The notes beneath the pieces are model-generated. The model had not been told where the DNA came from, made no database searches, and saw nothing but the letters and a program-made list of their open reading frames with translations. A stretch of DNA of 58,920 nt, counting the filler, from Dugesia japonica (Eukaryota), in the NCBI GenBank assembly GCA_001938525.1. It is 4 parts of 4 records of this genome, joined end to end, with 100 filler letters (N's around TTAATTAATTAA, not from the genome) between each part and the next. Parts side by side here need not be neighbours in the genome. Positions count along the whole stretch, not along the records: positions 1 to 17,751 come from MQRL01610743.1; 3 more parts are not named here. The stretch is one strand, 5' to 3'. Shown here piece by piece: positions 1 to 58,920 of this stretch; positions within the stretch are counted from its first letter, which is position 1, and every line of letters starts with the position of its first letter. The position numbers were made by a program, and so were the translations under genes.

Positions 1-849
1 ATAATAATAATAATGATTTTCTTGTACATACTAATCAATTTTCTGGTCCAGACCATCAATTTTGTGTCTACGGTTCTCTATTTTTGGCAACCATTATCCA
101 TCTTTACCTCTTCTATTATTTCACCATTTTTGGTGTTTCAGCCCAACACATGTACAAATTATAGTAAGCTGTGAGTAAGTTGTAATNNNCTATGCGTAAA
201 TTACGATTATCTGTTTACGAATTGAGACCTTTATGTGTAAATTATCACCATCTCTTGCACATTGAGACATTAGTTTGTAATTTTTCAAGTCTAAATTTTA
301 TTTGAATAACTTGATTTTAAAAAATTTCTACAAATTTTCAAAATTTTAAGTCCTGTAATAAGTCTTGTAATTTAAATCTGCATGTTTTATTGTTGTTAAT
401 AGTTTTATTTTGTAAATTTTTAAATTTTAAAAGTTTTAATATTTTACCAATAGTGATATTTTAATAGTTTTAATTTTTATCAATATAATTTTATTATTTT
501 TTGGTTTTTTAGTTTTTTAGTTATTCAATGTAAATAGTTTGTAAAAGTTCATAAAACAGAAAATGTCCGGTTTTTTATTTTGAGTTTAATTACACCAATT
601 CTGAGCTCATACAGTTTATATAGAAATTTATAAATTAAGTAAAAGTTTTCCAGTGTTGTACATTTCCTTATCCCAGAGAAACAAATATATTCTTAAAACT
701 AACCCTNTATAACAAATAAAGAAGTTTTAATTCTAAGTATATANATACTAAATTGAACCTCATACGATAGTTTTTCACCGAGAAATAAATTATTGTAATT
801 TTAAATTAAAAACTTTAACCATAGGGTAGGAAGCATTTCTATAAGTTTT

Positions 850-1745
850 GCATGAATATGTTCCCGACCTACTTTTTAATTCTCTACAAAATTATATCGG
901 TTTCAATACAAAACTTTGATGTCGTGGTAGGAGGCACTGTTTCAGTGTTGCTCTATCTACTTACAACTATCAATTATGTATGTTTCGCCNNNNNNNNNNN
1001 NNNNNNNNNNNNNNNNNNNNNNNNNNNNNNNNNNNNNNNNNNNNNNNNNNNNNNNNNNNNNNNNNNNNNNNNNNTTTTCATAAATGCTATCGCCTTGTGA
1101 TATAAATATTTATAGTGATTACAAAAATAGTAAATTGCCAGTAATTTCTTCCTTATCATACAATGTCTTTTTTCATTGGTTGACTTTGAATGAGATCCAC
1201 ATGTAATTTTTTCTAGTCCTTTTTCATCTATTTGCTATAAAACCTTTTCTATTGCATTAAAACTCGCATCTGTATCTAGTATAACATTTTTTTTGATATC
1301 TGGAAAACTCAATATTGGTGCTTTTGTTTATAATTATAATTTAAATTTTATTAATTTATTAACTTTTCAAACTTTTTTGTGTAATTTTGTCTCGTGTAAT
1401 TTTTTCCCTTATAATTTCATTCTGACATGTCCTATAAATTTGACCTCTGCTCGCAATAAGTGATATTTTNNNNNNNNNNNNNNNNNNNNNNNNNNNNNNN
1501 NNNNNNNNNNNNNNNNNTCCAATATTCTATAATGCTGTTCCACTTTTTTCTGTTCAATCTTTTCTGAAAATATGAATGTTATTCTCAATTTTCCTAAAAA
1601 CGTTTTTCATAAACTCTTGAAATTTTCCCGGTGCTGCAGCAATGTCGAAAGTCATTCTTGTAAAACAATACTGTCCTTTTTTTGTAGAAAATGCTGTTTC
1701 TCTTGCGAATCTTCATGTAAATGTACTTAATAGTGTACCAGATCA
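850..1745 (-). mobile_element. Ty3/Gypsy pol fragment (RT, RNase H), decayed
   Basis: TAFSTKKGQYCFTRMTFDIAAAPG (~1630-1700); PILSFPD..ILDTDAS (~1265-1320); KLLAIYYFCNHYKYL. Confidence 0.8.
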
Positions 1746-2083
1746 GTAGTAATAAAATACCCTCATACATTAGAAAAATAAAAATATTTCAATTGTAATT
1801 TGAGAATAATTTATTAAAATGAAATAAATAAATAAACACAGCATTAAAATAAAAATTACAAACACAAATATAATTCAGTTGATAGGTTTGCAGAATATTG
1901 TTGTTACGATTTTGTCACGATATCTCATTATAAAACTGAGGTTGATAACATTTTCCTAGAAATTTAATTTAACTGTTGAAATCATCAAAATAATGAAATA
2001 GAATGTAGAAANNNNNNNNNNNNNNNNNNNNNNNNNNNNNNNNNNNNNNNNNNNNNNNNNNNNNNNNNNNNNNNGCCACCCAA

Positions 2084-2883
2084 CATTTTCACGTAAAAGT
2101 AACATAGAAAAGACACCTCTATTTAAATGTACATTACAACCAATGCCAACAAATTTTTAATAACTTCGATGAATAGATAGAATTTTTCTAACAAATCAGT
2201 TTTCTATTCAAGATTCAACAGAAACAATTAAAAGACTATTACTAAACCAGTAGTATATGTTTTGTGCCTGGAAGTTTTAGGGTGGACAGAATGGAATCTT
2301 AAAGTAACTCTGAGACTTTCTAAGTATATTTATGGGAAACACAACTATTGACTCGTCCGATATATTGGGTGGCATGCTTTCCTTCTCTTATTCGGATTAT
2401 TCCTTTGAGACTCACGTTTTTACTTTTGATTTGCATTTGAAATACTGTTTATATTTGANNNNNNNNNNNNNNNNNNNNNNNNNNNNNNNNNNNNNNNNNN
2501 NNNNNNNNCATTTTCACGTAAAAGTAACATAGAAAAGACACCTCTATTTAAATGTACATTACAACCAATGCCAACAAATTTTGAATAACTTCGATGAATA
2601 GATAGAATTTTTCTAACAAATCAGTTTTCTATTCAAGATTCCACAGAAACAATTAAAAGACTATTACTAAACCAGTAGTATATGTTTTGGGCCTGGAAAT
2701 TTTAGGGTGGAAAAAATGGAATCTTAAAGTAACTCTGAGACTTTCTAAGTATATTTATGGGAAACACAAATATTGACTCGTCCGATATATTGGGTGGCAT
2801 GCTTTCCTCCTCTTATTCGGATTATTCCNTTGAGACTCACGTTTTTACTTTTGATTTGCATTTGAAATACTGTTTATATTTGA
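2084..2883 (+). repeat. Near-identical ~375-bp direct duplication (2084-2458, 2509-2883) either side of an N gap
   Basis: Both copies begin CATTTTCACGTAAAAGTAAC and differ by a handful of substitutions; probably an unmerged assembly overlap. Confidence 0.8.
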
Positions 2884-3352
2884 GGAAATTTACATTCATT
2901 TCTTAAAATTAATTTGTGACATTCATATTATTATGTAAAATTTAATTTACGGTAATCCGTCATCACTAAGATCGATTTCAAATTCCGCAATTAACTAAAA
3001 GCTTTTTTAGATAAGGTCTTTGAGCGATAAAAAATACGTGCTTACAATTTACAATCCTAAAAAAACTATTTTGTGAGAAATAATACTAATATGAATATTT
3101 GGAGACGGAATGATAGTAAAAGATTTCAGAAATGAAATTCTAATTCATTGTTTAGTAATCAAAATGGGAAATTGACATATTAATAGACCAATTACTAATA
3201 CTAAAGAATTAGATTTGAAAATATGTTGCCTTTATGATGTCTTTATTATAGGTTGTACTTTCGTGGGGCAACCATGAGCGTAAAAACGCATGATTTTACC
3301 TATTGAGTAATAATAAGGATACAAAGTAACAAAATTATTTATAATTTAATAA

Positions 3353-3358
3353 TTTACC
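3353..3358 (+). repeat. 6-bp target-site duplication TTTACC (left copy; right copy 16187-16192)
   Basis: Identical hexamer immediately outside both TIRs; 6 bp is the typical Polinton integrase TSD length. Confidence 0.95.
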
Positions 3359-3630
3359 AGTAATGGTATTGTGGTTAACCTTAGCCACCATCATTTTCAT
3401 AGGAAACCGCCATTTTTTCATTTTTTAAAAAAATCGAAAAATGCGCGATTTTTCATAAAATATTGAATAATAAAAAATCGAAATTTTCCGATTTTTCATA
3501 AAAAATTCGCGATTCATGATTTTACATAAACTATAAAACAATTCGCGATTAATGATTTTAAATAAAACATGAAAAATTTTTAATGAGCGATTTTAAATAA
3601 AGCATAAAAAATTCTTCAACTAAAGATTTT
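3359..3630 (+). repeat. Left terminal inverted repeat (~272 bp) with 3 units of a ~35-bp internal repeat
   Basis: Matches the reverse complement of 15742-16186 from AGTAATGG to CAACTAAAGATTTT; about 5 differences in the outer ~175 bp. Confidence 0.93.
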
Positions 3631-3656
3631 TCGCGATTAAACTATTTGTTTATAAA

Positions 3657-4791
3657 ATGGAATGTAAAAAAAATATAGTCGCACCGACACAACATTGAAT
3701 CTAAATGGTTCTGTGTGCGACACAATTTAAAAATCAATTTGCAGTTTTTTCCAATACACTAAAAACTGCACACCAGAAAAATATTTAGTCACTGAATTAT
3801 TCCTTTAGAAAATGGTAGTTAAAGAACGAGGACAAGTGCAGTATTTAATATAATAAAAACTTTGGGTATTGATGAGGATTGTGAGTTGGGTGAAATTGAA
3901 GAATATATAAAATGTGATGTTACAATGGAAGCGGCAAAAGAAAAATTAATATATCTTAATCAAATTTTTAAAGAAGCAGATGAAATGAATTTAGAAGAAG
4001 AAAATCTTAAATTATTTAAACGAGTATTAGCTTTTATATTTTTTCAAACAACAGATGGTGACTGTAAAGGACTTGCGTTAAATTTAATTAATGGAGAAAA
4101 TGAATATTTTTTAAAAATAATAGAAGAATTAAAAAGTCTTACAAAAAGAACGAGACGAGCACAACATTGCACTTGCTAAATTAAAAGAACAAACAAAACC
4201 AAGTAAAATAGAGTATAATGTTTTTAGTGTTAAATAGGAACCATAATTAAATGAAAACGGCAGAGCATATGTAAAATCAAAAGATGTTAGTATGCTTTGT
4301 AACAGGGCGAAGGAAAGAGTAAAAAAATTTGAGGTTGGTAATAAATATGTAAAACTAGAAATACCCAAAGAAATTAAAACTATAGAAACTGCTAAAGTTA
4401 AAAAANTACATTAAAAAATGTCTGATGTTTTTATTACAATGTTAAGGAATTATGATTTTGTAAGTAATTCAGTAAAAAATTTTTGTAAACTTCGCACACT
4501 AAGTGAAAAAACTATAAGAGCATATTTAAATAAGTTTAATATTCCATATAATAAAAGAATCCAAAAAACAAAACTATATAGGAAAAAAATGGAAGATCTA
4601 TGTCTTTAATAGAGAGATATGAACTTAATGAGCCTGATGTTTTTTCTATTATTGGAAAAATGAGAAAAGCGTGGATAGATGTTACAACGAGACACCTGAT
4701 GAGTGGTCTGATGAGCGACTTAATGAAACACACCACGAGCCAGCCTACGGTAAAAGCGGCAACTGTGAAAAACATGTTAAAAAATTATTAA
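3657..4791 (+). pseudogene. One or two disrupted Polinton accessory genes of unknown function
   Basis: ATG in TATAAAATGG context just inside the TIR; ORF pieces 3862-4179, 4418-4609 and 4600-4791 can be linked across frameshifts and stops; no recognisable motif. Confidence 0.5.
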
Positions 4792-4796
4792 AGAAA

Positions 4797-6055
4797 ATGG
4801 AAGTAAAAATAAATCTCGATAATAATATTATATTTACTCATAAATTATTAAAAAATGACATTTTAAAAATTTCACCAACATCTGGTTCAATAAATAATAT
4901 GTTGGGTGGTGGGGATGTAGTTTTTCAATCTTTACAATCTACGAATCCCTTGGATATTTGTAATGCAATGTTATACTTTAAAATAGAATTAGAAAACGAA
5001 GCCGATAAAACAGCAGTTTTAGAAAATAATTTTTTTCCATCTTTATTTAAAACAATGATATTAAGACTTGGGGCGTCTGATGTTGAAACTATTAATGATC
5101 CAGGCATAATATCAACAATGTTAAATTTTATTACAACAAGTTATACTCATAGACAAATATATGGACAATTATCAGGATGGATTCTAGATGATGATAAAAG
5201 AAAAATATTATATGCAAGTAAAAAATTTGGAGGCTATTTTCCATTGAGAATTTTATTTGGATTCATACAAATTTTAATAGAGTTCTTTACAATACAATGA
5301 TTGAATTTTGTTGCAATCGACAAATAGAGGATAAATTTATATTTAAAGGAGAAGGCACACCAAAATTAAAATTAACAACTCTCGAATTACACATTCCACA
5401 ATGTAGATTAACGCCTAAAATGGAATTAATGCTTTTAGAAAGAATCTCAACAGATAAACCAATTAAAGTTGCATTTTGAAATAGAATAACAGGAAAGATG
5501 ACATTTGATTCTGGAAATTATTCATCTTATAAAATAAGCAATCTTTCTTATAAACCAAGATATATTTTTATAGTGATAAAAGATGAAGATATTTCTTTTG
5601 CAAATAATAATAATTTATTTATTCAAAAAAAATCAAAAACTGTTAAAGTCGATGCAAAAGATGTAATTAAAAATTATTATTTAAAAACTATGCAAATTCA
5701 GTTAAATAATAATTACTATCCAATTAATGAATGTAAATTTTATATGGCAAAGAATGAAATGATTTTTTCCTATTTTAGTTATATAAAATGTTGTCAAGAC
5801 TTTTTCACAGAACCACAATTATCTCATCAAGAATTTGGCGAACTATATCCAATTTTCTGTTTTGATGTAACAGCCCAAGATGATAGACTAAATATATATA
5901 ATGTTGATGTTACATTACACATTACAAAGGATCCAAATTTTACTGGAAATCTTTACTGGTGCATTCTTGAGGAAAAACATATAGAAATGAAATTAGCTAA
6001 TAATAAAATTGCCATGATTGAAAATGTGCGAGGTGTTGAATTTATTAATAAATAA
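4797..6055 (+). pseudogene. Double jelly-roll major capsid protein (hexon-like), one frameshift (~5268) and one in-frame TGA (5477-5479)
   Basis: Reconstructs to ~420 aa with Polinton MCP-type motifs LENNFFPSLF, FPLRILFGF, KPRYIFIV, LNNNYYP, YPIFCFDVTAQ. ORFs 5297-5479 and 5498-6055 are in the same frame. Confidence 0.85.
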
Positions 6056-7261
6056 ATGACTAAAACAAGTAAATTTACATGTGAAAAATGCAATAGATTC
6101 CTCTTGAAAAAAAATAAAGCTAGATATGTAAAAATTTGTAAAGGAGGCGATCTTCAAAAATCAAGTTTTGTTAGTAATATTTTAAAACCAATTACTTGGG
6201 AAAAATATTCTGGTAAAAGACATTTATTCCATCACAATTACACCGGTTCAGGAACTAGATTAGAATTAGACTTGATGAAAATAATAATCCATTACCAGGA
6301 GAAGAACCAGTTAATCAAGTTGATGCAGCAGCATTGAAACATGATATGGCTTATAATTCAGAAGATCTTAAAGATCGACACATTGCGGGTGTAAATTTAA
6401 TACACGACCTAGAAAATATTAAAAATCCTACAATAGCAGAAAAATTTCAAAGAGCTCTTGTAAAAATGGCAATGAAAGGTAAAATATTAATTGGCCAAGG
6501 TATAGCAGATGAGCTTCATCGTGATTATAGAAAACCAAAACAATTATTAAAAGTAACAGTAAGTGAAGTAGATGAAACTTGGTCAGCAGATTTATCTTTT
6601 CATAATAAAAAAATAATACTAACTGTGATTGATCTTTATACAAGATTTGCTTTTGTAGAAATTTGTGAGAAAAAAACCGGCGAGGTTGTTACTGACGGAT
6701 TTGAAAGAATCCTAGAAAAAAGTAATCAAGTTCCAAATAATCTTTGGGTTGAAAGGGGAAAGGAAGTTTACAACAAAACATTTACCGCCTGGTGTAAAGA
6801 AAATAATATTAACCGTTACTCTACTTATAATCAAGGAAAGGCAGTTGCCATTGAAAGATTTAATCGTACATTTAAAAACAAACTCTTTAAACATTTTACT
6901 GCCGTTGGGAATCAAGAAATCACCCTCAAATTATTAGAGAAAACAGTAGATGATTACAACAACACCATTCATTCTTCAATAGAAACAACTCCAAAACATG
7001 CATATGAAACTGGTAATGTTTTTGAAAAAGAAACTGAGATTTTTAAAAATCAAAAATTTAAAATAAGAGATTGAGTTAGAATATTTATAATTTAAAAAAA
7101 ACACATTTGAAAAAAAATATAGATTTAAATGGAGTCCGAGGATTTTCACTATTACAAAAATTTATCCAACAAATCCACCAACCTATCAAATTATGGATGA
7201 AGATGATAAAAAAATTCTTGGGAGATTTTATGAGAGCGAGTTACAAAAAAGTTCTTTATAA
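6056..7261 (+). pseudogene. Zinc finger - phospholipase A2 - RVE (DDE) integrase fusion
   Basis: N-terminal CEKC-x12-Y-x3-C finger. After a 1-bp frameshift (~6268): HNYTGSGTRLE..EEPVNQVDAAALKHDMAY (parvovirus VP1u-type PLA2). Continues without a stop into ADELH, WSADL, LTVIDLYTRFA, LWVERGKE, IERFNRTFK, YNNTIHSSI. Tail KFKIRD*VRI...FEKKYRFKWS...GRFYESELQK ends at TAA 7259-7261. Confidence 0.88.
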
Positions 7262-7266
7262 AAAGG

Positions 7267-8022
7267 ATGAGCAGTTTAGTTTAGAAGAAAGACAAGACAA
7301 TTTTTAATAATAAACTTTTCCCTAGTAATTTTCGATTGTTGATAATTGGTTCCTCTGGTTGTGGAAAAAATGTTCTCTTGAGTCAAATGTTACTTACACC
7401 AGGTTTTCTTGATTATGACACTTTTATATTTTACTCAACTACAATTAATCAATTTGAAGTATAATTATTATATCACAGATTTTTAAATGGTTTAACAAAA
7501 CAAGAAATAATGTTAATGTTTGAGAAGCTAGCGATTGAGCCAGATTCATGTATCACTCCAACAGAGGTTATAGATTTTTTCATTCAAAAGAAATTTTTAA
7601 CAAAAAAACCACAAACAATAGAAATAATCCTAAGTAATAAAGCAAGTGATATTATTCCCTGTGATAGATTAAAAAGAAATTAAAAAAATCTTGTAATTTT
7701 TGATGATGTGGTAAATGAAAAAAATCAAGAAATTCAAAAAAGTTATTTCACTCGAGGTCGTCATTCAAATTGTAATATAATTTATATTTCACAAACATAT
7801 TATCACTTCGATAAAAATTCAATTAGAGGCAATGTAAATTGATATATATATTTTCGATTAAATAAAAAAGATCGTAATAGTGTTTATAGTGATTTATTTT
7901 CTTGTGTATTTAATGAAAAAGATGATTATGATTTTGAATTAAATTTTCATTGGAAACAACCCCATATATATATTTATTTAAAACATTTAACAAATGAAGT
8001 GACAACTGATTTATTTGCTTAA
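7267..8022 (+). pseudogene. A32/FtsK-HerA-like genome packaging ATPase with four in-frame stops (absent from ORF track)
   Basis: One frame reads FRLLIIGSSGCGKN (Walker A), NLVIFDD (Walker B), YFTRGRHSNCNIIYISQTY and IRGN. Confidence 0.92.
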
Positions 8023-8026
8023 GAAA

Positions 8027-8450
8027 ATGGAACCAAAAAATAGTAGTATAACAGAAGATGAATAATTTAAATTAATAAATTCAAATCATAGCAAATCTAT
8101 AAAAATTGATGGTAAAAATTATTGGATAGGTAAACAAGCAAAAGAAGAAATTAAAAAACATCAAAAAAGAAGGGGGGTTTTATTCCATTATTAGCTTTAA
8201 TACCTAGAATACTTAGTGGTATTGGCGCAGCCGCCGGCATAGCCAGTAAAATTGCATCTACCGTTTCAAATTCTCGTGAGGCAAATAAAAAACAAATTGA
8301 AATTGATAACCTTAATGAAGAAAGAGAAATTGAAATAGAAAATATAAACGAACAACAAGACGAAGCTATTTATAAATATTTAAAAAATCAAAAAGTAAAA
8401 CTATCAAAAGATTTAAAAAAGGGTGGGGAATATATTTAAAACCTTATTAA
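8027..8450 (+). pseudogene. Putative virion core/membrane-active protein with adenovirus pX-like motif
   Basis: Across frameshifts reads KEGGFIPLLALIPRILSGIGAAAGIASKIAS, a charged coiled-coil, then GGGIYLKPY*. Confidence 0.65.
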
Positions 8451-8451
8451 A

Positions 8452-9310
8452 ATGGATAGCGAAGCGAGACAATCAATAATAAGAAGAATTAAAGAATTAA
8501 AAGAAATAATTGCGGCTAAAGAAAAATATAATGAATATTTCTCCAGTAAAGTTCTTCAATCTAAAAACCTACTATCTTCACTTGCTTTTCAACAACAACC
8601 AACAATTTCAGCATTACAACAACAATCAAAAATTTCAGCATTACAACCAAAACTTCCAACTATGGAAATGGATACTCAAACAAAACCACAATTAAATATT
8701 CTTTTTGAAAAAAAAGAACCATATACTCCAACAGATATTGAAATGACTCCAAATATTAATAATTTAACTACAACAATAATTCCTCAATTTGATTATGAAA
8801 CTATTGGTGAAAAAATTTATATAAAAATAAAAATTAAAGTTAGAAAAATATATTTAGTTAAAGAAACTGAAATACCATATTTTTTTATACTTCCAAATAT
8901 ACTTATTCCATATTCAAACGGAGTAATGAATTTAATTTTAGGAAATATGAAAGGAACTGATGATATAAAAATAGAAGATAATAATATTTATTTATTTGGT
9001 TTAAAGATTGAACATTCTCATTTTAGTAATTATATAAAAACACTGAAAAAAAACTCCATTACCAGAGCAAAAAGTAGAACCAAAAACGCCACAAGTACAA
9101 CAACAAGTACAAATACACGGCACAACAGCACAAGGCACTGGAATTAATCTAATAGATTTATTTGAAAAATTAATAGTTTTAATTTCAGCTAAAAAAGTGG
9201 GTCATGAAAATACTAGTTCTGAAATAAAATCAGTCTGTGGAAAATTAAGAGCGAGGAAATTAATTTCAAATGAGAAATATAAAATTTATCAAAAAAAATA
9301 CTTTAAATAA
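8452..9310 (+). pseudogene. Conserved Polinton putative core protein (coiled-coil N-terminus, helical C-terminal domain), frameshift at poly-A ~9050
   Basis: ORF 8452-9147 shifts into PLPEQK...AQGTGINLIDLFEKLIVLISAKKVGHENTSSEIKSVCGKLRARKLI..*. This resembles the L-x2-L-x4-(A)G-x5-EI-x6-L C-terminal motif I recognise from beta-type adintovirus genomes. Confidence 0.6.
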
Positions 9311-9985
9311 ATGTCTCATCAGTTTTTAATTACTGGTAAAGGATCAAAATTAGAAGTAAATTTAAAACGCCCATTAGAGTTGAATGGAGAACACGAACTT
9401 TGTTTAATTTGCTTTTCCGTTTATAATATCATTTTTAATATAGAAAAGGAAGATTTTAATTTTATATTTGAAGGAAAAGAAGAAAAAATTCATCCCGGCG
9501 CTTATGAGGTTGATGAAATTTCAGAGAAAATAAAAGATTTAGGAATAGAGATAACTGCAGACAAATCAACCAGTAAATCTTTACTTATTATTCCAGAAAA
9601 GAAGACTTTAAAATTTGATGAAAAATCTTTCATTTTTAAACTTTTAGGTTTTAAACCCGGTGAGTATGCTTCTGGAAAATATTACTCAAATGAAAAAATT
9701 AACATTTCTGATATAAATATGATTAACATTACTTGTAATATAGTTAAAGGAAATTATATAAACAACAAAACAACTAATTTCTTATATTCATTTCCAACAA
9801 ATACTGTAAGCTTTGGATATAAAATTGTTGAAAGACCATCACCACCTATTTACTCGAGAATATCTTCTAGTTATATTGATGGCCTAAGATTTGAAGTTGT
9901 TGATGAAAATTTTAAACTTATTGATTTTAATAATGAAACTGTGTCATTATTAGTTCATTTAAGAAAATGTCCGCAGAAATCTTGA
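9311..9985 (+). CDS. Minor capsid protein (penton-like, single jelly-roll), intact ORF
   Basis: 224 aa; PLEL, PGAYEVDEI, LLGF, INITCNIVKGNYIN, LYSFP, GYKIVERP, VVDENFKLIDFNNE and terminal VHLRK are typical of Polinton pentons. Confidence 0.9.
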   Translation: MSHQFLITGKGSKLEVNLKRPLELNGEHELCLICFSVYNIIFNIEKEDFNFIFEGKEEKIHPGAYEVDEISEKIKDLGIEITADKSTSKSLLIIPEKKTLKFDEKSFIFKLLGFKPGEYASGKYYSNEKINISDINMINITCNIVKGNYINNKTTNFLYSFPTNTVSFGYKIVERPSPPIYSRISSSYIDGLRFEVVDENFKLIDFNNETVSLLVHLRKCPQKS

Positions 9986-10383
9986 ATTTTCTAAAAACAT
10001 TTGAAATTACTACAACTACAAATTTCGATCTTTATTCTATTGCTGACTTTTTAAAAATACCATTGGAAATTTACAAGAAAAATGAGTTGCCTTCTCATTT
10101 TGAAAATAATATTTTAAATTATGAAAATACAAATCAAAATGGCTCTCATTGGGTTGCTTTAAAGAATAAACATTATTTTGACTCTTTTGGTTTAAAAACA
10201 TTTCATGAAGATCTTGAAAAGCACGTAGAAAAATTTAATGAAATTCAAGTTCAACCTTTTGAAACAAGAATTTGTGGAGTACTTTGTATTTATTTTTTGT
10301 ATAGCTTTCCAGAAAAATCTTTTGATGATATTATTTCTGAAATAAATGAACATGTTTGGAAAAAGCTTACAGGCGAGGAATGA
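9967..10383 (+). CDS. Adenain-like cysteine maturation protease, intact ORF
   Basis: 138 aa with GSHWVA (His), YFDSFG (Asp), QVQ (oxyanion Gln) and ICGVLCIYFL (Cys). Confidence 0.93.
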   Translation: MSAEILNFLKTFEITTTTNFDLYSIADFLKIPLEIYKKNELPSHFENNILNYENTNQNGSHWVALKNKHYFDSFGLKTFHEDLEKHVEKFNEIQVQPFETRICGVLCIYFLYSFPEKSFDDIISEINEHVWKKLTGEE

Positions 10384-10393
10384 TAAAAGAATT

Positions 10394-11379
10394 ATGAATA
10401 GTCTTTATCCTAAATTAAGAATACATGATGCAAGTAATGAAAAAAGATTTGTAAATGAATCTGGCGACACTGTTAAATTTCTAAAAAATTATTGATAATC
10501 CTAAAGATGAATTGGATGCAGTAAATTTAAAATTTCTCGAAAGTAAATTAAAAACTTTAAAAATTCCTAATGACCCTAAAGATGAACATGATCCAGTAAA
10601 TTTAAAATATATAAATAAAATCAAACAAGAAATTGTTGCCTTTAATTTCCAGATTTTCAAACAATTAAAAGATGAACTTGATGCCATTAAAAGACAAAAA
10701 GAAATTGATTTTCTTAGAGAGTTAAAAATTATTGGCGACCCAAATAATAAACACAATCCACTTAAATTAAAACGAGAATTTAATCTTCTAATTTCTTTAG
10801 ACAAAAAGAACATCTTAACCCAGAATATGAAAAAAAAATTAATGAAAAATTAGAAATATAAATAAAAAAAATAAGTCTACAACGGTGTTGGAAAATTTAA
10901 ATGAATTAATTGAAAATTATTTACTATGAAATGATATTGAATTAGAAGAATATGTATTTTTTAAAATGTTTTTTTCCGTAGGTATGAAAATGAATTTCCT
11001 TATTATTCCGAGAATAAAATTTATGCATGCTTGGAAAAAGTAATAATAAATGGACGTTGGGAACAACCTAATGTTGAAAAACTATTTTTTTTCCTTGGAG
11101 TCCTTTAAAACTTTATTTTAAAGCTAAAACAGAAGTTGGTCCAATATGTATTTTTATTTCTGGATATACAAAAACACCTAAAATTAGTATTACTATTAGT
11201 TTTATTGGTTCTGATGAGATTGTAGATTTTAATTTAAAAAAACGGGAGAATTTAAATTGGAAATAAACACCTTAAATTTTAAATATGGAAAAACTGGGCA
11301 AAGTAGTGATATAAGAAATATTTTAACTGATAAAAGATCTGAGTGGTTATTGAATAGAATAGAAAGTGTAAAAATATAA
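10394..11379 (+). pseudogene. Putative fibre/spike-like protein, disrupted
   Basis: FVNESGDT followed by repeated P-x-D-x2-D-(A/P)-VNLK-(F/Y) units (NPKDELDAVNLKF, DPKDEHDPVNLKY, degenerate DPNNKHNPLKLK), coiled-coil segments and a beta-rich tail; located right after the protease. Confidence 0.5.
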
Positions 11380-11479
11380 ATTTTTTATTTGATTTTACCA
11401 GCAAATATTTATATTAATAACCTTGTACTTGTCTTGAAGATCATACAAAAATAATATTTGAAAATTTACCATAATAAAA

Positions 11480-12021
11480 ATGGCAGAAGAATCCTTGAAT
11501 CCAGATTTAAAAAATTATCGTGAGGAAATAAATAATTATACACTTGAAGATCTAAAATCAAAATTGTCATCTCTAAGAATTAAAGATTTTGAAAATTACT
11601 TATATTTTATAAATGATAAAATAAAACACTATCGAAAATTTTATAGTAAATAGGACAAATTTTATTTGGAACCGGCGTTGCCATTGTAGGTGTAATTTTT
11701 GCAACTCCACTTGGTCTTGGTATTACTACAATAGGTCTTCCTATAATAACTGGAATAGGATCTGTAATTCCAATTACTGGCGCTTTAAATTCATCACTAA
11801 TTCAAAAGAAGAAAAAGAAGTATGCAAATCTTATTGTAAAATTAGAGGCCGTAAAAAATAAACTTTTCCTATTTCAACAAAAGGCCTTAAATGTTAATAT
11901 TTTAACAGATGATGAAATTTCTACAAGTAAGACAATGATTCGGGAAGTTTAAGAAATAATTTTAAAATCAAAAGATCAAAATCCGGATTACCAAAATTTA
12001 TTAAAAGATTTTAAAGTTTAA
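11480..12021 (+). pseudogene. Two-transmembrane-helix protein with basic and helical C-terminal region
   Basis: MAEESLNPDL... then, after a frameshift, ILFGTGVAIVGVIFATPLGLGITTIGLPIITGIGSVIPITGAL, KKKKKY, KALNVNILTDDEI; the 3' end overlaps the PolB stop. Confidence 0.6.
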
Positions 12022-15000
12022 CCTGTGGGGCCATGTCCTAATACCATTATCCTCAATTAAAATTTTGTCATCATAGGCAGTCATTGCTATTTTATGTTGA
12101 GAAACTAATTCTACTTCATGACCTCGTGATTGCAAACTATAATTCACTCCATAAACTACTTCCTTGGGGTTCGCTAAAATTTTATCATACTCTTCCATTT
12201 TTATCTTATTTGCCTTAGCTGTGCCCTTGTGTTTTGCATTAAAATTTATATTTCTATCTAATGTCTCATAATTAACTCCATAACATTTCGAGCTTATAAA
12301 ATTACATTGTGTAATTTCACTATTAGGCATTTCATCTTTCATTTGAAAGAGTTCGTTTCCTAATAGTGTTTTAAACTTGTCCAAATTTTCTTGCCCCCTA
12401 ATTTCCACAAAGAGGGAATCTGTATCTGTATAGTGAATTTTTTACTTTTCTATTCCAATTAATGGTTCCATCTTTTTATATACAAAATTATACATAACTT
12501 CTTTTGCGTATTCTAAAATAGTAAAACCAATGTATGGAAATTTATTATATTTGAAAGTTGCCTGCTGCATGTGCATTGCTGCTGAAGTTGGAGAAAAAGT
12601 TTTTGAAGATTTGTAAGTTAGTTTCGAAGCAAACCTTTGAAATTCTTTATTAGTTCCTACAATTTCCACATTACAACGATTCCTAATATTTTCTAGGGTT
12701 TTACCATAAAAGGAATTATTTGCCATTTTAAAAATATGGTCCCCATTTTCATCACCATTTCGTTTCGCCTCATTTCTCTTCTCAACATTAAAAAGAATAT
12801 ATGGTCTTAACCACGGCCTTGTTGGCACTTTATATTTACAATGAATTTTTTTAACTTCATTCCAAGTTCCAAATATAAATCCAATGTTCTTCCAAGAATT
12901 ATGTAATTTTCTTTGTTAAATTGATTTAATGTTAATTTAACATTATCCTTTGAAAGTTGTTTATAAAATGCCTTTTGATATGGTGCTAGCATCTCCTCTC
13001 TAATATTTGTCCTCTCGTAGATCTCTGGAGGATATTCCAAATCAACCTCATAGAGGAAATTATAGTTGTCGGTTGATTTTTCGTATTCTAAATCCTCACA
13101 TTCTGTGAAATCACCTGTTGGAAGAGGTTTTGTCGTACAGGCGGAATATAAGGAATTTTGATCGATATATTTTATAAAAGTCTCTTCAATATATTTTTGA
13201 AGAATTTCTTCATTAGAATTTAAGATTGTTATTAAATCCTCAAAATCCGCCCTATTTAATTGCCTTGTGTGTGGGTCTTTCTTTGGATTGTAGCTAAAGA
13301 CTTGTCTCTCAGCAGTTACTGCTGATACTCCTCCACGGCTTCCTCCTTCATTTTTTAAAAAGTAATTGTATGTTTCTTCCTTTGCATATTTTAACCAAAC
13401 AACTGTAAATTTAATTCCAGCTATCCATGTAAGTCCTGGCTATGAGCAACAGTAACATGGATCGATTTCATAATATTCTATAGAAAGTTCACGAAAACTT
13501 TTGAAAAATTCCGCAAGAATTAAAACGTCGATTTTCATATAGTGAAGTGTATATTCCCACATATTTTTAAATGAAAAAAAGTCTATTAAAAAATTCTTAT
13601 ATTCTATGTCGGTTATGTATTTTGTTTTAGTTCGCTATGAAAATCGTCTGCTGTGGGAATTTTATTGCTTTTTAATAATTTTATTACCTCTTGTGTGTTT
13701 GAACCTTTTACATTTTCATAAGGAAATGATATTTTTTTGCTTTAAGATTGAAAGATTTTAAATGTGGATATTTGCCGGTTTTATTTAATTTTTCACCCAT
13801 TCCCTCAATCGATATCAGTGGGCACATTCTGCATGAATCAAGGAATCTAATTCTTTTAAATCTAAAAGAAATATATTCCTCATCATTGTGTGGTATAATT
13901 CCTTTAATATCATTTGGGTGTTTTTCTTTAAGTTCTCGGAAAAATAAGTGATTATCATAACCAGCCGCATTATGAAAGTTAAATGGTATAAACAAATTTG
14001 TCTTAATATTTTTATATTTAAAGTTACAAAACTCATGTGCGCCGCATATGAATTCTCCATTAAAAAAGTTATAGACCTCTTCTATATTTTCCCATAGTGT
14101 TTTTTTACAGTAAAAACATTCATTTTTTAAAATTCTAGGTTGTTGCTTAATTGTAAGTAATGATTTTATTTCTATTATCTCATTTATTTTTTCATTTAAC
14201 TCTTCTAAAAATTTTATAAAATCATTTATCACGTTTTCACTAGAAAATACCTTATACTCTGTTTGAATTAAATCTTCGTGTTTGCTTGCAAGATAAACTC
14301 CAAGGGCGATTGGTTTTTGTTTTTTACTGAATGTGTTGGTGTATGCTTCAAAATCTCCATAAACCACGAAAGGAGCTTTAATCATAAAATTATAATCCCT
14401 AAATGAAAAATATTCCTTTGTCTCAAATTTAATTTCCCGGGGGTCATAATGAGCACACTCCCTTTGATGTCTTTTAAATAATACTTCGCTTTGATAAGCA
14501 TTCATAAAATTTACACACAAATGTTTTTTATGTGCCACACTAATAAATCCATTTAAATTTTTACACAAAATATAATGGCCCTGATAAATTAATAAATTAC
14601 ATTTATTTTCTTCTTGTGGTGGGCGGGGATCATAATAAGAAATATGAATTGGTTGTAATGATTTATCATTTTTTATAATTTTCAACTCTAAGACGTTAAT
14701 CTTCCAATTGTTTAATCTTTCAAATAGTTCTACATCATCAATCTTTGCTGGAAAATTAACCCCAGTTAAATTAAATTCATGAATGTGGGGTATATAATTA
14801 TTTTGTCTTGTTGGATGATCATAAGTGTATTTATGTGCTAAAAATGAATAGAGAAAACATTTATCATCATCATTTTTTATGTTAACAACTCCCCATTTAA
14901 TAAATGGTAACTGCACATATGTGGCACTCACCAATGATTTATAATATTCAAGAGTAAATGTAAAATTTATTATGAAGTCAAGAGACCACCCACTCTCACT

Positions 15001-15650
15001 CCTTTCCTGATCGGATAAATATTTATCTATTTCACTAATTAAACTCCCCACAGAATTTTTAATTTGAGATGCAATTGTTATTCTTATATTTTTTGCATAA
15101 AACCTGAAAGTTCTTGTTGTTTCCACATAATTTACAATTTTACTATATTTCCCTAATGCAGAAAGACGAATAAGTATTTACCACCTTAAATTAAAGAACT
15201 TTACTGTGTAAAAAATAATTTGTCTAAATCCCGTTTCAGAAATGTCTTTGGTAAACTCGATTTTGCTATTTCTAAAATATTCTATTTTATATTCTCGATA
15301 TTTTTCAATATTAAAAAACGTGGTAATTTCTATCATCTCTTGCGTTCTTTCTGGTTTTGGTAATTGCCTTCTATGCGCGTTGCCCGCGTAATGTGCTTTT
15401 GCTATACCTTGATTTGAAAATGTTAAATGACAAATTTCACATTTCAAACTTTCATTATCTGGGTTCCAACATAATGATGAAATTTTATGTTTTTGTAGAT
15501 GGATTTTTGTTTTAAATCCTTCACCGCACTTCTCAAACGGGAAAAAACTATTGGTGTTTTACATACAAATAAATTTCTGTGGGTTGTAAGACCCGAACGA
15601 TTTTTAATAACTGCTCCACAATACTGACACTTGAATATTTCCACTGCCAT
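12001..15650 (-). pseudogene. polB: Protein-primed family B DNA polymerase (~1215 codons) with three N-terminal zinc fingers, multiply disrupted
   Basis: ExoI VYGDFEA, ExoII FHNAAGYDNH, ExoIII HYMKID; polymerase motifs YIDQNSLY (~13150-13170), KMANNSFYGKT and YTDTDSL (~12413-12433). ORFs 15178-15447 and 13708-15126 share a frame separated by one TAA. Confidence 0.95.
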
Positions 15651-15741
15651 TTTATAAAGATAAACTTTAATCATATTTTTAAAATCATGGCTTAAAATTT
15701 TCTGGGTGTGAGGGGTGCCTCTTAAAGCGGAATTTTTATTT

Positions 15742-16186
15742 AAAATCTTTAGTTGTAGAATTTTTCATGTTTTATTTAAAATCGCTCATTAAAAATTTTT
15801 TATGCTTTATGTAAAATCGCTCATTAAAAATTTTTTATACTTTATGTAAAATCGCTCATTTTAAATTTTTCATGTTTTATTTAAAATCGCTCATTAAAAA
15901 TTTTTCATGTTTTATTTAAAATCATTAATCACGAATTTTTTATAATTTATGTAAAATCACTCATTTTAAATTTTTTATGTTTTGTTTAAAATCGCTCATT
16001 AAAAATTTTTTTATAGTTTATGTAAAATCATGAATCGCGAATTTTTTTGAAAAATCGGAAAATTTCGATTTTTTATTATTCAATATTTTATGAAAAATCG
16101 CGAATTTTTCGATTTTTTTAAAAAATGAAAAATGGCGGTTTCCTATGAAAATGATGGTGGTTAAGGTTAACCATAATACCATTACT
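15742..16186 (-). repeat. Right terminal inverted repeat (~445 bp) with 8 units of the ~35-bp internal repeat
   Basis: Unit consensus (minus strand) AATGAGCGATTTTA(A/C)ATAAAACAT(G/A)AAAAATTTTT, tandemly repeated over about 15760-16030. Confidence 0.93.
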
Positions 16187-17751
16187 TTTACCTTTTTACG
16201 CAACGCAAACAATTTAAAAAGAATATAAATTATATTGTGATTGCAGTTTTAAACTTAAAAATATTTAAACTACAAATGAATTTCAAGAAAGATTAATGAA
16301 CGCAATAAATTAATGCTAAATACAGTATCAAATGAAATTAAATTGTACGGATTGGAAAATCATTTAATTTATAAAATTACTGAAGAAAAAAGTCAATTCC
16401 TGAAGAAGACTAAGTCGAATTGTTATCAAATATCAATAAAAAAAACAAAACATTTGATCGAAGCTTTTATTTTAAATGAATTCTGTAAAACGATCAATGG
16501 TTATGTTCAACAATAATTCTCGCAATAATTGTAATTGGAAAACCATTCATTCAGAATTGTAAATTGAAAATTCAATTTAAAAATATTTAATATTATTATA
16601 CACTGAGGAAGCAAATTTGTTATTTGATTTGCGTATAACGTGGTACAGACTGTTTAAAATTTTTATGGAAAAAGTTTCAACTTCAAGATAACAAAGTATT
16701 TGAGACTAAATCCCGACAGTGATGGTTATATTTCTTGGAGAGAATTTATAGCAGATGGCATCATTTATATTCCAAGACTAAGCATTCTTTTCTCTTCTCG
16801 TAAATGCAGCATTTTTAATCACCAGTAACAATGTGAGGCAAAAAAGCTCACTATTGCTGACGAGCTAGTGATGAAACGTAAATATCGACACTCTTATTTT
16901 TATTGATTTTAGTCAAAGCTCGCAGCACATATACACCAATTTTTGAACTTTCCCATGGATTTTAAAAGTCAATTAGTTCTAATCCACCACAATGGCCAAT
17001 TTCCGAGTTGTTTGGCGTGAATTTTAATGAATTAAGAAGGCCGTATAATCATCATCAAGGATTCATTGTCTTCAAGAACGCTGAGTATAGTTTATATCAA
17101 AATGACCTGCTTTGAAACGTGAAAATTATTTTTCTGCTGTACTTTTTACAATTGCATTCTTTCCAACAAACTGCACAAATGGTTCTTTTAGTTTCAGCAG
17201 GATTTGTTGAATTCAAATAATAATATGTCATTAAGATAACTTTAACATTTGCCTAAAAATACTCTTTTTTAAAAACATTGTTGCTTTTTAAAGAAATTCT
17301 ACTATCTTATGCATCAACACAATTCTATAAAGTTACCAATATCATACTGTGATCGCAAAATAATAATATTAAACTATTATAATGAGAGAAAAAAACAAGA
17401 CGAAATGTCTCGGTTTTTTATTAAACTTGTTTAACGTTATTCATTGTAAAAGGTAGAAATAGAAAATTAATTTTAAGTAGTAATGCCAAAATGATTTTTA
17501 GTTGGGTAGATATTTTTCTATTAAAATTCCCAAGAGGAGTTTGTAAGTCGACAGCAAAAATTACTGAAATTGTCTCCATTATTTGCTCAAAAGACACAGT
17601 ACCCCATAATGCCAAAATATTGTCTAAGAAAAAATTTGCAGAAACATTTTTATTTTAATTAAAATGCCATGTTGTCACTCATCAAATAAATGTAAGGTCT
17701 TTAAATGAAATATTTCTTCGCATATTTGTTCTTCTGATGAAAATACATTAC

Positions 17752-17851
17752 NNNNNNNNNNNNNNNNNNNNNNNNNNNNNNNNNNNNNNNNNNNNTTAAT
17801 TAATTAANNNNNNNNNNNNNNNNNNNNNNNNNNNNNNNNNNNNNNNNNNNN
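17752..17851. other. Artificial scaffold-joining spacer
   Basis: Exactly N44-TTAATTAATTAA-N44 (stop codons in all six frames). Confidence 0.95.
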
Positions 17852-18420
17852 TTGAAAATAAAAAGAACCAATGAGAAATTTATAACTGCAGAAAGATCAA
17901 GAAACCGATATAATCGAGTACATGCAATTCAAGATGAAGATTTCAGTACAAACGATGGATATGAGGAAGTATATTAAAGTGATTCCAAAAGGCACTACCC
18001 AAAAGGCAGGGCTCCACCAGTAGAAGAGTTGGTTGGAGACATCCATTGTTAAATGAAGTGAGTAATTATCCTCAAGGAGTCGAAAAGTGGCATGATATAG
18101 GAAAAGTTAAAGAAAAAGTATACAGGTTCTTAAAGAGAGAAAATTTTGCGGATGATATAAAAGTTGAATGGGTTGGAGCAGTTGAAGCAGAAAGGAAAAC
18201 AAATATTTTGTACCTGAAAGTGCAATGCAGACCACGTGTTACAATCTCAATTCAAGGAAATAAAGTCGAATGTCTATTAGATACAGTGGCTCGAATTAAC
18301 GTGATGAGTTTGAGTTATTTTAATAAATTACGAGAAGTAAATTTACAAATGAATGATGAAAGATTGCGTTGTGCAAATCATAGTTTACTTTAAATTGTTG
18401 GGAAGTTAGAACTGGAGTGA
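17852..18420 (+). mobile_element. Gypsy gag end / aspartic protease fragment
   Basis: VECLLDTVARINVMS (degenerate DTGA motif), LRCAN. Confidence 0.7.
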
Positions 18421-21400
18421 TAATTGATGAAGTTGATGGATATTGCAGCGTAGAACTAAAACCCTAAATGTCAAATTCTTAAATAAATAACGAAATTTCT
18501 GAATGGTATATTCATCGTTGGTCTGTTCAACAAATTATCCTAACCCTTAAGGGGTTGTAATTCTTCCAATAATTATAATGATCAATAAAAATTGTCACTA
18601 AATAATGACGAAAGAAATAATTATTAAAAATACCACGACCATAGTAATCACACGGTAAGCCTTGAAGCAATATGATATTATAAACATATCGAAGGCATTC
18701 CGGGGGTAATATTAATAGAAGTAAAAGGATAAGTCCTAAAGTAGTGTTGATTTTCCAGTGATAAAACAGGATAGGCAATTTTCTGAAAGCTAAAATCATT
18801 AAAACCCGTATTACTGTAATGTGACGGAGAATTGCATAGAGCCACTGTCAATAACTATTTGATCCGTAATAATGTTAAAATGATAGCGGTAAAGATATGG
18901 GAACACTTAGTTTAGTCTTATTAATCATGAAGACGACCATTAAAGCTGGTATGGATTACGATTGTAATAAACAGGGTGAGAAGTTTATTGCGATGTCATA
19001 ACGTTACTAATACTAACCATAATAAGGGTAGTGATGATGTTAATGATATAATGTTGACACCTTTAATATAATAAAATTAATAGTAAGAATATAATAATAA
19101 TTCTAATAACAGAATAACAACAAAATGACCACAATATAAAAATAATTTCACAATTAAAAGATTANNNNNNNNNNNNNNNNNNNNNATTCCGCTGGCGTCA
19201 CAAAAAAATCATCTCTTTTATTACGATATTGTTAATCCTACTAATAGCGATCTACATAATGTGGTAAACCATTGCGTTTAGCATCAAGGAATAAATATGA
19301 GATATTTAATCCTTTATAGATAGAACAAACATTACTACCCATAAGGATAATAATTCGTGTGCAATAAAACACAGAAATAATATCATTAACATTTACATTT
19401 TGGAACCTAGTGATGTCTGCAAGAGTAGATTTGAGATGTTTCGGATAGGATTTCAATTACCTCATCTTAATTCCAATTTACGCTTTATCTAAGAATGTCT
19501 GATAGAATGATCATCATAAAAATATACAAAACAAGACTGATCTCCAAATTAATAGCAAGATTTGATCCCAGTATTGAGATTGTTGGATGAATTTAATAGA
19601 GACAAGGCAAGTGTGAGTTGCATATAATACATTCAAAAAGGGTTATTCACTCTTGTTGTGTTGGCAGTTTGTGATTCAGCGCAACACACATACTAGTTTG
19701 TTTTTCTGGCTTAATATACTGAGTAAAATTAGAACACGATCTGGTACCACTGAATTATCATGTGAATTAGAGATATTTTAAGAAAAACATAATAAGTAAT
19801 CTTTTTCCGCTAAGCATGTGCATTTATGTTTGCCGAATTTAAGTCTGATCTGAGTAGTTCGTTATTCACCAGATATTAATTGCTTTAGATAAATGTATAG
19901 ACTTAGTTAACAGTTTAAATAATTAGTGAATAATAACACAAATAAATATTAGGATAAAGATTTTATTTAGCAATTATTAATTTATAATATGATTATTATT
20001 GAATTATGGCAACTCTTAACATATTCATTGATAAAATCATAGTTAATAATTTGTTCAACATACATAATGAACACTACTTACTGTTATAATTTAAGATTCT
20101 GCAAGGGATTTTTCTAATGATAAATGTAGATTTGAATGTGAATAACGGCTTCTGATTCCTTTTAAATGAAATTAAATTTTCTGCTAAATGACGGTAATTT
20201 TACTTTGAACTCTTTTGCTTTTCCAGTCAACGTGATGATATTTCTTGAAATTAGTCGAAGTTACTGTAATTTGTTGTTTTGTAGACATTTATACTGAATT
20301 CAAAAATATAAAATACAGTTTTGCATCAAAATTTGATAGAACCCTAAAATGATCTAGGTTAATTATGTTTTATCTTTGAATTAACTGGAAAATAATTAAT
20401 AATAAATCGCATTAAAAATATTCTAGGAATATTTCAACGCAAAAGAAAAGTCAATCAGAATATCTATAAATAATTTTGATTATGATTATGATTATAATAA
20501 ATTTATTAAAATTAAAACAATTAAATTACGAAATAAGTATTAGATTAAATAATTTTTATTGAGATATCTTACAAATAAATAAATTTCCAACATTTGCTTG
20601 TAAATAGTTAGATCATAAACATAACATTTTACGTGAATAATTATGAATTTATATGAGAATTCATGAAACAATATATAAATGAATTTCATTGTAAATTCCG
20701 TTGATCTGCATCAACTTTCCAAATTTAATGTTCGCACTATAATATGCCAAAAAGCCATTGTTTTCAACTGATGGCATCTTATTTGAATTAAAATACGGAT
20801 ACATGTCTGGTATTTTATCGTATATTACGATACCACCATAATCAGAGTTACAATCGTTCATATTTTTCAAAATATGAAATGACCTCAAATCCACACCTTG
20901 ATTGCCTTGTTTACTAAATTAATCAAATTTTTCTGCAAGAATTCCATGGAAATGATCCTATTAAATTTGTCTGGTTAAACCATTCATCATACCCTTGTTG
21001 TCAACTAGAAATGAAAGCCAAGCAACAATTTCATCATTAAAATTTCTAATTGTTAAATTGATCATGATTGATCGAATTGTATTCCATTCATTTAACAAAA
21101 CACTTTTAAAATTATCAGTAAAATTTTGATTCATAAATTTTTTATTTGATTTGTATCAATTATAGAATTGTTGTAATTATCTTTCGACGTGTAGTTTTGC
21201 AACGAATTTATAAGACTACAACTAACAATTCTAAATAAAATAACATTTGGTGATTCTTTTCTGAACAGCTTGCTGATGTTTTTATTTGCGTAATTTATGG
21301 TTGATGTAGCAAATTGGCAGGAATCATTAACCATAAAGAAACAATCAGTGTTCATTAGCCTTTACATAGAAGAGCAATTTAATATTTAAAACATAAATTT

Positions 21401-21999
21401 CATTGTTAAATTGTCAAATAGATGCCAATAATCTATAACACATATTCATGAAAATGATTGAACATCTATCAAATTGTGATGATGGATTTGAAGATTTAAT
21501 GTTCAACCAATAAAAACAATACACACTTCTTTCAAAATTCTTTACTCTTTAATAGGGTTTGTTATTTTGTTGCTAGAGTTTAAGTAAGGCGTTTAACAAT
21601 CATATTGGTTTTATAGGAATGATAAATTTTGATTGTTATTCACACAATATTTCAAAAATTAAATAATTAAGCTCAATTATAATTATTATTTTCTTTATTT
21701 GTCGGTTATAAAAAAAATTTTGAAAAATAAATCGAAGATTTCATTCGTTAATTTATGAAATGATTCTTTTAAAATAATGAAATCAACCAATTATCTTAGG
21801 TAAATCTTTTAAAGATAATTTATTTTCCTTGTAGCAAATATTCATTTCAAACATTTTCTTTCGCAATTATCAAGTATATCTAATTCAAATGAATATATGG
21901 TAAATAGAAATAATTATATAAAATAAATTATTTTAATACATTTCTACTGGCGGAAATTATTAATTATTTCCATATATCCATCTTCTTAAGAAACCTTCA

Positions 22000-24760
22000 A
22001 AATTTGTCCACATTTCTCTTCAATTTCTGTCTATTTTATCCTTGTACTGCATACTGTATTTCGTGAATTTTCTACATTATTCGATTATAACCTGCTTTGA
22101 TAAAACTGATTTGATTTCCTGTTTCTATCTTGATGAGGACATAATCTCCTAATTCTCCATTAGTAGTCACTTCTGAAATATTTTCTTTAGTTTTATCTGA
22201 GACATCTAACTCGTACCCATTTTCGATGCTAAATATCTTTCCAAATACGATTTCAGTCGGGTTTTTTCCAGATATTTTTTACTTTGTCGCATTAATCGTA
22301 AATTCTTTTTCCAGTAATAATTTTGCCCAAGCTGTTGTCTTTTTCTCTTGAAATACTTCATTAATTAAATCTAAAATTGTCCTAAACTGTCTTTCAATTT
22401 AGCCATTTGCACTGTGATAAAATGACTTGAAAAAGCAACGTTTAATATCTAACTTCTGTGCGAAATCTCTTATAACTTTCGATTGAAAGTCTTTTTTACA
22501 ATGAAATATTTTCTTTCTTGGATATCCAAATCTAAAATTTAACTACTCAAAAATAACTTTTTTTTATTGTTTTCTAGTTTTGTCTAAGCAATTCTATGTA
22601 AACCAGATATTTATTGAAATATTCTTCTATTCAAAGAATGTATTTTTCCGTATTGGCCCACATATACTCGTGAATATGACTTCAAACAAACTGGTAGCTT
22701 CTAATCTATTTGTACTCATTTTAGTTACGGGATTCAGGTTACGTTAGTTTTATTAATTGTCATAACGCTTAAATTGATGTTTAACAAGTGAAGTTTGGTA
22801 ATCTAATATAATTTTTACTTTTGGATTCTTTTATTTATTCCGAATATTTAATATAAATAAATATTCTGGTAAAACTATGATTAACTAAGATTAAAATAGA
22901 AAATATTATAACATTTCATAAATGACCAATACAANNNNNNNNNNNNNNNNNNNNNNNNNNNNNNNNNNNNNNNNNNNNNNNNNNNNNNNNNNNNNNNNNN
23001 NNNNNNNNNNNNNNNNNNNNNNNNNNNNNNNNNNNNNNNNNNNNNNNNNNNNNNNNNNNNNNNNNNNNNCAGCTCCATTCTGAAGATCTGGATTTTTGGG
23101 GACACCAGATTAAATTCTTGGCGGGGTTTTAGTAGGCCAATCATCCTAGACAAATTAATTAAAAAATTTCCCCACTTAGATAAAACCTCAACACATGTCT
23201 AGAATTACTACGTAATTGGTTTTTTTGTCATCATCATGAAACCTAGAGCGTTAGCTGTGTCCTAAGATTAAATTTTCTACCGTAAAAATAATTGTTTGAA
23301 ATGCATGCAGCAATAACTCTTTTCGTATTGTACAGTATACCTTTTCATGACGTGTCATTGAAATTAATCAATAGGCAAGAACTCTTTTTTTTCTTTATCT
23401 CTCTAATTTAAAACTGTTCCAATTTTATCAAAACATAGAGTCAGTATTTAATATAATTTCTCTATTTATACCTTTAAAACACAATTTTGGCGGAGTTATT
23501 AGAGGTTTTCTTCAGACCCTTAAAAGTATCGTTTATTTCATCTGTCCATTCTAACTTTCTACAAAACGTTTCTAAAATCATGAATTTCTTGTCTAGTTTT
23601 CTATAAACTTCTGTAGTAATTGCGAATCCTATCTTAACGCAGTTAGGTTTGTTAAATATTCTTATTGCTTTAATTTTATATCCATCAGTTATTACACCAT
23701 CCATGCTAATTATGTCACCAAAATATTTGATTTTGATTTGAAAAACCTGACATTCTTCTAGATTAATTCATAAAACAGCATTCATTATTTCAGTCAATAC
23801 TCTATCAATTACTTCATCATGTTGAATGTCATCAATATATACTACGGCACAATTAATTCTGACAAACACTACTTTCATCGTCTCCTAAAATACACTCGGT
23901 GTGGCTGCTATGTTAAATGGCATTTCATTAAAACAATATTCTTCGTGTTTCAAAGTAAAAATCTATTTTCTGTGATTTGTCTACAAAGCTCTAACTGATA
24001 GTAAACATTTCCCAAAGTTATGAAATGAAATATTTTTCTCCATCTAACTTATTTAGCATTTCATCAATATTATGCATCGGAAAGGCGTGTCTTTTTGTCA
24101 CTGCATTTAATTGTTTGAAATCTAAACATATTCATATTTCCTTTTTTCCTTTTTCCAAACAGAAATCAGTTTAGTATTACACGAAGAGTTGCATTTCCGG
24201 ATAATAAGTTTTTCCAAAAGTTATTGGATAGCTTCATCAATATCCGCGTCTTAGTTTATTGGTTACCGGTACGGTTTTACATTGATAGGTTCATCAATTT
24301 TGATTACTTTGTGTTTTGTAAGATGTCGCCATCCTATATCATATCTATAAGTCATGAAAACATCTTTTTTATTTTCAATTAATTTCAATAACAGTTGTTA
24401 CTCTTTACTCTTCAAACTATACAAAGGTCTTTTCACTCACTTTATCTTTTTACTTTGTCCCTACAATTCTGCTTCAATTATGCAAATGTGATTTTTAACT
24501 TTTTCATCCATTTTACAATCAAATTTCGTACAAACTGGTATCCAATGATTTTCTATCTATCTATTCTTCCAATCAGATATGATGTCGCTCTTTCTGCAAC
24601 TAAAAATGTAACCTCTTTTCAAACGTCATTATTTGTCACCCCAGTTCTAACTTTCCTAACCATATCTAGTGTACTATCGCTTGCACAACTCAATCATTTG
24701 TCGCTCATTTCTAAATGCATTTCTTGTATTATATTAAACAACTCTAACTAATAACGTTGA
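22000..24760 (-). mobile_element. Gypsy pol remnant (protease end, RT, RNase H, integrase)
   Basis: CLDFKQLNAVT..AFPM (~24080-24130), VYIDD (~23830-23845), RNase H remnants at 23200-23460, YHSANG*IERQFRTI integrase motif (~22380-22420). Confidence 0.8.
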
Positions 24761-24899
24761 TTCGAGTTTATGTATCTAAAAGACATTCAACTTTATATCC
24801 TTAAAATTATACATTAACACTTGGTCTTTCTTATAATTCATGTTACGAAATATATGTAACCTGTTCTGCTTCAATTACTCCAATCTATTATATTTTTTA

Positions 24900-26720
24900 T
24901 CCTCCCAAAAAGTTTCTTCTTTAAGAACCTATAAACATTTTCTTTAACTTTTCCGATATCATACATACTATTTGACCCAATGGTATAAGAACCATATATT
25001 TACTGTACTGGTCGATTATCAGAAGAATGTATTTTTTCGTCCACTTGTTTCCCGCATTGACCCACATATATCTGTGAATATCACTTCAAATAAATTGATA
25101 GCTTCTAAACTCTTTGTCTTCTCTTTAGTTGACGTTGTCACTACTTTGGTCTTCTGAAAAATTTCACAACTACGAACTATCTTCTGTATTTGGCTGCACA
25201 AATTCTTTGCAGTATATTTGTTTCTTATATATTCGTACACCTTTTCAAGCCCTAAATGATCTAATAATTTATGTATTTCTTCTATTGTTTCATGTAGTTT
25301 TTTCATCCAGAATTTTCATTTTCTTGATCAAACCTGTTTCCTCAGAAAAGTTTTAATGATCTTATTTTTCCTTTTCAATTATGTTCAATATTTTCGTTTT
25401 AATCGTCCCTTTCTTGGCATCTTTATGTGACATTTGACACTGTACACATAATTCACATCTTGGTCTAGAAAACATATCTCCATTAGCATGTTGAATTCCT
25501 TTTCTATATTCCTAAACGATGTCTAAATTGCTCAGATAATTAATCCATGTTTGGAATTGCGACGTAATTGAATTCTTTGTCGTCATCATGAAAGATAGAG
25601 CTGTGTGATCTGTTCTAAGAGTAAATCTTCTACCGTACAAGTAATGTTTGAAATGCATACCAAAATAATACACAGCCAATAACTCTTTTTATGTAATGCA
25701 GGATTCCTTTTTCATGACTTGTTATTGAGTGTGATCTATAGGCAACAACTCTTTCTCTTCCTGATATATCTTTCTGTGATAATACTGCTCCGATTGTATC
25801 AAACTGGAATCTGTATCTAATATAAATTCTTTGTTTATGTCCGGAAAACACAATATTGGTGTAGTCATTAGAGATTATTTCAGACCCTCAAAAGTATCAT
25901 TTATTTCATTTGCCCATTCTAATTTGTTGTTGCTTGGTCCACTACACAACTGCTTTAGTATATTTTATTTTCTTGCGTAGTTTTCTATCAAACCTCTGTA
26001 ATAATTACAAATTCTAAAGAAACTTTGTAACTTCTTCAAAGAATGTTCTTATAGCTTCTATTTTAGCCGGATCAGTTCTAACACCATCTCTGCTAATTAT
26101 GTGTCCAAGAAACTTGATTTCGCTTTGAAAAAATTGACACTTTTCTTGATTAATTCTTAGACCAGCTTTCATTATTTCTGTCAATACTCTTTTAATTAAT
26201 TCATAACGTTGATCTTTATTGTTCGTAAATATCAGGATGTCATCAAGATAAACCATGGCTCCATTGATTCCGCCTATCACTTTTGTCATCATCTCTTGAA
26301 ATGTTTCTGGTGCCACTGCGATGCCAAATGGCATTCTATTAAAACAATATTTTATATGTCTCGTTGAAAACGCTGTTTTTTCTTGACATTCTTTTTCAAT
26401 CTTTACCTGATAGTATGCATTTCATTAATCTAATGAACTGAAATCTAACTCCATCTAACTTGTCCAGCATTTCATCGACATTAGGCATAAAAAAGCTAGT
26501 TTTTTCGTCCTGTAGAAAACAAGACTTTCATCCAAATAAATTACACACTAAATCTAATTCATTAGTTTTTGGAAATATGCAGATGTCCAGCATAATCCGA
26601 AAGGCAATCTGTTAAACTCAAATTGTGCTAAAAGCAGTTTTCGGAATATCTTCTTCAATTATTAAGACGTGTTAATACCTACTTGACAAATCTAGACTTG
26701 TGAAATACATTGAAGACTTA
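24900..26720 (-). mobile_element. Second Gypsy pol remnant (RT with YLDD, RNase H, integrase N-terminus) plus an extra RT fragment
   Basis: MPFGIAVAPETFQ..VYLDDILI..KC..IKFLGH (26014-26334); IGAVLSQ; RTDH; integrase HKLLDHLG..VRSCEIFQ..DICG (25019-25306). Confidence 0.9.
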
Positions 26721-27168
26721 AATTCTTCAACTTTTCCATATTTTTTCCAGCAAATCTTTATTTAACAAACAAGAAACTAATCTTTTCTGTTCTTTCTTCT
26801 GGGTAATTATTTAAGAAACAAAATACAATTTACAGCGCTTTATGAATTTTTCAATATCATCTCGTTTTCAAAACACATTTGGTAATAACATATCTGTAAT
26901 TAAATAGTTATTCACCGATGCCATTATCTTCTAAAGATAATGAATTTTCTAAATCGTAACAATTAATTTTACACATATTTATATTTCCAATTTAAAACTA
27001 TACATTTATTTAATAAAACAAAGTGAAATAGAAACTAATAATTAATAAAAAATAATTTATCTCAATTCCAATTGGTTGAAATCATTATTATGCATTTCCT
27101 TATAAAAGCTATTAAACTTAATACGCATAACAAACCATCACTTGGTTTATTTCTTCCAATGCCTCTGT

Positions 27169-27667
27169 AGTAGAAAGATAGTGGCGGGAAGCACCACCTG
27201 TGTGCGAACCCCCCCACCGATTAGTGATGTAATTAGTGCGATTATCTGAAATTTGATCGTTAATCTATGATGTAATTACATCATCGGTAATTTAATCCAT
27301 CAATTAAATTTATTATCTGAAATTTAATAGTTAATCTATGATGTTATTACATCATCGGTAATTTAATCCATCAATTAATTTTATTATGCAATTTTTAATT
27401 AGAATTATTTTTTACAATAATTTTAATCCTACAATTAAATTTATTATGCAATTTCTAACTGGTGTTACTTTTTCCTGTGTATTTAGTTGGGAAAATTTTT
27501 CAAGCTTATTAGACGGCAATGTGGTGTAACTTTTTCCTTTGTTTTTAGTTGGCAATATTTTTCCGTGTGGATTTAGTCAGCAATATTTTTCCGTGTGTAT
27601 TTAGTTGGGAAAATTTTTCTAATGTAAATAGGCGGCAATATTTTTTACAGGCTTTTTAGGTGGTAAT
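27169..27667 (+). repeat. Putative terminal (TIR-like) fragment of another Polinton-like or DNA element, with internal tandem repeats
   Basis: Starts AGTAG, GC-rich CTGTGTGCGAACCCCCCCACCG box, two ~69-bp repeats, then ~30-bp TTTTCCGTGTGTATTTAGTTGGGAAAATT units; same motifs recur at 52675-52964; runs into the scaffold end. Confidence 0.45.
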
Positions 27668-27767
27668 NNNNNNNNNNNNNNNNNNNNNNNNNNNNNNNNN
27701 NNNNNNNNNNNTTAATTAATTAANNNNNNNNNNNNNNNNNNNNNNNNNNNNNNNNNNNNNNNNNNNN
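27668..27767. other. Artificial scaffold-joining spacer
   Basis: N44-TTAATTAATTAA-N44. Confidence 0.95.
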
Positions 27768-28552
27768 TAAAGATTGTTTTGAAATTACTGAAAATATGTT
27801 CAGTAATTTCAAAAATTCATAAAAGTGACTTTACTGGTATTTGATAAAAAAAGCCAAAGAATTATAGTTGTACCAATTCAGAAACCTTTGCAGGCATGCT
27901 CAGAACAACTCACAAAAGTTTTATTGCAATCGGATGAATTGTATAGAAACGCATTCGAGACAAACAAACAAACACCCATCGTTATATATATGTGTGTTAT
28001 TGTTATGTATTTTGATTGTTCAACCGTCTTCATCAGACAAAAATGAGTTTATTCAGTCTATATTATTTAAACAAAGATTCAAACAATTATACAGAATATA
28101 AGATTGTTATAATTCTTAATTTTTTAAATTTTATCAATTTTTCAGTAAAATTTTATTCTAATAAAAGGTTTTACTATAATATTTTTTAATAAAATTATTA
28201 TTTTAAACTTATAAAAATAAAAGAAACCCAAAAAGAACCTTTTTCAAAAAAATTTTAAAATGAAATAATTTTAATACATTTTAAATTTAAAAAAATTTGT
28301 ATAAGATAAAATGAATTTGGTATGATGTCAAATCTTTGAATTTTAACTTAAAACATCGTCAAAAAATAAAGTTTTCCTACCACTGTGCTAGTCACTCAAG
28401 TGAATATTTAGGGCTAAAGTTATTTATGTGCATGTGTGTTTTAGTCCCAACAAGAAAAGGTTCAAATATTACTGTTATTGATAAGCAATGAAAATACTAA
28501 AATATTTTTGAAAACTAAAATTAATAATTAATATTATTCAACCACATACCAC

Positions 28553-29250
28553 AATTCCCTTTCTTTTAAGAGTTGATCATATATTTAGATTTGGGTTCCA
28601 CTCTTTCGTTGAATATCGCCTTTTACATTGTTTTGAATTGTCTATAGGAACATATTTTATATCACTAGTATTAACTGCCGAATATGAGGCACTAATTATT
28701 GATTCTTTAACCGTTTCTTTTATATTTCTGATTGATTTGATTCGTTTAACTTTGTGGAGATTTAAACGAATTACTTTTATTCCATCGTCTAATTCTAAAT
28801 TATAATTAGTGAGAAACTTGCTTACCATCCAAGGTCCTGTATATCATTTTTTAAATAATCTTTTCTCTTTAGTTTTTACCATTATCCAATCTCCAATATT
28901 TGATGTAGTGTTCTTGTTTTTTGTTTTATTTTATTTTAGAATCGGTCTTCTTTTTTCTTTCTTTCAGTTTTTCTTTTTTGGAAACAATCGAAAACAATTC
29001 ATTATTATCTTTAGATTCCTTTTCATAATCACAACTAACTTCATCATATTCAATATTCGAATCTTCAACAAGCTTTTTTCTGAACATTGGATCTTTTTGC
29101 TGCTTTATAAAATNNNNNNNNNNNNNNNNNNNNNNNNNNNNNNNNNNNNNNNNNNNNNNNNNNNNNNNNNNNNNCATTTCTATAATAACATTTTATTTCT
29201 TGTTTGATCTTTTGAACTGGATACTTTGGAGAATCTGTTTCATGATTTCT
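28553..29250 (-). mobile_element. Gypsy integrase C-terminus with polypurine tract
   Basis: GPWMVSKFLTNYNLEL (GPY/F-like module); minus-strand AAAAGAAAGGGAA followed by TGTGG at about 28553. Confidence 0.6.
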
Positions 29251-29265
29251 TCCAAATACATTATA

Positions 29266-32200
29266 TGTTATATATCATTTAAAAAATTATATAAAGTTTT
29301 AAATTTGTTAATATTAAATGATATTATTTAAATAATTCATTATTAATAAATAGTTTTTTTGTTTAAATAAATAATTATGGAAAGTTCTAGTCTTTTAACT
29401 GACGACTACGCCAAAATAAGCGTACTGGCGAAAAATAAAAAGATGATAATCAAAAGATTTTTGCAAAGGTGCCATTTTCAACACAAGAAGTGGTTATTCC
29501 AAAATCAACTTTTTCGAGGGTTTATCTGAAGTAGCTGATGAATGGATTCAATCAACAAAAGAGTTTGCTGCGTTTAATCAAATGTTAATGAGACGAGATG
29601 CGAAAGAATTATGGGTAGCAAAATGCAAAGAAGAAGTAATTTTGACGAATGAGGTTTGTGAAAAATGGTTTTGTGAGCCATTTGTGATTTCAGATACACT
29701 GGTTAATAAAATAACACTTTTGTCGANGATCAAACAAAACCCAATTGAAAATATCGTAATTTCGTGTTAAGAGTCAGAAAAATAATAAACGAATTTTTTG
29801 CGAGTGAAACAATCCTAGATGAAATTGCAACAATATTTGTAATTAATGGTGTACGAAGAAAAACAATGAAAGAATCTTTTGTTCTTCAACCAGAACTTAC
29901 TGATATGCAAAAACGAGAATTAACCAACAATGTGGATAAATTGATACCGACATATTTTATTGATGTGGTAAAACAAACAGCAATGCAGATACAGTGACGA
30001 CTGATGATTATCAGTCAAAGTTTTTAAAAACTCATCCATGAATGTATACTCAAAACGATCAAACTAAAAAAACGTTGGCCGTTAGTTTTCAAAGAGAAAC
30101 AGTATCGCACAAATGAAATTCAGACACAAAGACGGGCCCAAAACAATAATTTTTCTTGATACTCGATGAAGTGAATAGCCAATAAGCTTTATTACAAAGT
30201 CAAAGGAAAGAATCCTCAGAGAGAAAAAGTTTTAACACCGGGAGCATATTTCTGTTATGAAGATACAAGACCTAGAAGAATGAATNGTCCATTAAAGACA
30301 AATGTTTGATATGGGGAAAAGAAATCCATAATTTTAGGGATTTCCCATTAATTCAAATAAGACATTCTATATTTCCAAATATTTGGTGTATTTCAAAAGA
30401 ATATGATATGCTATCTTACAGTGGGGAACAAATTATATATATACACAATGTTTTTTAAGACGACGATGATAAAAAACGATTAGCAACCCACTGCATCCAT
30501 CTCCTCAGTGAGGTTGCAATAACAGAGAAAATACTCCAAGATGATTGATATTGGATCATAAGATGTTTCAGAAAAAAGATGGGAGAGAATGGAGTTTTAT
30601 GCGTTGCAATGGATATGACATTGAGATGTTGTAGGATTCAGGAACAGCAATATCAGTCATGAGTGCGGAGGTTTGAAAAAGAATAGGATCACCTGATTTA
30701 TCATCGTTACACATTATTCTAGCAGGAGTTTTTTCTGAAAAAGGAGAAAATTTTTCGGGAAAACTAAACTGAAATTACAATCAAATGGGAAGCTAAGAGA
30801 GAAAGAAGTAATAATTGTTAGAAATGTTTGTCCCAAATTTATCGGAGGTATTGATATGATGAAGCTATTTTGAATGAAAATTACTGAAGTTGATTTATTA
30901 ACTCAAACGATGGAAATCTATTTACCGATAATACAGAAAGAGTGGAAAATTACTTTAATACTTCAAATAATTTTAGTCAAGAAATAAGAGAAATGATAGA
31001 AACTTACAAAGATATATTTATGGTATCAAAATTTGATCTTGGANNNNNNNNNNNNNNNNNNNNNNNNNNNNNNNNNNNNNNNNNNNNNNNNNNNNNNNNC
31101 TAAAGCACTTGGAAAATAAAATAGATGAATTGCTAGAAAATCTTAATAATCAAATATTATATTATTACAGAAGTCCATGTAATTCCCAATTAGTAATTGT
31201 ATCAAAGAAAGATGGGACAATAATAACGTGTCTTGATTTTAGAAAATTGAATTCAATTACAGAAAAGTATTCGTTTCCAGTTTCAGATATTTAACTATTA
31301 GTAGATACGCTTGAGGGATCAATTTTATTTTCTTCTTTANATTTAGGGCAAGCATATTATCAAATTGAACTAAGCGAAGAATCAAAGCTGAAGACTGCTT
31401 TTAGTACAAAGATGGGTCAATTTTATTTTAATCGAATGCCCTTCAGATTATGTACTGCACTGGTAACATTTCAAAGCTTGATGCATAAAATATTTGAAGG
31501 AATGTTGTACAAAGACGTATTAGTTTATCTGGGTGATATTTTACTATATGGTAAAACTAAAGAGGAGCACGACAAAAATAAATCTAAGTAAATGTGTGTT
31601 CAATTCCAAGAAGCTGAAATCTTTAGGACATGCAATTAGCGCTTAAGGTGTAGAGACAAATGATGAAACCATAAAAAATTTGAGAAGCCGTAACGCCAAA
31701 ATGAACCACGCAAATACTAGCGTTCTTAAGATTAACAAATTATTACAGGCGTTTTATAAAAGATTATTCTTTACTTGCAGCACCATTGTATGCATCAACG
31801 ACAGGACAAGAAAAGAACATTGAATGGACAAAGGAAGATAAAATTGTGTAGTGTTCCGATTTTGACTTTCCCATATAACCGGGCAAAGTTATAGGGGACA
31901 GTGATGCTAGTTTTGGAGCAATTTGATTAGTTTTGAGTCAAATAACGGATAATAGATTAGAACAGGTCATAGCATATGGTTCTCTAACTTTAAACGATCC
32001 CGAAAAAGAATATTATGTTACTCGCGAGGAATTGCTAGCTATACATGAGTTTATGATGTATTTTAAACACTATTTGTATGACAAGAAATTTAGAGCAAGA
32101 ACGGATCATAAAGCATTGACTTTTATGGCGAAGACTAGTAAGCCCATTAGATTTTTTTTACAATAGGAATAAAAAATCTAGCAGAATTTAATTTCGATCT

Positions 32201-33669
32201 AGAATTTCGAAAAGGAGCATTTCATGGAAATGCTGATGGACTTTCATGGATAAAAGAGAAACTTTGTTCGCAATGTCAGACTATACGTCAAGATGTCAAA
32301 GGGGGACAATCTCGAGTTAAAAGAATTAACACTTTAGACAAAACAAACTTTGATAAAAGTCATATGAAAGAAGTACAGAGAAACAATCCAATAGCGAAGA
32401 AATCATTAAGTATTTTGAAAGTGAAATGATAAATAATGAGCTGAGCACAATGGTAACCAAAAGTAAATTCTTTTCTAAACTGGAAAAGTTTGAGTTGGAT
32501 GATGAGATACTAATTATCAATGAAGGAGACAAAAAAAGAGTTGTACTAGCAAGAAAATCGATACATAACCTTAATAGAGGCCAAAAACTGACGGAATATT
32601 TTAGTGTAAGTTATTTCTGGCCAAATATCCAAAAAATATAGAACATCAATTAAAAAATGTGTGATATGTAACATGTATAAAACGTACATTGGGCGCACAA
32701 AGAAATGTCTTATTCCAAGAACAGAATTTAGACCATTAAAACTGGTTATCATGGATAACGTTTACTTTCCAGTAGTGAAAACCAAAAAGAAATATGTTCT
32801 CATAATGATTGACTGGTATAGTAAGTTAGTGTCATTTGTAGCGTTAAGTAAACGGAATGAAACTTTAGTAGTTGAGGCAATAAAAATACTGGATATATCG
32901 TTTTGGTAAGCCAAAATCATTTTTGACCGACAGAGCAAATATTTTTGAAGAAACGTTAATGNNNNNNNNNNNNNNNNNNNNNNNNNNNNNNNNNNNNNNN
33001 NNNNNNNNNNNNNNNNNNNNNNNNNNNNNNNNNNNNNNNNNNNNNNNNNNNNNNNNNNNNNNNNNNNNNNNNNNNNNNNNNNNNNNNNNNNNNNNNNNNN
33101 NNNNNNNNNNNNNNNNNNNNNNNNNNNNNNNNNNNNNNNNNNNNNNNNNNNNNNNNNNNNNNNNNNNNNNNNNNNNNNNNNNNNNNNNNNNNNNNNNNGA
33201 AGAAGAATAGTCTTATACAGATTACCACAAAAAAATCCGAAACACAAAGAAATGAAAAACTGGCAGATGAAAATTTTCAGAAAGCAGCTCAAAGATTAAA
33301 TGATTAAGATTTAATGTGAAAAGCAAACGTACAGAAGGGAGAAATGTATTAGTGAAGGTAGGACCACACAAATCAAAAAAAGAAGGTTTCAGTTATAAGG
33401 GTTCTTATATGAAGGTGCAAGTGAATTTATAAGCCCACACCAGGTGCATATAGATTATGCAGGACAGCTTAAACCTAGAAGACTTAAATGGCTGAAGAAA
33501 ATTGAAAATGAAAATAAGAAAGAGAGAGCGCAGTTATATATCATTAAAAAAATGATATAAAGTTTTAAATTTGTTAATATTAAATGATATTATTTGTTTA
33601 AATAATTCATTATTAATAAATAATGTTGTGTTTAAATAAATAATTATGAAAAGTCCAAGTCTTTTAACT
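29266..33669 (+). mobile_element. Near full-length decayed Gypsy LTR retrotransposon (~4.4 kb) with ~135-bp LTRs
   Basis: Direct repeats at 29266-29400 and 33532-33669 ([T/A]GTTATATATC...CTTTTAACT); PBS-like TGACGACTACGCC at 29400; purine tract before 33532; order gag, protease (DSG), RT (CLDFRKLN, MPF), RNase H (RTDHKAL), integrase. No clean TSD. Confidence 0.88.
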
Positions 33670-33672
33670 ATT

Positions 33673-34490
33673 TTAATACTCAATTATTCTTCGTTTTAAG
33701 ATTTCCATTTCGTGCCGTTTTTCTGTGTAGTCATCATTGCTAATAATTTTCATTTTGTCATTATTTCGGGTTTTATCTTCCTTTTTCATGAAATTAAAAG
33801 CTTCTTCAAAAGTGTTTGGTTTCATAATTTCTGTGGCTCTAGCTGCCAAACGATTATTTACTTCTTTTAAAAATATTGGTAAGAGAGTTTTCTCTTTATC
33901 AAATTCATCATAGTCCGGCATTTCTGGACTTCCAGCAACTCTGATGGCAGTTAGATACTGTCTAAGAATCATATCTTCCTGCTTTAACTATAAAATGTTA
34001 ACCGTTGGAGTTACCTTGGTTGACTTAATTTGATATAATTCAATTAACTTTGTCTTCAGCCATTTTTAATTTGCTTTATTGATTTTAAACTATGAAGTTG
34101 ATTGGAGTTCTAAACACGATTCTTCTTCTAAACTTTTCAATAACTTCTCTGAAATTTGAGTTAGATCTTTGCTAAAGGTTTTGAATGTGGTAATATGGAT
34201 TATAAGGATTAAAAATGAAAATTACAATTGAAAGTTTAACAAAGAAAATTTTATAAAAGATTGAAAGCATTGTTTAAGTATTGTTTATATATTCAGTTTT
34301 GAAAGAAGATTAGAAGATTTAAATTTTCGTTTTAATAAATAAAATTTTATTAACTTAAATGAATTTTTTGGAAAATTTATCCGTAACTAACATGGATAGA
34401 AATATTTTCTCCGATGCAAAATATCTTGAAAAACACCATTTTTACATTTAACCAGTCAATAAGTTCCCCCATCAATTATGGTAACGCCAT
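33673..34490 (-). mobile_element. Gypsy gag remnant with PBS-like TGGCG near 34489, interrupted by a solo LTR
   Basis: ORF 33673-33972 (LLPIFL..KPNTFEEA is gag-capsid-like); minus-strand AACA|TGGCGTTACC. Confidence 0.5.
34201..34392 (+). repeat. Solo LTR with 5-bp TSD (TGGAT)
   Basis: Similar to the LTR at 47417-47630 (TGTAAGGATTAAAAA...AACTAACA); flanked by TGGAT at 34196-34200 and 34393-34397. Confidence 0.8.
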
Positions 34491-34565
34491 GTTATTGATA
34501 TGCAATGAAGATACTAAACTTTTATTTGAAAACTACACTTAATAATAAATATTATTAAAACACAT

Positions 34566-35783
34566 TTTTAGAAGTCTGTTTGATTACCATAATATGTATT
34601 AATAAAAATCATGAAAAGGAGGAACAAATTGTAAGTATGATTTGAGCAATCAACATACCTCAATCAGCAAAAAAACATTGACTTATTATGCAACATAAAA
34701 AATATTTGAACTCATAGTCAAATATTAATCATCTGAATGCTCATCATACGCAGTAAGATTGAATTGGCGATAATCTTTTTTCATATCGTGGTTTTCATTG
34801 CATTGGTGTTTCAAATGTTCTAGTCTGTTAAACTGAAAGAATTCTACATTCGGACAATTAACTCTGACATGTCCTTCTTTTTTGCATNCCCAACATTGTT
34901 TAGATCTTTGTGGAAAATTATTTCCCATTTTCTTAAATAGTCTTCCATCAAAACGATTAATGGGATCATTTGAATTAATATATCTTCTGGAATTAGAATA
35001 TCGATTTCTGTTGATTTCCACTAAATTATTCCTTCTGAATAATAACTGGACGAATCGGCTGAAAACCATTAAATTTAGCAGTAGTTGCATAATTCTTCTT
35101 TTCGATTTTAACCACTGCAACATTAGCTTCTCGATTAACCTCATTATTGATAATGTCCATTTTTTGAAATAATATCTTTCATTTTTTCTTGAACCTTTAA
35201 TTTTTATTTATTTTTTAAAATCCATATTTTCAACAGCATTTTTTCTGATTATATAATTTGCTAAAAGATCAGTTTTGTTGAAGATTGAATTTATGGATTC
35301 CTTTCCTCTGCGCTAATTTAATACAGATTATAAATTTTTACCGATATTTGCTGGTTTTACAAAAGCTTTTTTGCATTTTTGGGCAAAATCATCAATTGAA
35401 TCATACATGGATTCATATCTGTTTTTTAAAGCCTATGAGAAAAGAAATGCTTTGATAAATGTTCTTTGAACAGAACCCTGAGTCATTGTTAGCTTATAAA
35501 ATCTTCCTATTTCAATTAAAAATTCTTACACGTCGTCTTCAATATCGAAGGTTTTTGGAGTTGGGACAAATGAAATAAGCGAATTAAACGAATTATGTCC
35601 TTGAATGGTCGCCATGTTAGAAGTCTGTTTAATTACCATAATATTTATTAATGAAAATCTAGAAAAGAAGGAACAAATATATATGTAATTATAATTTGAG
35701 GTATCAAAATACCTCAATCATCAAACAAACGTGTTATGCAACATACAAAACATTTGAACTCATAGTCAAATATTAATTATGCA
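34566..35783 (-). mobile_element. Internally deleted (gag-only) LTR element, ~1.2 kb
   Basis: ~165-bp direct repeats at 34566-~34730 and 35615-35783; minus-strand AACA|TGGCGACC PBS at 35614; gag remnant with CCHC knuckle CWxCKKEGHVRVNC. Confidence 0.75.
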
Positions 35784-37149
35784 AAATGTAATTTTAATGA
35801 TTTATAATAAATATAAAATATCCTCACACACATATCACAATTAAATTATTGTCTGCAATAAATGTCTGCTATGTGGTTCAGTATAAAGTATTCACTGGTT
35901 CCTGCAATTCAGAAATATTTTCAGAATTTCTTCACGAATTGGAATAATAAATTGGTACGACGTTTTAATACAGGAGATAGAACAACATTTTTTGATATAT
36001 GTCATTCCTTTTTATTATCTAAACTTACAATGGTGTGATTGATTATCGGTATAGAATCAATTTCTGCTTAGAGTTGCATGTTTAATCCCATTGAACTTTC
36101 ATTTTCAAGAGTAAAATTAATTGCAAAAAAATTATTGTTTGAAAAACAAAGTAATATATGTCTTAAAAACTTGATTAAGACCGCAATTCCTTGGATTAAT
36201 AAAGTTGAGTTGGAAGAGTGGTAAATATTGATGAGATGTAATTATGCATTAACCACGGATTGTCATCTTTTGATAAATAAAATTGAATTTTTTATTTATT
36301 TCATTTAAAAATCTCAAATATATTTATGAAAACCTGAAATTGATTTATAAATGGTTTATTAATATATAATGAATGCTTCTCGCCAATATTCAAATTACTG
36401 ACGATGATTTTATCGTTCGCTTAAGTTTTTTACTAATAAAATTCTGATCGGCTGCAGTGAATGTGTATGTTCAAATAAAACACCTATCAATGTGTTTTAT
36501 TATTAAAATTAATTGAGCCGTTTAATGATCTAATTTGAATAGAAATACTTAATATTTATTTATAGCAATCGAAAAAATGAAAACAGTATTTAATTTACTG
36601 ATTCTAAAATCAAACCTTTAAATTCTTAAAAAAAATATTACAAAAACTTTAAAATAAAAATAACAAAACCAATACATCTTTCGCAAAGATGATAAAATTT
36701 TAAAAAATCTATAATTTGTTATCAAATNNNNNNNNNNNNNNNNNNNNNNNNNNNNNNNNNNNNNNNNNNNNNNNNNNNNNNNNNNNNTGAGTACAACACG
36801 TAATGAAACGCAAGAAAAACATAGATTCTCTTTCAAGCCGGAAAATACTGACCAGGTGAAACTATCCTGACTAGACCAGCAGATTACTGTCAACATAAAA
36901 GAAATGAAAATAGATAGAACAACGCAAGGAGAGAGGAGAATTCTGAACCCTGAGGATCAAATTCTGTTTCAGACTCTTTGCTGATATTTACTTGGCTTTA
37001 AACCAAAACCATATCAGCCAACAACGCTTGNCCGGAACGAAATAGCCATTTCTTAGAAGACAAGGCGATACTATTTCTAACACTACCAATAGAAATTTTT
37101 TTAATAGCATTAGCTCTAAGACCCGTTTCTTTGAAGATAGGCTCATTTT

Positions 37150-37750
37150 ACACTGATCACGACCCCAGACAACTAACTGAGATTGTCTCAGTGAAGATAG
37201 AATAATTAGTGAAGTTTCTTTCATTTGTCTTCCTTGAGTCTTGTGTATTTGGAAATATTCCTGTCTCTGACAGCCTTAATGTTAGAGAGTGAATCGTAAT
37301 ATGTATGGACATCCATAAGCACGTCCATTCATTCATCTTTCTATTTTTGATAATACGCTGAAGATTGACACTATTAGTCCTATTTATAAACTCATTGGTC
37401 TGATCGATAATGACTCTAAAGCTGGTGTTAGTTTAGACAAACCTAGCGAGATATTCATGTACATCATTGTGTCGTTCAGTTCGAAAAGCTGATGTTGATC
37501 TACAATGGCAAAAGATATGTGTTTGAGCCTCATGGTGAAAAACGAACTTACTGCAAACGATAGTTTTGTTAATAAAGGTGTAACCTATTGAAAGAGTGCA
37601 ATTATGCGCCATGTTGATAAATTTTCAATTATATAACGAAATGGAACCCTTATAAAGAGGTCTGTTAGGAATAGGAGAAGCGCCAATCTCCATAAAAGTG
37701 GGCCCAATTTAATAGAAGATTTCTATTTCCTAGTGTGTGACTAGCTTACT
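37150..37750 (-). mobile_element. C-terminal fragment of an R2/NeSL-like (RLE-type) non-LTR retrotransposon
   Basis: VCSKFVFHHEAQTHIFCHC..RTERHNDVHEYL..LMDV..NISKY: degenerate CCHC finger, RHN motif and K-x2-KY-like endonuclease tail. Confidence 0.6.
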
Positions 37751-39420
37751 TAAGTGTGAATAAGCTTAGCTACACACCCATTCTTTTTAAATAAAACTAG
37801 ATGGCTGCCTCCGACAATCTATCAACAATGTGGAGATTAAGATTAATAATGACGTAAACAATTTTCATTGGAATCTTGGACCACCAACACTTGTAGTAAG
37901 AATGGATATTCTTGATATGAAGCCAGTAAAGTGCTTTCTTCAGTGACTTCACTTATATTGCAAATAATATACTTAGGATATTTTTCTTTAACAAAACATT
38001 TCATTCAAATATAACTTCTAATTGATTACTTTGATTAATGTTTACTAAGCATAAGATTTTATCGAGTTCAAAAAAACTTTTACCAATTGTGCAAGACAAT
38101 ACTACTCCTTCAAGTTGATATCTTACATAATCCATAACAGAACCAATAATTTGTTCTAAAATATTTTAAAAAACTTTGGATTTGGACAGCACATATGAAT
38201 TCGAATTAATTAATTAATTCGAATAAATTTTGAAAACATTTTACTCTTTATTTTCAAATTTTAAAGTCGTTGTAAACTCTTAGTAATTTATGAATATTTT
38301 TTTCATAATTAAAGAGCAATACATGTATTAGACTTTCATATTTTAAGTTCTTAATTTCATTAGTTATTTTTTTAAATTTGTTTTTATTTATAGAAATATT
38401 TAAATTCTGGATCGTAAGAAATGAGTAATTATAAGTTGTTGTGTTTTGGAAAGCTATTGACAAGTATTGTTTTATACAAAATAATTTTAATTAATACAAT
38501 CTGTATTTACAGATTTTAATACTCACAAACGAATGATACGAACATCAATGCTTTTAAGTAACAAGAAAATTATTTAATTTAATTATATTGTAATTTAGAC
38601 AAATACATTAAATATTCTGTTAATAAAGATATTGCTGTTATAAAAATGGATGATCCTGATGCTAAAGTAATTTTGACGATATATTTTTGATATTAAAGCT
38701 TTATATTAAATATATATTTTAATTTCTTACATAATTATATATATAATGAATTGAATGATTTAATTTTTTTTCGAATCCTTAATAAAGTATAAACTTATAA
38801 TGTGTATCAATGAGTTAATTTAGAAAATATTTTTATGTACGTTTTAATCATTCAGTTTAAAATATATTCTTGGAAATAAACAGACTCTTATTTTTTCTAT
38901 TTAATGCAGCAATTTATTCTCAAAATAAACTTAATGAAACAAATTAAGGAAGTTATTTTTAATGGTAATTTGACGTTGAATGTAGCAAAAATTTTGTACC
39001 GGGTTGAATACATAATTTATTCCTCTACTTAACCTTTGTGTTTCATAAAACATGATCAAGTCTGAAGTCACGTCTAATATATGACCTTTGTCTATTTTTA
39101 ATTTAGATATTTTGTATTTAAAAAATTGACTTGCAATAATATTTTTATGTATTTATATATATATATAAATATATATATTTTTATTTTCAACGATTCCGCT
39201 CATACTGTATTACAATTTTGTGGTTTTATTTCTTGTTCTAATTTTGTTATTTGTATTTTCTTGGAATAATTGTAGCTTCATTTATAGTGAATATTTTTGC
39301 CTTAAATTTTAAAATATTTTTATATGAATGATAAAATAACTATTTATAACCGGTGAAAAAACTGTTAATAATAGATTTTTAAAATTCCTGATAAACATAA
39401 TAACAAACATAATTTATCAA

Positions 39421-41639
39421 TAATGTACCCTCTAAGCCGCGCACATGCGCTATTGCACAGGGTAATTTTTTGAACTGCGCATTAGAATTTTTTTGCAAAG
39501 TAACATTTGCTTGAAAATTAAAAAAAGTCTTTTAATTTATCGTAGTAAAATATAAAAATCAGTATGGTAACAAAAATGTTCCTGCAAAAACGAGTTAATT
39601 ATATCCGTAAAAAACAAAAATCTCAATATAGCACAGAAAAAATGTAGCTACTGGTGAATTTGGCAAAATAATGAAGCAGTTAAAATCGGAGTAGCTTTAT
39701 CTCTATGTTGAAACAACAATATTAAGGTCTTGTGGTAAGCAGAATATAAAATTGGGCGAGATTTTTGTACTCGTTGAAACTGGTGCTGTTAAAGTCTGTG
39801 GAGAATTTGCACTGGGGAAATGGAATGACTGGAAGCTCGACTATTTAAAGCAACATTTTATTCATAAAACTCATATTGAGGCGGTCAATATAGTACGTAC
39901 ATGATTATCANNNNNNNNNNNNNNNNNNNNNNNNNNNNNNNNNNNNNNNNNNNNNNNNNNNNNNNNNNNNNNNNNNNNNNNNNNNNNNNNNNNNNNNNNN
40001 NNNNNNNNNNNNNNNNNNNNNNNNNNNTGAATGCTTCAATGAACTCAGTCCAATAAATAAACAATCATTTTGCGATATGTGTAGAGATTCCTGAAAATTG
40101 GCGGAGTGAAAATTATGTTTTTGAATTTGTTGACTGTATCAACCACGTTATCCAATAAGAAATTTTCAATGAAATAAAAATGGCACAATTTCAATGCTGA
40201 ATAGTAGAAAACATTGATATTTCAGTTCACATAATGTTAATCATTTATATAAAATACCGATTTCAATTTAATTACAAAATAGTTTTTGATGGTATCATAC
40301 AATTCATAGCATGTGACGGAAAATCAATTGTGGAGTCCATAAAAAGTTTTTATGAAATTATTAATCTGGTTATGCAAAAAATGGTGATGATAACATCTAA
40401 TGGAGCTGTAGTAATGTTGGGGACCTATAATGTAGTTAAAACACCATTAACGCATGAAATTCGTCACTTAACAGCTTAGCATTGTGTTGTCTGGAAAGGT
40501 ATACTTCTTATTGCTCAAGTATAAACGTGATTACGAACTGTTTACATGATGTTCCGTCATTTATCTGTTAAAAATCATGATTTTGAAGAAATAACAAGTC
40601 TAATGGATTGTGAAGTTTTGATGTGTCGATCTCTTAATGATATACTCTGGCTTTCTCGTAATTTTGCGATTATTCCACTCATTCGGAATTATGATGTCTT
40701 AATATAATATTGCAAAGAAAAGATTGATTGTTCCAATTCAGTTGATCCAATCGTAAAATATTTCTTAGCAGCTTTAGAAAATCATGTTAATCGTATAATA
40801 TTTATCGCATAAAATGATGTTTTTACAGAATTAACAAAATTATCAAAATATTTACAAAAAGTGTTTTGTCACCTAAGGATCTGCATCAATATTGTAAATC
40901 GATCATCGCAAAATTAAGAAGTCAGTATCTTGGTGATATAATTTATTGGAGTGAAGATGTGAAAAAANNNNNNNNNNNNNNNNNNNNNNNNNNNNNNNNN
41001 NNNNNNNNNNNNNNNNNNNNNNNNNNNNNNNNNNNNNNNNNTTTGGATTTCCTGATGCTGACATGGACCTTTGGAATACTTTTGATCAAAATGCCATTGT
41101 CACTACATCTGGTTTTATATATGTGAATAAAAACTTTAAAAAAAATAAATTTGAAATATGTAAATATCATCCCAAACATGGATAATAAAATTATAATGGA
41201 CGAGTATAAAGATTTCAAATATTTATTTACGGAAAAATTCGCAAAATAGTCGTAATTTCAATGATCTACTTCAGTTGGTTCTTCGTAAAGATAGTTTTCA
41301 AAATATAAGCATTTCGTTTGATATTTGTTGTACCATTCAAGTGTCGAGTATGATTGTGAAAGATTAAAACAAAACTTAGAAATAGATTAAATGTAAATCA
41401 GTTAGGTTTCTCAATAAGAATAAAGTCACACTTAAAGTCGGAAAATATTATTGACCTGGATACTGGAATCACAACAAAGACATTCGAGAAAAAAACAATC
41501 ATGTAATTAATCAATATATGTATAATATTGAAAGAGAAAACATTTTTTTTACTAATAAAATATATTTTTGTTTTATTTTTTAATCATGGCGCAATTTATT
41601 TATTTTCGGCTCAACTAAAAAATATTAGAGGGAACGTTG
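39421..41639 (+). mobile_element. hAT-family DNA transposon with decayed ZNF862-like transposase
   Basis: 15-bp TIRs TAATGTACCCTCTAA / TTAGAGGGAACGTTG; remnants WKLDYLKQH, DISVHIMLIIYIKY, SNGAVVMLG, HCV, WLSR, LRNRL. TSD degenerate. Confidence 0.8.
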
Positions 41640-41802
41640 CTATGAAGACATTTAAATATTTTTTATTATTGATTTCTTATGTTGAATATAAACAAGTTTA
41701 TAAAAAAGTTTTGGATTAAATACCGATTATTTTTCACAAGATACTTTGTTTCCCCAGAAAATAAACCCTTCCATTATTTTTAAGAATGGTTTTAATATAA
41801 GG

Positions 41803-42266
41803 CAGGGTTTCTCAAAGTGTGATACGTGTACCCCGGGGTACTTACTGCACCGGACTTTCACTGCAGCTTGTGCAATAAGCAGTTTACCTTTTTTTNNNNN
41901 NNNNNNNNNNNNNNNNNNNNNNNNNNNNNNNNNNNNGTTAGTCTTGCGTATGTGTGTTTTTGTATTTATTCATGGTCATAGCGTAGAGGGATGTTATGAT
42001 TCTGCACATTTTATGACCCAGACAACAATGTCAGACAAAAATCTCTTGTACCTACACATTGAACTGTTACAACGTGCATGTGTATTCTTAGCTTTAGTCA
42101 GATTTTTCTAATAGGAAAAGTTTATTATGTGCTTTAAATGAAGGTAATGTAATTTTATTATCTTATCGATCAATAAAATGGATTTTTATGTATTCAAATG
42201 TAGGGTACTCTGAAATGAAAAGTATACATAAGTAGTACGAAAGAGAAAAAAGTTAGAGAACCACTG
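41803..42266. mobile_element. Non-autonomous hAT (Charlie-like) MITE
   Basis: Ends CAGGGTTTCTCAAAGT and AGTTAGAGAACCACTG; 8-bp flanks ATATAAGG / ATTTAAAG (6 of 8 match). Confidence 0.75.
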
Positions 42267-42558
42267 ATTTAAAGCATACTCCGAAAGTAAACCCTAGTGT
42301 AAAATAACACCGCATACCCATAAGGGGATGTTATGTAACACAATTTTTTATGGTTAATTTTCTGCTTTGAAGTATCCAGTCCTAAATCGAATCGAGGACT
42401 ATGTCATCCATGACTTTAATCATGATTATGATGGAGTAAATAAACTTATATTTTAATGTTATGTTTATTCTGTATACTTTAAAAAACAAGTATATTGTAA
42501 CAATTTTGAAACAAGATTTTAATTTTTGAAATTTTTCCTGCGAAAATGGGGAACCATA

Positions 42559-42658
42559 NNNNNNNNNNNNNNNNNNNNNNNNNNNNNNNNNNNNNNNNNN
42601 NNTTAATTAATTAANNNNNNNNNNNNNNNNNNNNNNNNNNNNNNNNNNNNNNNNNNNN
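42559..42658. other. Artificial scaffold-joining spacer
   Basis: N44-TTAATTAATTAA-N44. Confidence 0.95.
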
Positions 42659-43455
42659 TTGTTATGTATGTATGTATAATTTTTATTGGTTGTAGAAAGG
42701 ATAGAAAAAAAGCATGAACCAATAGAAATCCAGGAACCAATAAAAATCAAGGAACCAATGGAAATCAATTTAGAGAAAAACAGTTGTTGCAATAAATGAT
42801 TCTTATTGTGAATAGTTTGTTTTTATTAATGAATGCAATATGTATGCAACTAATATGCAACTCAGAGGCAACACACATACACTGAAAATCACATGCCTAG
42901 GAAATTTTTTATTAATAAATGCAACTCAAAGGCAACTCAGATGCAACACACATACACTGAAAATCACATGCCTATGAATTTTAGACTGTCAATCTCATGT
43001 AGAATATAGAGACTCCTCTCGTCCCTTGCAAATAAATTAATTTAATTACATTTAATTAAATTTAATTATATTAAAAAGATTTCTCCAGATTGAAATAAAA
43101 AACTTAAAATTTCCTTTCAAAAAATATTATTTTTGAATTTCCCACCAGAAATATACTTTTTGAATTTCCCGCCAAAAAGATTTTTTTTGAATTTCCCGCC
43201 AAAAAGATTTCGACTTGACCTACTTTTTAAAAACCACCTTAACAACCAAAACACACAAATTTTAAAATTTAAAAATACACAAACCACCAGGATAAAAAAA
43301 ACTGATCCGATCAAAAAAAAAGTTGATCCGATCAAAAATTTTTTGATCCCAAAAATCTTAGAAAAAAAAACCAACACAAAAATCATGGTTAAAAAAACGC
43401 AGCTCAAGCGTAATGTGTTTCCGAGCCCCCCACTCTTGGGGGTCCCGCGATAACT
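42659..43455 (-). repeat. Putative terminal fragment of a Polinton-like element with short tandem repeats
   Basis: Ends in ...CCCCCCACTCTTGGGGGTCCCGCGATAACT (AGTTATCGCGGG on minus); ~27-bp TTTTTGAATTTCCCGCCAAAAAGA repeats x3; duplicated GCAACACACATACACTGAAAATCACATGCCTA block. Confidence 0.4.
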
Positions 43456-43600
43456 GCTTAAAAAAGATTGTGACATACTTTTGGCTGGTTGCCAAATTGT
43501 GACAATGCGCTATTATCCCCCTACTCTGGACCACCGTGGGTAACATTTTCATGTTTTAATAATGTTGCCTTACATACATTCCATTTATCTTTCATAAAAA

Positions 43601-43605
43601 TATTA

Positions 43606-43660
<55 letters not shown>
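43601..43660 (+). repeat. (ATT)n microsatellite
   Basis: About 19 tandem ATT units with one interruption. Confidence 0.95.
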
Positions 43661-43661
<1 letters not shown>

Positions 43662-43879
43662 ATTTGAAGTGATTAGTTAATATCTATTTTTGTATTATTG
43701 ATGGGCCAGAACAAAACCAATGATGCATGAACAAAAAATTTAACTAAATTTAAATGAAATTAATAATAAACTACCAATATATGAGCAATAAATAAATTAA
43801 TGCTAAACACGGTTAATAAAAAGAAAATAATAAAAAATAAGAAATTATAACAAATTTCAACAAATACCATCTTAAAAAG

Positions 43880-44400
43880 TTACCAAGATTATATTTGTGA
43901 AAACTAAATTTAGTTCTGGTGAAATTGTATGTTTGTGTTGATATTTTTCTTTTTGCATATATTTCTAGCATCACAAATGTATTTGGGACCACAAAATTTT
44001 ATCTTGGTTTCTGTAGTTGGATACCCAAAGGTGCTTGAATTTTGAATATAATTCTTCGATTGTGTTTGAGTTTAGAATTTTTTATTATATTTTGAATGAT
44101 TTGCCTACATTTCTCAATTATAAAAGGTAATTTAATGACTGTTTGTTTTTGGTTTGATTTTATTATATTTTGTATTCGAAGAAAAATATTTTAATTTAAT
44201 TTTATTTGAGTAGCAATTGTTTAAGAATTTATATTTTATCAACTTGAGTGAAATCAATTTCATTTCTTCATTTGTAGATAGTCTATCAGCTTGAATTCTT
44301 TGACTTTTAGTTCTACCAATTTTCTTGCTGTTGGTAGTATTACTACTCCAAGGTAATATATGTTCACTGTGACATAGATTTATATATAAATGGGTAATTA
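43880..44400 (-). mobile_element. Possible Penelope-like retroelement fragment (RT thumb/linker)
   Basis: LYINLCHSEHILPWSSNTTNSKK..ADRLST..FLNNCYS..IKLPFI resembles the Penelope-type YxKxTH..YL..S.HP..K..RA.R..L..NGYP..LPY pattern. Confidence 0.5.
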
Positions 44401-44807
44401 ATATTTAACCAGGTTTCTGTATTTCACCTCATCCCCTCCACTTCCTCCACATATTTTTATGATTTCGTGATGAAAAATAATTTTTCTTTCAATCGGTCTA
44501 CAGCACAATTTTTCCTATTACGGTATTCGAGTATTTGATATTATCAAATAGAAAATATAAAACTACCTATACATTGCCTAAAGGACTATTATTTATTTAA
44601 TTGGTTTTGGTGTCGTAATCTTAAATTTTCTATTTTTAACATCTTTTTATTGTTTTAATTAACTCGTTTAGTATAATTTTTTTTGTAAAATTGCTTCAGT
44701 GTTTGTAATAGTTAGAAAATAGTGATTATTTAATGAGTCAATTTGGTTTGAATAATATAAAATATATATTCTTAAATAAATACTAATATATTTGGCAAGT
44801 TTTTTAT

Positions 44808-47416
44808 TGGCAACCACGCCGAAATTAATGCTTTAAAAAGAGCGAAACGCGAAGAAAGGCAAAAGATTTTTTCTAAGTTGCCTCACAAAATCCAAGAAAT
44901 GTTGATTTTGAAACCAAGTTTCTTTGATGATCTCAGTCAAGATGCAGAAAATTAGATGCACACAACGAAAGATTTTACGACATTCAATCAAATGGAATTT
45001 GCTTTCACGTTAGATATGCTCCTTAGAGGTGACGCAAAACAGTTATGGGAAGAATTTACCTGTTCAAATTATTCTGTTACTAATGAGGAGATCGAAAAAT
45101 AGTTTATGGAAACTTTTACAAACACAAAATTGATTTATGAAAAAGTAAAGGAATTGTCTTCAATAAAACAGAGAACAGACGAGAAGTACAGAAATTGAGA
45201 TTCGAGTTAAAAAAATGGTTACAGATGTGTTTCTAAAGAAATTAACAATAGAAGAAATTGCAAGAGCATTTATTCTGCAAGGATTACAGAGTGAGAAACT
45301 ACGTGACTTCCTTGCCGTTGACCCATGAATGTCTGACGAAAGAAGAAAACAAAATGCAACAAATTTAGAGAAATTGGTTCAGCATCAAGAGGTCCATGTC
45401 ATGAAACCAACATATTCACAAGTAATTGGTAAACCTCGGTATTATAACCAACGTTGAGAAGGGAAGACATATTTCAGAAATTCAGTAAATTTTAAATCTT
45501 CAGAAAATAGAAATCAATCTGAAAAGTCTACTGCATATAAAAATCGAGATAAAATATTTTCTCAACAGAGCAATAATAGGAATTTTTCTCATTCAAGCTA
45601 TTAGACCGCAAAGATCGATGAAGATGATTGCAATGAAATTTTACATTCAGTGTAGGAGTAAAGCACCTCCACGTGATGAAATCTTCCAACAAAGTGCAGG
45701 CTTTTGTTGTGGTAATATGAGTCATAGACGAAATGAATAACCACTTAAGAATAAATGCTTTATTTGTGGTAAAAATGGTCATTATTTCCAAAACTGTTAT
45801 TTAGTTACCAACGGACATTAAAATGAAAGAATATCATATATTCATGACGATGAGCAAAGTGCAAACGAGATGAATAATTTAGATGAAATCCATGATATTG
45901 ATGATATCGAAATAGAAAAAAACTCCTACCAACTCCCTGTCGCTATCTCAACAGTGGAGTTGAGTAATATATTCTATTAATAATAGAGATAGAAAAGAGG
46001 AAGATGAGATGAATGATGGAGAATTTAGAATGTTTCAGAAGTTAGATGGAAGGCAATGGAGTATTATGAATTGTAATGGCTGTTGTATTGAAATGTTGTG
46101 GAATTCTGGAGCATCAATAACAGTGATAAGTGAAGAAAGTTGGATCCGAATTGGTGCACCTAGTATGATAAAGTCAAAGTTTAGATTATCAGGTGTTTTT
46201 TCTTCAAAGCATGAATCATGCCTTGGTAAAATATTTATACAAACTGTATAGAAAAATAAACCTTTGGTGAAAGAAATTTTGCTTAAAAGTATTTCTGCTG
46301 GTTTTATTGGTGGAATCGATATGATGAAATTTTGTGGAGTATTCTTGGCAGACGTAAAATTAATTGGTTCTTCTGAAGTAAATACAACATATACGGATTG
46401 TGATCGGGTTTAGACGGCATTAAATTATGTTGCTGACAGAACTCCATTTATTGAAAATCTAATGAAAAAATATTGATCGATTTTTATGGCATTCAAATTT
46501 GATTTAGGAATCACTACATTGATTAAGCATCCTTTAAATACATAAAGGACCTCCGATTTCTCAAAATCCAAGAAGACAGCCAATGCATTTAGAAGATAAA
46601 GTTGATAAATTAATTGAAGATTTGTTAGAATNAAAAATTATACGATCATGTAAAAGCCCATGGAATTCTCATTTAGTAATAGTGCCATAGAAATATGATA
46701 CTATTAGAATGTGTTTCGATTTTCGACAATTGAATGAAGTAACTGAAACATTCTCCTTTCATGATATAAACAAGCTTTTGGGTACCTTAAATAAATCAAC
46801 TATTTTTTCATCTATAGACTTAGGAAAAGCTTATTATCAAGTAGTGTGAATTAACTACAGCACCAATATTAGCATTTCCTGATCCATCAAAAGAAATGAT
46901 TTTGGACACTGATGCAAGGTTTGGAGCTATTAGAGCTGTTCTAAGCCAAACCGATAACAAAGGTGATGAAAACATTATAGGTTTTGCGTCGAGTTTTAAA
47001 TTCTCACGAGAAAGGTTATTGTGTAACCAGAAAAGAACCTTTAGCTATTCATAAATTTGTTATGCATTTTTAGCATTATTTGATTGGGAAAAAGTTTAAA
47101 ATAAGAACTGACCATAAAGCTTTGACTTATATGAATAAAACAAATAAACCAATTAGTCCACAGTTTCAGACTTGGTTTGCTAATTTTTTTGGATTTAATT
47201 TTGATTTAGAATCTTGGAAAAGAAATGATCACAGTTATGTTGACGGCCTGTCTAGAATAAATGAAACTCTGTATAGTCAATGTTTAACTAAACATTGTGA
47301 CAGCAAAGGAAATAAATCTAAAATACGATTTATAAAAATTTTAAATGAAAATGTATTTTATGAAGAAAATATGGAAGAGTTACAAAAACAATGTGGAATA
47401 CTAAGAACAATATCAC
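44808..47416 (+). mobile_element. Decayed Gypsy element (PBS, gag, protease, partial RT, RNase H), related to the 29.3-33.7 kb element
   Basis: PBS-like TGGCAACCACGCC at 44808; LWNSGASITVIS protease; SPWNS..MCFDFRQLN; ILDTDA; IRTDHKALTYM; truncated by the LTR at 47417. Confidence 0.85.
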
Positions 47417-50395
47417 TGTAAGGATTAAAAATTGAAAATTGCAATTTAAAGTTTGAAGAAAACGTTATAAAAGATTTCAAGAACTTTTTAAAATATTTAA
47501 AATGTTGGTTTAAATATTCAGCTTTNAAAAAGTATAGTTTTTTGAAGATTTGAAAATTTGAAATTTTGTGTTATAAACAAAAATTTAATGAATTTAATGG
47601 ACTTTTCAGAAAGTTTATAACTAACTAACATGGCGACTAACGCTTCAATGGACCTCATTCGAGAAGCACTACACCCAGGAATTTGCCGGCATGGGGACGA
47701 AATTGAATAGTTCAGAGAATCATATAAGAAGGAACTGTGACAAAATTAGAGGTTCAAGATGTGGAAAAAATGAACATCATACAGAACAATGTTATAATAA
47801 TTTGGAGAAAAGAGGTGTGTGGACTAATGATAGAAGACAGCAGAATAACGAACAAANAAACAAAGCAGCACAATACAACTGAAGAGAGGAATCAAACAGA
47901 AAATATNACGATACTAACAGATTCCAAAAACCAAGTGGGAAGATATCAGTTAATAATGGATTTAGGAAGAGACGGCAATAGATATGTAAACGCAATGGTA
48001 GAAGAGGATGATGAGTACATAAAGAGATGAGATAATATTTATTATTAGGACGAGGAGACAAACAGCTATAGAGAAGAGACGCCAAACAAACAAGCTACAT
48101 CTAAAGTCGAGATGATTGGAGCAATGAACTGAAAAACAATCCAGATCGCGATAAACATATGTATAGTAAAAGTAGTGTAATTAATAGTGTAAAAGATGAA
48201 ACTAAAGAGGAAAGAGTAGAAAGAAAAGTCTATGCATTTTTAAAGAAAGATTTCAAAGATATGTATAATACAGATATCAATATAATTGTTGAGGAAACCA
48301 TATAACCAACCTTAAATACACACGCACACATACACCTGTATACAAACAGAATGTAGAAATATACAAACATATACAAATCAAAATTCAACCAGCATTCAAC
48401 CTACAATCCAAAAATCAATATTCGATAATTATTCAATCTGCAATCCAAAATGGATGGTCGGACTGATGTTGCATCATTGTGATCACTGAACTTTGAATAT
48501 TATTATTTAAACTGAATATTGTGTGAACTTTATTTTGAAAATTAGCGAATTTTATTAGTATTATTATTTCACTGTAAATTGTTTTATTTATTTTTTAACA
48601 ATTATTATTGTAAATATTATCAAAATTTTTATTTTTCCAATAGTTTTATTTCCAGCAATTTTCCAACAATGATAGATCACAATTATTTAATTGCTATCGG
48701 AATTTTTCTATCGGAATTTTTCAAATTTATCTAATTTGGACAATTATTATGGCAATTATTACCAGAATTTTCAAGTTTTTATGATTTAAATGAAATTTTA
48801 ATTGTAAATATCTAAATTTTAAGAATTTAATTATTTCCGGAAAGAATAACTGCGATTTTTAATTGTCCCATTTTTTAGTATAAATACAGTAGTAAATGTT
48901 AGAATATCACCAAAGAAAACCGTTCAACCGTTTAAATCTGCTTTAGATTTAAAACGGAGGTTAAAAATAAAAAACTTGTAACTTTTGATAAACAGTGTAA
49001 TTTTATAAACGTTCAATAAAATTTTTAATTGAAAGTAATTTATTTTCTCTTAATTTAAGGAATACTATATAGTGTATTTATATTAGCCATATTAAGGTTT
49101 CAAATTATCATATTAATATAAGTTGGGATTATTATAGTTTTAAAAAATCATTTATTTAAACTCACGTATTGTTGACTTATCTTATTCAAATCCCCCAAGG
49201 TATCTAAACATAATGAAAGAAACGAGAAATGGTGATAACAAAACAACGGTATTAGAAAGAATGAACAAGTAAAAATAAATTATGATAGAATGCAAGGTAG
49301 GCCCAGTGGATAAAGGCACAAAGATAAACGTGATGAGCCTCAATAATTTTAGAAGTCTGGCAAATGTGGAGCTGATAGGAACTAATGACGTGTTAAAATG
49401 TGCAAATAATAGCAGAATGAACATTGCGGCCAAGAAACAATAAGAAACCAGTACAATTCACTGTAGTGGAAGAAATGAGTCAAAATCTTGTTGGAGGAAT
49501 AGACATGCAACACCAGTTTGAGTACCATTTAACGAAAGAAACAAAGGACTATGAGGATGGACAGTGGATCTGCAACATAGACGCATGGTTTAGCCGCAAA
49601 ATTGAGGATGCTGAAAGAGAACAGAGAGCTTTGAAAATTTGATGATAAAACGAGACGAAAAACTGGAAAAGGTAATAGTAAAAAATCGAGGAGTATTCAT
49701 GGCAGATAACTGGGATGTCGGATACACAACGTTAATGGAACACAAGATAGTGACAAAGGGTAACCCAATAAATACGAAGCCTTGGAAACAACCCATGAAT
49801 CTAGAAGAAAAAATAGATAAGGCCATAAAAAAATTAGCGGACTCTAATATTATAAGAGAAAATGTAATTCGCAGTGAAATACACCACTGATATGCTTCTG
49901 GAAGAAAGAAAGAAAGGATGTGAGACTTTGCTTAGACTTCAGAAAACTAAATACAGTTACGGAACGACAAGCCTTCCCGATGCTATAAGTAGAAGAAATG
50001 TTAGATAATTTGTATGGAGCCAAATATTTCAGTACCATAGACTTGGGAAACGCGTATTTCCAGGCACCGTCAGAAAGAGTCACAAGAGAAAACAGCCTTT
50101 TCCACAAAAAATGGTAAATATTGCTTCACAAAAATGCCATTCGGCATAGCAGCAGCCCCAGGAACATTCCAAGAACTAATGATAAAAGCATTGAACGGTC
50201 TAGATGGAGCAATGGTGTATATGAATGACATAATGATATTCTCAGAAGGACTAAAAGAACATTATATAACTCTGGATCAGGTATTAGAGCGGATTCAAAC
50301 GACAAGGTTGCGAGTGAATCCAGAAAAATGTCACCTATTACACAACGAAGTTAAATTTCTTGGTCACATAATAGATAAAGAAGGAATTCAATATT
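47417..50395 (+). mobile_element. Nested Gypsy element: 5' LTR (47417-47630), PBS, gag and protease remnants, RT; interrupted at ~48300-49170
   Basis: TG...CA LTR followed by TGGCGACT; CLDFRKLN; MPFGIAAAPGTFQ..VYMNDIMI..KC..VKFLGH (50134-50418). Confidence 0.85.
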
Positions 50396-50504
50396 TAATA
50401 TCAGTAATTAATATTTGATAACATTGTTTAATGACGAATGAGCAATAATCATGAGCTTATATACACTTTTTGTATACTCTTTTATATACTCTTTGTGATA
50501 ATAA

Positions 50505-50778
50505 TCGGAGTGATGAAGTTTTTAAAATCTAAAAAATCAACACCAGGCAGTCACCAGTCATGTATGTAATCAGTGATGAAGATGAAAATATTATTCAAGG
50601 AAACTTTTATGAGCAGAAATTGCAAGTGTTGCTAGAAAAACCAAGTATATATCGAATCAAATCAATTCTCAAAACGAAAGGCCGAGGACAATATAAACAA
50701 TATCTTGTTGATTGGCATGGGTATTCAAAACCAATGCAGATTCGAGCATCTCAAATACAAGAATTAGTTTTTATATGA
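50505..50778 (+). pseudogene. Polinton integrase C-terminus with chromodomain
   Basis: SDEVFKI..PVMYVISDEDENIIQGNFYEQKLQ..YRIKSILKTKGRG..QYLVDWHGY. Confidence 0.85.
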
Positions 50779-52112
50779 TTTTGCCAAGCAATAGTTGTCC
50801 AAGAACTCGACCTGAGAATAATGCGAGCAAGTATTTTGTTAACTATGAGAATACCATCAACTTAAAAGATGATCAATCGGAAGTTGCCATGACAGAATTT
50901 TTTATAATTATTGTCCTCAAACTATACGGAAAGGTTCAAAAATTGAATATAAAATAAAAGAGGTGAATGAAACTGAAAACAAATTTCAAATAGCAATAGT
51001 AAACGGTAGAGTTCAACCGTACGCTTTTCCTGAGAGCAATAAATATAATATAAGTATTGATCATAAAAATAAATTGTTAATAAAAGCAGACTGCCAATTG
51101 GAAGTCGAGTTCAATTCGCTATCAGACTATAAATTTGGATTTCACTCATTAATTACCAAAAACAGAAAACCATTACTTTCAATTATTGAAGCTGATTGGC
51201 ATTTGGTACTGGAAAATATTCTGACAATACCATTTAAATTAAAGTTTACTATTATTGAAGGAAATGGTACTATAAAAGAAATTGAGGATATTATAAATGT
51301 TGAAATTTAAGATGGAAAACTAACAGTCGTTGGATTGAAAAATAAATCTAATTGCGAAATAAGACTGGATGAAGAAAGGAAAATAATTATCAAATCAGAT
51401 TGTTATGTGGAATTGGGGTTTAACTCGTTACCTAATATTCAACTACTGGGATTTTATTTGAAAAGTAATGAAAGTTAAACAGTCGAATCGGTTATTGAAA
51501 GAGATACGCAAATATTATCAGACAATGTTGGAGAAACAGATGTTAAATTAAACCTTAGCAAAATCAAAGAACAAATTACTTGCTTTGAATTTTAAAGTTA
51601 TTTAATATTTAACGATCTGGATAATTTGATTATGCACTTTATAAAAACATGTAAAATATTTAAAGAATTTATAATAGACTCGAAACTTGGATTAGCTATG
51701 TTTAAATGGCATGATAATATTGAATATGTATCATTTTATGAAAATCTTACGGTAATACTCGGTCTACTATCTAACAAATTCTACAAGTCCGTTAAACAAA
51801 TAAATGGTTTACATAAACAGCTATTACTCGGTGGTGTAAGGCAACTATATATTTACTCGTCAGTAGTTGATCCAATTTTGGTCGGTGATGTACGCGTACT
51901 ACTTTTGCGGAGNNNNNNNNNNNNNNNNNNNNNNNNNNNNNNNNNNNNNNNNNNNNNNNNNNNNNNNNNNNNNNNNNNNNNNNNNNNNNNNNNNNNNNNN
52001 NNNNNNNNNNNNNNNNGTAAATATAAGTGATGATGGGGGAAGATTGATTGATTTTCGATATGGATCGAAAAGAAATTCAACTCTACATTTTCGAAAAGCA
52101 CATGATGCATAA
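50760..52112 (+). pseudogene. Long penton-like minor capsid protein (group-1 type) with internal duplication
   Basis: FYMILPSNS..PENNASKY..INL..EVAMTEF at the N-terminus; LYIYSSVVDPILVGDVRVLLLR and ISDDGGRLIDF..TLHFRK at the C-terminus. Confidence 0.8.
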
Positions 52113-52146
52113 ACAATTTAATTTCAATTGAATATTCATTATACAA

Positions 52147-52551
52147 ATGGATGATCGAACTATTATCACAATGTAAAGTCGCCCACAAATGGGAGGAGAC
52201 GTAACATATTTTATCGGTAATCAACAACAAGGTGGTGGAAATTAGTTGCACAGAATTGGACGATTTGCAATGCTAATTTTGCAGAAATTTGGACTTCCAA
52301 TTGCAAAGTCGGTGGTACAGGCAGCACTAAAGACTGTTGATGATGTTTTAAGTAAGAAACAGTCATTTAATGAATCACTCAAAAACTAAGCAATAAATGT
52401 GTTGCCGGATGAGGAAGCAAATGCACTTAATGCATTAAAGAAAGTCGTCGATGTACAGCATAATAGTGGAATACGTAAACGAAAGAATAAACAGGCAACA
52501 TCGAATATAAACAAAAGACGACAACTAGATGGAACCATCTTTGCAAAATAA
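52147..52551 (+). pseudogene. Polinton Gly-rich/amphipathic/basic core-like protein
   Basis: QMGGDVTYFIGNQQQGGGN*LHRIGRFAMLILQKFG...IRKRKNK...TIFAK*; three in-frame stops. Confidence 0.65.
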
Positions 52552-52556
52552 AAATT

Positions 52557-52674
52557 ATGTATGATGGAAAAACTGAACTATCAATGTTTGACCATGGTAT
52601 ACCACAGATTGTTGTTGAAAGCTCAACAATTAAAGAAATCTACCCAAAAGACTATAATTGGATACTAGATAAAT
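52557..52674 (+). pseudogene. N-terminus of group-1 Polinton capsid-type gene, truncated
   Basis: MYDGKTELSMFDHGIPQIVVESSTIKEIYP fits the KSELDLF-x4-Q-x3-E-x5-E-x2-P start pattern. Confidence 0.65.
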
Positions 52675-52964
52675 AGTAGGAGTCAACAACAACTGTGTGC
52701 AAAGCCCCGCCCCCCACCGTGATGTAATGAAATTTAATCCTAATCCATTTAGTTGGGAATTTAAAAATTGCATCATACATTGCATCATTAGGTAATATTA
52801 CTTAATTTGGTATGATTTTTTCCCTGTGTATTTAGTTGGAAAAATTTTTTGCACACAAATTATGTCATGAGATTAATTTCAATGGTGAAATTTTATGTAA
52901 TAGGATTAAGTGGTGTTATTTTTACTTGTGGTTTTAGTTGGAAAAATTTTTTAGGCTTTTTAAG
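52675..52964 (+). repeat. TIR-like terminal fragment of the same family as 27169-27667
   Basis: Starts AGTAG; CTGTGTGCAAAGCCCCGCCCCCACCG box; TTTTCCCTGTGTATTTAGTTGGAAAAATT units. Confidence 0.5.
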
Positions 52965-55900
52965 NNNNNNNNNNNNNNNNNNNNNNNNNNNNNNNNNNNN
53001 NNNNNNNNNNNNNNNNNNNNNNNNNNNNNNNNNNNNNNNNNNNNNNNNNNNNNNNNNNNNNNNNNNNNNNNNNNNNNNNNNNNNNNNNNNNNNNNNNNNN
53101 NNNNNNNNNNNNNNNNNNNNNNNNNNNNNNNNNNNNNNNNNNNNNNNNNNNNNNNNNNNNNNNNNNNNNNNNNNNNNNNNNNNNNNNNNNNNNNNNNNNN
53201 NNNNNNNNNNNNNNNNNNNNNNNNNNNNNNNNNNNNNNNNNNNNNNNNNTATTTTCTTCTCAAAATAGGTTAAGAAAGTGTATTCAATAGAGAATCTTTC
53301 GCTGATTCCAAATATGTTAACCTAAAATCGCCAAAGTTAATACCCGATGAAATAAATAAGGTTTTGTAGTGAGAAAATCTCAAATTTCAGATATTAGCGC
53401 TCTGATCTCTGCGCAGATGTCAGCAATTGACTCATATTTGGTATTGTTTTACTCAGAAAGAAAAAGTGACTGTTCAAAGTTAAAATATTTTCTCGGGAAA
53501 ATGTTTCCTAACGAATATGTACAGATTTGGTGACATTTTTCGAAAATATCAAAGGTAACTCAAACTTTATCGGCATTGATACTATTCGATAAGAAATTTC
53601 AGTGAGTACGAATAACACAATTAAAAATCAACAAACCTTATACATAAAAAGTTATATAGAAAAACAAAGTAAATTTAACTATTATAATTCAAATTAATTT
53701 AATTTAATTTAAATAATTTAATTTTTAAATAATTTCAATAAGATTGTTCTAGAATCTTCAAATTGTTGATTCATTTTGAAAATCAGAATTCATATTTTTA
53801 GACATTTTTTTATTTTACTACTACAAACTATATTTAATATAAAAAATAATTATAAGATACAATTAACTAAATAATAATATTTAGTTATCTCAATTCTTAT
53901 TCACTGAAATTATTAATTAATAATTATTTCCTCAGAAATTTTAATAAGATTGTTCTAGAATCAATTGTTTAAACGTATCGGTGTATTTAATTAATACACA
54001 CCTGTTCTAAAAACTATATAAACTGAATCTTTAATTCATTATTTCAAAATGAAGATGATTGAAACTCTTATCAAGGAGAATTCTTCGACACAAGTATTCG
54101 AGTGTGAAAAACCAAGAAATTACTCCAAGCATAAGATGGTTTTCTTTAAGAGAACAATCAATTATACTTTTCAAGTAATATTTGATTCGCTAATNACTTT
54201 ATTAAAACTTTTTTATTTAGGATCATGTAAAAGTGAAACCTTGTGTTTACGACTTAAACATATATGAAATCAGTGACAATGATCAAGAGACTCTTAATGA
54301 ACTATTCGTAAGAATCAATGAACGCATGAAAATTGAAGATGCAACATTTATTAAATCTAAAGAAGACAATGTTCAGGAAAGTAAATCAAAAATTACAGTT
54401 GTTGGATACAAGAAATTGGAAATATTAAAACCAATATGGAAAGTTAAATCAACTCAAAAGATTGAATAAAAATTCATTGAATAAATATTAGTATAAATAA
54501 AAGACTTATCTTATTAATTTCTACTTTGTTAATTTTATTACTTTTATAAATCCAAACAAGTTTAAAACAGTAAATTTTATTTAATTCAATTCCATATTAA
54601 TGGATGTTCCATTGATCGTTCTATATGACATTTGAAAACTGAAGTTATAATATTAAAATGGATTACTAAAGCAACAAATATTGCTTAAAGTATTTGGATC
54701 TCTTTGCATTTTGCATTCATGTTTCTGTCTTAATGCAATTGATAATGCCTTCACTTTTATAATCATTTGAGTTTGGTTTATCGATTCTGGACTTGAATAA
54801 CTTAAATCAATATTGTATTCTTTAATTAATGATTCTTTTGCGTTCTCATAAAACTCATTTGCAACCGTTGATAATTCGAAATTATGAAATTTAACTAATC
54901 CATTAGAAATTTCCTGTTTTCCAATGAATCTGGATTAAATTTCAGTTTATTTATTAATTCTATTTTTCTGATTATTACAAGACTATCGAGAAATCGAATT
55001 TGAATAAGAGCTTGTAGACGCTTTGTAATGTTTCTTCTAATTTGTTACGATAAAGTATAATTTCATTGTTTAATATTTCCTCCATTTCATCGAAAAATGG
55101 ATCAAGAGGGAATAAATTTGCAAGATTATTGGCAACATTAACTTTAAATTTGTTGAGATAATCTTCATAATTCAACGATAAACATTCTTTAGTCTTTAAA
55201 ATAAATTTTTGGAATAATAGTTCTTCCATGCCACATCATGAAAGATATCATGTTTTTATCATCATCTTCGATAACAACATCTTGATTAAATAGTTCTAAT
55301 TCTTTCAACATTTCCTTCTGTTTTTCTGACAAGATTACATCATCCATTTTTTGAAAAGTGTACAATGCTTACAATCACTTAATTTAAACAATAGTATTTA
55401 AATTATTAATTAATTTAATCAATTCTATTAATATTTCATTAACAATTAATTGATAATAAAATGTTTTTATTCCAACTAGTACAATCTTTCCACTTGAAAA
55501 TTAACACATATTGGATCATATTTTGAATTCAGTTAAAGAATAATTTAATGAATGATATGAATAGTGAGGGTATTATACCTTTTAAAGATTTTAAAAATAA
55601 TAAAGACATTGAAAAGGTGCATTTTAAATTAACGTATTGTAAAGAAAAAACTGGCTACCTGAAAATAGAGAAATAGTATGTCATTAATAATATAAACAAT
55701 AGTAGCGTTAATAAAAACTCCTGATTGGATTGAGAATCCTCACTAAATTTTTTCAATGCTAGTACTAGTTAAATAATGACACTAACAATGCAGACGATTT
55801 CCACGGTTAAATTTATACAGCGTATATGTACGCTTACGGGTTCAGCCGACAAGAATCATAGTGCATAGTTTTAAATCTTGTCAGCATAACTGGTAGTTAA

Positions 55901-58620
55901 GACATACAAACTGCATGGTGTGTTCAGTGATAGTCGGTGTGTTTTACTATTTTCTACCAAAATGCAATTAGAGTTATTGATGTTTTACTCTTAACTGTCC
56001 AGGCAGAGAAGCGACATAATGTTTCCCAACCAGATTTTAGTATAGACAGTGAGTCAGTCACATTAGCTTTATCTGCTTTTTCACTATTCTCAACAATTAT
56101 TCATCACCACCACACACGCCAACTCTATGATTTACAACTTCGATTTCTCTGATGATTTTACACTGAGTAATAATTATTCTATGACGAGCCATTCTGCAGC
56201 CTAGTTCACAATGGGCTAAAATGTAAACATTCTCAACAAAATTCTTTTGGAAAGTAGATTTATAAGTGGACCATTAAAGGAGAATTCTATAATTGTCAAC
56301 TGAAAGTTCGGATTTTAAACGGATTAGCTGCCAACGATCTCAAATCTAGTGTTTATGGGTATGATTCTCGTTTATCGAGCAAACGNNNNNNNNNNNNNNN
56401 NNNNNNNNNNNNNNNNNNNNNNNNNNNNNNNNNNNNNNTGAGCTGATTAATCAAGTCAGCTATACTATGATAATTTATAACGTAACGAAAAATAAATGAA
56501 TTTTTTAAAAAAAAAAGAATTGTTTATTATTATTTCGTTAATAATTCATAACATACCAACAAAATATAACAACTAATGCTTACTGATTTTGAAAATGTGA
56601 TTTCTGCAAAGGGAATGCTGGCCGAAATTTACTGTTCTCCTTTCCGTAGGCTGATGGTAAGTATTTCTTCCTTTTATTAAAATAGTATTACTAAATTAGT
56701 TCACCAAATTAAGATTATTATTTTTTCTTGCTTGGTTATTTGAGTGAAATTCCACGATTTTGTACTACAATTGATTTAACGAATTCTGTAATTACTCACA
56801 CTGTGTAACTAAAATTATTCTTTAGGGTGGTTTCTTCTAAAATTCGGGGGGTTTATATACCTTCTTCCATTACAACCAGACATAGTCTTCATTGGCTTTC
56901 TATTTTTGCTTTTCGTTTCTTAATTCCTATTGGTGCTGATGCCAATTTTCTGACTTTTTCTGTGAATTTTTGATTGTCTATTGGTGCCTATTTTTAGGAC
57001 ACCTTGTGTTTTCCATGTCTTTATTTCATGTTTATTTTCTGGCCTATCATTGGCCTATTCTTCAACCCCTTCATTGCCTCACCATTAATACACTTTTAAT
57101 GCTGCTCCTTTAGATGCATGAACGTCCAATTTCTATTGACTCACATCCAGTTTCTACTACTGTTATCTTCGTAGACAACTGACCTGTGCGTCAATCCAAT
57201 TTTCTAAGCTTTTATCTACAATGCATGCTGACTACTAAACAGATATTCCATGACCAGCTGCAGCAGTTTGGCTTTGATGTTTCACACAAACTGCCCACCC
57301 TGATCATTGCTTATTTGTCGATTCATTCAATACGTGATGCTCAAATTGAGACACTCCGAATGAGAAGAGTTGCGAGATTTGTCTTCTAATGTCACCACTA
57401 TGCTTATTCGAAACCACTCCATTATCATCTCATCGTAATTAATTCATTTATTATTAATAATTATTTAATTAATTTTTTTAATAGCGGGATGCTTCGTACA
57501 TCTTGATTTAGATATGCAGTGCGTGTGAGCCCTGATTTCTATCTCTCACACACCTCATAACTACATCACTTCGTATATTAATCAGTATTATTTATCATTC
57601 TCTCATTATTATCATTATCTCATTTTANNNNNAAATTAGCTGATGTTTGATATAAAATATTCTCGCTGTCGAATGAAAGATGATCCGACTCTTCGAACCC
57701 TATGTCATTCAGCAGCTTGTACATCTTACTTTATTCGTTGACGCTCATCATCACCTTTACAGCACCACCAAAAGACACACAATAACTCGATGCCTGTGCG
57801 ACTCGCGATACAACAATTCTGTCGCAACTTTTAATCAAACTGTATACTCACATAAAGTCAACTCTCTTTAACTGCACCNNNNNNNNNNNNNNNNNNNNNN
57901 NNNNNNNNNNNNNNNNNNNNNNNNNNNCTTGGCTTGTATCGTATTATGTTCCTATTCTCTGCATGCAGTTTAACATTGTTCGATTTGTCAAGATTTCAAC
58001 CAAATTATTTCGGATCCCTGACCGAACAAGGTGAGCAGTTAATTAAACAATTGACATTGTAGTACCCAGAGGTTTATCACTGTTCTCTTTCACCATACCT
58101 CGGTAGTTAAGCATTTAATATTTTATCGATTCATTCGTTAATTTCTACGTACCTTTCTCGTCTTATTTTCGTTGATTTTCTCCCATTGTTCATTTGAATG
58201 CGTGCTATGTTCTTACTTCTCTGTGTGCTTTTGTCAACTAATATTATGCACTAAACTAACTCAATACTGCTATTGTACTTTTATTTTACATAAATAATTA
58301 TTATTTATGAGTGAATTTTAAATTAACTGTCTAATTATNNNNNNNNNNNNNNNNNNNNNNNNNNNNNNNNNNNNNNNNNNNNNNNNNNNNNNNNNNNNNN
58401 NNNTTAAATTATATCATATAGACACAGATGAATTTCAAATTATTTATATAATAATACTATGCAAAAATAATATAATCATAATATTCATCAAATAAAGATA
58501 AAATAACGCAATTCTCCCCGTGCCAAGTTAGTTAAATTATTACGCTAATATTAAACAAATTATTACTAAATTATTACAAAAATTCAGCTTTAATCAAGTT
58601 GTTTATTACACTTTACTCAC

Positions 58621-58700
58621 TTTACTAAAATTTATTTACTAAAATCATTTACTAAAATCCGTTACTAAAATTATTTACTAAAGTTCCTTTACTAAAATTT
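58621..58700 (+). repeat. Short minisatellite, ~13-14-bp unit containing TTACTAAAA
   Basis: Six imperfect tandem copies. Confidence 0.7.
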
Positions 58701-58920
58701 GCTATACGAACAATAATAATAATTACAAAATAACTATTAATTATACTGCGCAAAATTTAGAATATTATTAATTAATGCACAAAATTAAATAATAACCTTA
58801 CATGATCCGAGTGCCCTTTTTCTCGTAAAATTTTTTAAAGAATTCATAAATAAATAAAATTTTCGCATTAAGCCAAACCGATGATCGTGCTCCCGAAACA
58901 ATTTAAATTATAACTTATCA

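Follow-up and report, generated by a model that had tools for sequence, protein, structure and literature searches.

A decayed Polinton/Maverick of Dugesia japonica in which a PLA2 domain is joined in frame to the integrase

Introduction

Mavericks are defined by terminal inverted repeats (TIRs) with 5'-AG...CT-3' ends, and the vertebrate survey in which this definition is given reports intact copies of 12,723-24,620 bp, with 96% of loci degraded (Barreat and Katzourakis 2021, PMC8097293). The integrase of alpha adintoviruses is described as carrying a C-terminal chromodomain (bioRxiv 10.1101/2024.03.25.586562). Virions of mavirus are reported to hold the integrase together with a cleaved hydrolase, and the mavirus protease to cut GG|X and GX|G (PMC6048507). 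Parvovirus VP1 has a phospholipase A2 (PLA2) that serves entry and is attached to a protein of the virion (PMC5803895, PMC4642659), and virion packing has been proposed for the Polinton PLA2 as well (PMC4642659). It is a long-standing question whether the Polintons of animals produce infectious particles, and whether integrase is carried in them. In retroviral Pol the integrase is delivered within a precursor that is processed by a protease.

The locus described here lies in a stretch of 58,920 nucleotides, filler included, that was analysed as a whole (the window). It is almost certainly a Polinton fossil, full-length but decayed. Its one unusual feature is a parvovirus-type PLA2 domain joined in frame to the integrase, which was overlooked in a preliminary description of the locus and of which no account was found in the literature searched. 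Apart from this fusion, the copy in the window is an ordinary fossil.

Results

Boundaries and terminal repeats

The body of the element extends over 3359-16186 (12,828 bp) and is flanked by TTTACC on either side (3353-3358 and 16187-16192), the 6-bp target-site duplication expected of a Polinton/Maverick; two random hexamers from the window are identical with a chance of 8.5e-4. The exact boundaries and the 6-bp duplication of the preliminary description thus hold, and its span of 3353..16192 is right except that it takes in both duplications. The element begins AGTAATGG and finishes CCATTACT, so that its TIRs have AG...CT termini, and a 22-nt end motif is restricted to the two element ends (0 matches in 100 shuffles). 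The left TIR (3359-3630, plus strand) has an inner 35-bp tandem repeat of 3.3 copies at 3498-3614. The right TIR (15918-16186, within 15759-16186, minus strand) partly includes the corresponding array of 7.7 copies at 15759-16029. In the outer TIR columns 175/180 are identical, with 3 mismatches and 2 one-base gaps; identity drops to 90.4% across all 272 bp aligned by blastn because the inner part is the tandem repeat, with 3.3 copies on the left and 7.7 on the right. The empty-site joint (3358 to 16193) was absent among the 15 joints listed of 300, and an uninterrupted paralogous copy of the flanks was not found within the window.

Gene content

All Polinton/Maverick core genes are present: PolB, an rve integrase, an A32-like ATPase, an adenain-like protease, a double-jelly-roll major capsid protein and a single-jelly-roll penton. 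PolB lies on the minus strand, convergent with the other five on the plus strand, which is the layout given in the preliminary description; its assignment to Polinton/Maverick is supported by the ends, the 6-bp duplication and the full morphogenesis set. Genes of the element abut or overlap.

On the plus strand, a 118-aa open frame (3823-4179; no Pfam match, no match in 93 loci) and short frames with weak, below-cut-off helix-turn-helix matches (4247-4791), which hold the single N of the element at 4406, have no assigned function. The major capsid gene (4797-6055, plus strand) matches PF21738 above the cut-off in its 3' part (E 1.1e-7), is frameshifted once (at about 5235-5270) and interrupted once by an in-frame stop (at 5477), and is 51-58% identical at the protein level to the intact 431-aa P0143, itself a PF21738 match at E 1.8e-27. 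It is followed on the same strand by the fusion gene (6056-7261) and by the A32-like packaging ATPase (7285-8022; PF04665, E 1.4e-10) with in-frame stops at 7462, 7681 and 7840. Apart from the PLA2, a pX/mu-like core peptide is encoded at 8155-8439 (plus strand; PF05829, E 5.7e-4, below cut-off), which aligns with the pX half of a PLA2X protein of locus L002 (E 0.003). Two overlapping plus-strand frames at 8440-9310 form a protein without assigned function or Atlas match.

The penton (minor capsid protein; 9311-9985, plus strand) is an open frame of 224 aa recognized by its predicted fold: the model has a pLDDT of 81, and its top fold match is the mavirus penton (E 1.4e-7), followed by the Sputnik and adenovirus pentons. 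The adjoining protease (9967-10383, plus strand) is an open frame of 138 aa with His/Gln/Cys invariant across 9 aligned rows, and its profile matches the structures of S273R (E 2.5e-5) and adenain (E 9.1e-4); adenain was recovered from the PDB by the profile and not by the single sequence, whose Pfam match is below cut-off. Further along the plus strand are a protein with a 75-bp spaced repeat (10346-10853), possibly a fibre in view of a weak match to a repeat protein of L010 (E 0.015), short fragments without Pfam match or assigned function (10930-11376), and a small hydrophobic protein in two frames (11462-11952; top Atlas match 0.81, weak), which is possibly membrane-active and is offered as a lead.

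PolB (12001-15177, minus strand) is of the protein-primed type and aligns with PolBs of 1254-1387 aa over three stretches. Its frame shifts at least twice, at about 13630-13760 and 12850, and in-frame stops interrupt it at 13440 and 12442; its Exo and Pol motifs are retained, with PF03175 just under cut-off (E 6.9e-6). Minus-strand C2H2 zinc-finger frames at 15178-15764 (PF00096, E 4.6e-6), which are in the PolB frame across a stop, are probably the N-terminus of PolB. The N-terminal part of PolB also has candidate Cys and His motifs, which may belong to an OTU-like domain, a feature of alpha adintoviruses.

Decay and expression

At least 12 stops and frameshifts are spread over four of the six core genes, whereas all core genes are open in a Maverick classed as intact (PMC8097293). 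The terms complete and intact used in the preliminary description therefore apply to the ends and the gene set, and not to the genes themselves. The element belongs to a family with many diverged copies in its host. RNA-seq mapping, which the preliminary description had proposed, gave almost no reads in three runs, with a mean depth of at most 1.4 across the element. That the element was once virion-forming, as the preliminary description has it, is an inference from gene content. Its small size had been put forward as a distinction, yet 12.8 kb falls within the published range, near its lower limit, which rules out size as a novelty; given the intact range of 12,723-24,620 bp and the degradation of 96% of vertebrate loci, a decayed copy of this length is ordinary.

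The PLA2-integrase gene

The fusion gene encodes a zinc-finger-like N-terminus, PLA2 and rve integrase, and both PF08398 (E 1.9e-5) and PF00665 (E 7.8e-9) score above cut-off inside one stop-free frame. The gene breaks near 6260-6275 and 7072-7097, with the PLA2-integrase junction within the single open frame 6259-7071, and it is colinear with the 463-aa P0001 and the 448-aa P0003. Its PLA2 (6298-6504) and the separate pX (8167-8301) match two halves of one L002 protein, yet here sit in different genes. A search of the fusion gene for a chromodomain gave no chromo match, and the closest intact relatives stop at the same place; in the clade of the window the integrase ends a few residues past the last conserved motif. 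In the model of the fused protein (pTM 0.49) the domains stand apart, and the link between them is of low confidence. A fold search with this model listed only integrases and gave no match that would confirm the PLA2 fold; foamy-virus integrase is matched by the model of a relative (E 1.9e-14).

The idea that the fusion is mere damage to the present copy was rejected, as homologues and cluster representatives have the same Pfam pair; the fusion is very probably ancestral. Both families occur in 7 of the 120 homologues listed, at 43-50% identity and with PLA2 and integrase motifs aligned. Among the best 150 representatives of 50%-identity clusters, in-house profiles found both domains in 34; Pfam confirms both in 26 of these, two of them in the reverse order integrase-chromo-PLA2. 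A role as general substitute for the chromodomain is ruled out, since four N-terminal and both reverse fusions retain one. The fused proteins are predicted from sequence. Most Mavericks do without the fusion, which is absent by the same profiles from 116 of the best 150 representatives.

In 16 of 80 metagenome loci PLA2 and integrase share one frame, and in 47 PLA2 lies immediately upstream of the integrase; the selection of loci inflates these counts, a PLA2 pattern having served for the scan and a fused protein for the ranking. None of 13 viral-contig loci is fused, and 8 have PLA2 elsewhere, not adjoining the integrase. Single-sequence scans of viral contigs with integrase and capsid found no relative, nor was one found in phage records. 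At locus L044 the fusion is accompanied by ATPase, penton, protease, capsid and PolB. Inverted repeats of L044 and L052 were rejected as element ends: their end motifs differ, one overlaps PolB fragments and the other recurs internally. Such repeats are absent from 18 other long loci.

The integrase clade of the window (31 rows, support 100/99) contains 24 fused rows, 1 with adjacent genes, 5 cut by a contig edge and 1 unfused, and it retains the fusion through gene-order changes (L017, L021, L024) down to about 40% identity. A single clade of all fused rows is weakly rejected (AU p 0.03, for a group picked after a tree had been seen). The fusion state changes 11 times on a 69-row tree versus 17 or more times in 200 shuffles; this tree was built quickly, 28 of its 66 branches are open, and rows scored as unfused may be incomplete gene calls. 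These trees suggest several origins of the fusion.

A GxG/GG motif, the one cut by the mavirus protease, follows the PLA2 domain in 22/25 scoreable fused rows (3 lack it, and 8/33 rows could not be scored) versus 2/115 background windows, and it stands before PLA2 in both reverse fusions. Stand-alone PLA2 domains also end in GxG/GG (7/8 viral-contig rows), so the motif may be inherited and not retained for the fusion.

Discussion

By analogy with known Polinton biology, the element would have been inserted by its integrase, which would therefore have left the 6-bp duplication; protein-primed PolB would copy it, and the ATPase would package the genome into a double-jelly-roll capsid with pentons. 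The predicted PLA2 would be a virion protein for endosome escape, and an integrase tethered to it would enter the particle at one copy per PLA2. Cleavage by the adenain-like protease at GX|G would then release PLA2 to the membrane and allow the integrase to move with the DNA to the nucleus, resembling the processing of retroviral Pol. We favour the reading that this decayed many-copy Polinton/Maverick had an in-frame PLA2-integrase through which integrase was likely loaded into particles, the two parts possibly being split by the element's own protease. A packaging role of the fusion is fairly probable in view of the integrase and cleaved hydrolase in mavirus virions and of the virion packing proposed for the Polinton PLA2, and proteolytic cleavage at the PLA2-integrase junction has slightly less than an even chance. 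We more tentatively propose that a virion-packed PLA2-integrase precursor, split by the capsid maturation protease, arose in Polintons more than once and with the domains in either order.

The fusion could instead be a tolerated by-product of compact genomes, in which the PLA2 and integrase genes, often neighbours, lose the intervening stop and an inherited GxG lets the protease undo the join, with no gain in packaging. The presence of the motif in stand-alone PLA2X proteins, the 116 unfused representatives among the best 150, the scattered tree states, which suit easy gain and loss, and the abutting or overlapping genes of this small element agree with such an origin. It is nevertheless rather unlikely, because the 8 viral-contig loci that have PLA2 as well as integrase keep the two genes apart, fusions occur in both orders, and the clade of the window keeps its fusion despite gene-order changes and divergence to about 40% identity. 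Less likely again is an uncut, intracellular protein in which PLA2 would aid the passage of integrase and DNA across the endosomal or nuclear membrane, or would replace a lost chromodomain in targeting, with or without virions. The clade of the window indeed has no chromodomain, 3/25 rows lack the junction motif, and some linkers are just a few residues long. However, the chromodomain is retained in four N-terminal and both reverse fusions, the motif fits the specificity reported as proven for the mavirus protease (PMC6048507), and the model has separate domains joined by a low-confidence link.

It is very improbable that several copies of a high-copy family were assembled into a mosaic at this locus, such that the complete element and some of its breaks never occurred on one molecule. 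The assembly of the window is gappy (40 N runs), diverged copies are many, the best sequencing runs contain just 0.27-0.41 of the words sampled across 2900-9000, and no contig spanning the whole element was found. Against a mosaic stand the matching 6-bp duplication, with its low chance expectation, the one N inside the element, the colinearity of the genes, and contigs from independent runs that differ at 0-2 positions at five internal places and in the left flank.

A predicted entry enzyme covalently tied to integrase, across dozens of divergent lineages and in both orders, is hard to explain without particles. If the packaging reading is true, it would mean retrovirus-like integrase delivery in a dsDNA virus and would be indirect evidence that animal Polintons integrate straight from infecting particles.

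Comparison with known systems

The element resembles the animal Mavericks/Polintons (Polintoviricetes) described in PMC8097293 in its TIRs with AG...CT ends, in the 6-bp duplication, and in two convergent modules with genes for PolB, integrase, ATPase, protease and the major and minor capsid proteins, and resembles the vertebrate copies of that account in size (12.7-24.6 kb) and in being degraded, as are 96% of loci. It differs from the animal Mavericks as described there in having PLA2, fused to the integrase. With alpha adintoviruses/group 2 Maverick-Polintons, as described by Starrett et al. 2021 (PMC8502044) and in bioRxiv 10.64898/2026.06.19.733378, it shares PLA2 and pX-like sequence, adenain, penton and hexon. 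Its PolB has relatives among the insect-type PolBs (26% to a Nasonia protein), and for penton, ATPase and protease its matches to relatives such as L002 and L010 are at 25-31%. Whereas PLA2X in those viruses is a PLA2 with C-terminal pX, here it is split, with PLA2 on the integrase and pX encoded on its own behind the ATPase; gene order differs, and the integrase is without the chromodomain described for alpha adintoviruses. Like mavirus (Born et al. 2018, PMC6048507), it has an rve integrase, a lipase-type enzyme, a clan CE protease and a penton fold. As that source presents it, mavirus differs in encoding its integrase apart from its hydrolase, in the type of that hydrolase, which is alpha/beta and not PLA2, and in its dependence on a giant virus. 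Unlike parvovirus VP1, in which PLA2 is part of a capsid protein, the element has its PLA2 tethered to integrase, with processing that is predicted.

Element boundaries and size

The Polinton/Maverick copy occupies 3359-16186 (12,828 bp) and is flanked by copies of TTTACC at 3353-3358 and 16187-16192; two random hexamers of the window are identical by chance with a probability of 8.5e-4. It starts with AGTAATGG and ends with CCATTACT, and a 22-nt end motif occurs at the two element ends only, with no matches in 100 shuffles. The inverted repeats are identical in 175 of their outer 180 columns. The 90.4% identity over the 272 bp aligned by blastn is explained by the inner part, where a 35-bp unit is repeated in tandem, 3.3 times at the left end and 7.7 times at the right end. 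The GC content of 26.6% is near that of the rest of the window (28.5%). The duplication, end motif and inverted repeats bear out the exact ends claimed in the preliminary description. The element was also called small against a typical 15-20 kb, but 12,828 bp falls inside the 12,723-24,620 bp given for intact vertebrate Mavericks in the accessible text of PMC8097293, where the repeats are reported to span 46-1,447 bp and the duplications 6 bp. In view of this range and of the 96% of vertebrate Maverick loci described there as degraded, a decayed 12.8-kb copy lies at the low end of known sizes and not beyond. The earlier observation is confirmed, and its interpretation is supported in part.

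Gene content and state of the copy

The plus strand begins with frames without assigned function (3823-4791), followed by the major capsid protein (4797-6055), which exceeds the PF21738 cut-off once the in-frame stop is read as X and shares 51-58% identity with an intact 431-aa homologue (P0143). The integrase gene (6056-7261) comes after the capsid gene and precedes the A32 ATPase (7285-8022; PF04665, E 1.4e-10), a pX/mu-like peptide (8155-8439; PF05829, below cut-off) and a gene without assigned function. The penton (9311-9985) was modeled with a pLDDT of 81 and has the mavirus penton as best match (E 1.4e-7), and a 9-row profile of the protease (9967-10383) matches the structures of S273R and adenain. 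3′ of the protease come a repeat protein, fragments and a small hydrophobic protein. PolB is on the minus strand (12001-15177), preceded by C2H2 zinc-finger frames that are probably its N-terminus. The layout described earlier, with morphogenesis genes on the plus strand and PolB on the minus strand, is right. In a close relative (L024:872-4315) integrase and then PolB lie on the same strand, and, as the window does, this relative has a zinc-finger-like motif at the start of the frame upstream of PolB.

Scored against intact relatives, four of the six core genes carry at least 12 breaks: one frame change and one stop in the capsid gene, two frame changes and one stop in the integrase gene, three stops in the ATPase, and at least two frame changes plus two stops in PolB. 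Penton and protease are open. The core genes can be aligned almost from end to end and so show no large deletion; this concerns the core genes, and accessory genes may have been lost. As a copy the element is ordinary, a fossil of a type already known.

Copies and transcription

The family consists of many diverged copies. Four runs labelled as one organism gave 16,027-32,417 contigs per run on 2830-17750, totals that include a short right-flank repeat; about half are 90-95% alike, and together the contigs cover all 30 bins. Summed contig depth, which shows many diverged copies and is no copy number, ranges from hundreds to more than 20,000 across genes and falls to 9-26 in the bins at the far edges of the flanks. 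No empty-site joint was present among the joints listed (15 of 300). Three raw RNA runs, sampled at 6%, 25% and 25%, gave no sign of transcription in these samples: mean depth over the element did not exceed 1.4 on either strand, and 97-100% of placed reads matched in part only. Most placed RNA reads fall on a very high-copy short repeat at about 16386-16542, 200 bp right of the element. This repeat, with a summed contig depth of 166,000-325,000 in its bin and opposite-strand joints, is possibly a MITE.

Other features of the window

A relic of a second, unrelated Maverick (50533-52800, plus strand) retains an integrase C-terminus with a weak chromodomain match (E 0.037). The frames 3′ of it presumably resemble penton, PW/gasdermin-like and capsid pieces of Beta/group 1 type; they found no Pfam support, and the relic has no match among the 93 compared loci. 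Fragments of gypsy-type LTR retrotransposons at 17983-18434, 23194-26488, 34728-35207 and 50041-50415 include reverse transcriptase (E 4e-26 and 2.5e-19), a zinc knuckle and, weakly, aspartyl protease. Together with the gene content, such fragments in the flanks suggest an AT-rich eukaryotic host, probably an animal. A 375-bp direct duplication (2084-2883, 97.6%) on either side of an N run is likely an assembly artefact. The gaps at 17752-17851, 27668-27767 and 42559-42658, each 44 N, 12 bases (a TTAA repeat in the first) and 44 N, are assembly spacer and not biology.

A fusion of a predicted phospholipase with integrase

The stop-free frame 6259-7071 joins a parvovirus-type phospholipase A2 (PLA2)-like domain (PF08398, E 1.9e-5) to the rve integrase core (PF00665, E 7.8e-9), a feature that the preliminary description missed. 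Both families occur in 7 of 120 listed homologues (43-50% identity), and in two others the alignment extends over the PLA2 motifs as well. Among the best 150 matches of a profile search across 1.84 billion representatives, 34 have both domains by our own profiles; Pfam finds both in 26, integrase only in 6 and PLA2 only in 2. Two of the 26 (P0194 and P0262) have the reverse order integrase-chromodomain-PLA2. In the compared loci, whose counts are enriched for the fusion by construction, 16 of the metagenome set (best 80 of 148) have PLA2 and integrase fused within a single frame; in 47 PLA2 lies immediately 5′ of integrase, but short or disrupted by lesions; 11 have PLA2 only and 6 integrase only. 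None of 13 viral-contig loci is fused and 8 carry PLA2 as a separate gene. Capsid followed by fusion, the order of the window, recurs in L017, while L021 and L047 are ordered otherwise; in L044 the fusion occurs together with ATPase, penton, protease, capsid and PolB. Among variants of the fusion, one (L036:399-1706) carries in its N-terminus a Walker A-like piece similar to the beginning of the packaging ATPase, and two (P0162, P0294) begin with DUF5679 (PF18930). P0171 has a 280-aa extension ahead of integrase that begins with the apparent end of a PLA2 domain.

PLA2X, in which PLA2 is attached to the pX peptide, is a known gene (PMC8502044, in its accessible part). The PLA2 half of the PLA2X protein of locus L002 matches the window at 6298-6504 and the pX half at 8167-8301, so that the known gene has come apart here, with the PLA2 half now attached to integrase.

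At least two origins of the fusion, counting the reverse-order pair, are firmly indicated, and further ones are likely. In an integrase tree of 92 of 182 candidates, with unfused proteins thinned, the integrase of the window falls in a 31-row clade (support 100/99; 24 fused, 1 adjacent, 5 contig-edge, 1 unfused), separate from another fused clade that has 25 rows. Grouping 26 fused or adjacent rows, picked after the first tree, against 14 others was rejected by the AU test (p-AU 0.03). A 69-row quick tree (34 fused and 35 of 100 unfused candidates) requires at least 11 changes of state versus at least 17 in 200 shuffles; 28 of its 66 branches are open, its "unfused" rows may be truncated, and it has no root, so gain and loss are indistinct.

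We found no published account of this fusion, although the graphic maps, slides and tables of PMC8502044, bioRxiv supplements, Repbase and subscription papers lay outside the search and could show one. The recurrent fusion is a new variation, and the mechanism proposed for it can be tested.

Possible role of the fusion

Of 33 rows examined, 8 could not be scored; in 22 of the other 25 a GxG or GG stands after the PLA2 domain, compared with 2 of 115 background windows from the integrase part. In both reverse fusions a basic stretch and GxG stand immediately ahead of PLA2. Mavirus has a related protease that cleaves at GG|X and GY|G, and its virions contain integrase as well as a hydrolase processed near GK|G (PMC6048507); for Polintons, packing of PLA2 into virions for entry has been proposed (PMC4642659). 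Our preferred reading, in which the fusion and the motif are observed and packaging and cleavage inferred, is that a PLA2-integrase precursor was probably packed into the virion, where the maturation protease would split it. That packaging and cleavage both apply is a possibility we put forward tentatively.

The same motif also ends stand-alone PLA2 domains (7 of 8). The fusion might be a tolerated by-product of compaction, which we think rather unlikely. The model of the intact homologue P0003 has separate domains (pLDDT 71, pTM 0.49), with integrases only among the fold matches listed. That the protein stays uncleaved and acts inside the cell seems improbable. We give very little credence to the locus being a mosaic.

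Comparison with known elements

All tested defining features of a Polinton/Maverick were found in the element. It would work like an Alpha adintovirus. However, that group is defined by a PLA2X gene and an integrase chromodomain, according to the accessible parts of PMC8502044 and bioRxiv 10.1101/2024.03.25.586562, and since the element has neither we do not file it as an Alpha adintovirus.

Follow-up and report, generated by a model that had tools for sequence, protein, structure and literature searches.

The window analysed here is a 58,920-nt stretch of Dugesia japonica DNA, in which positions 3359-16186 (12.8 kb) are occupied by a complete but decayed Polinton/adintovirus with most of its genes broken (Table 1). 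The Polinton/Maverick features present are a DNA polymerase B, an rve integrase, and inverted repeats with AG...CT ends and a 6-bp duplication; such ends together with a 6-bp target duplication are a hallmark of Polintons. A double jelly-roll capsid protein, a penton, an A32 ATPase and a cysteine protease are also present, with matches in the window that are weak alone, and the assignments lean on intact relatives. The L006 capsid protein itself matched DJR-like_dom at E 5e-24, and the L010 polymerase itself matched DNA_pol_B_2 at E 3.6e-22. The pX/Macc-like gene was named by eye, from its likeness to the pX part of L044-L051, and is the part carried behind phospholipase A2 (PLA2) in canonical PLA2X proteins. 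No second PLA2 gene was found in the window. Two small C2H2 zinc-finger frames (15178-15764, minus strand) lie between the polymerase and the right inverted repeat, and GG/GxG motifs, which are expected of a processed particle module, also occur in the capsid, pX and penton genes (4905-4916, 8173-8226, 8422 and 9335).

Table 1. Features of the Polinton/adintovirus element, in window positions
Feature	Positions	Strand	Remarks
Left target-site duplication	3353..3358	.	6 bp, same bases as 16187-16192
Left terminal inverted repeat	3359..3630	+	5'-AG start; 90% identity to right repeat over 272 bp
Major capsid protein gene (double jelly roll), in pieces	4638..6055	+	weak DJR-like matches; tblastn with L006 capsid E 1e-47 to 1e-59
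Leader: degenerate U1-type C2H2 finger	6056..6148	+	ends in GG motif (6143-6148)
Parvovirus-type PLA2 domain	6149..6492	+	frame break ~6264-6268; substitutions in Ca-loop and at 6388
Border motif LIGQG	6487..6501	+	predicted cleavage site of the element's protease
rve integrase	6502..7261	+	core in frame to stop 7072-7074; tail in broken frames; 6751 substituted; no chromodomain
A32-like packaging ATPase, in pieces	7270..7950 (ends approximate)	+
Stand-alone pX/Macc-like gene, in pieces	7996..8440 (ends approximate)	+	KKGG then FIPLL
Penton / minor capsid protein	9311..9985	+	28% identity, E 2e-18 to L045 counterpart; name from position in L045 element
Adenain-like cysteine protease	9967..10383	+	His, Asp, Gln and Cys motifs present; Peptidase_C5 E 0.015
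Protein-primed DNA polymerase B, in pieces	12001..15177	-	tblastn with L010 polymerase E 2e-82
Right terminal inverted repeat	15918..16186	-	CT-3' end
Right target-site duplication	16187..16192	.

PLA2 and the rve integrase lie in a single stop-free frame of 271 codons (6259-7074), in which both Pfam profiles scored above their cut-offs: Phospholip_A2_4 with 25.3 bits (cut-off 23.9) and rve with 36.2 bits (cut-off 32.6). The motif DAAALKHDMAY is in this frame, with D at 6322 and LKHD at 6334. The upstream part, from the ATG at 6056, is in a different frame and is split off by the break in the PLA2 domain, and the integrase tail (7075-7261) is split off by the stop codon and by a further break at about 7090. 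The sequence-only reading had described one uninterrupted frame with the PLA2 motif and the integrase core, a frame break close to 6268, the motifs CKGGD (6137-6151) and LIGQG, and substitutions of the second Asp in PLA2 (6388) and in the integrase DDE triad (6751), and all of these were borne out; the copy is decayed, and sister copies are without the main break. ADELH, which was said to follow LIGQG immediately, is present but starts at 6505, one residue later.

Thousands of short contigs from two DNA runs of the same organism map to the region. At the break near 6264, the depth differing in length from the window was 5066/6130 in one run and 4747/5498 in the other, and at the two substituted catalytic codons nearly all of the depth differed from the window. 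Since the sister sequence differs at both the break and the substituted codons, the damage is largely private to the window copy. Among the matches listed (16 of about 18,000), no contig piece from the organism's own DNA runs spanned the PLA2-integrase border. Two raw RNA runs gave 112 and 25 records on the region, nearly all partial and less than 90% alike.

Domains, leader and chromodomain of the fused protein

The model of the PLA2 domain (pLDDT 85) matched rice secreted PLA2 best (Z 7.9, rmsd 3.1 over 90 residues), and bee venom PLA2 gave Z 5.1. This comparison bears out the PLA2 fold that had been proposed for the N-terminal part, with a match between modelled and known folds that is modest on its own. 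Parvovirus VP1 PLA2 domains appeared throughout the list of viral structures, none of them under E 0.001, and a sequence search of the PDB with the PLA2 profile returned only weak matches to AAV VP1 (best E 0.035). The features of PF08398, namely the Ca-loop, the His-Asp dyad, the second acid and the PLA2 fold, are found in the family, and the window copy is broken and substituted. In the full-length model, the integrase core matched foamy virus integrase best. The model of P0003 showed separate domains with a low-confidence joint (pTM 0.48) and no confident interdomain contact, and the first Gly of the border is modelled as the end of the last PLA2 helix.

The leader had been read as a C2HC-like finger, and this did not hold: relatives have C2H2 (U1-like) or C4 (DUF5679) fingers. 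The pattern C-x2-C...H...H was seen in eleven aligned relatives, and zf-U1 matched two of the seven relatives scanned with E ~6e-4, under the Pfam cut-off. A profile scan found no finger match in the window leader, where the His pair is lost. The leader is a degenerate U1-type C2H2 finger that is optional in the family. In an alignment of 104 proteins its length ranged from 1 to 95 residues, with one read-through outlier of 182, and it was made up of C2H2 fingers, C4 fingers, other peptides or nearly nothing. GG or GxG stood ahead of PLA2 in 79 of the 95 rows that filled the column, and the proteins with the shortest leaders had their Met start 1-4 residues from the point that cleavage would expose. 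In the leader of P0140, QKGG is repeated five times, which gives a series of candidate cleavage sites.

No Chromo match was found in P0001-P0009, and the window frame ends at 7261 without a chromodomain. One is present in the fused proteins P0258, P0269, P0278, P0302 and L040, the last with one frame break in the first integrase helix. The proposed distinction from the other Polinton of the window, that the integrase is without a chromodomain here, stands in part: the domain is absent in the window clade, but some fused forms keep it, and the match in the second Polinton is weak (50533-50775, E 0.037). That second fragment (50509-50775) is an integrase tail and adjoins a Ty3/gypsy-like reverse transcriptase piece (50041-50415); a further frame of the second Polinton, judged by eye to be possibly penton-like, lies at 46038-46409. 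LTR-retrotransposon-like pieces, partly repeated inside the window, were seen at 17983-18434 and 23194-26488.

Breadth of the fusion among relatives

The first search returned nine proteins spanning both domains, with 37-50% identity. Searches with the PLA2 part gave 54 and 201 matches, of which 54 and 120 were listed, and the 104-protein set consists of the matches listed minus 29 Lottia gigantea gene models; its rows were picked for likeness to the fused PLA2 and show conservation, not frequency. The first integrase Asp was present in 101 of the 104, which thus read on from PLA2 into integrase. The His, Asp and Tyr of PLA2 were kept in 102 and its second acid in all 104, and the second Asp and the Glu of the integrase were kept in 96 (5 gaps) and 88 (15 gaps), respectively. 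The fusion is inherited and widespread, a real architecture with both active sites kept rather than a mutation specific to this copy.

One-frame fusions were found in about 100 clusters at 90% identity and in 35 at 50%. PLA2 accompanied the integrase in 37 of the best 150 clusters at 50% identity (of 3,011 at E 1e-30), with a query that included PLA2 and favoured PLA2-bearing clusters. P0252 combines the same PLA2 with an integrase that is very different. Most integrases of Polintons have no fusion partner (113 of the 156 on the integrase tree, where the 'free' rows include truncated proteins). At metagenome loci (52, mostly short) the fused gene sits among capsid, pX, protease, ATPase and PolB genes. 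A full-length profile run against viral contigs gave 57 candidates, none of which was confirmed. The named relatives came from a limpet and an acoel worm data set.

Two proteins are labelled PLA2-integrase in the available part of supplementary file 2 of PMC11071296 (Buck et al. 2024 preprint), 2 of 59 PLA2 labels; they belong to Adintovirus nemertoderma6405 (BK066529) and Adintovirus sediment15303 (BK066759). Both records resemble the window in domain order, in the GG ahead of PLA2, in the GxG at the border and in having no chromodomain, whereas they are intact and without the finger leader. Adinto6405 further encodes adenain, ATPase, penton, hexon and PolB, and its Macc (pX) gene stands alone. 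Besides an OTU-like domain at the PolB N-terminus and an animal host, the adintovirus definition of PMC11071296 asks for an integrase with a C-terminal chromodomain, which neither the element here nor the authors' own Adinto6405 has. PLA2 does not appear in the main text of that paper, its adintovirus section is silent on the fusion, and neither a processing model nor the prevalence of the fusion was found in the parts available. The fusion is likewise not described in the accessible portions of PMC5803895, PMC3671162, PMC7805220, PMC11296320, PMC11161782 and three preprints. No published discussion of it was found in a literature search that was thin on subscription papers, Repbase and supplements. 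The architecture is therefore already annotated, twice, but not widely.

It is very improbable that the fusion arose by accident in this copy or through faulty gene calling, or that a free integrase is produced through an internal start or splicing. The window copy is riddled with breaks, and the 29 Lottia gigantea models join PLA2 to other frames, as would be seen with accidents or faulty gene calls. The two published genomes carry the fusion, however, and the one-frame clusters refute accident or artefact as a general account. An internal start at the border was rejected as a general rule, as just 29 of 103 proteins have a Met anywhere from the border to the first integrase helix, and so was a splice signal, since the Gly codons differ and no fixed signal was seen in 20 loci; neither explains the border motif. 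In the Lottia gigantea models (P0142-P0164 and others), PLA2 passes exactly at the border into fibre-like or other frames, and in P0143 and P0153 the reading continues into the first helix of the integrase. These models are probably mis-spliced models of fused elements; real alternative splicing may also be involved.

Glycine joints and other fusion layouts

The border Gly was present in all 104 proteins, with GxG only in 74, GG only in 13, both in 5 and neither in 12. The border thus carries GG or GxG in 92 of 104, sequences that match the virophage-type cuts GG↓X or GX↓G. LIGQG is the sole GG/GxG motif in the 271-residue frame, and the background in integrase cores was 1.4% per 8 residues. 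On the PLA2 tree (107 rows; FastTree, few columns), GG and GxG were swapped at least 6 times, and the border motif was lost or regained in 9 steps. The Gly codons varied freely among the 20 loci, which places the constraint on the protein, and the linker from the motif to the first integrase Asp was 32-102 residues long. The earlier claim that the domain borders fall on Gly motifs was right, and these are conserved and of the kind cut by clan CE viral proteases.

Substrates of the adenovirus protease follow (M/I/L)-x-G-G↓x or (M/I/L)-x-G-x↓G, with P4 relaxed to N/Q (PMC4246237, available part). The LIGQG of the window fits this consensus, as the sequence-only reading had proposed, but its P4 rule does not extend to the family: P4 was M/I/L or the relaxed N/Q in just 12 of the 104 relatives, and it was Lys in 60. 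The protease of mavirus acts at GG↓X and GX↓G but spares two GxG sites, and mavirus particles contain an rve integrase and a cleaved lipase (PMC6048507, available part). By analogy, mavirus would be a closer processing model than the adenovirus rule.

The second Gly was missing in three of the four proteins that end in PLA2 (L041, P0309 and P0365) and kept in P0227. By our own reading of the distant clusters, it was also absent in 7 of 35 N-terminal fusions; one of these, P0302, stands for a cluster of 58 members. L041:9800-10372 is a stand-alone C4 finger-PLA2 gene that stops three residues past the border Gly. No protease gene was found in the parts of the L040 and L041 contigs covered, which are not the whole contigs (13 kb in L041, where there was also no integrase).

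In canonical PLA2X (L044, L045, L047 and L049-L051), PLA2 ends in the same GxG border motif. The order at these IMG/VR loci is PLA2-GxG, a basic stretch, GG and then pX, with a gene of its own for the integrase. pX stands alone in the window and in L004, whereas L005 has it in frame with the protease, not with PLA2; L005:2182-3513 (minus strand) is one open frame through the pX-like and protease genes, and similar joins are labelled in the supplement of PMC11071296. The simplest reading of these gene orders is that the integrase took the pX slot behind PLA2 and inherited the processing site. As the motif is already present in ordinary PLA2X, it would have been inherited rather than invented for the integrase, and it is a weaker proof of selection on the integrase. 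Joints other than the N-terminal PLA2-integrase one are stronger evidence than the border motif.

Two such layouts were found. P0309 and P0365 have the order integrase-chromodomain-PLA2, joined by GDG and GKG; they are sister rows and were counted as one event, and the reversed order indicates an origin separate from that of the N-terminal fusion. P0270, P0310 and P0340 (clusters of 3, 70 and 49 members) are protease-integrase(-chromodomain) proteins in one frame, joined by GGG, GAG and GKG, and their protease part matched Polinton proteases with blastp E 3.5e-7 to 2e-23. On the tree, P0310 and P0340 adjoin the fusions with N-terminal PLA2, which looks like an exchange of the front partner with retention of the joint; the protease-integrase fusions possibly are self-processing precursors. 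P0340 also has an N-terminal C2H2 finger. The available part of the PMC11071296 supplement held no protease-integrase or integrase-PLA2 label. On a careful tree of 32 rows the N-terminal fusion took 3 changes, and the AU test did not reject a single origin (p 0.078). On the integrase tree, fused and free proteins are interspersed, with at least 7 changes forced by starred branches, a count that truncated 'free' rows inflate.

As a wider and tentative proposal, with a chance we place a little short of even, Polintons repeatedly got the integrase packaged by joining it, in nearly every case via GG or GxG, to a partner that is itself packaged and processed by the protease: to PLA2 in front in many lineages, to PLA2 behind in one, and to the protease in one or two.

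Predicted processing and packaging of the integrase

The inherited fusion, the conserved catalytic sets, the GG/GxG joints, the protease gene and the separate pX gene together make a packaged precursor the best reading, to which we give a probability of roughly 0.6. Integrase and parvovirus-type PLA2 would be made by the element as a single protein, and the PLA2 module would bring the integrase into the capsid. Once inside the particle, the precursor would be cut by the element's own protease at the GG/GxG joints, a step that would remove the variable leader and free PLA2 as an entry lipase for membrane penetration. The freed integrase could then insert the incoming genome as soon as the particle has entered, with no need for newly expressed genes, much as retroviruses achieve with Gag-Pol. 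Against this reading stand the 12 of 104 proteins and the 7 of 35 distant N-terminal fusions without the second Gly, the two uncut GxG sites of mavirus, the border motif of canonical PLA2X, which suggests that inheritance or structure may maintain it, and the fact that most integrases are free.

The fusion could instead work uncut, as a bifunctional protein, packaged or not, whose PLA2 acts while tied to the integrase-DNA complex (e.g. at the endosome or nuclear envelope) and whose Gly motif is an inherited helix end. This is unlikely. The motif is ancestral in PLA2X, its first Gly coincides with the modelled end of the last PLA2 helix, the second Gly is absent in those 12 proteins and in the P0302 family, and parvovirus VP1 keeps its PLA2 tethered (PMC4642659, available part). 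However, a single Gly would suffice to cap a helix, with no call for a second one in either of two places; joints of this type are also found at borders other than PLA2 helix ends (protease-integrase and chromodomain-PLA2); and the second Gly is mostly missing where no domain follows.

We regard it as quite unlikely that the protein is cut for the sake of co-expression, not packaging, with compact genomes fusing neighbouring genes and fusions surviving where a protease site separates the parts in the cell. The intermixing of fused and free integrases on the tree would fit, as would the shuffling of PLA2, protease and integrase genes, with PLA2X-Adenain, Adenain-PLA2 and Adintoc3-PLA2X among the labels in the available part of the PMC11071296 supplement. 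But all of the integrase fusion partners found are predicted particle proteins, the adenovirus protease acts mainly inside particles (PMC4246237, available part), and mavirus packages its integrase (PMC6048507, available part). The packaged precursor, cut inside the particle, is the reading preferred here.

In retroviral Gag-Pol, the integrase is part of a precursor and is released by the element's own protease. The fused protein resembles this arrangement in that the integrase would be part of a precursor, and its modelled core fold is closest to foamy virus integrase. In contrast, this is a DNA element with a cysteine protease and a lipase partner, and there is no capsid protein, reverse transcriptase or frameshift in the arrangement; the likeness is one of analogy, not membership.

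Packaged lipases have been proposed (PMC4642659, available part). Mavirus (Born et al. 2018, PMC6048507) has an rve integrase (MV02) and a lipase (MV13) in its particle, and a protease (MVP) that cuts at GG↓X and GX↓G. Unlike here, mavirus encodes the integrase and the lipase separately, its lipase belongs to the alpha/beta hydrolases, and the available part of that paper reports no precursor for the integrase. The PLA2X of Alpha adintoviruses is a separate gene with a proposed role in entry (Starrett et al. 2021, PMC8502044, available part). It shares with the protein described here the parvovirus-like PLA2 and the terminal GxG, but in PLA2X a pX-like domain follows PLA2, with the integrase encoded separately (on the opposite strand in L045 and L049-L051), whereas here the integrase follows PLA2 and pX stands alone.

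As far as searched, the breadth of the fusion, the reverse-order and protease-integrase fusions and a testable processing rule are new; the architecture had been annotated twice, and no analysis of it was found. Fused proteins are misnamed by annotation pipelines as transposases, hypothetical proteins or, in Lottia, spliced host genes. The fusions would define the specificity of the Polinton protease as a hydrophobic P3, Gly at P2, Gly at P1 or P1' and a free P4, and they offer a direct and cheap test system in which one protein and one protease are combined with two predicted cut sites. According to the available part of a 2026 preprint, no particles have been seen for Maverick-Polintons, and a packaged precursor would explain how their integrase is delivered to a new genome. 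If the wider proposal of repeated fusion to packaged partners is true, these fusions would be a DNA-virus counterpart of Gag-Pol, and they would provide sequence-level evidence for animal Polinton particles that integrate straight after entry.
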